Positions 1 to 64,000 of a stretch of 64,000 bases of DNA are shown one piece after another. The DNA is from Octopus bimaculoides (Eukaryota): the NCBI RefSeq assembly GCF_001194135.2, contig NC_069006.1, positions 17,783,036 through 17,847,035 on the forward strand, read 5' to 3'. Below the pieces are notes generated by a model. The model did no database searches. It had not been told where the DNA came from and worked only from the letters and a program-made list of their open reading frames with translations. Numbering within the stretch: the stretch's first letter is position 1; the number at the start of each line of letters is the position of its first letter. The translations under genes and the position numbers were made by a program.

Positions 1-1170
1 TAGCAGACGTTCAGGGAAGAAAAGAAGGATGGTTTAATGTTTCAAGCAATGCTCTTCTTCAGAAACAGAGGAAAGTCCAATGGAAAGGAAAACAGAGGAA
101 GAAAATTGCCGATTCACATGTGGTTACATTTTGAAAATATATATATACACATGCACATGATGGGATTCTTTCAGTTTCCATCTTCAACATCCACTGACAA
201 GGGTTTGGTCAGCTTGGGGCTCTGGTCGAAAACACTTGCCCTGGGTGCCATACAATGGGGCTGAACCCAAGAGTACCTGGTTGGGAAGCAAGGCTCTTAC
301 CACACAACCATGTCCATGTCTATTCTTTATATTGTTAAATCTGCACTGGTTAAGGCCATGCTAGAGCATCCCCTTTAACCCAGTAGTCTACCAATGTATC
401 TTTACACAACACTTCTAGTGTGTGTGTGTGTGTGTGTGTGCTTACACACACACACACACATTGTTGATATTCTGATATCAATTTGCAGTTTGATTGTTTG
501 CCTAATTTTAGAAAAAAATCTTGTTTACCGAGTGTTAGACAAAATGTGGTTTACCCAATTTAAAAGGAAATTACCCTTATGTTTAGCTAAACTGTTGTTC
601 GAGAAAACCTAAGGTTTGCCAAGTATTTAGTAAACTGTGTCGTTTGCCTAGTGTTTGTCCAGATTTAGACCCTTGTCTATATTAGGGTTTTATCACTCCT
701 GAAAGAGAAACCCTTTCACTGCACTCCTTCTACCACTGGCTGTCTCTGGCCAATCAAAACCATGTAGGCCCCAAGTAGCAGGTGAGATCATCTTGGCATC
801 TTGTCTTTGGTTGGCCCCATTCCATCACTTTCATTGTCCATCAGCTGTTCTTCAGCTGCATGATGTGGCAGCCCATCTATATTTCTGACTCTATCAGATT
901 TAGATAGACTTTTATATTTTGCCTATTGTTGGCTAAACAATTGTTTGCCTTGTCTGAAGAATGCTGGGAAACATTGTGTTGGATATGCAGTTGTTAACCC
1001 TGCTTTAGGAAAACCTATTTTTGCCCAGATTTATATATAGACTCATATTTTGCCTATTGTTGCCTACGGAGTTGTTTGCCCAATTTGGGGAAAACTTGTT
1101 TGCTTGGTTTCAGGTAAAAGTACGTGATAAATTCCTTTTGTCAAGAACGAGTGTTTAAACGTTATACAAA

Positions 1171-1210
<40 letters not shown>

Positions 1211-1693
1211 TGTGTGTGTATGCGCGCGTGTTCTTATCTCTAAGACTCTTACATCCCCTCCCCCACCAACTTCGTTCACGTGGGTCTTGGTAATGTTCTA
1301 GAACAATCCCGTGTTATCAAGATAAAATTACTTCCATAACACGGGTAGCGGTGCTGAACGGCTGATTGTGTGTCTGTGAAACACCATGTACAAGAAAGCT
1401 TCATCTACCGCTGCTTGGGTGGTACTCGTCGTCGTCGTACACCCACGACTCATTGTAAATCACTTGGCGAAGACAGCGACCACGATGTTGATGATGCTGA
1501 TGACGATGGCGATCTCATACGTAGCATTAAAAAAAAGGGGTTTCCTGGTTATAACTGAGGGCATAAAATGATGTTACGTTCATGTTCCTCTTTTCTCTTT
1601 GCAATACAATTAGTTAGTGTAAAGTGATGTGAAAGGGTTTCGATTGGGAATCGAAACTAACTCCTGGGACTCGGTCCGATGGTAGTCTGCTAG

Positions 1694-1725
<32 letters not shown>

Positions 1726-2143
1726 TCTCTTTTCCTCTTTCTCTCCCTCCTCCTTGTCTCTCTGTGGTGGTGGGGATTTATTTTGCCTGTTGATAGACCA
1801 ATTTCCTCGTAGTGTTTGTATGTATATGATTGTATGTCTGCATGGTTATGTATGTTTATATCGCTGTGTACATTCGCATGTGTTTATGCCTGCATCTGAT
1901 TAATCGACACCTCCCCCTGCTACCTCAGTATATTTACTAGTCCGTGTTAATAATGTCCATTGTGAAAGCCGGGTCTGCCGCCACGTTTGAACCTTAAACC
2001 AGTGTACAGAAGTATTCTATCCTGCATCTGTCACAACAGTCGTCTCCTGTTGTCCATTTATGTATCTAAATCGGTGGTTTACAGTTCAAGTCCCACCGGT
2101 GTCGATTAAGTACCAGTCATACGTTCGGAGCTGTTCTGTAGAC

Positions 2144-2306
2144 TACTAGGTTCCCAACCTGTGGTCCGCAAAGGTAATACTGTGGGTCCAGTGAACTAAA
2201 TTCAAAATCTCGTGCGTGTGTAAGGATAAGCATATTAAAAGGGATCCGTGGGGAAACTCATTTAAATAATTGGGGTCCTTGGTAATGAAAAGGTTGGGAA
2301 CAACTG
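2144..2306. mobile_element. Non-autonomous hAT (Charlie-like) MITE
   Basis: Termini ggttcccaacct ... aggttgggaacaactg match the CAGTGGTTCCCAACC-type hAT TIR. 8-bp duplication ctgtagac at 2136-2143 and 2307-2314. Confidence 0.75.
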
Positions 2307-2601
2307 CTGTAGACTATCCATCCTGCCTCACACACACCCCCTTCACACCGGTAATTGTCTAGCATTATGAGCGAGAACGGCTGGTTGGCAGAATCGCTAC
2401 GGTATTTGGTCCGGCTCTTTACGTTGTGAATTCAAATCCCACGTTGGTCAGTTTTTTTTTCCTTTCACCCTCCCAGGAGTCATCGTCTAACAATAAACTC
2501 CTACCCAGTCTCAGGCCTTAGGTTTTGCTTAGTAAAAGATATTTACGAACGTACATTCAACTCTAGTTTGAAAACCTATTATTAACAATGAGAGCTGTGT
2601 G

Positions 2602-2645
<44 letters not shown>

Positions 2646-3340
2646 CTCTCCGCTTTTATATTTATTTCCATACTTCCACCCCACCTGTCTTTCTATCTTG
2701 TCATAACACAACAGACAAGACCACTTCCATATCTCAACTGACTTATCTGCCTCTTAGCGATCTATCTATCTATCTATTTTTCTATATGTGTCTACCTAGC
2801 TACTCAAGTCTGTCATTTTATCTATAGGTATCTACTTAGCTACCCCATGTCTGTCTATCTACATCTGTAAACCTACCTATATCTGTCTATCTACATTTAC
2901 CTATTTACCCGTGCCTGCCTGTCTATCTAGATGTATCTATATGCCTAGCTACCCGTGCCTCTCTGTCTGTCTATCTACCTTATGTCTGCTTATCTCTCGA
3001 TCTACCTAGCTGCCTATATCTATCTGTCTATGTCTGCCTCGGTCTCCATAGTTCAACATAACAACCTCTCCCCCTTCTCTTCCTCTTCCTCTACATTACC
3101 ACCACCTCATTATCTCTTCTTCCACTTCAACTCTTTCCTTCTTTCTTTCTACCCATTCAACGTGCCCCCCTCTCTTTCTCTCAGCTTCCTTATACATCAG
3201 TACCGCCTTATTTTCACTATCCACCCCCTCAATTCTACCTTCTGCCACTCCGTCTCTGTCCACTACTCCCACCAACACCACCACCATATGTGCAAGGCTA
3301 TCTTCCGGCTGGAAACACCGCTCGATTCCAACATAGTAAC

Positions 3341-3403
3341 ATGACATCATTGCTGTGCAGCAGCAGTCTAGCTGTAGCTTTTCTGCTGGACTCTGTGGAA
3401 TCG
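3341..3403 (+). CDS. Candidate first coding exon (MTSLLCSSSLAVAFLLDSVES), product unknown
   Basis: Non-repetitive sequence after a CT-rich 5'UTR-like tract. ATG at 3341, 21 codons, then TCG|gtaaag donor-like site at 3404. No homology recognised. Confidence 0.25.
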
Positions 3404-4023
3404 GTAAAGTTTCTCTTAATTTATTCTGCTGGTACAGTGCTACAGCCCAGGCGTGTGTATGTATGTACGTGTGCTTGTGTGTGTGTGTGTGTGCATTGTG
3501 CCAGTTCATGCTGCGTCTGAACTGAAGAACGGTTGTGCCAACAATGTGTGTGTGTGTGTGTATTCTTTTTTTCTGGAATAGTATATCTCGAAGCACGCAC
3601 ACAAAGCTGTAAAGATTGGGTTGAAAAACTCTTTTGGATATGTGTGTGTGTGTTTTGAGCCAGTTCATGCTCCGTCTGGGTTGAGAAACTAGTAGTACCA
3701 GCAGTGTGTGTATGTGTGCGTGTGATTATATCATAAATAATATATGTCGGTGCTGTATAAAATTGAAACTGAAAGTAGCGAGCGGCAGAGGGCGGGTTCG
3801 CTCAGCTTCGAATAAAGAAATAAACTAGATTACATGTATTGAGTACGTTTTTCTTTTTTGTTGCTTTTTTCTTTTTACCTCTGTTTGTAAATCCGAATTC
3901 GCGCGCGCAAGTGTGTGTGTGTGTGTATAGTGATGCAAACAGGAAAAGAAAACTCAAAACATGAGTATATTTTCTATTACTAACAATCGACAGAAGTTAC
4001 AGTGACTCAAAAGGCCGCGGACA

Positions 4024-4226
4024 CTCTTTTTACCTGTTTCAGTCATTTGACTGTGGCCATGCTGGAGCACCGCCTTTTTAGTCAAGCAAATCGACCCCAG
4101 GATTTATTCTTTGTAAGCCTAGTACTTATTCTATCGGTCTCTTTTGCCGAACCGCTAAGTTACGGGGACATAAACACACCAGCATCGGTTGTCAGGCGAT
4201 GTTGGGGGACAAACACAGACACACAA

Positions 4227-4257
<31 letters not shown>

Positions 4258-4445
4258 TACATACATACATATACATATATACGACGGGCTTCTGTCAGTT
4301 TCCGTCTACCAAATCCACTCACAAGGCTTTGGTCGGCCCGAGGCTATAGTAGAAGACACTTACCCAAGGTGCCACGCAGTGGGACTGAACCCGGAACCAT
4401 GTGGCTGGTAAGCAAGCTACTTACCACACAGCCACTCCTGCGCCT
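4024..4445 (-). mobile_element. tRNA-derived SINE family A (most abundant), young full-length copy
   Basis: On the minus strand: head with A box (GGCTGTGTGGTAAG) and B box (GGTTCAGTCCC), internal (TA/TG)n tract, tail ...CCAGCATGGCCACAGTCAAATGACTGAAAC. Nearly identical to copies at 34608, 45961 and 49690. Confidence 0.9.
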
Positions 4446-7166
4446 ATGCTTATCTTTATTTGTGTGTGTGTTCATAGATATAGATACATACTAGGTGCTT
4501 GTTTGTATATGTATGTATGTATAAAATATACTGGCATATACATACTGCAAGCTCTCAAGTCTCATTAATACTCGCTCGCACTTTGCTTATGTTTATTCTC
4601 CTTAATTAAATACCTCCAGAAATTTCAATTGATCTATGTAGTGTTTTAGATACAAACTCCAGCGATAGGGTTTCAATTTCTCGTTCAGGTCCAAGCATGA
4701 TCGCTTAATCATTCAGTGGGCATCAGATATTTGTGTACAGAGGAAGGGAAGTCTGGCTTAGAAATTGTCTCAGATCAACCCTGAGTTCCCGCCGTGACCA
4801 TCTTACCTTTTGTTTTCAAACGAGCAGCTTCATGTTTCGAATGTAGATTGTGTGTGTGTGTGAGAGAGGGAGAGAGAAGATGAGAAACATGCAGATAGAT
4901 AGATAGACAGACAGACAGGTAGATAGATAGATGGATGGACGGGTAGGCAGACAGGTAGATAGATAGGCAGATAGATAGATAGATAAGGTTGTGTTCCGAA
5001 GGTCCTGCTTGGAAACAGCAATGGTGTTGAGAGAGAGTTTTGACTGTTATTTCTAAGAGAACTCCGGTGAACAGTTTCGTATGTTGGTTTTCGGTACACT
5101 TGACACTGCTAAAGAAACGCTTCAACGCCGCCGAATCTCGTGCTTATATCTAGGTCCTAGATCTCACATTTGTGTGAAGGGCAGAAAATTGTTATTCGAT
5201 ATGTATATTTATATGTATGTTTGTATATGTATATCTACTACACACGTATGTATACATATATTTGGTCAAGGCAGTGTATTTTAACGTCTGTTTTTATGTA
5301 GTGTTATTTGCATGTATGTATAGATGTGTGTATATAAACAAACATGGGCTGAAGGATCTACTCAACACATTTTAAGTAGGGCGTCACATTTATTTGTTGA
5401 AGAAAACCGTTGACAGTGACTTCATGAAATTTCGCCGGTTGTTGGCTTCGAAGTCGCTGTCAACCTTTTTTCCTTGTAAAAATAAATTATTATACAAAGA
5501 CACATACGGATGTATTTTCTTTTGTAGAATCTACAAAAAACAAAAAACAAAAAAAAAACATTAAACGATTAGCTTAGAGCTATGAAAATTATGTAGTCAA
5601 CGCGTGTGTGTGTACATATATGAATGTATATATGCTTGTGCGCGCGTGTGTATGCATATGTGTGCAGGTATATGTGCGTGTGTGTGCATCTGGATCTATG
5701 AGTTTGTATGTGTGTGTGTGTGTGTGTATAGATAACACCCACACACACACCTGTCTTGTATTTATGTGTTTATAATGTCTGTTTCTATGTACATAATGCG
5801 TGTATATTGAAAGAAATCCTTGTGTTCACAACAAATCGTTTGTGCTTCTTTCAGTAGACAGTATCAAGCTATGTAGCTGTCGACTTGTTTTGTAGTGCTG
5901 TCAGCCTTTTAAGAGCGAGCAGCTCTGTGAGAGCTAGTGGCATTAGCAGCAGCAGTGGTAGCGGTGTCAGTAGGCAGAAGACTATCACATTGGCTCACTG
6001 ACTTGCGACTCCCTCACTCGCTCTCTCCTCTTACCATCACTCCCCTTCTCGCACTTGGCTGCGGCCACTTACACCAGTGAATTAGCGCGCCAATTAACGT
6101 AGCAGATGTGTGTGTGTGTATGTGTGTGTATTTTTGTTTAGACAAACACATACACACATCCCCGCGTGTATATAAAAACCACTTGTGTAGATACGTATGC
6201 GTGCGTGTGTATATGTAAGTATATATCCTTTACTTGTTTCAGGCATTACTGCGGCCAAGCTGGGGCACCTCCTTCTACGATACTAATTTTTTTAAAGTCT
6301 GGTGCTTATTCTGTCGATTTCTTTTGTGGAATCGCTAATTTATAGGGACGTTAGCAAACCAACACCGGTTGTTAAGCGGGGGTGAGTGACATGCACACAC
6401 ACACACACAAACGACGGGCTTCGTTTAGTTTCCGTCTACCTAATCTACTCATAGCTTTGGTCGGCCCAGTTGCTTTGCTGTAGGACTGAACCCAGAACAT
6501 TGCAGTTGTTGGACAAACTTCTTAACGCACAACCACGCCTGCGACTATCCATATATACATTTTTCAAATTTTGCCTTTCATTCTTGGATGTGGGGTGGGG
6601 TGGAAAAATACAACAATACCAACCAAGTATTAGGGTCAGCGTAATCGACTTGTCCCCAGCCTTTAAAACCTGCTGGCCTTGTGCCAAAATTAGAAAGTGG
6701 GGTTTTGTATTTGCCCTTCGTTCCTCCGGAGTCAGTCCATAAAATAAGATCTTGGGATCAGTGGTGTCTGCTACTTTTTCTCCCTCAAAACTCTTGGACT
6801 TAAATTAGAAACAAGTATTAGGGACAATATACTGTGTGTATGTGTGTATATATATATCTGTATATACACACATATCCTCATGTATTGCTATGTATGTATG
6901 TGTATGTATATATATAACGCCTAGTTTAGAATAGAGGCAGCTGATGAAGGAATAATTCCAAGTGGCTATTTGTTTTCCTATGTGTTCGTTCCGTTGTCTG
7001 TAGTCCATTTTTCGAACGTCCTGTACCCGAATATGCATCTATATACACATGTAGATGTAAGTATGTACATATATGTGTGTATACATGCTTATATATCCTT
7101 TGTATTTTGCCTGGCGTGCTAATGATTCTGCCAGCTCGCCACTCTACATCCATTATAATATAGGCC

Positions 7167-7792
7167 CAATATGGCTGTGTGGTGAGAAGTTTGCTTCACA
7201 ACCATATGGTTTTGTGTTCAGTCCCACTGTGTGGCACCTTGGCTAACAGTCTCCTGTAGCTTGCCTCAGGCCAACAAAAGCCTTGTGTCTGGATTTCATA
7301 GCCGAAAACTGAAAGGTGCCTGCCATATATAAATGTGTGTGTGTCTTTTTTATCTATGCTTGTCTCCATCACCACTTGACAACTGGTTTTTGCGTGTACT
7401 TTAACAAGTTCAGCAAAAGAAACCAATAGGATAAGTACCAGGTTTAAAAATCAAAAATAGGTATTGGCATGGCTGTGTGGTAAGAAGCTTGCTTCACATC
7501 CACATTGTTTCGGGTTCAGACCCACTGCATGACACCTTGGACAAGTGTCCTTTACTATAGCCTCAAACCGACCAAAGTCTTGTGAGTGGATTTTGTAGAT
7601 GGAAACTGAAAGAAGCATATTGTATATATATCTTTGTGTCTGTCCCCATAACCTTGCAGTTTAACAAAGTAGATCAACAGAATAAGTATCAGGCTTAAAA
7701 GAATAAGAACTGGGGCTGATTCATTCAACTAAAAATTCTTCAAGGCAGTGCCCCAGCATGGTCACCATCTACTGACTGAAACAAGTAAAAAG
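7167..7792 (+). mobile_element. Two tandem, older SINE family A copies
   Basis: Two heads (ggctgtgtggtgagaag near 7172; ggctgtgtggtaagaag near 7471), each followed by the family A body. CpGs decayed. Confidence 0.8.
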
Positions 7793-8143
7793 ATAAATGC
7801 TGAAGTTGAATCTGTTACTAATTCTACAGATCTGTGAGTCTGCTTTCTCTCTCTCTGACTCTCTCTCACTCACTCTCTCTCTCTTTCTCTATCTCCCCCC
7901 CTCTTTCTTTCTCTCTCTCTCACAAACACACACACTGTAAGAAAACAAAAATAATGACAGTCACTCAGGCAGACAGACTGACTGACTTCTGTGAATAGAA
8001 TACAGTGTTAACTGACACACACACAACCATTGTAAGACATTGGTGAGTCTAGGACGTGGGTACAAAAATACTTGATCACTATCTGGAGCCATCATAGCTA
8101 ACTACCATTACAACCAGTCACAACTATCTTCAGTACCACAACC

Positions 8144-8338
8144 ACTATATTTTGTGGCATACAAGTAGAATTTTTCGGACCAAAATTTACAGCCAAAAAA
8201 TGTAGGTTGATTTATGCACCAAAATGACTTAGGAAGTTGGAAAATTCCTTGCAAGACGTAGAATTTGGAAAGATATTGACATGTTTCAATGTTTACACAA
8301 TATGCAACTTCTTTGACTTGTATGATGGAAAATACAAT
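8144..8338. mobile_element. Decayed pogo/Tigger-type mariner MITE
   Basis: Degenerate TIRs actatattttgtggcatacaagt / acttgtatgatggaaaatacaat, resembling the TACCGTATTTTCCGGCGTATAAG-type terminus. Confidence 0.5.
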
Positions 8339-8456
8339 AGTTACCTTTACTAACCATCTCCAATACTACAGCTAGCTACCTCTCATTATTACCACTCTCA
8401 CTACTATCTCCAACTCTACAGCCAACTATTATTATTATTATTATTATTATTATTTA

Positions 8457-8925
8457 AGGTGGCAAGCTGGCAAAATCGTTAGCATGCCAGGAAAAATGCT
8501 TCGTGGTATTTCATCTGCAGCTACGTTCTGAGTTCAAATTCCACTGAGGTCGACTTTGCCATTCATAACCCTAACCCTAACCCATCCTTTCAGGGTCGAT
8601 AAATTAAGTATCAATCAAGTACTGGGGTCGATGTAATTGACTATCCCCCTCCCCACAAATTCTAGACCTTGTGCCTATAATAGAAAGGATTATTATTATT
8701 ATTGTTATTAGGGGCGAGCTGGCAGAGTCGTTGGCATTCTGGGCAAAATGCTTAATGGTTTTTCATTCATCTTTACAGCTCTGAGTTCAAATTCCACCAG
8801 GGTTGACTTTGCCTTTCATCCTTTCAGGGTCAATAAGTACCGGTTGAACACTGGGGTCAATGTAATCAACTTATCCCCCATCCCTGAATTTGCTGGTCTT
8901 GTGCCAAAATGTGAAATCATTATTA
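8457..8925 (+). mobile_element. SINE family B, two head-to-tail copies
   Basis: GGCRAGCTGGCAGAATCGTTAGCA head, TGAGTTCAAATTCC B box, central GCCTTTCATCCTTTCRGGGTCGATAAATTAAGTACCAG block (resembles the Deu/Nin-type SINE domain, from memory), (ATT)n tail. Confidence 0.85.
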
Positions 8926-9487
8926 TTGTTGTTGTTGTTGTTGTTGTTGTTATTATTATTACTGAGTGAGAAACCAGTGCATGCCATCAAAGTGACACTG
9001 GGCCACAAATATACAAAGCCCAGTATACCCATCATGACTACCTGTCTGATAAGGGTACACTAGGCACATGCATCACAACCATATGTGCACAACATGGTGA
9101 TCTTATATCACGATAAACCATGCATGACCTTGCAGGTGGAGCCTAGTTAGAATTTTCTTCAGGTCGAGTAGCCCATCCTGCTCAAAAGGTTCCTGAATAA
9201 GATTTAAGGATAATGAATGAAGCACACATGTTTCCAGAGACACCAAAGAATTCCTTGCAATATATGGCTATGATGCTCCCCAACTACTCCTGCTCCTGAT
9301 CAGAAATGCACATATCGTCAGCCACTAAGGGACATGCTCAACTGGTTACAGTTAAACAATTGACAAGAAAATCTGTTGGTATTGAGCAGAATATTTGCTG
9401 TAACCCATCTTTTACACCAAAACAAAACATGTACATGATAACACTTCCAATCAGTTAAGACCAAAAGTCATGAGAGCCACTGTTGCT

Positions 9488-9900
9488 ATAACGATATTTC
9501 GCCCATCACTACGTTCTGAGTTCAAATTCTGTTGAGGTCAACTTTGCCTTTCATCTTTTTGGGGTTGATAAATTAAGTATCAGTTGAAGACTGGAGTTGA
9601 TGTAATCGGATAGTCCCCTCCCTCCAAATTTCAGGCCTTGAACCTTCAGTAGAAAGGATCAATATTAATATTATTAAGGCAGCGAGCTTGCAGAATTTTT
9701 AGCAAACCAGACGAAATGCTTAGTGGTATTTAGCCCATAGCTACATACTGAGTTCAAATTCCACTGAGGTCGACTTTGTCTTTCTTCCTTTTGGGGTCGA
9801 TTAACTAAGTACCAGTTACACACAGGGGTCGATGTAATTCACTTAATCCCCTTCCCACAAGCTGCCCTTGTGGCAAAAATTTGAAATCATTATTATCATC
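9488..9900 (+). mobile_element. SINE family B, two head-to-tail copies (first is 5'-truncated)
   Basis: Same B box, central block and (ATT)n tail as 8457-8925. Confidence 0.8.
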
Positions 9901-10684
9901 ATTATTAAATCACTAACACCACAGCTATCTACTATTATTACCATTCTCAATACTACCACCAACACTGCATTTAAACTGCCATGACTACTACCATTACCAC
10001 CAATACTGCACCTAACATAACTACTACTATTACTACTACCACTGCCACCAATACTGCACCTAATTACCATTACTACTACTACTACTACCACCACCACCAA
10101 TACTGCACCTAACTACCATTATTACTACTATCACCACTGCAGTCACCACCAACACAACTAATATTATCACAGCCATGACCACTAGTAGCAGTCCAACCAC
10201 TGGCTTGCTGAGAGAGAAAGAGAGAGAGTGGGGTAGAAAGGATTAGTGGTTCTCTATTGAGTGTAGACTGGATGTTAATTACTTGACCCACTGACCTATT
10301 TCTCCTCTATGTATCTTAAGAGGTGGGAGGTGAGAAGGTCAGTAGGCGAAATCAAAAGGAATGACTTAATTATGTTGTATAATAATTTGAACATTATTCT
10401 TTTATGAGAGCAGCTTTAACTTCGGCTTATTTCTTTCAATGTGGTTTCGGCTTCTCTTTTATTGAAATATTTTCTTTCATATTTTATTTTTTACTTGTTT
10501 CAGTCCTTGGACTGTGGTCATGCTGGGGCACTGTCTCAAAGGGTTAATTGACCAAATTGACCCCAGTCCTTTTTATTATTTTTTTCCCCTTGTTTTTAAA
10601 GTATGGTACTTTCTCCGTTAGTTCTTTTGCCATACTGCTCTAGTTAAGCAGTGGTGGGGGACAAACACGACACAGACACACACA

Positions 10685-10907
10685 TGACAGGTTGCTGAAA
10701 AATTCCTGACTTTGGGTAAAAGAAAATACAGGAGGATCAGTTAATTTTGATCTTATTGAACATATTCCCCTCTCAGATTCACACACTTCTGGCAGCAGTT
10801 CCTCAATTTTTCTAAGCCCTGTAAAAAAAAAAAAACTTGGAAGGTTGGGCCTCCAACCAGGCCTTTCACAATACCCTTAAATCCAGGAACTTTTCAGTAC
10901 TCCGTCA
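10685..10907. mobile_element. Tc1/mariner MITE nested in a SINE A copy (host about 10495-11020, minus strand)
   Basis: Inverted termini gttgctgaaaaattcctgacttt ... aatccaggaacttttcagtactc. It interrupts the internal microsatellite of the host SINE and is followed by (TA)n. Confidence 0.65.
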
Positions 10908-12124
10908 TATATATATATATAGATGATTGGCTTTCAGTTTCTGTCTGCCAAATCCACTCACAAGGCTTTGGCTGGCCTTATAGTAGAAGACACTTGCCCA
11001 GGGTGCCCACGCCTGCACCTATGTATGTATATTTTTATATAATCATGTGTATGTATGTGTTCAAATCACAGAAAGTGTTGATATCAAAATTATATATATT
11101 TCCAGGCTATTAACCTTGTCTATAAACATATGTTTTATAGTACTCATATTTACACTGTATTTCAATTGGGCCAATCTCATCATCATCATCAGGTACCTTA
11201 GTTCTGTATATGTACATTATACCAGACAAGATCTAAAAAAGGGAATGTAGTACTGCTATATCCTTTTGGGACAAGGTGGATAAGGACTTTTATCTTTTAC
11301 TTAGTTCAGTGTTTAGACTGCAGCCATGCAGGGGCAGTCTTGAACAGTTAATTCAATGAATCAACCCTGGTACTGATTCTATAGGTCTGTTTTGCCAAAC
11401 TGCCAAGTTATGGGAACATAAACACAGCAACATCAGTTGTCTTGCGGCAGTGAAGGACCAACATAGACACAAAGAGACGCACACACACAACAGGCTTCTT
11501 TCAGTTTCTGTCTACCAAACCCATTCACAAGGCTTTGGTTGGCCCAAGGCTGTAGCAGAAGACACTTACCCAAGGTGCCAAACGGTTGGATTGAATCTGG
11601 AACCATGTGGTTGAGAAGCAAACTTCTTACCACACAGCCAAGCTTGTGCATATTGCTGTTCATAAATTAGAAATAAATGTTTCTGGTTCAAATCCACATC
11701 TGGGACTATGTACACGTGTGGTGGTGAGGGGGGGGTGCATGTGTGCGTAAGAGTATTATATTTGTGTATGCATGCAAATCTATGCAGATGTGTGCATAAA
11801 CCTCTTGTGTATGTGTGAATATAAAACTAGATGTATGTATAGAACTCTGTGTGTGTGTGTGTGTGTGTTCACAGCTGTTGCTATTTCAAGGCTTGCTACC
11901 TCTCCAAGCACCATGTACACACACAGCACCTGTCTCTGCATGTATGTCCAAACACACACACACACGTACACAGCTAAGTTTGCTTGTGGTAAGAGTTACT
12001 TTTGTTGTTGTTTTCTTCCTTGAATGGGGTGGATTTTTTTTTTTTTTTTTCATTTCTGTAAACCTGTTGGGAAATCTTGTTCAATGAATATAATCATGAA
12101 CAGCTGTATGTATAGAGACTAAAC

Positions 12125-12165
<41 letters not shown>

Positions 12166-12661
12166 CAGCAGCAGCAATGCTAACACAGTTAACAGTTTAG
12201 GTGGTGTTGATGATGATGATGATGCTAGACAGTCCATATGAAACATTGTGTTAGGGTTCATTGAACCCTTTTGTTCCCATATTTCTGTTGAAATACACTG
12301 CCTTTGGCTTCAGTTAACTAGTGAAGAATTTATCAAAATAACTGTTCTTTTTAACCCTTTAAACATTCAGATTGCGCTGTCAAATGTATTGCTTATTTAT
12401 TCACATCATTTTGAATTAATCACGTATTATCTTTTAACTTAAGAAATCAAATGATGTGATTGTATATCTTTAGAATGACATTGTAGGGTAGGTATAAGAG
12501 GTTGAATCAGGTCATTTTTTTTGCCCAAGAACACAAGACATTACCTGGTCCAGGAATTGAAACCACAATCATATGACCATGAATGAAACATCCCACAACT
12601 TAGTCATGCACCCCTATGTATGTATGTGTGTATGTATATATATATATATATATATATCTCA

Positions 12662-12920
12662 TTGTGTCTGGGGAGAGTCCTTCTCTTTTGGTGCCTTATC
12701 GTTTAACACACTCACCAGTTAAGTTTCCACTCATTTACTTATTTATTTTTCCTAAAATTTTCATTGCTTCTTGCAACCTTTTCATTTCATTGACTATTGA
12801 AAAGGTTGCAAGACATAACAAAAACTTTACAAAAAAATAAATGAGTAAATGAGTGGGAACTTAACCGGTGAGTGTGTTAAATAATGAGGCACTAAAAGAG
12901 AATGACTCTCCCCAGACACA
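12662..12920. mobile_element. Fold-back MITE, almost entirely palindromic, inside (TA)n
   Basis: About 90-bp arms ttgtgtctggggagagtc...ccactcatttacttattt / aaataaatgagtaaatgagtgg...gactctcccagacacaa, plus a perfect 16-bp inner stem (12769-12784 / 12798-12813). Confidence 0.8.
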
Positions 12921-13301
12921 ACAAAATATGCTTCAACACATGGTCTCACATTAACAATCTTGCAAACCAAATTCAAAAACGAAATATATATATATATATA
13001 TATATATATATGGAGAGAGAGAGGTGTACTAAAATGTCACTTAGTAGCTTGCTGTAAAGCATTAGTTGTTTTACTGCTGGTAAAACAACAAGCAGTAAAT
13101 TTAGGCTGAGATGTTGTCGCAGTTGGAAGTCTTTCTGGGGGTGTGGTGACCTTATGTCTAGGCTTCTGATGCGCCCTTGGTATATTACTGCTACTTTAAC
13201 AGAAGGTTTCAAGTCAACAGCAGTGAAAGGCAACTGAACTGTAAATGATTCATGTGGTGCCAGTTTGGTGCCTTATGGGTTAGATTATCATTAAGGCAAC
13301 A

Positions 13302-13720
13302 AGCTAGCAGAATTGTTAGCATGCTAGGCAAAATACTTAGCAGCATTTTGTCTGTCTTTACTTTTTGAGTTCAAATTCCGCCTAGGTTGACTTTGCCTTT
13401 CATCTTTTCAGAGTTGATAAAATAAGTACCAGTCAAGATCAATGTAATTAATGTCATCCCAAGTCTTCAAAGCAGCTGCCCTTGTGCCAAAATTCGAAAC
13501 CATTATTATTATTATTATAGCAGCGATCTGGCAGAATCATTAGCACATCAGGCAAAATGCTTAGCAGCATGTTGTTCATCATTACATTCTGAGTTCAAAT
13601 TTCGCCAATGTCAACTCTGCCTTTCATCATTGCAAGTATGAGTTTCACACTGGGGCCCCGGTGTAATTGACTAGCTCCACTCCCCCAAAAATTTCAGGCC
13701 TTGTGCTTGTAGTAGAAAAT

Positions 13721-13755
<35 letters not shown>

Positions 13756-14105
13756 TATTATGGTCGTGAACTAAAAGAATCATTAGCTTGCTGGACAGAA
13801 TGCTAAGGATTTTGTCCATTTGTCCAGCTTTGTGTTTTGGACTCCGATTCTTTCATTTTGTCAGGGTCAATAAAATAAGTACCAGTTGAACCCTGGGGGT
13901 TGAAATAATCAACTAGGAGCTGGCAGGTTCCTTACTGTACCAGGCAAAATGCTTAGTAACATTTTAAACATCTTTACATTCTGAATTCATATTCCATGGA
14001 GTCTGACTTTTGCTTTCATCCTTTTGAGGTCACTAGGGTTAATATAATTGACTTATCACTGCCCCCAAAATTGCTGGCCTTGTGTCAAAATTTGAAACCA
14101 TAATT
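13302..14105 (+). mobile_element. SINE family B train of four decayed copies
   Basis: Repeated head / B box / central block units separated by (ATT)n tails near 13505, 13730 and 14105. Confidence 0.75.
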
Positions 14106-16091
14106 ATTATTATTCTGGAGGTACATAAATGCTGAAGTAAATCTGTTCCTATTTTCACAGATCTGTAAGTTTGTGTCTTGGATTCTATCTGTCAGTCTGT
14201 CTTTCTCTCTCTCTCTCTCTCTTTCTCTCACATACACCCACACACACTGAGAAAGAAAGAAAGAAACCATAAATAAAGCCAGACAATCACACAGGCAGAC
14301 AGACAGACTGACTGACTGCTGTGAACAGAATATAGTTAGTGTTAACTGACACACAATCATTGTAAGATGTCTGTTTGTTTTAGAAGACATATTATGCTGA
14401 CTTAATCACTAAACTACTATTAACTTTCCTTTCCTGCACACACACACACACGCACACACACACACACACACACACGTCTCTATATATCTATTGCAAATAC
14501 AGTAAATGTTCCCTTTAATATCACTGACAATTTCCTCCTCCTCCTCCTAAACCCTGTCCACCTCTTATCTTCTCTACTTGACATCTATTTACCACACCAA
14601 CCAGCAAGCCAGCCAGACACCCCAAACACACACCCCTATTGCTCCCCCCCCCACTCAGATGTGATGCAAGCCATAATTTATCACAGTTTTACTGCATCTA
14701 TCATCTGCATGTCATCATTTCTCTCTCTCTCTCTCTCTCTCTCATTGCACTTAAACACAAGAACTACCACCACTACCACCACCATCATCACCTCACCTCC
14801 ACTTGTTTCCACCATCAGCCATCCTCATTTTGGTTTTACACAATCTAAGCCTTGCATCTCTGCACCTTATGAGATGTGCTTTCAGAGAGGCCAGAGAGGT
14901 TACAATCTTTATTTCATTGATATTACATCATCAGTAGTTTTGTTTTTTGTTGTTTCGTTTTGTTGGTTTTCTTTTTGTTTCTGTTCTTTTGTTACTTGTG
15001 TGATATCTTCAACCACGATATTATTCGTAAAGACCTCATCCAACAAATTATTAATACTCTTCTCTCTCTCATACACACATACACACTCATACCTCTATCA
15101 GATACACCATTCACTAATTTTATTGTAAGTAATGAACTCCTCTCTACCCAGTACCTGCAGCCATAGTACGTCTGAGAAACTCTTAATTCCTCTTCACTCG
15201 GCACCAGCAGTCACTGTATATTTGAGAAACCCCTAACTTCTCTTCACTTAACACCATCAGTAGTCAGTCCTATGTCCAAGAAACCATAAGATCTTCTTCA
15301 TTCAGTTAAAGCCAGCCATCAGTTCTCTCCTAAAAATATTCCCCTTGTTGTTTGTTGCTGTTTATCCTTAGGTCAGACTTAGCATGCAGCAGACCTGTGA
15401 TCAAAAGTATTTATACTATGACCATACATTCATTTATCGAATAATGTGAAGGCAGTTTGACTGCTACTTCTTGCAGGTCAATCGATTATGTCAAGACCCC
15501 TTTGGCATGTTACTGTTGTTGCTGCCCAACTCCAGGGTGAGTCTTGATGAAGCAAACACGCACACACACACGCATGTAATGGTTTCAAATTTTAGCACAA
15601 GGCCAGCAATTTTAAAGGGAGAATTAAGTCAGTTACACTGACTCCGGTACTCAACTGGTACTTCATTTTATTGACCCCAAGGGGATGAAAGGCAAAATCT
15701 ACTTCAGTGGAATTTAGACTCACAATGTAACAAGCTTAAAGAAATACCACAGACGTATAATCAAAGATGTTTTTGCTATAACCATTCCATCTTATTTTTG
15801 TACAAAGCGTCCTTCATTTCTAAAACAAAAATCCTAAACTATGATTTGAGGTCAGCTAAGAGAATTGATACCGTCCCCTACCAACATTTTTCAATGATAA
15901 AAACAAAATGGACATAGGTGCTGGCATGGCTGGGTGGTTAAGAAGCTGGCTTTCCAGCCATATGGTCGTGAGTCCAGACTAACTGTGCAGCATGTGCTAG
16001 TGTCTTCTACTATAGCCTCTCACGAATCAAAGCCTTGTGAGTGGGTTGGTAGATGGAAACTGAAAGAATCTTGTGTTTTATATATATATAT

Positions 16092-16882
16092 NNNNNNNNN
16101 NNNNNNNNNNNNNNNNNNNNNNNNNNNNNNNNNNNNNNNNNNNNNNNNNNNNNNNNNNNNNNNNNNNNNNNNNNNNNNNNNNNNNNNNNNNNNNNNNNNN
16201 NNNNNNNNNNNNNNNNNNNNNNNNNNNNNNNNNNNNNNNNNNNNNNNNNNNNNNNNNNNNNNNNNNNNNNNNNNNNNNNNNNNNNNNNNNNNNNNNNNNN
16301 NNNNNNNNNNNNNNNNNNNNNNNNNNNNNNNNNNNNNNNNNNNNNNNNNNNNNNNNNNNNNNNNNNNNNNNNNNNNNNNNNNNNNNNNNNNNNNNNNNNN
16401 NNNNNNNNNNNNNNNNNNNNNNNNNNNNNNNNNNNNNNNNNNNNNNNNNNNNNNNNNNNNNNNNNNNNNNNNNNNNNNNNNNNNNNNNNNNNNNNNNNNN
16501 NNNNNNNNNNNNNNNNNNNNNNNNNNNNNNNNNNNNNNNNNNNNNNNNNNNNNNNNNNNNNNNNNNNNNNNNNNNNNNNNNNNNNNNNNNNNNNNNNNNN
16601 NNNNNNNNNNNNNNNNNNNNNNNNNNNNNNNNNNNNNNNNNNNNNNNNNNNNNNNNNNNNNNNNNNNNNNNNNNNNNNNNNNNNNNNNNNNNNNNNNNNN
16701 NNNNNNNNNNNNNNNNNNNNNNNNNNNNNNNNNNNNNNNNNNNNNNNNNNNNNNNNNNNNNNNNNNNNNNNNNNNNNNNNNNNNNNNNNNNNNNNNNNNN
16801 NNNNNNNNNNNNNNNNNNNNNNNNNNNNNNNNNNNNNNNNNNNNNNNNNNNNNNNNNNNNNNNNNNNNNNNNNNNNNNNNNN
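16092..16882. other. Assembly gap (N-run)
   Basis: Run of N. The other gaps are 19254-19477, 22799-23008, 28782-28791, 31557-32356, 40938-41501, 42611-42651, 46274-46380, 47511-47722, 53587-53802 and 63156-63249. Confidence 1.
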
Positions 16883-17001
16883 TTAATTACATATTACCAT
16901 TCTCCTCAGTGCAAACAAGAAGGGTACATCAGAAAAGTCATAACAGAAGAAAATTATGATGTTACAGGAAACTACATGGAGTCTGCGTCGCATAACTCAT
17001 T

Positions 17002-17060
<59 letters not shown>

Positions 17061-17970
17061 ATATATACAACGGGCTTCTTTCAGTTTCCATCTACCAAAT
17101 CCACTCAAGGCTTTGGTCGACCTGAGAATATTAGTAGAAGACACTTGCCCAAGATGTCACACAGTGGGACTGAACCTGGAACCATGTGGTTGGGAAGCAA
17201 GTTTCTTACCACACAGCCACTCATGGCCATGCTGGGGCATTGCCTTGAAGGGTTTTTTAAGCCGAATGAATCAACCCCGGTACTTGTTTCTTTTTTAAGC
17301 CTGGTTCTTATTCTGTCAGTCTCTTTTTGCCAAACCACTAAGTTACAGAGACATAAACGAACTATGTGTGCATGTATATATATATGTATATGTGTGTGTG
17401 TATGCATGTATGTTTGTCCCTTACCACTGCTGACAACCAGTGTTGGTTTGTTTATGTCCCTTGGCGAAAGAGACTGATAGAATAAGTAACAGGCTCTAAA
17501 AATAAGTACTGCTATTGATTTGTTCTACTAAACCCTTCAAAGTGATGCCCCAGCATGACCACTACTGTTAGAAGACTGAAGGAAATAAAGAAGGATTTGT
17601 CTGATGGCCACCCTCTGTGATTCGCTCCTTTGTTCAGCAACTAATTGCATGGGGAAGCGAAGTAAAAGCCAAGTCATTAAGAAAATATCTCATGATGAAA
17701 TTGTTTTAATCATATTCCTGTTTATTGGGCAACACCTCCACCCTCCGTTCCTTTTGCTATTTCTTTTTAATTGACTCCGAAGTACATTGCAACATCATAT
17801 TTCATATTTTACACTTGTTTGTCGGATGTTGTTGATAGAAATATTACCAGCCACCAGGTAGCTGTAGCAGTGTTGTAGTGATGGTTCTGTGGTGGTGACG
17901 GTGGCGGCGGCTCTGGTAGTGTTGTGGTAGATCTGTGTGTGTGTGTGTGTGTATTTGTGTTCAGTAGGTG

Positions 17971-18030
<60 letters not shown>

Positions 18031-19477
18031 TACATTTTTTATTGTTTACTTGTTTCGGTTATTCGACTCTGGCCATGCTGGGGCACTGCCTTGAAGGATT
18101 TTTTTTTTTTTTAAATCAAACGAAACACCCCAGTATTTATTTCTTTTTAAAGCGTGGTTCTTAGTCTATCAGTCTCTTTTTGCCAAACTGCTAAGTTACA
18201 GAGACATAAACAAACCAAAACCAGTTGTCAAGTGGGAGACAAATACAGACACAAAGATCACACACACATACGAAAGGTTCAGTCCCATTGTGTGGCACCT
18301 TGGGCAAGTGTCTCCTGCTATATAGCCTCGGGCCAACCAAAGCCTTGTGAGTGTATGTGGTAGATGGAAAGTGAAAGAAGCCTGTCGTATATACATATGT
18401 GTGTGTGTGTGTGCCTGTGTTAGTCCCCCACCACTGCTTTGTGTATTTAAGTCCCTGTAATGTAGCGGTTCAGCAAAAGAGATCAAAAGAATAAGTGTCA
18501 GCCTTAAAAAAAAAACAAAAAAAAACATAAGCAGTGGGGTCGATTCACCGGACTAAAAAATTTTTCAAAGCGGTGCCTCAATGTGGTAGCTGTAACAAAT
18601 ATAAGGTAAAAGAAAGATATATAAGCAGGACAGATTCACAGACAGATATGTGTGTTTTGGATATGTAAATGTAGTTACATACTCATGCACACCCATACTC
18701 ACACGTGCACACACATGGATATGAAATGTTATGTTTAGTAAAATGATACTGATTACAATCAACCTCCGCTCTTAAATCTTTCTCCCTTTAGTCACCCCAA
18801 CTCTCTGTCTCCCTATATATATATATATATTCTCCACTACCCTATATCGACTCTGTTTTTTCTCTTACATATCCTAAGATCTGGGTCTGTCACTATTGTT
18901 GCCTCACCCTTCCCACACTACATTTACCAACCGACCAGCCAGCCAGTCAACCAGGGTACATAGAGGAGCATATATTAATGTCACTAGTGGCTGGACTAAG
19001 AACTAGAGGGAGATGAGTGTGGGGTACTGTGACACTAGCAGCTGGATGGCATTAAGACATTCTTTGGAATATAGGGGACAGAGAACCATTCAAATGCATA
19101 CACTCACACATACACTCATACACACATTGTGCGTATTAGATATGTTTGCATGTGTGTGTGTGTGTGTATACACACACACACACACTAATTCATAAACATG
19201 TGGGAAGCAAATTGTTACCACACAGCTATGCCTTATATATATATATATATATANNNNNNNNNNNNNNNNNNNNNNNNNNNNNNNNNNNNNNNNNNNNNNN
19301 NNNNNNNNNNNNNNNNNNNNNNNNNNNNNNNNNNNNNNNNNNNNNNNNNNNNNNNNNNNNNNNNNNNNNNNNNNNNNNNNNNNNNNNNNNNNNNNNNNNN
19401 NNNNNNNNNNNNNNNNNNNNNNNNNNNNNNNNNNNNNNNNNNNNNNNNNNNNNNNNNNNNNNNNNNNNNNNNNNNNN

Positions 19478-19517
<40 letters not shown>

Positions 19518-19926
19518 GCACATAACGTGTGTGTGTGTGTGTGGTAGAAGCATGTCTGTATGGTAACAAGTTTGCTTCCCAACCACATGGTTCCTGGTTC
19601 AGTCTCACTGTGTGACATCTTAAGCTGATGTCTTCTACTATAGACCCTTGACCAAAGCCTTGTGAGTGGATTAGGTAAACATATGTCTACGTATGTTTGT
19701 ATTTGTCCTGCATCACTACTTGACAACTGGTGTTGGTTTATTTACATCCTTGTAACTTAATAATTGATGGAAAGAAACCAATGGAGCAAATACCAGACTT
19801 AATATTAAGTACTGAGTGTAATTTGTTTGACTTAACTCTTCATGGTGGTGCCCCAGCATGGCCACGGTCGAATGAGTGAAATGAATAAAAGGAAAGAAAA
19901 AAGAGATTTAAATCCACATTCATATT

Positions 19927-19961
<35 letters not shown>

Positions 19962-20419
19962 ATGTATTCTGTTTGATTGTCTCTGCTTCCTCTTTTCTGA
20001 TGTCCTATGTCTCATTCTAACTGTTTCCCCATATTCTATTGCCTTCCCTCCAGTCCTCTTAATCCCCTCCTCTTTCATATCTCATCACCATGTCTTGTTT
20101 CCCCCCTGCCTTTTACTGGACCCATTATCTACCACTCTTCTGGGCTATCCTCTTTACAACCATCCACCCACCCACCAACCAACATACATCCACTCAGTGT
20201 ATGTTTGTGTGTGTGTGTGTTTATGTATTAGAGAAACACTTTTATGGTATTGCTTAAAGAGTCCCTGTAGAGTGTGTTATGGTATCTGAACTTCCATTTG
20301 GTTGTTAATTCAGCTGAGTGGAGGTCTCTTGGGGATGAGGATGGTCTCTTAGGATCCTCCTATCATGTCCTAAACATATGCACTGGATAACCACAGTAAT
20401 TATGCCTCTCTTTCTCATC

Positions 20420-20420
20420 C

Positions 20421-20473
<53 letters not shown>
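20420..20473. repeat. (CA)n microsatellite, representative of many (CA)n, (TA)n, (CT)n, (ATT)n, (ACT)n and (ATCT)n tracts
   Basis: Direct reading. Other long tracts lie near 2770-3020 (degenerate ATCT), 52793-52843, 54527-54572 and 63086-63320. Confidence 0.95.
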
Positions 20474-20476
<3 letters not shown>

Positions 20477-21757
20477 GATTAAGACCCACATGTTCCTAGT
20501 CACATAATCTGGATATGCCTCTCTTGGGTTATATTATCACAAAGTGCTCCATGTTTAAAAGTGGTCAGGACTAAGGCAGTTGTCTACATAATTAATCCTT
20601 TTGTTAGTTTTTACATCCATTTTTTCCATGCTGGCATGGGTTAGGTGAATATATTATGAGGTGTTGTTTTACTGTTGGATGCTCTTCCTGTTGCTAACCG
20701 TAACCTGCTTTACAAATCAGAGATCCCATTATATCATGTCTTTGAAGGTGCAAAATGAGCAGACAGTTTGTTGACAGGAAAAGTAACAAGAACAAAAATA
20801 ACAGCAACACCACCACTTGTAGCTTGGAATTTTTGTAGTGTGCTTATTTAAACAAAACACACCAATACATACACCTCTCTATACATACATTCACAAGCAC
20901 ATGTAGTAATTGCCATCTCTTCAATTCGTAAATGCCTAGTAAGTCCAACTTTGACAGATGGATCCTACAGCAGATGTTACAAACATTTTCAGGCTAGAAA
21001 GTGTCTGGGATTGAAGTCAAGTCCTGTTTATGAAGTGTTTGTTTCAAGATGGATTGCTCAATCCTCTGCATATCAAATGCTTAATAACCATTGTAGATCA
21101 CTCTTTTCGAAACCAATCAGTCCTCTGTCAACTGTTCCCAGTTTTCAGTATTCATACTACTTCATAAGGTAGTGAGCAAGTAGAATTGTTAATGAAATGC
21201 TTAGCAGTATTTTGCCTATCTTTACATCCTAAATTCAAATCCAGCCAAGGTCAACTTTGCTTTTTATGCTTTTCAGGGCTAATAAAATAATTACCAGTTA
21301 AGCACTGGGGGTCAATGTAATCAACCCAAAATTGCTGGCCTTGTGTCAAAATTTGAAGCCAATATTCACACTAAGAGCCTTATCCATTTAGCAGTCAAAC
21401 CTGCCATATCCTGCCGAAATATTCTACCTGTTTTATGTTCAAACTGACAAGATCTGGCCTCTGCCATCTACCCTGTAATTTCATTCTTAAAATAAACAAT
21501 CAGTTCATCAAAATCTCAAGGCTACAAGATAATGCATGATTAATTGGAAACAATATGGATAGATAAGCATTACATATGAGAAGAATAGCAGTTTAGCAAA
21601 AGCAGACCAATAAAATAAGTACCTTCAAGACAGTACCTCAATATGGCTGCAGTTCAGTGACTAAACCAAGTGAAAGAATAAACAGATATCACACACACAC
21701 ACACACATATACACACGTGTGTGTGTGGCTGTACCAATGTGTGTGTGTGTGTGTATG

Positions 21758-21794
<37 letters not shown>

Positions 21795-23389
21795 TTACAC
21801 ACACACATGCATACTTACACAGAGGTATACATTACATATATACATACGCAAATATATGATATATATGCACACGCAGTTTTAAGCGTATGCATATACATAC
21901 ACAGTAGTGCTTGAGTGAAACGAATCAGTTGCCAGCCAGTTTCCAGCATCTTACTAAAAATACTCCTAGTGTCAGTTATAAAATGTTAATATATACCTTG
22001 AAGAAATTTCCTTGTATCTATCCACACCTCCTTTCTCCTTCTTTTTCTTTCTCTTTCTAAAAACAATCTAGGAAGTTAGTTTATCTCTCAATGTGGTGGC
22101 CACGACAGTCATAAATTACCATCAAACAAACTAATACACACTTCTTTCTCGCTTTACTCTATTCAAATAGAGATTTTACATCCTTTACCATAAATTTTCT
22201 TCATAGCTATTTGCTCTTGCTTTTATTGTCTTGTTTGGGTCATGGAGGTTTGGTGGTGGTGGTGGTGGGGGGGTATTGCCCCCCCTCCTTCTTTCTCTTC
22301 AAGTTCTTGCTGTGTTTTGTACATGTACTTTGTACAGCTTTCAGCTTTTAACTGTCATAATCTCTGGTATAGCAAGAAGCGCTATCAAACACCTACCTGG
22401 TTTTTAGTAGCTCATTAAATCAGAAAACACTTTGATGTGGAAGCTCTGACGGTTCCACCTGTTTTAATAACCGTTATCCAGAGGAATTAATTAGGGTTAA
22501 TTTCTGGTGTTTCCTTTTAAGATAACGCAGTTTTTAAAAGAACTACTTGGATGGCTTACTTATATCCATAATACTTTGCCATTATTATTTATTTCACTTG
22601 CAGAGTTTTGACAAATAGCTGTTGTCATTTGTGGGATGGATCTGGCTATTGGCCAAGATCAATTTGAACTCGGAACAGAAGGCCAGAAGATATACCACTA
22701 AACGTTTTGTCCAACAGGCTAACAATTCTGGAAGCTAGCCACCTTAAACAATAGAAATAAATAATCCTTTCTACTTTCAGACACAAGGACTGAAATTTNN
22801 NNNNNNNNNNNNNNNNNNNNNNNNNNNNNNNNNNNNNNNNNNNNNNNNNNNNNNNNNNNNNNNNNNNNNNNNNNNNNNNNNNNNNNNNNNNNNNNNNNNN
22901 NNNNNNNNNNNNNNNNNNNNNNNNNNNNNNNNNNNNNNNNNNNNNNNNNNNNNNNNNNNNNNNNNNNNNNNNNNNNNNNNNNNNNNNNNNNNNNNNNNNN
23001 NNNNNNNNTTTTTTTTCTTCTATCATGCAAACAACTCTGCCTGCTTGATGCCTAAATGATAATGGTTTCAAATTTTGGCACAAGGCCAGCAATTTCAGGG
23101 GTGGGGTTAAGTTGATTACATCAACTCCAGTGCTCAACTGGTATTTATTTTATCGACTCCAGAGGATGAACTGTGAAGTTGACCTCGGCAGAATTTGAAC
23201 TCAGGACACAAAGACAGAATAGATGCCACATTTTGTCCAGCACACAAGCAATTCTGTCTGCTTGTTTTTGTTACTGGGTGTGAATGTCTGTTGGTATCAT
23301 GAGAGTAAACAGATACATAATGTTGGCGGAAGGGAAACTAGAGGTTCAAATATGCTGGTTTTCACCATGGTATTTTCACTGGTCCTGCT

Positions 23390-24050
23390 AGTTGCTGGCA
23401 GAATCGTTAGCACACCAGGAAAATGCTTAGTGGCATTTCATCCATCCTTACGTTCTGAGTTCAAATTTCACTGTGGTCAACTTTCCTTTCATCCTTTTCA
23501 GATCAATAAATTAAGTACCAGTGGAGTACTGTGTCGATGTATTCAACTTAAGCTCTTCCTCAAAATTTGAGGCCTTGTACCTATAGTAGAAAGGATTATT
23601 ACTATTATTATTGGTAAGCTGGCAGAATCATTAGCATGCTGGGCAAAATGCTTTTGTAGCATTTTGTCCATCTTCACGTTCTGAGTTCAAATTCCACCAA
23701 GGTCAACTTTGCCTTCCATCTTTTTGGGGCTGATAAAATAAGTACCAGTTCAGTATTGGGTTTTATATCACTGACTTGTACCCTTCCTCAGAATTGCTGG
23801 CCTTGTGCCAAAATTTGAAACCATTACTATTATTATTATTATTATATCCATGGATAAGGCAATGGATTGGCAACATTGTTAGAGTATTGGATCAAATGCT
23901 TAGCAGTATTTCTTCCAGCATTTGCATTCTGAATTCTGTCAAGATGTAGTCTTTCAACCCTTTGAAGTTGTTGAAGTACAATACTAGTCAAGTACTTGAG
24001 GTTGAGGGTATTGTGTAACCACCTCCCCTTAAAATTGCTGACCGTGTGCC
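23390..24050 (+). mobile_element. SINE family B train of three copies (an inverted copy lies at about 23060-23265)
   Basis: Three head / B box / central block units, each ending in an (ATT)n tail. Confidence 0.75.
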
Positions 24051-24084
24051 TAAATCAGACATCTCTGTTGTAGCCAGGGAGATA

Positions 24085-24540
24085 TTTGTCTCTCATTCAG
24101 TGCCACATAAAAAGCACTGGTGCTGGTGCCAAGTAAGAAGCATTGGAACTGGTGCCACATAAAAAGCACCCAGTACACTCTGTAAAGTGGTAAGCAATTA
24201 GGAAGGGCGTCCATGCCAAAACTGACCTCACCTGTGCTTGTGCCCGGTAAAAAGCCCTCAGTCCTCTCTATTGAGTAATTGGTGTTAGGAAGGGCATCCA
24301 GCCACAGAAACCTTGCCAAAACAGACACAGAAGTCTGGGGCAGGCTCCTGCCTGGCCAGCTCCTGTCAAATCGTCCAACCCATGCCAGCATGGAAGGCAG
24401 ACATTAAACAATGATGATGATGATGATCCGGCCCTAGAAACCAAGTCCAGAACAAACAATGGAGCCTGGTGCAGCTCCCTACCTTACCAGCTCCTTATCA
24501 AACCGTCCAACCCATGCTAGCATGGAAAATGAACATTCAC
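24085..24540 (+). mobile_element. RTE-derived non-autonomous retroposon with a duplicated 3' tail
   Basis: GGTGTTAGGAAGGGCATCCAGC motif (typical of RTE 5' regions) and GTCCAACCCATGCCAGCATGGAA...(GAT)n tail. Related copies at about 31260-31556, 35050-35190 and 50080-50330. Confidence 0.65.
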
Positions 24541-26079
24541 TTAACATCTCTGTAGAACTATCCACCAGCACCATATGAAACCCTGCAGTAGTAGATCTAT
24601 TATCATTACGAAACGATAAACTTTTAAGTTTAATCTCACATAAAGCACTGTGCTGTCTTAACCTCCCACCTCTTTACCACAATGATTTACATTTCTTTTC
24701 ATGTTTTTCTTCTCTTCACATCTCTTTTTTCTTTCTGTCATTCTTTTGTGTTTGTAATCAGTTCTGTGGGAATAGACAGTCCAGTCAGCTGTACAATTAA
24801 TAGCTCATAGTTACTGATTCACTGGAAATCTTCAGAGACAAACTTATCTAAGGCGTCATCAGTAGTTTATAGAGAAAATGTTGTCATCATCATGATATAA
24901 TATTAAATATCCTTGAAGGATTTGGCAGAAAACTAGTGAAGAGTACTGTCTCAAACCATTGATTTCTTTTCCTGCCTTTTTGATGTATGTGGTTGCTTCT
25001 AACCCCTCTCCCTCTCTCCTTCTCTCTCTCTCTCTCTCTGTCTCTCTGACCTTTGCCATGATTATTCTATAAATTGATGTACATTGTTTTTTAATTTGCT
25101 ACCTTAATCCAAATGTAAATGTCATTTTATGTCAATATCTTGTATTTGGGACAGTTATATGGTCTCTGTATTAGTGTAGTGGCAGAAGTTGGGGGTGATG
25201 TAGGGAGTTATATTGATTAGTGGTGAGGGGGAGGAGTGCACAATGTGGTTGTTTTTGCGTTTGTTTTGTTTTTAATCACCTTAGCATCTGTTCATCCACC
25301 CACCCACCCCCCGTCCATACATATAGGTGCAGGTGTGGCTGTGTGGTAAGAGGCTTACTTCACAACCACATAGTTCTGTATTCAGTTCCACTGCACGGCA
25401 CCTTGGGCCAGTGCCTTCTACTATAACCTCAGGCTGATCTATGCTTTGAATGGATTTGGTAGACAGAAACTGAAAGAAGCCTGTCATGTACGTGTGTCTG
25501 TGTTTGTCCCCCGCCACTGCTTGACAACTTGTGTTGGTGTGTTTATGTCCCTGTAACTTAGCAGTTTGGCAAAAGAAACTGATAGAATAAGTACCAGGCT
25601 TTAAAGAATAAGTATTGAGGTTGACTCATTCAACAAAAAATTCCTCAAGGTGGTGCCCCAACATGATGGCAGTCTAATTACTGAAACAAGTAAAAGATAA
25701 AGATACATTCCTCCAAATATACTTCAGTGCTATTTGAAGGCCATATTGTTCTTTTAGCCCTAGGTTCCACCCTGACCCAGCAGAACTATGAGGGAAAGTA
25801 TTATAGCCAAGACTCCTTCACTCCTTTAGGACTAAATGAGCTGATCCAATGTATCTTTCTGATTTGAGGGAGATTTCTTTGCATTACTTATACTCCCTTC
25901 TGCCCCCTCCCCCCACACACATCTATATATTGCAGGTTCAGTTAATAGTATCCACTATGGTACTGAAATGTGATTGGCTAGATATTTTCTCCTATTGTTC
26001 AACTATGTTATGTCTCTAGCTGTTTGTGACAGTCAAACATTTATTATTCCATCCATCTTTTTTGCCTGCTGTACTTTGG

Positions 26080-26385
26080 AGAGTCTTAGAGCTAGAGTCC
26101 TTGGGTACCACCTTGTCCATAGGGTCCTATCAGAAGCAATCATCATTAGACTCTTCAGCTGGATTCCCAAATGTGACCAACTGAGGCTATGGATATTATC
26201 TAACCATCTTGTTCTTGGTCTACCCCTAGGTCTCCTGCCACTTGGCTCATCTTGAAGAATTCATCTTGCAATTCTTTCCTGCTACATTCTAATCACATAT
26301 CCACAGTACCAGAACCGTGACCTCTCAAGTGCAAAGAAGTTAGCAGCTTGACCTGGAGAAACTCCCTGCTCTCTGAGCTATGCAT
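26080..26385 (-). mobile_element. RTE-clade LINE ORF2 3' end, decayed
   Basis: Minus-strand translation ...QERIAR*ILQDEPSGRRPRGRPRTRWLDNI... matches the G-R-R-P-R-G-R-P-x-x-R-W C-terminal signature of RTE elements. Contains in-frame stops. Confidence 0.8.
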
Positions 26386-27942
26386 CCTGTTATTATTTCC
26401 CCCCACCCTATTTAAAATACTATGTCAACTATTTAAATGAGCAATAAGCTGACTACACTGTTGCCCAGTTTAACAACACCACTACCTAGTCATGGGCTGT
26501 CTTTAAACAGAGTTCTTTCACTTTGTTGCTTGCTTTTGGACCAAACAGAACCTAGTTCCCTTCTTGACTATGTTACATAAAAGTTAGTTTAGCTTTTTAT
26601 ATTTTAAGTACCCTGTGCTCTTGTGTATTGTACATACCCCAGCTTCTCTTTTGCCACTCTACATATTCTGAGTGTAAGTCTTAGGTATGTTTCATGTAGC
26701 TTCTCCTTGTCTACTCTCTGTGTTCCGAGTCTTAGATCTGATTCTATAGGAAAAGCTTCTCTTTTGAGACTTTTCATGTTCTGTAAATCTTGGCTGTGAT
26801 TCTGTATAAGAGAGCATGTCTTCTTCATTCCCTTGTCCTGCTCTACGAAATAGAGTTCCATCCTATGAAATTTAGTGTAGCTGTTCTCCCAATTTGGTCC
26901 TGCCATGCTTTGATCTTTCTTTCCCTCTGGCTCCTAGCTTGACACCTGTCCTACCAGAAAACCTGAGGTAGACAAGCAACGACAAACAAATCTTAATCCT
27001 TCACTTGGTGTCATACTGTCTGACCCTTGGGTGTCTTTTGAGGAATTGCAAGCTTCCATTCCAGGTTTTTTTATATATTCTTCCCGACTAATCTTAGTGG
27101 CCCTGTAAAAGTCGCTTGCAGTGCTCTGTCTTCTGTTAATAAACTACAAAAGACGAAGAAGCACAAATTGTCAGATCAACTGTAATCAAAGTCAAACTGT
27201 TTTAGTGCTCCTGTGTGTTTAGTATGAGTTACTTGTTGTCCAATAATAATAATAATAATAATAATAACAACAACAACAACATTTCCTTTTATTGATTGGA
27301 ATGTTAATTTTAGCATTAAAGCCTGAAAGCTGTGGCTAATATATAATAAGAATTTTGCACCGAAACTCTATCGCCAAATTTATTGATTAGATCAAAGTTA
27401 TATATCTGCAATTAGGTTGCAATCTAACTGCCACCACTTCACCCTTACCCCTTCCACCTTTTCGCTGTTGCAAGCCGCGTCTGTTTAGCTGCGCCTGCTG
27501 CCACCTACAATATGTAATGATGATAAAGGAGCCATCAAGAGAGCTGGCAATTTCTGTGTGATTTATTGCGATGAATATTTTCATTTAGCACTTGCCTCCA
27601 GATAGCTGATACCTCTAGCATTAGTTACCTTGCCATGCACTTCTTCTTGCTATTTGATATTCAAACAGCTATGGGGGTTATTATTTTATTTATTCCCCGC
27701 TTCCGCACACACACACACACACACACTACACTCACACACACACACTCACACAGGCACACACACTTACTCATTTGTATTTCTTCTATTGCTATCGGGTGCT
27801 GTTTATGATATGATATCCTCTCAGTGTTTATTTCACCATATGTTATCTCTTCACTCTTATGTTGTGTGATACATCTTTTTTGGTTTATTTTATTAGTTTA
27901 TTTCATTTTCATTTCTTGCTCACAGCCATATGCACACACATG

Positions 27943-27998
<56 letters not shown>

Positions 27999-28140
27999 TC
28001 TGCACACTTTTATACATATACACATAGATACACACATACCTATATACATACATCTTTGTACACATACCATGCATGTGCATGAAAGCACACACACACATGT
28101 ATATGCATGCTTATGCGAACATATTTATATGTGTGTGTTG

Positions 28141-28176
<36 letters not shown>

Positions 28177-28292
28177 GTATATTCAGAAAGAGATAGAGGG
28201 AGGAAATGGTAAATTACCATATGAAATCCATTTTCTTCACTGCTAATCTATACTGTATCTGCTTTCTGTCTCTCGTGATCCGGTTAATATAA

Positions 28293-28327
<35 letters not shown>

Positions 28328-29477
28328 AATAATAATAATAATGATAATGTGTGTGTCTATGCATTTTCGGGGGATTTGTTTTTTTCCTGTCACAACACGC
28401 TATTGAATACATTGTGGCTTACTGCAAAGTTGAAAGGGTAAGCTGCTGTTCTATTGTATGCACATGAATATATGCAGCATGCACATGCGTGTTGCACAGA
28501 GATAACATACACAAGCATGTATTTATAAAGTAAATATGTGAAATGCACATGCAAGGATGCATGCATTTGTATACACACACATAAATGTATGTATGTGTAA
28601 ATGTGTCTGTGTTTATAAAAATGTGTATGTATATTGATGTGTGTGTGTGTGTGTGTGTGTTTTATTATATGTATAAACTTAGATATAACATGACTGTTAT
28701 GCTATTAGGAAGCTGTGAAGTAGAAAACTGGAACCATTATGAATCATAGGTGATATTATATGTTGAAGATACCCCCCCCCCNNNNNNNNNNCTATTTTTT
28801 TTGTGTGTGTCTCCATGGATGAGACTAGCAGCTGAATGAGGAGCTGATGGCTAGGGCTTTGCAACCTTGACCTGTCCATCAGGAAATGGACAGGGTATGG
28901 ATGATAGGGGTCACAGTAACATCCTGTCAAGTGAATCTTCAAAGTCTGATCTGATCTGATCTTCTCCACCCCCTACACACACACACACACATCTTCAGTG
29001 GAGTGGCTGAGTGGAACGGTGGATCACGGTGATGAATTAATTGCTATTGTAGTTTGTTCTGTTGAAATAGAGCAGATGCATGTCTAAGACCTTACACCAA
29101 CAACATCACCAGCAGCATCATCAACAACAAGACCATGGGCCCATACTTGATCACTGGATTTACTAGAAATAGCAGAATATCCTTATTACTATATAAAATG
29201 GGAAGTATACATTGGACAACCAGGTGTATAGGATATACAAAATGGCAGGATGGTCATAGCTGGAATACATTTGAACACAGGTGTACTCAGTTTGGACTGA
29301 CTCGTGGCTAAACAACTCTGTCAATGTTAGTCACTTTATGATGGTTATTACTATTATTATTTTGAAGGCAATGAGCTGGCAGAATTGCAGAATTTCCAAA
29401 ACTTCACACCTTGTGCCTGTAGTTGAAAGGATTATTATTATTATTATTATTATTATTTTTATTATCATCATCATCAT

Positions 29478-29850
29478 CATCTCCACCATAGCGAAGGCAG
29501 AGGTATTGTTTTCAGTCGTGTTTGTTTGTTTGTCTGTGGACAAGATATCTCAAGAACTGCTGGGTGGATTCAGATGAAACTTTCAGAGGTTGTTTGGCCT
29601 CATGACTGGCTCAAACTGATTAGATTTTGGGATCGATCTGATACCAGATAAGGATTCTGGATTATTTTTTTTCCTGTTTCTTTTACTTAATTTTTGAGAG
29701 CGGTCAGGTTCATTTTTAGTATTCTCGTTTGTGATGGCAGTCGAGTTTATTTCAGATATTCTCATTTTAGAAATCATCTCTGGTTAATCGTTGAAAGGAC
29801 ATTGGTGTTGCCTTGGTGGAGGTTTGCGCTCTTTGAATGCTCTTGATGTT
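29478..29850 (+). mobile_element. Helentron-associated non-autonomous element (HINE / DINE-1-like)
   Basis: 5' ctccaccatagc..., internal (GTTT/GTCT)n tract, GGATTC/GATC-rich middle, 3' gccttggtggaggt inverted repeat, short stem-loop, T-rich end. This is the standard HINE layout. Confidence 0.65.
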
Positions 29851-29864
29851 ATTATTATTTCTTC

Positions 29865-30520
29865 AGCATGCCGGGCAAAATGCTTAGCAGTATTTCACCT
29901 GTCCTTATATCCTACGTTCAAATTCCACCATGGTCCAGTTTCCCTTTCATCCTTTCAGAGTCAGTAAAGTACCAGTGAAACACTGGGGTCGATGTCATCA
30001 ACTAGACCCCTTCCCCGCAAAATTTCAGGCCTTGTGCCCATGGTGGAAAGGATAATTATTATTATTATGGTTGCAGGCTGGGAGAATTGTTAGCACACCA
30101 GATGACAGATGAAATGCTAAGTGGTATTTTCGTTCATCTTTAGGATCTGAGTTAAAATTCCGCCAAGGTTGAATTTGGACTTTTGTCCTTTCAGGGTCAA
30201 TATAATAGGTACTAGTTGAGCACTGAGACAGGGGGGGGGGTCAATGTAATCAACTTACCCACTGCCCTTGGGCCAAAATTTAAATTTATACTCTAAGTAG
30301 TGGTGGGAAGGCAACTTACTTTATTGGATCTCTGTTCTATGTTCAGATGCTGCCAAGGTTGACTTGGCCTTTCATCCTTTCAGGGTCAATCAATTAAGTA
30401 CCAGTTGAGTACTGGGGTTGATGTAGTCAACTAGCCCTCTCCGCCAAAATTTCAGACCTTATGCCTTTAGTAGAAAGGATTATTATTATTATTGTTATTA
30501 TTGAAAGCAGCAAGCTGGCA
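29865..30520 (+). mobile_element. SINE family B train of three copies plus a fragment
   Basis: Repeated family B units separated by (ATT)n tails. Confidence 0.75.
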
Positions 30521-30840
30521 GAATCTGGTGAGAATTGGTGATGGGAAGAGCGTCCAGTCATAGAAAATCTGCATTAATAAACTCTTTTGGACCGATGCAA
30601 GTGTGGAAAAGAAAAGTAGATGCTACATGATGATGATCATAATATTTATATTGGAGTTGGTACACTTCACTCTAACTTCTTCTGTGGAAAGCTTGTTGTT
30701 GTGTCTAGCCATGAGAAACCATAGCAGAAAATTATAGTCTGAGATATTCCAAGATTTCCAAAAGAAAGAAAGACAAAATTAATTCCAAACATTATTGAAT
30801 GACTCAGATTTTCAACAATTCAAAGCAATTTTTACTATTC

Positions 30841-30871
30841 TTTATTTTTCTTCTTCTCTTTTTAGGTAAGT
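30841..30871 (+). promoter_or_regulatory. Juxtaposed 3' and 5' splice sites (candidate recursive splice site)
   Basis: tttatttttcttcttctctttttag|gtaagt: long pyrimidine tract, AG at 30864-30865, consensus donor GTAAGT at 30866-30871. Confidence 0.5.
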
Positions 30872-31290
30872 TCAATAGTTGTAACAGACGTTGGGTGGAT
30901 ATTTTACCATGGCTAACTGAATGGAACCAGTACCAGGTTTGACGGTTCTTTTGTAAACTATTTTAGTGTGTTGTCATATATATATATGTGTGTCTGTGGC
31001 CTAGAGGTCTGAAACACAGACCTGGAAATACAAGATCACAAAAAGAATGACCCGGGTTTAGATCCTGCTGGAGACAGGATTTTGGAAAGCAGTAGGGACA
31101 CACGTAGGAGTTATGACCTGGATGGGCCTGGCTCCCATAGAGTACCAGGAATAAGGGCCAAAACACTTATTGGATGAGAGTTCTTCCACTGAAGATCTCT
31201 CCTGCTGTGTGCTTGCCTTACAGCAAGTTTCTGGTATATATATATATTTGGAAATGTGCTGTGCGTGAGAAGACCCGGCAAGCCAAGTAA

Positions 31291-31500
31291 GATCGTTGCC
31301 AGTGCCCCTGGACTGGTTCTTGTGCGGGTGGCACATGAGATGCACCATTTTGAGCGTGGCCGTTGCCAGTACTGCCTGACTGGCTCCTGTAGGATTTTCG
31401 AACGAGATCGTTGCCAGTGCCCCTGGACTGGCTTGTGCGGGTGGCACATAAAAGACACCATTTCGAGCGTGGCCGTTTTCGTGCGGGTGACACGTAAAAG
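31291..31500 (+). repeat. Internal tandem duplication inside the RTE-derived element
   Basis: gatcgttgccagtgcccctggactgg...gtgcgggtggcacat...caccattt.gagcgtggccgtt occurs twice (about 31291 and 31408), plus a partial third copy. Confidence 0.8.
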
Positions 31501-32820
31501 CACCCACTACACTCTCTGAGTGGTTGGCGTTAGGAAGGGCATCCAGCTGTAGAAACNNNNNNNNNNNNNNNNNNNNNNNNNNNNNNNNNNNNNNNNNNNN
31601 NNNNNNNNNNNNNNNNNNNNNNNNNNNNNNNNNNNNNNNNNNNNNNNNNNNNNNNNNNNNNNNNNNNNNNNNNNNNNNNNNNNNNNNNNNNNNNNNNNNN
31701 NNNNNNNNNNNNNNNNNNNNNNNNNNNNNNNNNNNNNNNNNNNNNNNNNNNNNNNNNNNNNNNNNNNNNNNNNNNNNNNNNNNNNNNNNNNNNNNNNNNN
31801 NNNNNNNNNNNNNNNNNNNNNNNNNNNNNNNNNNNNNNNNNNNNNNNNNNNNNNNNNNNNNNNNNNNNNNNNNNNNNNNNNNNNNNNNNNNNNNNNNNNN
31901 NNNNNNNNNNNNNNNNNNNNNNNNNNNNNNNNNNNNNNNNNNNNNNNNNNNNNNNNNNNNNNNNNNNNNNNNNNNNNNNNNNNNNNNNNNNNNNNNNNNN
32001 NNNNNNNNNNNNNNNNNNNNNNNNNNNNNNNNNNNNNNNNNNNNNNNNNNNNNNNNNNNNNNNNNNNNNNNNNNNNNNNNNNNNNNNNNNNNNNNNNNNN
32101 NNNNNNNNNNNNNNNNNNNNNNNNNNNNNNNNNNNNNNNNNNNNNNNNNNNNNNNNNNNNNNNNNNNNNNNNNNNNNNNNNNNNNNNNNNNNNNNNNNNN
32201 NNNNNNNNNNNNNNNNNNNNNNNNNNNNNNNNNNNNNNNNNNNNNNNNNNNNNNNNNNNNNNNNNNNNNNNNNNNNNNNNNNNNNNNNNNNNNNNNNNNN
32301 NNNNNNNNNNNNNNNNNNNNNNNNNNNNNNNNNNNNNNNNNNNNNNNNNNNNNNNNCTATATTTTGAATGAAGACTCCTTTTCACAACATCTTTCTAATG
32401 AAATGCACTGTTTATTTATTTCAATTAATTTTGAAAATAATCGAAAATTTGCAAAAATTTTGTAAAAAACAAAAAAACAAAACAAAAAAAAAAACAAAGG
32501 AAAAAACCATTTTTCCCTTGATTAAAGGCAGCATTTGGAATGGTTCATTTGTTCTTAGGTCTAATTTTTTGCAAGCTAGTATGGCTTTGATAAGAATTCT
32601 TGTGGTTATATTGATGATCTTCTTAATACCAACCCTTTCTTGTTTCCAAGTGAGGTACTTATTCTGCAGGCCTGTGCACATCGTTACTAAACTGCTAGAC
32701 ATATTACATGGAACATCAACAACACCACCACAGTCAAAACAATACCAGTGTAAGACATATACACACACAGACACACACACACACATACAGCATTCTGTAT
32801 ACCTTATTTAGCATGAATAA

Positions 32821-33004
32821 ACTATAGAAAGTCGCAAAACTGCAGTATTCATCATGAGAAAGCTTCTCGTGTAGATGTAGAGTGTTAAAAAATAAAAGTG
32901 TAGAAGTAGTAGTAGGTGACAAGAAGTGCTTTTTAGCACTATATGTTTGTCTATATGAGAAACTTTCTCAAGACAAAAACTGAAGTTTTGTGGCTTTCTA
33001 TAGT
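32821..33004. mobile_element. Hairpin MITE, same family as 57269-57560
   Basis: Arms actatagaaagtcgcaaaactgcagt... / ...aactgaagttttgtggctttctatagt. The blocks gagaaagc/tt(c)tc..tag and agtgctaaaaag are shared with the 57.3 kb copy. Confidence 0.6.
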
Positions 33005-33440
33005 ATATCCACATTAAGTGATATATACACAATGTTATTTTTACCCATTATTCTTAACCAATACTGTTTCCATCATTAATAACACATTTTTACTCAACAT
33101 GCCACATACATACACATAGACACACACACAAGCATATGTGTAGGTATGTAAATATATATATGTATGTATGTATGCATATATGTATGTGTATGTGCATGCA
33201 TACAGACGTGATGTGTGCTTTTTCCATCTCTCAAATTTCACTCCTACGATAATGGTCAGCCTGAGTCTTCAATTACAGTTTCTTGCCTAATTTGCCATGC
33301 ATTAGAAATGATCCCCAAACCACAAGGTTGCAAAGCAAAAGTCTTAGTCACACAACAATGAAATATATATATATATATATATACTGGTGAAACTCAGAGT
33401 AACGGTTTTTATGTTATATTTCTGCTGCTTTTAAATAAAG

Positions 33441-33472
<32 letters not shown>

Positions 33473-33802
33473 CATATATATATCATGTTGGAGCAAATTG
33501 ACCCCAGAGCTTATTCTTTGTAAGCGTCGTACTTATTCTGTCAGGGACGCAAACACACCAGCATCGGTTGTCAAGTGATGCTGGGGGGACAAACAGACAC
33601 ACAAACATATACACACATACATATATATATATATATATACACATATACGACAGGCTTCTTCCAGTTTCCGTTTACCAAATCCACTCACAAGGCTTTTGTC
33701 TGCCCAAGGCTATTGTAGAAACACTTGCCCAAGGTACCACGCAGTGGGACTGAACCTGGAACCATGTGGTTGGTAAGCAAGCTATTTACCACACAGCCAC
33801 TC

Positions 33803-34110
33803 GAAGAATTGGAAAATTCCACCTATTCCTGATTAACTTGTTGATATCTTTCCAACCTTATAATTTAAGGCCTTAGGAGGATAATTCTATTACCCTTTTT
33901 ACTTTTTACATTTTAGTTTCTGTGTTTTGTAACCTTCTGCGTTTTCTGTATGCTACCGTCTCACTTTTTCCGCGTTTCTTCTCTTATTCAATTGGTTAAA
34001 TTCATTATGATATGTGGTTTGTGCCTGATGAATATGTTTGAGATATTTCTCAACATATGAAACTATTAGTAACACTTAAAGACATGTATTGTGTCCTTTA
34101 AATAAATAAT
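33803..34110 (+). mobile_element. Probable Penelope-like element 3' end / pLTR remnant
   Basis: T-rich tract, then a hammerhead-like core (CTGATGA 34025-34031, GAAA 34059-34062), then AATAAA at 34101-34106. This order is typical of PLE termini. Confidence 0.45.
34016..34080 (+). ncRNA. Minimal type I hammerhead ribozyme-like motif (decayed)
   Basis: CTGATGA core; stem II atatgtt(t)gaga / tctcaacatat; GAAAC; 3-bp stem III; GTA cleavage triplet at 34069-34071; weak stem I with a C-A mismatch next to the core. Confidence 0.45.
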
Positions 34111-34607
34111 ATTTATCTCTCACCAGATGTAGTACTCTGTTGAATTTTCTATCAAAGAACAGTACATTATATATATATATATATAAAAGGTTTTACTTAG
34201 AATTAATCATGGAAATTTTTTTCTTTCTAATTAAATTATGAATACTTTCAAACAATTCATGCCCAGTTCTTTGTGTGAGCATATTTCTAATGAAGATACA
34301 GCATCTGTTTTGCAAGATGGGATTTAGTAAAATAACCCAGTTTTCTGTTATTTAAGATGTGTACTTGGCACCTAATTTAATAACGGTTTCTTTTACATAA
34401 GATTCTAATGGAAGGTTTTCATTTAAATATGAATACTTTCAAATGAGTTGTTGTTTTCTCTCATAGAAGCTTGAGTTGGAATCTCATGTGCGTTGTTATT
34501 AAGAGAGCTAATAGAGAGTTAGTTTTCGTTTTTAAATAAGAAAAAAAAATGGCGATTGTTTTAGTGTATATTTGTTGCAGTTTTTGGTAAAATTCCATTT
34601 ATATATA

Positions 34608-34814
34608 CTCTTTTACTTGTTTCAGTCATTTGACTGCGGCCATGCTGGAGCACCGCCTTTAGTTGAGCAAATCGACCCCAGGACTTATTCTTTGGAAGCC
34701 TAGTACTTGTTCTATCGGTCTCTTTTGCCGAACCACTAAGTTACGGGGACGTAAACACTCCAGCATCGGTTGTCAAGCGATGTTGGGGGGACAAACACAG
34801 ACACATAAACATAC

Positions 34815-34877
<63 letters not shown>

Positions 34878-35043
34878 TACGACAGGCTTCTTTCAGTTTC
34901 CGTCTACCAAATCCACTCACAAGGCTTTGGTCGGCCCGAGGTTATAGTGGAAGACACTTGCCCAAGGTGCTATGCAGTGGGAATGAACCCGGAACCATGT
35001 GGTTGGTAAGCAAGCTACTTACCACACAGCCACTCCTGCGCCT
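34608..35043 (-). mobile_element. SINE family A, young full-length copy
   Basis: Near-identical to 4024-4445, CpGs intact. Confidence 0.9.
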
Positions 35044-36499
35044 ATATATATATATCCAGCTGTAAAAACCATACCAAAGCAGACCTTGCCAGTGCTGGTG
35101 CCATGTAAAAAACACCCAGGCCACCCTGTAAAGTGGTTGGTGTGTTAGGAAGGGTATCCAGCTATAAAAACCATGCCTTAACTGACCTCTTTTATTCCAC
35201 TTGTTGCTACATGTCAAACTGCTGACTCAGTGTCAAAATATACAGTAACACATGTCATTGAGACACACAAGCTCTCACACTACAACAAGGGCCAGGCAAT
35301 GTAACCTTCATGTATGCTCTGTGCTCTCAGTGGAGTATAGGCCATTGACCACTTTCCTCACCGGTTTTTGACTCTCAGGCCTTGTTGGTTTCAAATTGTC
35401 ATTGACACTTTTGTAAGTTTCCTTTTTTCTCTAGGTAGGGATGTTGGCCCTAAGCAAACATTTTCTTTTTACCTCTGGGATGATGTGGTCTGCATTAATC
35501 TTGTCTCTTGATCTACTCAATGTAGCAGCTAACTGCAGGGGGAACTACACTACCTAGAAAGGGGGTTTCTGTGTTTTTTATTAATCCTCTCAGTAGCTGT
35601 TTAATTTGCATCAACAAAAATACTTCCTAAAGATTTTAAAATGAGGTTCCTATACTCTAAGTCATGCTTATTAGACATCGTCTGCCCAATAGAGTTGGCC
35701 CTCCACTGCTAGCAATATAAATTTCAAATTTTGGCACAAGACCAGCAATTCTGGGGAAGGGTGTAAGTCAGTTACATCAGCTTCAGTACTCAACTGATAT
35801 TTAGTTTATCAACCTTGAAAGGATGATCTTGGCAGAATATGAACTCAAAATACGAAGATGGATGAATTACTGCTAAGCATTTTGTTCAGCATGCTAATGA
35901 TTCTGCCAGCTTGTCACCTTACTACAAATATAAATTTAACATTTCATTCAATCAGCTGTCTTCATTTCTGTCTTGTAGTGGTGGCCACTCACCAAACACA
36001 AATTATTGCCCTACTCCGGTCTTCTCTGGATCACCTTAAAATGGGGTACAAAGTAACCAATTTTTATCTCAGTGTGTGTTTCTATCGATTGAGCATATAT
36101 ATACATCTGTATACATCATTCCAACAGTTGTTTATGGCCAAGATATTCTTTATAGGAAACCATTTCTTTTAAGAGCTTAACCTTTCACCGGTGGTAAATA
36201 TTAAATGTAATGTATATATTTACTGCGCATTGATAAGATGCACTCTATCACCGCAGCATCAGCATGTGAATGCGGACAGATAGTGCATTATTATAACAGC
36301 ATTGTAGAGTAGAGCTGAGTTGGTGGGTGTTGTTGTTGTTATTGAAATGCTCTAAAATATCAGCTGCTGTGCACCAGCAAGTGCAAAACTCCAGCGCATA
36401 TTGCATCTTGTTTGGCAAAGAGCAGAAGAAAAAAAACATATGAATTATAGAAAGAATTTGTGTTTTGATGTATTGCGTTGAAAATGGAGGGAGCAACCC

Positions 36500-36930
36500 T
36501 ACCCTCCACCAATCATCACAACCACCATGTTGCTTGTAACCTCAGCCAACAAAGTAACCCTTGCCTGATGTCTCGGGTTGCTAGAAATACCAGTAAAATC
36601 TCCTCAAACTACACTAACAGTCTTCGAAGCGGGTGCTTTGGTTAATGTATTCGAAATTCGCTATATGTGGTAAAAAGGCGAGATGGTCACAACTGGAATG
36701 CTTTTGATCTTAGATCATCTTGTACAGGGTTAAGCTGGGAGTTATACAACAATCTTGTTGCTTGACCTGCTTTCAAAGAATGGAGAAAAATTTCTTGCAA
36801 ATCAATCATAACATTGTTTTAAAAGGAGAAAAGCATGTTTAATGCAACCTTACTAAAAAGCTGTAAAGGTCATTGCCAGAATGCTGCTAATTGTAGATGC
36901 ATGTGCTTGGTCAAAATTGACCTGGGGCTA
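36500..36930. mobile_element. (CAA)n-tailed retroposon tail family (decayed fragments)
   Basis: Recurrent motifs ggctgctatttctagc and ggtcacRgctggaatg...tttgatc. Other fragments near 15350, 25750, 37340, 38130, 41730, 45250, 46720, 54080, 57790 and 63480. Confidence 0.55.
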
Positions 36931-39097
36931 AACCACAACAAATCTTATTAAAACAATATAGACCAGAATAACTTGGTACTTTCTGCCAGCTTCCTGGAAC
37001 TCTCTTCCTGCAGACATCAACATTTTTCTGTGCATTCATTTGCTTCTAATTAGAATACATTGGCCATAAGTGATAACGATGATTATCAGGATCTTTCTGG
37101 AATTAGCATCATAATTAGGATAATTAAGAGAAAAAAAAGTGATGGTGTCAGAGAGAGGAGGGGGAAGAAAAAATTAATAATCTGTTTGGTTTCTCTGCTG
37201 AGTTCTTCTCTTTATTTTAAAATTATTTTATGATTTAAATTATTTTTTTTATTAGTCTTATTTGTTAGCAGCATAAATGAGAGAGATGTAATTTTTTTAA
37301 ATATATATTTGACCATGTTATTTACTGGTCTAGAGAGATTGTTGTTTAGATTTAGGTCGGCCCTGACTGGAAAGACATAATATGATCAAACGCATTCTAA
37401 ATATGACCACCTCTCCTTTTCGGATGTTTCAAAGTGTAGAATTCTGTAGTGTATCCTCTTCCTTTTCAAGATGGTAGGCTGTGATTTGAGAGAGCTTCAG
37501 CTGTTATTTCTAGCAAGCCAAGCAACCATATAGTAGCTCCCTCACCGACAGGGTCAATAACTGTTGATCAACTCTATTTCAGCAGACTTATATTCAAAGG
37601 CAATCCAATTATGACCATCCTATCTTTTACAGATCATCCATTTCAGTTGAGATCAGAGGTTCTTGAGGTCCATATAAGATTTTACTGTTAAAAATTCATC
37701 TGCAGGAAACTAGCCAACTTCCAATGAGTGGAGGCCTTTGTAGTAGAGAGAGGGGAGACAGCATGTTCTGTGGGCCAGTGTCTGGAGTGTGTCTCTCAGT
37801 GTCTTTATGCTAATCAATCAGGTGCCCCTTTTCAAGACAGGGTCAAGGATGTCTGTGTGTATGAAGGTGTGTCACTTATTGCCTTAGGCTATTCAGCTCA
37901 CAATTGTGAGTTCAGTTTCAGGCAGCAGCTTGTGTCCCCTAGCAAAACATTTTATTTCACACTGCTCCAGCCCACTCAGCTGGCAAAAGGGAGTTCCAAG
38001 GCTCATCAAGACACACCTAAGTTTTTATTTTCAGCAAAGAGACAAACACCTTGTTAGCTCCTAACCCACCCAAACCAACATTGGAGCTTATTTCTTGCTT
38101 GACTTGCTTAAAATAGTAGCCAAATATCCCTCTAATATCTACCACTCTACTGTCTCAGTGAATGAAAGAACCATGCTGTGCTTGGGTTGCTAGAAATGGC
38201 AGCCAAATAACCACGTAGCATCTCTAAGAAAACACTAAAGGCAGGCTTAGATGCACCCACCATCCCCATTATAAAACCTCTCAAAAAAAAAAAAAAAGTT
38301 GGAATGCCTTTACTCCTGGGGTCTCGCCTTTATGCACTCAATGTGTATATGTGTATATATATATATATATACACACACACATATATACATACACACACAT
38401 TTGTGTGTTTGTAATAGTGTTGGATTGTTTACGCCCCTGTAACTTGGTGGTTCGACAAAAGAAACCGATAGAATAAGTACCAGACTTTGTAAAACAAAGT
38501 ATTGGTGGGGCTATGACCGCAGTCCAACGATCGAAACAAAAGATGAAAGCCGTATATACACATTGCATATACTGTTAACATGTTCATATTACTTCCGCCC
38601 GCCTCCTCCTCTCCGTCTATTTTAGTATGTTAAAAGGAATAAACAACTGTGATGGTGGCAGCGGTGGTGGTGGTGGTGACAATATTTGTCTGACTGCGTG
38701 TCCGGTTTTCATTTGATTCCATAATGAGATTGCTATATTATCATTTCTGGCTCTTTACATTGGAGATAATCTGTAATTAAATTTCTGTGGCGATGATGAA
38801 GTGCCAGTTTGGGGAAGGAGGGAGGGAGGGGTGGTAGGAGGCAATGTCAGTGAAGTAGTTGCTGTTGTTGTTGTTGTTAGTATTATTTTATTACTATTTC
38901 GCGGTTAAGTCAAAGGGTTAAAGATACTAAATGTCTGTTAGACGGCGTTTTAATGTTTCGCTTAGGCGTTGCGAAATTGATAACCTGATGTAGAACTCAA
39001 TATACGTATGTTTCAGAGCGAAGCGTTAGCCGGGTACAGAGTGGTAATAAGAAAGAGAAATGACAAAGGAATAAATGATTATCTTATGAACTTCATT

Positions 39098-39178
39098 GGC
39101 TTACGGTTGTTTCTGCTGTAAGATGCAGTGGACTCGATCTTGAGTGCCGGAATAACACCTTACAGCTTCATCGGAGCC
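39098..39178 (-). ncRNA. Minimal type I hammerhead ribozyme-like motif (core U4 changed to C)
   Basis: Minus strand reads ggct-CCGATGA-a-gctgtaaggtg...catcttacagc-a-GAAAC-aacc-GTA-agcc: 4-bp stem I, 11-bp stem II, minimal stem III. Confidence 0.5.
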
Positions 39179-39849
39179 TCTTTACCATCTCAAATGTAAA
39201 CGGTGTATATTTCATCGGATATCTTTTACTAGTTTCAGTCATTGGACTGTAGCCATGCTGGAGCAGCGCCTTGAAAGATTTCGTCCAGTATTTTTCAACC
39301 GTTTTTCTTTTTATACACATGTGAGCCCCTTTGGTTCCTAATTTGCTCTGGTAAAGCCTTCCCCAACTTCGCCATTTGATGTTTAAAAAATCCTATTATA
39401 TTTTTAAATATTAGGAAATGTATAAACATAGTTGTTAAAATACACTATATATTGTAGAAATATAGCCAATTTATTGCAGATAAATTTTAGCAATAAAATC
39501 TTAAATGGACCTCCAAGGGCCATATCGGCCCCAACTTAGAACCACTGGTTTAGTTGAACAAATCAACCCCAGAACTTTTTTCGTTAAGCCTGGTACTTAC
39601 TCTATTGCTCTGTTTTTTCCGAACTGCTAGGTTACAGAGACGTAAACAAACTAATGCCGGGTGTCAAGTGGTGGTGGGGGAAAATGCGCGCGCACACAGA
39701 CATCAGGTTTCTTTCGGTTTCCATCTACCAAATCCTCTTCTCAACAAGGCTTTAGTCGGCCTAGGGTTATAATAGAAAACACTTGTCCAAGGCACCATTT
39801 AGTGGGACTGAACCCAGAACTATGAGGTTGGGAAGCAAACATCCCCGTG

Positions 39850-40010
39850 TGTATATTAAACGATCTGTATATAATTGGTATATATACATATATTAACGAT
39901 CTGTATAAAAACGGTGTGTATATTAATGTTCTGTATATAAACGGATTATGTATCAATGATCTGTATATTAACGATCCGGACGTATATAAACGGCGTATAT
40001 ATTAACAATC

Positions 40011-40057
<47 letters not shown>

Positions 40058-40531
40058 TGTATATCAACTGTCTGTGTATATAGACTGTATACACATTTAG
40101 ACGTTGTATGATAATGACCTGGATACACTGTATATTAAAACGACTTGTGCTAAACGGGCTGTATATAAGCAGTGTATATTACTGTTGTGTACATACATTA
40201 TATATTAACGATGTATATCAATGAAATCTATGAACAGTGTGTATCAACGATGTTTATACTTGTATATATTATGCGTATAAACGATATAACCGGTGTATAT
40301 TAATAATGTCAGTAAGTGGTATATTGACGAGGTATATAAAACGGTGTATAGTAATGACGTGTATAAACGGTGTATATTTATGTCTACAATGATCTGTAAG
40401 AGCGGTGTATATTAAGTGCTTAAGCAGCTGTTATTAATCATGTATATAAATGGTATATATATATGAACGACATATATAACCGGTGTAGACAATGTGTAGA
40501 AACTGTCTATTAATAGTTTATGAAACGGTGT

Positions 40532-40573
<42 letters not shown>

Positions 40574-40725
40574 CGTATAAGTAGCGTACATCGACAATGT
40601 GTATAAGCTGTATACGTATATATACATATCAATGATGTGTGTATAAACGGCTTATATCAGCAATGTTAAAATCATCTTTGACACATTAATATCACCGTTT
40701 ATATATCGTTAATCAACGTGTGTGT

Positions 40726-40767
<42 letters not shown>

Positions 40768-40880
40768 ATGTTAGCGATATAGCTAACCGGTGCATGTATA
40801 GTAATGATATGTATAAATTATGTATATCAACAAACTGTATAAACGTTGTCATCTAACGATGTAAGCGATATGTATAAACG
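39850..40880. repeat. Degenerate minisatellite of about 30 bp (gtatatattaacgatctgtatataaacgg)
   Basis: Many imperfect copies of the aacgatctgtata and ataaacggtgtata blocks, interleaved with (TA)n. Confidence 0.8.
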
Positions 40881-42328
40881 GCCGTGTGGTTAATTAGCTC
40901 GCTCGACAATCATGTTTCGGGGGTTCGATCCTAGTGCNNNNNNNNNNNNNNNNNNNNNNNNNNNNNNNNNNNNNNNNNNNNNNNNNNNNNNNNNNNNNNN
41001 NNNNNNNNNNNNNNNNNNNNNNNNNNNNNNNNNNNNNNNNNNNNNNNNNNNNNNNNNNNNNNNNNNNNNNNNNNNNNNNNNNNNNNNNNNNNNNNNNNNN
41101 NNNNNNNNNNNNNNNNNNNNNNNNNNNNNNNNNNNNNNNNNNNNNNNNNNNNNNNNNNNNNNNNNNNNNNNNNNNNNNNNNNNNNNNNNNNNNNNNNNNN
41201 NNNNNNNNNNNNNNNNNNNNNNNNNNNNNNNNNNNNNNNNNNNNNNNNNNNNNNNNNNNNNNNNNNNNNNNNNNNNNNNNNNNNNNNNNNNNNNNNNNNN
41301 NNNNNNNNNNNNNNNNNNNNNNNNNNNNNNNNNNNNNNNNNNNNNNNNNNNNNNNNNNNNNNNNNNNNNNNNNNNNNNNNNNNNNNNNNNNNNNNNNNNN
41401 NNNNNNNNNNNNNNNNNNNNNNNNNNNNNNNNNNNNNNNNNNNNNNNNNNNNNNNNNNNNNNNNNNNNNNNNNNNNNNNNNNNNNNNNNNNNNNNNNNNN
41501 NNTATTGCCAGAAACAACAGCTAAGTTTCTTTTTCTAAAATTTTACATAGTTCAACCGACACACCTGAATGTGTGATGAACAAAAGAATTTTGAAAACAG
41601 TAGGTATAAAACTAATTTCTAAACACCAAATGGCTATGGGGGTTTCACTAGAATAAAATTGTAACTAAAGGGGTCCATAGATAAAAAAAAAAAAAAAGTT
41701 AAGCACTGGTTACATGTGGCAGACACAGTTTGGTGATTTAGCTCCAGGTCAGCTCTGGCCGAACAGACGAATGCTCCACCTGTGATCATCCTCTCACTCA
41801 CTTTTGTAATGCATGACCACGTTTATGTGTTATGTCTTAGCTTTTTAAAGACGTCAGAGCTTGATAGGAATGAGATTTCGTTGCTACTCCTAGCAGGTCG
41901 CGGTCTAGTTCCAAATAGATTTTTATCACATCCTGTTAGGCTAATACTACATATCTGCGACGCGTTAGTAGTGAGAGACTCGGGATCGATCCCCAGCACA
42001 GGTCACTTCTACTGCTGCAACTATTCCTAGATTAAACGCCATACCTTTTAAATCTGATCCGTTTTTGAGATCTAATCTGTGATTGAGATGGAATAGATCC
42101 CCTTTTTGTCTTTTCAGTCATTGGATTTGCGGCTATGCTGGGCACTCTGCTTTCAAGGGTTTAATCGAATTAATCGATCCCAGTACCTTTTTGTTTGTTG
42201 TTGTTCTAAGCCTGGTACTTATTCTATCAGTTTCTTTCGCCGAACCGCTAGATGACGGGGGTCACAAACCAGCCAACACCGGTTGTCAAGCGTTGGTGAG
42301 GGACAAACATGCGGTCACACTCACACAC

Positions 42329-42369
<41 letters not shown>

Positions 42370-44575
42370 ACTATGGGCTTCCAAATTCACTCACAAGACT
42401 TTGGTTAGCCCGGAGCGATAGGGAAAGGCACTGGCCCAAGGTACCATGCAGTGGGACTGAACCCGGAATCATGATTGAAAAGTAGAGTTCTTACCACACA
42501 GCCACATACACGCACGCCCTCACATACTCGTTTTTCCCGCCTCCAACACAAACTAGAACACAATGGTAAGGCGCCGAGAGGGACACAGACATGATTGTGT
42601 TCGCAATCACNNNNNNNNNNNNNNNNNNNNNNNNNNNNNNNNNNNNNNNNNTATTTAACATGTTCACAAACTAAAAAGAAAAAGAAACCTTTATTCCATC
42701 TCCATTGTCGCTCGGTCTGCTAGAAATAGCAGCCAAATCTCCCTCATTGCCAAACCAGCCTCCTGTCTGTCTGTAGTCTCCTGTTATACAACTACTGGTT
42801 TCTTTAATAGTAGCAATTAATGATGGATCTTGTTAAATTTCTTCCAACCACTCGAAGTGTTTTAAATTTTTCACCAGATTTTTTTTTCTTCCAAATTTTC
42901 TATAAATTACATAACTTTAAAAATGCTTGTAACTTCTTCGTTATTTATTTCTGAAGGAAAAAAAAAAAAAAAAAAGTAATGCAATTTTCGACATCAAAAC
43001 TATATTTTTTAAAAAAATAATCTAGTGAAAATTTGAAACACTTTGAAGTGATTAGACGAAATTTATCAAGATCCTCTGTGATGATGTCTGTATTTACTGC
43101 TCTCGTTACACCAACACACACACACACATGCTCGCACGCGCGCCTGAGAAAGGAAAAAGTGTGTGGTGGGGAGGGGTGTCGATGTAATGTTTTTTTTCCT
43201 CTATTGTTTCCGTTGTGCGATCTCGCAACCACCACTATTAAACAATCGGAATGTTGAGATGATGCTTTCTTCCTAAGCACCTCATACCGCCATCTCTCAA
43301 AATACACACACACACACACACATATAAGTTACTGCTACTGCCATCTCCCCCTCCCCCTCCTCGTTGACACCTTCGAGTCACCTGACCGTATGTTATCGAG
43401 AAAGGTAGGGAACCGACAAGGCTTCCTCAGTTGTCTCCCCTGTTTCTTTCCCTTTTTACTCAACCGGTGTAGTTTCCATGACATTTCTCCTTCCCTCTCT
43501 CTCTCTCTCTCTCTCTTTCGTCACTCTCTCTTTCACTCTCTCGCTCTAGTGACAATCTCGTGTAGAATGAACGAAAGTTATCTTTTTTATTTTTTGGTAA
43601 TCCTTCGGTATTGGTACATGATGTCATTCATTCACCAAAACAACCTTTTCCTCATGGCATAAATAAAGTGAGACTCGGTTGAAAAAGAGGGTGAATGACG
43701 ACGTCTCCTCATACCGACACTCTGGAGACCAATTCCGAAGGATCGATTATTTTTTAAAGCCTGGTACTTTTACCAAACCGCTGTTACGGAGATGTAAACA
43801 AACCAACGGTGGGACAAATACAAAAACACACGTTTATGTATACGACGAGCTTCTTTCAGTTTCCCTCTTCCAAATCCACTCACAAGCCTTTGCTAACATT
43901 CTTTGATAGCTGTAAGGGCTTTTCTATTCCTCTGGCAGAACTCTAACATTGCAGTGTTTACAGGATAAAGGAACCATGCAGTGATGTGTAATTCACATGC
44001 ACTCATGCACAAACATGCATAGACATATATATGAAATGTGTTTGTGTGAGGCAGGCTTCTGTACAGTTTCCATCTATGAAATCCACCTGTGAAGCATTGG
44101 TCAGTCTGAGGCTACAGTAGCAGACACTTGGCTAAGAGGACAAGCAGTGGGATAGAACCCCAAGCCACTTGGTTATCAAGTGAACTCTGTATCCATTCAG
44201 CCATGCTGTATTTTGTGGGTGTAGACATACATACACACATAGAGGCACGCATATATGCAATTGACTACCTTACTTATTTCTCTATCTGTATCTGTCTAGC
44301 TGTGTAACTATATATATCTAACCATCTGTCTTTCTATCTATCTATACATCCCTTTTACACCACAATATAACCAAATAGTCCTCCCAAACCCCAGCTATTC
44401 AGTTTCTCACTCTTGAAGGAATCTCGATACAACAAGGTATATATCTATTTGCATGGAAGGAGTGGCTGCTCCCATTGACTGATAGCAATGACAACCACAA
44501 CAGCAACAACATCAATAAATCACTATTATATCTTATCTTCAAAATAGTTTAGCTCTCACCCTAGTTTTTGATATG

Positions 44576-44608
<33 letters not shown>

Positions 44609-45960
44609 ATGGATGGAGGTTAGTCTGTTCATATGATAATAATAAGGTTACTTACTGAACAGTAATGATAGGGTTTGATAATTGGGTATTGTTTTTAAAT
44701 TTGCTGCTGTTCCACTATGATGTATACAACAGTGCTGTTTGTTAGCTCTATAGCCACATCAGCTGTGCTGCAGATTCAGCTGGTTGCTATGAAGTTAGTT
44801 TAACCCTAACCTTATATAATGTAGTAAGGGTACACGATCAATTGTTGATTCACCATAATACACACAACCATATTGTTTGTTTGTTATTCATAGTCAAATT
44901 AGCTGTTTTGTTGACCCAGCTGGCTGCTTTGATCTTAAATCTACCCCAATTATATAGCTTTATGTAATGTTGTAAGGGTGCACAATATGTTGCTGTCATA
45001 CCCTGGTATACACCACTCTACTGTTTGTAAGCTGCTGATGTAAGCATATTAACTGCTCTGCAGACCCAGCCGACTAGGATCTTAGTGAAACCATAGCCCT
45101 TATCCAAGTAAGAGTAACTAAGTAAAATCCCTACCTGGCAACCCGAGGGGTGGAGGCTGTCCTCCCAACCAATTCACTGCTGTGGGTGCCACTGGATGAC
45201 AGACTTTGGCGATGATGTTATTCCATGCTTTCCAATCCATGTAGTAAATTGTTGATGTTGTTGTTTAGATTGGGTCAACCCTGATTGAGCAGATTTTATG
45301 GTCAAAAGCATTCCAATTGTGACCATCTCCTTAACCCTTTTGATATCACCCTGCCTGAGACCGCTGTTGATTCTCTGACTCAAGCTTTCCGTTTTCAAGT
45401 GATCCAAATTAAAATCTTCTATCAAAATTTTCATGTTAATTTATATACCAAACACCACCAACGTAATAATGACAAAAGTTACCTTTACTAAATTCTTCAA
45501 CATTTTCAGAAACAAAGGAAATGTATTTCAACAAGAATATGATAACAAAAGGGTCAAAGAGTATCTTGGACTACCAGATGCCATGTGTATACTTGCCCAT
45601 TATTCATTTTGTCATAAAATAAAAAGTTTTAGGTTTTCGTTAATAAAAGTTTATAGGTTGATTGTTATACTTATTGACAGCATTTTACATATATTTACAA
45701 TTCAAAATGGCCTTTGCTTTTACTGTAGTCTTTGATCTTTTCTCGACTTAAGTGCATGACTCAAGTGTAAATAATGGGTAAATGTATATGCCATACCCAG
45801 GACATTATGCAATGTGTTGGTTCTCTGTTTTTATTGACTGACACTGCATTGAAAATCAAACTAAAACATTATTTGTGTACTTCACTTGCAAAGTTAAAAA
45901 TTATTGGGGCACTTTGCATGGGGAATTAAAAAAATATACTTCTTTATTGATTACTCTTTA

Positions 45961-46273
45961 CTCTTTTACTTGTTTCAGTCATTTGACTGTGGCCATGCTG
46001 GAGCACCGCCTTTAGTCGAGCAAATCAACCCCAGGACTTATTGTTTGTAAGCCTAGTACTTATTCTATCGGTCTCTTTTGCCAAACCGCTAAGTTACGAG
46101 GACGTAAACACACCACCATCGGTTGTCAAGCGATGTTGGGGGGACAAAGACAGACACACATACATACATATATATATATATATATACATATATACGACAG
46201 GCTTCTTTCAGTTTCCGTCTACCAAATCCACTCACAAGGCTTTGGTCAGCCCGAGGCTATAGTAGAAGACACT
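45961..46273 (-). mobile_element. SINE family A, young copy running into a gap
   Basis: Near-identical to 4024-4445. Confidence 0.9.
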
Positions 46274-46380
46274 NNNNNNNNNNNNNNNNNNNNNNNNNNN
46301 NNNNNNNNNNNNNNNNNNNNNNNNNNNNNNNNNNNNNNNNNNNNNNNNNNNNNNNNNNNNNNNNNNNNNNNNNNNNNNNN

Positions 46381-46438
<58 letters not shown>

Positions 46439-47330
46439 GGCGTGTGGTTAGAAGCTTCTTTCTCAACCACATCATTTCTGGTTCAGTCCTGCTGTGTAGT
46501 GTCGTCTACTATATGTTTGTCCCCACCACCACTTGACCACATATCGGTTTGTTTATGTTCCTGTAACTTAGCAGCTCTGTAGAGAGACTGATAGGATAAG
46601 TACCAGTCTTAGAAAAAAAAAAGGTACTGGAGTTAATTTTGAGGGAATGCCCCAGTATGGTCACACTCCAGTGATTGAAACAAGTAAAAGATGACGCGTC
46701 TTGTTTTTGTTTTAAAACAGTAGAACATGATTTGAAGAGTTGGCTGCTATTTCCGGTTAGTTGTGTAACCACATAGAGAAATCCCCAGTTTTGGAGGTTT
46801 TGTTGTTTAACCCTGGAGCAACTCTGATGCAGTAGTTGTATACCTAACATTATTCCACCCATGACCATCTCCTCTGTTTTGCTTAAGTTAGTTGGAGGAA
46901 CTACATTATCTCCTGTAACCTTCGTCTTTCTTTTCAGCTAGTACGATATGATCTGAGGGAAATATCCATCTATCTGGCTACTATGTCTAGCAGACTGAGC
47001 GACCATGTTGAAGCTCCACTTTGCCAGGTCCATCATCAACAGTAGCTGACCTAAACTCTCTTCACATTTTCCCCTCTTTTGCTTTACTAATTCTAGACAG
47101 ATAAGATTTATCTGTTTGTGTATGAGGAGGAGGAAGAGAAGGAGAGCGAGAGAGAGAGAGAGAGAGAGGGGGGGGATGGGTAGTGGATGGAACCAGTGTG
47201 CATGAGAAGCCAGGAGTTTGCCAACATTTCTGCGGAGCTGTCTTGATATTCATGTTCTGCTACTCTCATCAGCTTCTGATTTACTAACACATTTCTTCCT
47301 TTCACCTTGTTCAACCTCGTTCTTTGTTAC

Positions 47331-47366
<36 letters not shown>

Positions 47367-47722
47367 TATCGTTGTCGTTGTTCAGTAAACTGAAGAAACA
47401 TTCTGATCTATTCAATACTCAACCTTTTGTTATAACTGTTGTTTGCTCATTCAGTATGGGTGTATATGTATGTGAAATAAATAATTCTTTTCTTTTTTTC
47501 AAATGTCACCNNNNNNNNNNNNNNNNNNNNNNNNNNNNNNNNNNNNNNNNNNNNNNNNNNNNNNNNNNNNNNNNNNNNNNNNNNNNNNNNNNNNNNNNNN
47601 NNNNNNNNNNNNNNNNNNNNNNNNNNNNNNNNNNNNNNNNNNNNNNNNNNNNNNNNNNNNNNNNNNNNNNNNNNNNNNNNNNNNNNNNNNNNNNNNNNNN
47701 NNNNNNNNNNNNNNNNNNNNNN

Positions 47723-47766
<44 letters not shown>

Positions 47767-47851
47767 TATGTATATATACATGCACACGTATATTCATGTT
47801 CGTGTATAAATATACGTGTGTGTGTCTGCGTATGTATGGCTGTTTTATTAA

Positions 47852-48057
47852 CCCTTTAACATTCAGATTACTCTGTCAAATGGATTGCCTATTTATTCAT
47901 TGTTTTGAATTAACCATGTATTATCCTGCCTGTAGCTTTGAGATTTCAATGTGACTCTATAGTTTTAGAATGATAGTGGAGGGTTAGTGTGAGAGGTTGG
48001 ATCTGGCTAGTTTTACACGTATTTGGGTTGGATACGGCCAGTTTGAATGCTAAAGGT
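47852..48057. mobile_element. piggyBac-like MITE
   Basis: TTAA-ccctttaacatt ... aatgctaaaggt-TTAA (TTAA at 47848-47851 and 48058-48061). Partial relatives near 12354-12520, 21383-21570 and 48760-48910. Confidence 0.65.
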
Positions 48058-49012
48058 TTAAAACAAGTTTAAACTCATCATTAATATTTTGAGTATTTTA
48101 GTTAAATTTGCCGTACCATATTCCCTGAACTGATAACAGGATGTGTGTGTGTGTGTGCCTCGCAACCACATGATTCTGGGTTCTGTACCACTGCATGGCA
48201 CCTTAGGCAAGTGTCTTCTGCTAAACCTCCCATCCATACAAAGCCTTGGGAGTGGATTTGGTGGAGGGAAACTGAAAGAAGCCCATATGTATTTCTGTTT
48301 TACTGTGTCTTCACCTCAACATCACATAATAGTTGCAAACAAATGTCCCTACCATTCAAGCAGTGTCCTTTGTTCTCAATCTTCCATGGATAACATGTCT
48401 GGTCATGATGGTTATGAGGAAAAAATTACTTTACTTGGAAACAAAGTGAGGGTTGGTGACAGAACAGCCATCCAGCTGTAGAAAATCTTCCTCAATAAAA
48501 TTTCATCCGAACCACCCAATCATAGAGAAGGGGGCATAAAGACAATAATGATGGTGATGTTTTCTGTTGTTTACATGCATCACCTTTGTTTCAATCAGTT
48601 TAGAAAATTACATAAAAAATGAATAACTGTCATTATGAAGCTGGTGATGAGAACATAGATTAATGTCAAATTTTCATGGAAGGTTTTAATTTACGTCACC
48701 TAAAACAGTAAGTTTGTGTCATAGAACCAGGGGTCGTTTTAGGTGTGTTAAACATTTAGCATTTAAACCAGTCAGATCCATCGTATCGCACATACCCTTC
48801 AATGCCATTCTAAAAATATATAATCACATCACCACATTTCAAAGCTCTGAAGTAATGCATGATTAATTAAAAACGGTATGAATGAAAAGTGTTACATTTG
48901 ACAGACTAGAACTGGTACTCCGTTGATTACGACAAGAGTTCCAAGTGATCTGATCAGTAGAACAGCCTGCACGTGAAATTAATGTACAAGTGTGGCTGAG
49001 TACTGCACAGAC

Positions 49013-49247
49013 AAGGCGATGAGCTGGCAGAATCGTTAGCACGCCTGGCGAAATACTTCGCGGTATTTCGTCTGCCGCTACGTTTTGAGTTCAAATTCTG
49101 CCGAGGTCGACTTTGCCTTTCATCCTTTTGGGGTCGATTAGATAAGTACTAGTTATGCACTGGGGTCGATATAATCGACTTAATCCGTTTGTCTGTCCTT
49201 GTTTGTCCCCTCTGTGTGTAGCCCCTTGTGGGCAGTAAAGAAATAAG
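49013..49247 (+). mobile_element. SINE family B, young copy nested in a family C SINE (host about 48905-49420, minus strand)
   Basis: Intact CpGs. The host sequence resumes on both sides (tactgcacagaca | tgcgtacac). Confidence 0.85.
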
Positions 49248-49689
49248 ACATGCGTACACTTAACATAGTTGTCAAGGAGATTCAGTGCAACACAATGGGA
49301 CAAGGTTGGCCCTTTGAATTTGCAGCTGAGTGGACTGGAGCCACATGAAACGAAGGACGCAATGTGCTGCTGGGTATTGAACTCACCATCTTACGAATGT
49401 GAGCTGAATAAGCTAACCACTAAATAATTTGAATGTGAAAGAGTTAAATATGTCAGATGAAAGTGCTTCAAGAACTTTTACCTAATGCAGGCCAATGCTC
49501 CCCTCACCCTGCCTCTCATTGTGCCATATAATTGTTTCAAAATTTAGCACAAGGCTAGCAGTTACAGGGTTAGTGTAAGCGATTACTTGACTGGTTGTTT
49601 CCTTATTTCATCAGCCCTGAAAGGATGGAAAGCAAAGTAGACTCCAGTGGAATTTGAACTCAAAATCTAAATAGCTAGAAGAAATGCCA

Positions 49690-49902
49690 CTCTTTTACTT
49701 GTTTCAGTCATTTGACTGCAGCCATGCTGGAGCACCGCCTTTAGTCGAGCAAATCGACCCCAGGACTTATTCTTTGTAAGTCTAGTACTTATTCTATCGG
49801 GCTCTTTTGCCGAACCGCAAAGTTACGGGGATCTAAACACACCACCATCGGTTGTCAAGCGATGTTGGGGGGACAAACACAGACACACAAACATATACAC
49901 AG

Positions 49903-49940
<38 letters not shown>

Positions 49941-50063
49941 GACAGGCTTCTTTCAGTTTCCGTCTACCAAATCCACTCACAAGGCTTTGGTCGGCCCGAG
50001 GCTATAGTAGAAGACACTTACCCAAGGTACCACGCAGTGGGAAAGAACCCGGAACCATGTGTT
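49690..50063 (-). mobile_element. SINE family A, young 5'-truncated copy
   Basis: Near-identical to 4024-4445. Confidence 0.9.
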
Positions 50064-50752
50064 TGAAGCACTTTTTTTTTTCCGCGCGTAAAAAATGCAC
50101 TTGTTCCAGTGCCATGTGCCAGTGCCACAAACATGCACCCATACCAGTTGAAAATAGAAAGCCCTTGGCACACTTCGTAAAGTGGTTGGTGTGAGGAAGA
50201 GCATCCAGCTGTGGAAACCATGCCAACACAGACAAACGGAGCCTGGGCAGCTCCCCAGCCTTGCCAGCTCCTGTCAAACTGTCCAACCCATGCCAGCATG
50301 GAAAATGGATATTAAACGATGAAGATGATGATTTTGGTTCTACCGGCTCCACCTCCTCGATTGTACTGTATAATAAAGAAGCTCCATGTTTCTTTCTTCT
50401 TCACTCTGACATGGAGGCCATCATCTCCTATTTGTGCAACATGGATGGCTTGGTGTTCTCTCTCCTCTTACAGTCTCTTTCCGCCAACTCCACTATCTCA
50501 CTCAGCACATAATGATGAGTGGCAGTGTCACAATAACCATCCATATATTTTTGACAGTATGTTGTTTCCTGATGTGACACTAGCCATGTAATTTCAAGAT
50601 CAACCCCACCCCCTTCTCTCCCTCTCTCTCTCACACACTGTGCCACACTATATATAAAAATCAATTACAACAGTTGCTCCACTGCTCTTCCTCCTGTCTC
50701 TAAGATTACAATTGATTTTTTTTTTTTTGGTTCTTTCTTTCTTTCAGCTGTT

Positions 50753-50785
<33 letters not shown>

Positions 50786-51029
50786 TTGTGTTCTGATCTA
50801 TTTTCAACATTGGTTTACTTCAGTTATTACTTAGCTGATTTAGCACAGCTTGGTGCATTGTAAGAGGGTGGCCGATGGCATGCAGATGGGCTGGGAGGTT
50901 TCCTTCCTCCTCTACCTCCTGTCTCCGTCTCCCTCTCTCTTACACTCACTCTCTCAGTAATGTGTACTGACTAAGTAGTTTCTGTCACACCTAGGTACAC
51001 ATACACAGGTATACATATACATATTGATA

Positions 51030-51067
<38 letters not shown>

Positions 51068-51963
51068 TATCCACCCCCTGTAGTTCTTTCTACAATATAG
51101 GAGAAAAGCTTTCTATCATCTGCCTACATTTCCAGTCCTTCTCTCCGTCTCTCTTTCTGTATAATGCATACATGGTTTGTGTGTGTGTGTGTGTGTGTGT
51201 AGAAAACTGATCCAGTGACCTGTTACTTTTTACTCCAGTGTTACCTCATGTTGATTCCTCAAACTGTTCTCCTTCCCTATGTATGTGAAGAATATATGAG
51301 TGTGTGTGTGTAATTTACTTGTATTTCAAAGGGAAGGCCTTGTCACATTCTGTCATGCTGAGTCTATCTGAGAACTCTATAAAGGGTGTGCGTGTCCTTG
51401 GAGTGCTCAGCCACTTGCACATTAATTTAACAAGTAGGCTGCTTTGTTGATCGGCCGAACTAGAACCCTCGTTGTCATAACCGACAGAATGTCAATTGTG
51501 TGTGTGTACATATATATTGAGTTTCTTACAGTTTCTGTCTACCACTTTTATTTTTGCCTGGGTCTATAGTGGAAGAGTTAGTGTTAGGGTTAGGGTGCTG
51601 TGATACAGGATCGAACTCAAAACCGTGTGTGTGTATCAATGTTGACAACATGTCTGCATTGCTTGAGTGAAACAGTGATATGATATCTATATTCCCTGTT
51701 AATATCACTACTGGCCATATTATGCTTTTTGAAGACATTTGGAATAAAAAGATTCCTTACTTGGGAAACAGCTAAGGGTTGGCAACAGGAGGAAGGGAAT
51801 TCACCTGTAAAATCCTACCTCAAATATGTCTCCCTTTGACCCATGGAAGCATGAAAAAACAAGGCTGTTAAACAAATGAAAAATGAGGGGTTATCTTCTG
51901 TTTTACTTTTCCCAGTCTTTGGCCTGTAGCCATGCTGGAGCACCACCTTTAAAGGGTTTAGTG

Positions 51964-52568
51964 CAGTGGTTCTCAACTGGGATCTATATGGCCCTTGGGG
52001 ATCCATATAAGATTTTATTGTTAAAATTTATGTGAAAGAGACTGGTTATACTTCTACAATGCACAAAATATTTTAACAATTTAATTCCTGATTATAAAAG
52101 ATTAAGATCCTCTTCAGACATGAATGACCGTGGGATTGCACCTAGAAAGTTACCCTCTGAGGGACAAATCTGGCCAAGGCTGTTTATGGAAGACCTGCAG
52201 TCACCCATGCATACCGGCCTTGCCTCTCCACATCATTGATGTTATCCAAGGGAAAGGCAAAGGGGCCGATACAGCTTGGCACCTGTGACGTCGCAACTCA
52301 TTTCTACAGCTGAGTGAACTGGAGCAACGTGAAATAAAGTGTCTTGCTCAAGAACACAACATGCAGCCCGGTCCAGGAATCGAACTCACTACCTCATGAT
52401 AGTGAGCCCGATACTCAAACCACTGAACAATGATGTACCTTCACTATTCCTGATAATACTTAATCATAAAAATATATTAGTTTTTAGACAGCAAATGGTT
52501 ATGAGGATTCCACTAAGTAAAATAGGAATCAAGAGTGTCCACAGGTAAAAAGTGGTTGAGAACCACTT
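51964..52568. mobile_element. hAT MITE inside a SINE A copy, itself carrying a tRNA-headed SINE (about 52117-52432, minus strand)
   Basis: TIRs cagtggttctcaac ... gttgagaaccact. SINE A sequence continues on both flanks. The inner element has a B box and a GTGTTCTTGAGCAAGACACTTT block. Confidence 0.65.
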
Positions 52569-52640
52569 AATCGAGCAAATAGATCCTAGTACTTATTATA
52601 TCAGTCTCGTTTTGCTGAACTGCTAAATTATAGAGATGTG

Positions 52641-52789
52641 GCTGAGTGGTAAGAAGCTTGCTTCCCAACCACATTGTTCTGGATTCGTTCCCACTGCGTG
52701 GCACTTTGGGCGAGTGTCTTCTGCTATAGCCTCAGGCTGACCAAAGTCTTATGAGTGGTTTTGGCAGGCGGAAACTGAAAGAAGCCTGT

Positions 52790-52847
<58 letters not shown>

Positions 52848-53445
52848 TGTGTATGTGTGTGACTTGTCCCCCACCACCACTTGGCAACCAGTGTTAGTGT
52901 GTTTATGTCCTTGTAACTTAGTAGTTCAGCAAATGAGACCAATAGAAATTAAAATACTTCAAGCTGGTGCCCCAGCAAGGCCACAGTCTAATGACTGAAA
53001 CAAACAGAAGATACACACACATACACACATATAAAGTGTAGGTGTAGCAAGTGTGGCTGTGTGGTAAGAAGCTTGCTTCCCAACCACATGGTTTGGGTTC
53101 AGTCCTACTGCATGACCCTTTGAACAAGTATCATCTACTGCAGCCCCAGGCTGACCAAAGCATTGTGAGTGGATTTGTAGATAGAAACTGAAAGAAGCCC
53201 ATCGTATTTGTATGTGTGTCTGTGAATGTATCTTTGTGCCTTTGGTGTCTGTTGCCCACCACCACCACTTGACAACCGGTGTTGGTTTGTTTACATCCCT
53301 GTAATTCAGCAGTTCAGCAAAAGAAGCCGATAGGATAAGTATCAGGCTTAAAAATAAGTACCGGGCTGAATCTGTTTGACTAAACCCTTTAAGGCAGTGC
53401 CCCAGCATGGCCACTGTCCAATGACTAAAACAAGTAAATGTAAAA
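52641..53445 (+). mobile_element. Two tandem SINE family A copies
   Basis: Heads near 52641 and 53052, each with the full body and the gaaacaa tail. Confidence 0.8.
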
Positions 53446-53485
53446 GATATATAGTAATAATAATAGTAGTACTAGCACCAGCATC

Positions 53486-53994
53486 GGTCCAGATGGACTA
53501 TATGTAATCTGAACCTTTCCCCCCTTGTTTTATTTTATTTTTTTTACGGAATCCCACGTTTTAGGCTATGGAGATTCCGATTCTGANNNNNNNNNNNNNN
53601 NNNNNNNNNNNNNNNNNNNNNNNNNNNNNNNNNNNNNNNNNNNNNNNNNNNNNNNNNNNNNNNNNNNNNNNNNNNNNNNNNNNNNNNNNNNNNNNNNNNN
53701 NNNNNNNNNNNNNNNNNNNNNNNNNNNNNNNNNNNNNNNNNNNNNNNNNNNNNNNNNNNNNNNNNNNNNNNNNNNNNNNNNNNNNNNNNNNNNNNNNNNN
53801 NNACTAGTTTTGTGAGATTTGGCTGTTATTTCTAGCATGTAAATAGCCTGCTTGGTGGGGGGGGGGGTTGAAATTTTTCAAAGAATTTTTTTTCAGAATC
53901 GGAATCTCTATAGCCTAAAACGTGGGATTCCGTAAAAAAAAAATTAATAAATAAGGGGGGGAAAGGTTCAGATTACATATAGTCCATCTCTACC
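53486..53994. mobile_element. Non-autonomous DNA transposon with about 100-bp TIRs and an 8-bp TSD (Merlin- or MULE-like, superfamily uncertain)
   Basis: TIR ggtccagatggactatatgtaatctgaacc...gattccgattctga and its inverse ending ...agtccatctctacc. TSD ccagcatc at 53478-53485 and 53995-54002. Confidence 0.85.
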
Positions 53995-54524
53995 CCAGCA
54001 TCACTACAGTCTACAGCACTCCTTGTCATTGTACTATTGCTACCAATAATGACCTACAATAGTAATAATACACCCCTCCCTTAAAAAGAGGAAGATGAGG
54101 TGGTCACGGCTGGAATGTCTTTGATCATAGGTTTGCTTGATCAGGGCTGACCCGGAGCGAAACTACCACAACACTAGCAGTAGTTCCATCAGGGCCACTA
54201 CCAGCGTCACATTCAGCAGTAGCAACAATAACACTCTCACCTCCCACCACCACTACTAATGCTACTACTACTACTACAACCACCAGCACCACCACCACCA
54301 CCACTACAAACACCACCGTCAACACACTGGCAACACTACCACTGCCACCGCCACTTTTGGTAATACAGCTACCAACACCACGACTACCATCTCTGACAAC
54401 AATACTCTCCCCGCTACCATCAGCACCACCGTCACCTTCAGCAGCGATAGTACTACTACTACTAATACTACCACTCTAGTGAGACAAACACTGAAGTAGC
54501 ATTTCTGACAGCCATCCATTTGGT

Positions 54525-54572
<48 letters not shown>

Positions 54573-54902
54573 AGCTAGCAACAGTAGCAGCAGCTGTAAA
54601 AAGTAATTCCACTGTCGAAGGCTACTACTCTCAGACGGGATGGGCAAGGATGTAATTAATGCCTTTAATCACTGGTTGCTTAGTCCGGGTACACCGAGGG
54701 CTAAAACAACAGCTACCTCTGACAATGGGGGAACCCTCAATCTCTTGAGAAGAGAAGAAAAAAATTAAAAAAACAAACAAATACATTGTATAATGTAGCT
54801 CTCTGCTGGGCTGGTCATGACTGGTGTGTCTTTGTTCAAAAGTCTGTTTGGCAGGTTTGACTTGCGGTTAAACAACAGCTACTACTAACAGCAGTAATAA
54901 TT

Positions 54903-54935
<33 letters not shown>

Positions 54936-55679
54936 TCAGCAGATTTGCTGCAACTGTATGTAGATCTGAATGTCTCGTACAGCTGGTCGTGGTGGTGGTA
55001 GTGGTCATAGATTTAGTGGTTATTGAAGTAGAGGTGGTAGTAGTGCTGGTCATAGATCTAGTGGTTCTTATTACTGTAGTAGTAGTAGTAGTAGTAGTAG
55101 TAGTAAGGGTAATAGAACTGGTGATTGTAGTGGTTATGTCTTTATAGCCATAGATTTAGTGTTTGTAGGAGTAAAAGTGGTAGTAGTGGCCATGTCTTGT
55201 AGTGGTTGTGAAGGTAGCAGAGCTTGAGGTTGTTGTGGTAGTGCAGTTAGTGGTTGTGGCAGTGGTGGGTTTGGTGGTATAATGGTGTCTGTGGTAGTAA
55301 CGCAGTGGTCGTCGTCGTGGCGGCGCTACTTGTTCCAGCTGTAGTTTGTTGTCAGACATACAGTTGACGGTGGTGATGATTTTCTGAGATGGCATAGCTG
55401 TGGTGGACGTAGTACCGGTTGTGGTGGTTGGTTGTTGTGGTTGCAGATCTAGTAGTAAGCAGCAATCTCTGTCCACCTTCTGCACACGCATACATGCACA
55501 AGCACGAACACATACACACACACACATGTACATACACACAATATGGAGACTTGGCGATTGAGGAAGTGTGTAGTCTTCTGTACAGATAGGTCTACCTCTT
55601 CTCCGCCTCCTCCTCTTCCCACTTCTCTCTCCTGCTCTCCTCCTCATCCCTCTCCTCTTTTGTAATCACAGTTACTCAC

Positions 55680-55893
55680 CCTCCTCCTCCTCCTCCTCTT
55701 TTATCTTGTTTCTCAGCCATCACAAAAGACTTTTTATTGATTCAATTCCTCCTCACCATGCTGCTACTATTACTACTACTACTACTGTTACTACTACTGC
55801 TACTACTACTACTACCACTATTATCACCACCACCACCACCACCACCTCAGTTCTGTCTTGCAGCAGAGAAAGTGGATAGGAAGATAGCAAACT
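55680..55893 (-). other. Candidate alternative first exon on the minus strand (could encode MAEKQDKRGGGGG)
   Basis: TCAGTT initiator-like motif at 55895-55890, trinucleotide-rich leader, ATG at 55720, donor GG|gtgagt at 55679. Confidence 0.25.
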
Positions 55894-56205
55894 GATGAGA
55901 CAGCTGTGTATTTGTATAGATGTGTGTATGTGTGTGTGTATCTGTGTATGTGAATGTTTGTATGTGTGTGTGTGTGTGTGTGTGAATGTTTGTGTGTGTA
56001 TCTGTATGCACATATATCTGTGCATGTATCTAGGCATATATGTGTGTTTGTGTGTATGTGTTACGTACATACGTTTGTATGTGTACCTAGACATGTGTAT
56101 GTGTTCGGTCTATGTTACACCTCAGCCTTTATCAATTTGATCCACAACAGCTTCCGTTTACATCATGCAGTGTGTTGACTGCACTGCTGCAGTGTCTATA
56201 TAATA

Positions 56206-56248
<43 letters not shown>

Positions 56249-57268
56249 CATGCACACACACATACTTCTGCAAGAACATATATACATACACAACATTCAT
56301 TCATGTGTGCACATGTTCACACAGCTATGTACATAGACCTGCTCAATTGTGTACACTCACATACATGCACAAATATATATATACATGAATGCATGTACAA
56401 ACATATGCACACACACATACACCCATATACTCACAGATGCACATAGCCACATATTCACTCACACAAATGCAATTACTTGAGTTATACCTCCTTCTGCCTG
56501 GATCATTATTACAAATTCTGTCCAACACACTAAATATTTGTTGAGTGTCACTTGACCTCTGTCTGTATGTCTATATGTGAGTGAGTGAATGTGCATGTGT
56601 GTGTTTGTGTGTGTTCTGAATGGATGTTTCTAGAATATCACTCCCCATACACCCACTACACACCCCTTTCCTCCTCTTCTACACTGTATTTGCCATCTAT
56701 ATCTTATTGTAGCTCCATGTTTCACAGCTAGCCTCTACACCTTCTGTGAGAGGAATGGAGAGAGAGAGGATGGGGTTGAGTATTTTGACCTAGCAGGATC
56801 TCTTACACCCTCTCTCTCTCTCTCTCTCTCTCCCCTTAACGGTAAACCAACAACAAAGCTTTCTGCCTTCATAAGTGGGTCAGAGGCTCACATCTGGCCC
56901 ATACTTTTCACACGAATGCCCTTTCTAACACCAACCGCTCTACAGAAAGTACTGGGTACGATTTATCATGGCACCAGCACTAGTTTAGTTACTGTATTCC
57001 CCTTGCGACTAAGACTCCTCACTACTCTATATTTGTCATGTCTTCAACTAGACTAACTGGTCCTCTTGACCCCAACTGCTTTACAGAAAGTACTGGGTAC
57101 AAATTTATCATGGCGTCATTGCTAGTGAAGTTACTGTGTATCTCTTAAGACTAAGAGTCTATAAGGTGTTGAGGACTCTATGACGTGTTTATTTCTAGAT
57201 TACACCGTATTAAGAAAAGCTATCTTTATATGTTACTTAATGTAGTTGGACTGTAAGAAAGCCACAGT

Positions 57269-57560
57269 ACTGTGGTATTTGTTATGGGAAAGCATCTTGT
57301 ATAGATATATAGTGCTAAAAAGTACAGAGAAGATGAAAAGCATCTAGCAGTGACAGTGGAATTGTTAGATCTGGAATTTCTGCGTATTTGCACATCATCA
57401 GTAGCAAGTATCCACAACCACTGCATGCTCAGACAAATTTTGTCCCTACTGATATAGAAAACAGTGCCACTGCTGGACACTTTATCTGCTACTAATATAC
57501 TTCTGTACTGTTTAGCATCATGCTCTATATGAGATGCTTTCTCTCGACGAATACCACAGT
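57269..57560. mobile_element. Hairpin MITE, same family as 32821-33004
   Basis: About 60-bp inverted arms actgtggtatttgttatgggaaagcatc...aagtacaga / tctgtactgtttagc...gatgctttctctcgacgaataccacagt around a spacer of about 170 bp. Confidence 0.65.
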
Positions 57561-59764
57561 TTATGTTTTACTTGTTTCAGTCATTAGACTGTGGCCATGC
57601 TGGGGCACCACCTTGAAATTTTCGTCAAATGAATCAACTCCAGTACTATTTTTTAAAGTCTTATTGGTCCCCCAGGGGCTTTAGCAGAAGATACTTGACC
57701 AAGGTGCCATGCAGTAGGGCTGAACCTGAAACAAAGTGGTTGGTTACCTTTACATTCTGTTTCTGAAAAAAATCAAAAAAAAATAATTGATCTTAGGCCT
57801 GTTCATTCAGACTTGTCCCAGGGCTAAACAGCAAAATTAATATCGATAACAGAGAACAGTCTGGGATCAAGCTAGCATTGTGACCTTAGTCAAAATATGT
57901 TTATTGCTGTTCAACTTTGATCTCACTTTCTTCCCTTCTTTCCTCTCCTTTCTTCTCTCTTTCTCTCTCTCTCTCTCTCTCCATACACAGACACACATAT
58001 TCATCTTTTTATTTTTCTTCTGTGTAACAGAAATCAATGAGAAATAGGTTTCACATTACTGAATTTCATGATACAGAAGGATGCAATACTTCTGTAGTGT
58101 AAGAGATACCTGTGTATATGTTTGTGTGTGTGTGTGAAGATACATGGTCTCACAATTGTGAGATTGTGGTTTCAATTCTCAGACCAGCTGCATATTGTGT
58201 TCTTGAGTGAAACACTTTGTTCCATGTTGCCCCAGTCCACTAAGCCGTAAATGGGTAACCCTGCAATGGGTACCTATTTACAGCTGAGTAAGCATCACAG
58301 GCCAACCTTCCCCATCCTGATTAGGGAATCTAATTGACTGGCCCCACTCCCCCAAAATTTCGGGCCTTGTGCCTAGAGTAGAAAACAATGTTTACAACAC
58401 TCAAGCTGCTTTTAGTTCATAATTGAATACACACACACACTGTTTATGATGCTTAAATATTATAAATGTATAACAGAACATAAATGAATAATTAACAGTT
58501 TCATGACTTTTGGGCCCCCTTATGTATATATATATTTTTTGTTTTTTCCCTGTTTTTGCTCTGGAATTTGCCTGTGTGTAGATGTATGTATGTATGTATG
58601 TATGTATGATGGTATAATTTGTGATAGTCTCACAGCTCACTGCTTTTCGTCCTGTTCTGTCACCCTGTTCAACTTATACTCTGTCTCTGAACCCAGATGC
58701 CATATACCCCTACAAAAAAAAAACAAAAGTAAAGCAAAAACAAATTGCATGGGACTTCTCTCAAGATATCCAACATTCTAGAGAAACCCATTTCAAGAAC
58801 ATTGCAGACGAAGCAAAAGAGAGGAATTTCTACCGATAGTGATGAAAATTAGTTTGGTTATTTTCAGCATTGCAGAGTTGAACTCTGTCAGCTGCCACAC
58901 ACACACATCATCATGTGTGTGCTTAGCTAATGTTGTATGTGTGTATGTATACATACATTTATTCTTAACTCCTTTCAAGCTCCTATCACTTTTGCTCATT
59001 TCTATTCATTTTTCTCTCTCACTGCTTTGGCCCAACTTAACTTGTCTATTTTTATAGTATCTTAAATATATGTTTTCTTCGGCTGTACTTACTGCATATG
59101 CCAGATATATTCTGGAGAGAGAGAGAGAGAGAGAGAGCAGAGAGCAGAGACTGTGTGTGTGTATGTGTGGTGAATGAGAGTTGAAACCATTATGTAGAAT
59201 ATCTTACTGACTGTGCATTTCATAGCGAGATGATTGTAATCTTTAATGGGTATTCAATATGTCAATGTTAGTCTCTATATACATACATACATACACATAC
59301 GCTCATACAATGTGTTTGAGGGTAGTTATGTAACACCTCATGGGGCATATGAATAAATTCTATACTGTTGTATAAGAGAGCTGAGCTAAATATATATATA
59401 TATTCTAACATGTTGTGTATGTTTATTTCATACATTAAAAATATAATAGTAGTCATTCATACTCACTTATACTGAAAGTGTGTGTAGAGAGAGAGTGAGA
59501 GGGAGATGAATCCCTTCTTAGTCCACTACATTACTGCTGTTTCAGCAGCTACTGAAGCTGCTGAATTTTTGTGTAGGATGTTGCTATGTGTTTAAAAGTT
59601 AACACCATGAAGAAATTATATGAAACCAGTGGTACAGTCCATTTACACATTGCTTATAATCAAACACATACATACATGCATACACTCATGCAGATCTACA
59701 TATATGCATACATACATACACACATACATATATACATACATACACATACATATCTTTTATTTTT

Positions 59765-60165
59765 ATCTTTCACTTGCTTCAGTCATTAGATTACAGCCAT
59801 GCTGGAGCACCCCCTGGGAGAACTTTTAGTTGAATGAATTAACCCCAGTACTTATTTTTTAAAGCTTGGTACTTATTCTATCAGTCTCTTTTGCCGGACT
59901 GCTAAGTTATGGAGACGTAAACACACCAGTACCAGTTGTCAAGCAGTGGTGGGGGTGACAAACAGAGACTCAAAGACACGTACACTCAGATATATATATA
60001 TATATATATATATTGCATGGGCTTTTTTCTGTTTCCGTCTACCAAATCCACTCACAAGACCTTGGTTGGCCCTGGGCTATAGTAGAAGACATTTGCCCAA
60101 GGTTCCACACAGTGGGACTGTGGTTGGGAAGCAAACTTCTTACCTCACAGCCACACCTGTGCCTA
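59765..60165 (-). mobile_element. SINE family A, older copy. Others lie near 150, 6230, 11290, 15920, 17060, 18045, 18280, 19540, 25325, 33490, 39550, 42105, 46440 and 48150
   Basis: Family A head, body and tail motifs with substitutions. Confidence 0.8.
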
Positions 60166-61465
60166 TACATCCATACACATATATGCATACATGGTCCCCA
60201 CTTTAACATTACCATCACCATCATCACTACTAGTGCCCTCACCACCTCCGCCTTGTTCTTGAGTACCCTTATCAAAGTTCACTCTGTTGCAATGTTTGGA
60301 TCAGGTACCCCTATTCCCTCATTACCTTGAGTCATTGACTGTTCAGTCTGGACACCAGGTTCATTGGTCATACCTATCAGGGCTAGCTATTTTCCTTTTT
60401 ACAGTGGATTAGTCAGGGGTAAGATTTTGTACCTATGGTCAATGCTGACTGTCTTAGGCAGGTGAGGTCAATGTGCTCAATGTTCCTCTTGAACCATTTC
60501 CAGTTGACAATTACAGGAAAAACACAACTACATAGGGAAATTCAGAGGGTTGACATTCTGGGGAAGAAGGATTGGGTGTAGGAGTTAGCAAGGGGCCTGT
60601 GTTGAAAATGGTTGATGCAATATAGGAGACAAGAGAAAAAAGAGAGACGTGTGAGAAACACCTGGGTAATGGTGGCCCAAGCTGAACCAGTGGAGAAGAG
60701 CAGAGGCCACTGTAGTAGCAGTAGAAAACAGAACAAGAGGACACAGTATGTCTGTTAACCAGAAGATGGAGTCTGATGGTGTATGATTTGTGAATATTGT
60801 CTAGAATGACAGTGTATATAGCAGCAACAACTGCTGCTTACATTGTCATTCTAGACAATTTCAGCTGTTATTAAATATAATAATATCAAAGAAAAATTGG
60901 TTTTAATTGTTATTTATAATTATATCATTTCGAATGTAGACATATGTATAAAAAAAAAAAAAAATTTATGTATTTTAAACTTATTAAACAAACCATGATT
61001 TATAATATGTAATAGGTTGTGCTGAATTTTTATGTATCTATCATTATTATTATTAATAATAATATTTGTAAATGTTGTCATTTATTAAAAACAAATCTTT
61101 TATAATAATGGGTTATTATTTAAGAATTTGTGAACGATATTTTGAATAGATTGATTTAATATGTAGTTATTTAGATAATTTGATAAATATAAGTTGATGC
61201 TAGATTTTGAAGTGTTATTCCATTGTGGGTCTCAATTAAGTCTCATAAACAGCTAATACCTCACTGGAGCCTCTACTGGCTCAGAGAGGAAGATCAGTCC
61301 TTGGGATGATGATTTTGCTGTGTTATCTATGTGAGATTGCAAGGAGACATCCTCAATGACAGTAAAACCTGGCATTTTGTAATCATTTTGAGGGTTTTCA
61401 GCTGCATGTTGTCTGTGACTTGGGTAGTAATATTCAAGCTTGTTTTCTTAGTGTTGGTACTAGTG

Positions 61466-61768
61466 GGTGGAGGCGCAATGGCCCAGTGGTTAGGGCAGCG
61501 GACTCGTGGTCATAGGATCGCGGTTTCGATTCCCAGACCGGGCGTTGTGAGTGTTTATTGAGCGAAAACACCTAAAGCTCCATGAGGCCAAAGGGCCAGC
61601 CTTGTCACACTGTGTCACGCTGAACATCCCCGAGAATTACGTTAAGGGTACACGTGTCTGTGGAGTGCTCAGCCACTTACAAGTTAATTTCACAAGCAGG
61701 CTGTTCCGTTGATCGGATCAACTGGAACCCTCGGCGTCGTAAGTGACGGAGTGCCAACAACAACAACA
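61466..61768 (+). mobile_element. tRNA-derived SINE family C, full length, with 10-bp TSD
   Basis: Head GGCGCAATGGCCCAGTGGTTAGGGCAGCGGACTCG..GGTTTCGATTCCC, (CAA)n tail, TSD ggtactagtg at 61456-61465 and 61769-61778. An older family C copy follows (about 61779-62090). Confidence 0.9.
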
Positions 61769-62166
61769 GGTACTAGTGAAGGCATGTGGCTCAGTGGTTA
61801 GGGTATTCAGCTCAAGATTGTAAGGTTGTATATTTGATTCCTGATTGTGTATTGTCTTCTTGAGCAAGTCGCTTTATTTCATATTGCTCTAGTCCATTCA
61901 TCTAGCAAAGTTGTACCTGTAATCCCAAAAGGCCAGCTTTCCACATTGTCATGCTGAATCTCCCTGAGAACTACATTAAGAGTATGCATGTCTGTGGAGT
62001 GCTCAGCCACTTGCACATTAATTTCATGAGCAGGCTTTTCCATTGATCGTATCAACTGGAACCCTCACCGTGGTAACTGGCGGAGTGCTAGCGCCAGTTA
62101 ATGCATGTTGTGATTATCAAATCTGCTGAAAATTACAAGATTGGTAAAACTCGCTCAGAGAATATT

Positions 62167-62399
62167 TATTTCTTTATTGCCCCCAAGGGGCTAAACACAG
62201 AGGGGACAAACAAGGACAGACAAAGGGATTAAGTCGATTACATCGATACCAGTGCGTAACTGGTACTTAATTTATCGACCCCGAAAGGATGAAAGGCAAA
62301 GTCGACCTTGGCGGAATTTGAACTCAGAATGTAACGGCAGACGAAATGCCGCTAAGCATTTCGCCCGGTGTGCTAACGATTCAGCCAGCTTGCAGCCTT
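62167..62399 (-). mobile_element. SINE family B, young copy with 16-bp TSD
   Basis: TSD tcgctcagagaatatt at 62151-62166 and 62400-62415. CpGs intact. Confidence 0.9.
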
Positions 62400-62419
62400 T
62401 CGCTCAGAGAATATTGTCA

Positions 62420-62690
62420 AGGTGTCTGTTCATCGAGGCAGTACAGGTTTGGCTTAGAATATCTTATTTGCATGAGGTCAGCGCTTGGATGTGCGCAGAT
62501 CATTAAGAAGGACTGAAGTGGGCCGTATCATCTGCATAGGTCTTGGTGTTGTTGGCGGTGAAAACAAGTCGGACATTGATGTACCTGAGGAAGGATTGGA
62601 AACGTATGCGATGTTACTAGGCTCTATCAGTACATGCTGTGATAGCGTGAGGTTTGCGAGTTGCCAAAGTCATGACTATTGTCCCACATC
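62420..62690 (-). pseudogene. Decayed CR1/L2-type LINE reverse transcriptase fragment
   Basis: Minus-strand translation FLRYINVRLVFTANNTKTYADDT (YADDT at 62538-62524) resembles the F-x-x-Y-I-N-D ... Y-A-D-D-T RT motifs. In-frame stops follow. Confidence 0.55.
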
Positions 62691-63081
62691 TTCTCTTGTG
62701 ACTAATATATTAGTCACAAGCAGACACACATACACAAAAGAAGACCCCCCCCACACACACACACATACGTTAGTATTACTTCCTAGATATATTCATTGGT
62801 ATTATAAACTCACATCATTAGTGTTTTAGTATGTCTGTACTAGTGCGTGTGTGTGTGTGTATGTGCCATCACATATTCATGTCTCAGCTGTATTAGAGAT
62901 TGTGGGCCACTATTGGACTATTCAGGCATCAATTGTCTATTCTGTATGCATACTCACACACATAATCCTACTTTCCCCCCAAAACACTCCTTATTATATT
63001 ACCCAGAACTACTTTAAATATTCCAAAACTTTAAATACGGGATTCATTATCTTTCACGCCCCACTCTCTCCTGTTTCCTGT

Positions 63082-63155
<74 letters not shown>

Positions 63156-63249
63156 NNNNNNNNNNNNNNNNNNNNNNNNNNNNNNNNNNNNNNNNNNNNN
63201 NNNNNNNNNNNNNNNNNNNNNNNNNNNNNNNNNNNNNNNNNNNNNNNNN

Positions 63250-63322
<73 letters not shown>

Positions 63323-63968
63323 GCCTCTCCCCTTCACCCTCCCTGTGCGCCTTCTTCCTGTTTTACACCCATTTTCTGGGTGGGATGATTTTGTTCCTTG
63401 TACTAATTGTTTTTCCAGCTGTTTGCGCTTCCATATATTAATCACTCACTCAACTATGAACTATAGAGTGAAACCTGCTTCATGACATAGTTGTTAACCC
63501 TAGCTCAGTCCAACTGGATCATAGATCCAACTAACTAATCTATGATCACAGTCTTTCCAGCTATGACCACTCTGTTCAGTGTGTGCTTTGGCTATTGTTT
63601 CTCTTATCCATATAAAACAGAAAGGGTGTGATTTGAGGGGAATGTAGCTGCTATTCCGGGCATGTTGAGTGACTACATGAAAGCGTTATTAAACAGCTGG
63701 TGAAATAAACCTGCCCCTTGATATGAAACCAATTTATCATTGGTAAGATTAATTCCCTAAAGATCTGTATCATGTCCCTCTCACCTAAGTGCTTGTGTGA
63801 CTGAGCCCATGTAGGGTTACACTTTTGGTGGTTCAGGTTCAAGCCCACTGCATGGCACCTTGGGCAGGTGTCTCTTGAATAGGTCCCGGGATCAATTTGT
63901 TTGACTAAACCCCTTGAAAGCAGTGCCCCAGTATGGTTGCAGTTAAATGACACAAACAAGGAAAAGGT

Positions 63969-64000
<32 letters not shown>

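What the first reader, a model, noticed from the sequence alone, without database searches (positions are those of the whole stretch)
30841..30942. Textbook recursive splice site (ratchet point) with a putative 71-nt RS-exon
Seen: about 23 nt of nearly pure pyrimidine, AG, then directly GTAAGT (junction 30865/30866), in unique sequence. A second donor-like CAG|gtttga at 30937 would define a 71-nt exon that is open in phase 1 (xKFNSCNRRWVDILPWLTEWNQYQ). Known: AG|GTRAGT junctions mediate stepwise removal of very long introns in Drosophila and vertebrates, and use a downstream cryptic RS-exon. I know of no characterised cephalopod example, but could not check the literature.
Basis: partly seen in the sequence, partly recalled or inferred. 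Interest (0 to 1): 0.7.

Follow-up and report, generated by a model that had tools for sequence, protein, structure and literature searches.

The report
Recursive-splice-site look-alike, function unproven
The sequence really does contain a near-perfect "acceptor fused to donor" splice motif, but no gene, downstream exon signal, conservation or RNA evidence could be found, so it is most likely a chance look-alike.

Summary
A 23-nt tract with 22 pyrimidines (30841-30863) is followed by AG (30864-30865) and then GTAAGT (30866-30871). It lies in sequence that is unique within the window. It is the only AG|GTRAGT on either strand and by far the best of the 386 AG|GT junctions. Chance predicts about 0.003-0.03 such sites per 64 kb. 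In a genome of about 2.8 Gb that still means roughly 100-1300 chance copies.

The "71-nt RS-exon" adds nothing. CAG|GTTTGA is a weak donor, and 58% of random + strand positions have an equal or better one 30-150 nt downstream. One open frame out of three is also expected.

I found no host gene. About 14,900 aa of filtered ORFs from both strands gave no protein match, ten long ORFs gave no credible Pfam domain, and Rfam gave no family. Strand, intron membership, conservation and RNA support all stay untested, and so does the cephalopod origin.

Most likely this is a fortuitous motif in T-rich non-coding DNA (about 0.65). A working recursive splice site is not excluded (about 0.1). That would need a + strand intron longer than 64 kb.

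The parts
30526..30975 (.). Segment holding the motif. It is single-copy within the window and lies between a multi-copy interspersed repeat (29865-30525) and further single-copy and duplicated sequence.
   Evidence: Self-blastn
30831..30835 (+). Candidate branch point TTTAC (yUnAy), with the A at 30834, 31 nt before the acceptor G
   Evidence: Carries little information in AT-rich DNA.
30841..30845 (+). Second candidate branch point TTTAT, with the A at 30844, 21 nt before the acceptor G
30841..30863 (+). Polypyrimidine tract, 22 of 23 pyrimidines, including (TTC)3 and TT at -5/-6
   Evidence: Only 10 of 7,503 AG sites on both strands have an equal or better acceptor-side score.
30864..30865 (+). 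Acceptor-like AG. There is no other AG in the preceding 38 nt (the nearest AG upstream is at 30824-30825).
30866..30871 (+). Donor-like GTAAGT placed directly after the AG. AG|GTAAGT matches 8 of the 9 positions of the donor consensus.
   Evidence: One of 13 GTAAGT on the + strand.
30866..30936 (+). It is open in one phase only, its length is not a multiple of three, and it has no protein relative.
30937..30942 (+). Weak donor-like GTTTGA after CAG (score -0.5), which is at the level of random sequence

Best explanation
The site is a fortuitous juxtaposition. A T-rich, (TTC)-containing low-complexity tract, of a kind common on the + strand of this window, happens to end in AG next to one of the window's GTAAGT hexamers. 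It lies in repeat-rich, gene-poor non-coding DNA. Most likely it is not used by the spliceosome, or at most it is used as occasional splicing noise if the + strand is transcribed. Shown here: the motif, its rarity per window, the absence of detectable genes, and the absence of a supporting downstream donor. Inferred: the lack of function.
For: (1) No coding exon or known RNA was detected on either strand of the 64 kb. Three searches of 4,955-4,965 aa each covered all + strand and most - strand non-repeat, non-low-complexity stop-to-stop ORFs of at least 30 aa, and none gave a hit at E<=1e-3. Ten long ORFs gave no credible Pfam domain; the only match was far below its curated cutoff (E 0.05, 14.5 bits against a cutoff of 35.3). 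There were no Rfam families and no tRNAs.
(2) In the annotated Octopus vulgaris genome the median intron is 2.5 kb and there are 8.36 genes per Mb (PMC10700109). An exon-free 64-kb window is therefore more likely intergenic than one giant intron.
(3) The downstream donor that an RS-exon needs is at the random level.
(4) Chance expectation is 0.003-0.03 per 64 kb. Scaled to about 2.8 Gb this gives on the order of 100-1300 equally good chance sites per genome, and this one was picked out by a scan.
(5) The bare octamer is not enriched: 1 observed against 2-5 expected.
(6) In humans only about 10 fully efficient intronic recursive sites were found despite a far larger number of motif matches (PMC6224609; PMC8605326).
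Against: The combined motif is very strong: 14.4 bits against 6.1 for the next best of 386 AG|GT sites. It carries the specific features of Drosophila ratchet points, namely a prominent pyrimidine tract, TT at -5/-6 (present in 99.5% of fly ratchet points) and an optimal GTAAGT. A strong recursive donor with a weaker downstream donor is the arrangement that gives silent removal of a cryptic RS-exon. An exon-free window of more than 64 kb is also what a very long intron looks like. The + strand has T>A (skew +0.06), as sense strands of introns often do. The negative gene search cannot see non-coding, UTR or very short exons, and I could not show that the database holds this organism's proteins.
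Confidence: 0.65

Rival explanations
1. A working zero-nucleotide recursive splice site (ratchet point). The + strand would be the sense strand of an intron longer than 64 kb. U2AF and U2 recognise the tract and AG, and the upstream exon is ligated to 30866. [quoted passage not shown]
For: Full sequence match to the ratchet-point consensus, including TT at -5/-6. Branch-point candidates at -21 and -31, and no AG in the 38 nt before the acceptor AG. Rarity per window. A strong recursive donor paired with a weak RS-exon donor, and a length that would shift the frame, fit cryptic RS-exons. No exon within about 31 kb on either side is compatible with a very long intron. T>A on the + strand.
Against: No host gene or strand is known. 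The downstream donor is not better than random, whereas most fly recursive sites have a conserved donor less than 100 nt downstream. Introns longer than 64 kb are far above the octopus median of 2.5 kb. There are no conservation or RNA data. Hundreds of chance sites are expected per genome. Recursive splicing has never been shown in this group.
Confidence: 0.1
2. An ordinary splice site of an exon that was not detected, such as a lncRNA, UTR, cryptic or poison exon. Either the acceptor at 30865 opens an exon that happens to start with GTAAGT (an expressed 'RS-exon' type, common among annotated vertebrate exons), or GTAAGT at 30866 is simply the donor of an upstream non-coding exon.
For: Each half is individually strong: the acceptor side is in the top 0.13% of AG sites and the donor side in the top 1% of GT sites. 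Thousands of annotated human exons begin with a donor-like sequence. Non-coding exons would escape the protein-based searches.
Against: No good donor lies within 250 nt downstream to close an exon; the best score is 1.0 at +238. No convincing acceptor with an open frame lies upstream. A 23-nt pyrimidine tract would be unusual as the end of an exon. There is no transcript evidence.
Confidence: 0.15
3. The motif is part of an interspersed repeat that has only one copy in this window. It would then recur across the genome by transposition rather than by selection or by independent chance.
For: About 35% of the window is covered by repeats that recur within the window. The unique segment directly abuts family A, which has 13 loci.
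Against: No second copy of 30526-30975 exists in 64 kb, while other families show 13 to more than 20 copies. There is no transposon protein domain nearby.
Confidence: 0.1

Closest known systems
Drosophila intronic ratchet points (Ubx, kuz, Bx, luna and others; 197 sites in 130 introns, Duff et al.)
   Same: Acceptor and donor are juxtaposed around AG|GT. The pyrimidine tract is very prominent, TT sits at -5/-6, and the donor is an optimal GTAAGT. The recursive donor is stronger than any donor just downstream. The candidate cryptic exon is short and would shift the frame.
   Different: Fly ratchet points lie in known long introns, are ultraconserved, have a conserved donor usually less than 100 nt downstream, and are backed by junction, saw-tooth and lariat reads. 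None of this is established here, and the downstream donor is at chance level.
Vertebrate cryptic RS-exons in very long introns (CADM2 and about 9 others, Sibley et al. 2015, as cited in PMC6224609 and PMC8605326)
   Same: The same AG|GTAAGT logic, in a large, repeat-rich genome where long introns exist.
   Different: Vertebrate sites need a functional RS-exon donor for exon definition. Here it is weak (CAG|GTTTGA, -0.5). Only about 10 such sites were confirmed in humans against many motif matches, which shows that the motif alone predicts poorly.
Annotated (expressed) RS-exons repressed by the exon junction complex (Blazquez et al. 2018, PMC6224609)
   Same: An exon that begins with a donor-like GTAAGT.
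   Different: Those are real, mostly constitutive and mostly coding exons. The 71-nt stretch has no protein relative and no good 3' boundary.
Motif-predicted recursive site in the 230-kb intron of locust NPF1 (PMC8892266)
   Same: A prediction from the fly matrix in a non-model invertebrate with expanded introns.
   Different: The locust site lies in a known long intron and has some biochemical support from U2AF65 RNA immunoprecipitation. Here even the host gene is unknown.

Membership tests
Zero-nucleotide recursive splice site (ratchet point) | A strong 3' splice site (pyrimidine tract plus AG) placed directly before a strong 5' splice site (GTRAGT) | tested here: met
   22/23 pyrimidines, then AG|GTAAGT. 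It is the best of 386 AG|GT junctions, 14.4 bits against 6.1 for the next.
Zero-nucleotide recursive splice site (ratchet point) | TT at positions -5 and -6 of the acceptor (196 of 197 fly ratchet points) | tested here: met
   The sequence reads ...CTTTTTAG|G, so -5 and -6 are both T. The criterion comes from the Duff preprint.
Zero-nucleotide recursive splice site (ratchet point) | Lies on the sense strand inside a long intron of a transcribed gene | tested here: inconclusive
   No exon or gene was found on either strand of the 64 kb. Strand composition is mixed: T>A but C>G on the + strand.
Zero-nucleotide recursive splice site (ratchet point) | A usable branch point and no intervening AG upstream of the acceptor | tested here: met
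   yUnAy matches with the A at -31 and -21, and no other AG in the 38 nt before the acceptor AG. This carries little information in AT-rich DNA.
RS-exon model (vertebrates, and flies per Joseph et al. 2018) | A downstream 5' splice site, usually less than 100 nt away, that defines a cryptic RS-exon and stands out from the background | tested here: inconclusive
   CAG|GTTTGA exists at +71 but scores -0.5. 58% of random + strand positions do as well within 30-150 nt, and the median best score is -0.12. The matrix is a generic one written from memory, not trained on this species.
Zero-nucleotide recursive splice site (ratchet point) | The junction is conserved well above flanking intron sequence | not testable with these tools
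   No related eukaryotic genomes are available. The metagenome scan for the 26-mer found nothing.
Zero-nucleotide recursive splice site (ratchet point) | RNA evidence: exon-to-ratchet-point junction reads, saw-tooth coverage, recursive lariats | not testable with these tools
Ordinary coding cassette exon | An open frame with protein homologues and a competent donor | tested here: not met
   The 47-aa ORF that holds it has only one spurious hit, to a tandem-repeat ORF, and nothing. The donor is weak.

The most novel reading that the evidence does not exclude
The site is a working ratchet point inside a + strand intron longer than 64 kb, in a gene with no exon in this window. That would suggest stepwise removal of giant introns arose or was retained alongside cephalopod intron expansion.
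Probability: 0.1. Interest if true: 0.55.

Novelty: not a real feature. Interest (0 to 1): 0.2.

Why it matters
If it were functional, it would extend recursive splicing beyond insects and vertebrates to a lineage that independently evolved large genomes, long neuronal genes and large brains. It would also give a concrete locus to test. As it stands it is a single motif match without a gene, so it mainly shows that the AG|GTAAGT motif alone predicts poorly in a gigabase-sized, T-rich, repeat-rich genome. The useful experiment is genome-wide (sense against antisense motif excess in long introns, plus total RNA-seq), not at this one locus.

Tried and rejected
(1) Exact-sequence look-ups of three window ORFs, including the 47-aa ORF spanning the putative RS-exon, to find the source contig or related assemblies. 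None is on record.
(2) Six-frame Pfam scan by DNA reference.
(3) One 16.8-kaa concatenated ORF query. I split it into three queries, and all were empty. About 1,800 aa of filtered - strand ORFs, ORFs under 30 aa, ORFs inside repeats and low-complexity ORFs were never searched.
(4) An exhaustive HMMER search of the 47-aa ORF gave one hit at E=1.9e-4. The hit is a tandem-repeat pseudo-protein matched in 6 stretches, so I rejected it as spurious.
(5) Pfam on ten long clean ORFs gave only a match far below its curated cutoff (CC2-LZ, E 0.05, 14.5 bits against 35.3).
(6) Rfam and tRNA scans, to find SINE heads or non-coding RNAs that might date or orient the region, found nothing.
(7) A metagenome scan for the 26-mer across the junction found nothing.
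(8) Strand-composition asymmetry as a proxy for transcription direction gave T>A but C>G, so I judged it uninformative.
(9) The repeat-orientation bias of family A (9 on +, 4 on -) cannot be interpreted without knowing the element's own polarity.
(10) One literature search with badly chosen terms returned only general cephalopod papers.

Full report
**What is there.** The + strand reads ...caatttttactattc TTTATTTTTCTTCTTCTCTTTTT AG|GTAAGT tcaatag.... The tract 30841-30863 has 22 pyrimidines out of 23. AG is at 30864-30865 and GTAAGT at 30866-30871. Exactly one of its three phases is open. Positions -5 and -6 are both T. yUnAy matches place candidate branch adenosines at -31 (30834) and -21 (30844). 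There is no other AG in the 38 nt before the acceptor AG. Self-alignment shows that 30526-31289 is single-copy within the window. It directly follows a copy (29865-30525) of a repeat family with 13 loci in the window.

**Is the junction more than chance?** It is the only AG|GTRAGT octamer on either strand. The bare octamer is not enriched, since Markov simulations of order 1-5 predict 2-5 per window. The coincidence lies in the octamer sitting behind a very strong pyrimidine tract.
- Windows with at least 19 of 20 pyrimidines make up 0.73% of + strand and 0.24% of - strand positions. This gives roughly 0.005-0.025 expected sites per window.
- Order-5 Markov simulations give 0.003-0.007.
- I scored all 386 AG|GT sites with a generic acceptor-plus-donor matrix (frequencies from memory, used for ranking only). 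This site scores 14.4 bits and the next best, 35434 on the + strand, scores 6.1. Randomly re-pairing acceptor and donor halves reaches the observed score in 1 of 148,996 pairs, or 0.0026 expected per window.

The junction is therefore genuinely unusual for 64 kb. Octopus genomes are about 2.8 Gb, judging from 23,423 genes at 8.36 genes per Mb (PMC10700109). At that scale the same rates predict on the order of 100-1300 equally good sites by chance, and this one was selected by a scan.

**The RS-exon.** No donor-like GT within 250 nt downstream is good. The scores are -0.5 at +71 (CAG|GTTTGA), -0.8 at +29, -0.2 at +122 and +141, and 1.0 at +238, against 6.6 for the ratchet donor in its genomic context. 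On the + strand, 58% of random positions have a donor scoring at least -0.5 within 30-150 nt, and the median best score is -0.12. The second donor, the 71-nt length and the single open phase therefore carry no information. In flies, most recursive sites are followed within 100 nt by a donor that is more conserved than other donor-like sequences (PMC6224609). In vertebrates the RS-exon donor is needed for exon definition. The absence of a distinct donor here counts mildly against function. On the other side, a strong ratchet donor paired with a weak RS-exon donor is the arrangement that gives complete skipping (PMC8605326).

**Gene context.** This is the decisive missing piece.
- Exact look-ups of three window ORFs found no record.
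- I extracted all stop-to-stop ORFs of at least 30 aa and removed those in intra-window repeats or with low complexity. I then searched about 14,900 aa in three concatenated queries against the 5.8-billion-protein collection. These covered all 7.7 kaa of the + strand set, including the ORF with the putative RS-exon, and about 7 of 8.8 kaa of the - strand set. Nothing scored E<=1e-3.
- An exhaustive search of the 47-aa ORF found only a tandem-repeat pseudo-protein, which is a spurious match.
- Ten long ORFs gave no credible Pfam domain; the only match was far below its curated cutoff. Rfam and tRNA scans were empty.

An identical exon of 35 aa or more from an annotated protein should have been seen. 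Short, UTR or non-coding exons would not, and I could not confirm that the organism's proteome is in the database. The window thus looks like gene-poor, repeat-rich DNA. About 35% is covered by intra-window repeats, microsatellites are frequent, and there are 11 assembly gaps. The median octopus intron is 2.5 kb, so an exon-free 64-kb window is more likely intergenic than one giant intron. Giant introns are, however, exactly where ratchet points live. Composition gives T>A (+0.06) but C>G (-0.04) on the + strand, so it does not orient the region. I could not verify the cephalopod origin with these tools.

**Weighing it.** I start from a prior of roughly one in four that a motif this strong is functional. 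Fly-like genomes would put it higher. Human-like genomes would put it much lower, with about 10 confirmed silent intronic sites against many motif matches. I discount for the random-level downstream donor and for the need for a + strand intron longer than 64 kb, and credit slightly the T>A skew. This leaves about 0.1 for a working recursive site. I give about 0.15 to some other splice use, such as an unannotated non-coding or cryptic exon. I give about 0.1 to an element-borne motif, and about 0.65 to a fortuitous and unused one.

**Comparison with what is known.** The site works like, or would work like, a Drosophila ratchet point or a vertebrate cryptic RS-exon. Of the defining features, the sequence ones are met. 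Position on the sense strand of a long intron and the downstream donor are inconclusive. Conservation and RNA evidence are untestable here. I therefore do not file it as a member. The held literature has no cephalopod or mollusc example. The nearest non-model case is a motif-predicted site in a known 230-kb locust intron, which has U2AF65 immunoprecipitation support.

**Verdict.** I score it low (0.2). A cheap check against the source annotation and public total RNA-seq would settle it.

Noticed in passing
window 16092-16882, 31557-32356, 40938-41502 and 8 smaller runs: Eleven runs of N totalling 3,270 bases, which indicates a draft scaffold. One 800-base gap starts only 0.7 kb downstream of the motif, so any feature there, including a possible exon, is invisible.
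   Followed up: partly
window 29865-30525 and 12 other loci (e.g. 8431-8943, 13284-13744, 23394-23845, 62223-62397): Interspersed repeat family with 13 loci at 72-90% identity, 9 on the + strand and 4 on the - strand. No protein domain, tRNA head or Rfam match was found. One copy ends 340 nt upstream of the junction.
   Followed up: partly
window 34663-35226, 4085-4447, 17015-17358, 33442-33802, 49747-50070, 59661-60170, 52638-53365(-) and others: A second, more abundant repeat family (more than 20 copies) carrying an internal TA/AC microsatellite. Its translations recur in the ORF list (FAEPLSYGD...RCWG...).
   Followed up: partly
window 31290-31364 and 31405-31477: A local direct duplication of about 75 nt at 91% identity, just downstream of the unique segment.
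   Followed up: no
window 54100-55900: About 1.8 kb of trinucleotide-type low complexity, giving long Thr/Val/Ser-rich ORFs on both strands. It has the highest G+C of the window (0.44).
   Followed up: no
window 26036-26260 (-): A 75-aa ORF with the stretch GRRPRGRPRTRWLDNI...DRTLWTRW. From memory this resembles the C-terminal tail of non-LTR retrotransposon ORF2 proteins. It has no Pfam or protein-database hit, so the resemblance is unconfirmed.
   Followed up: partly
window 35411-35442 (+): The second-best AG|GT junction in the window (tttccttttttctctag|GTAGGG, 6.1 bits). It lies 4.6 kb downstream on the same strand and is much weaker than the reported one.
   Followed up: no
whole window: GTRAGT hexamers number 28 on the + strand and 45 on the - strand. 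My own estimate from base composition gives about 30 and 35. T exceeds A on the + strand in nearly every 2-kb bin. The strand asymmetries are mild and of unknown cause.
   Followed up: partly
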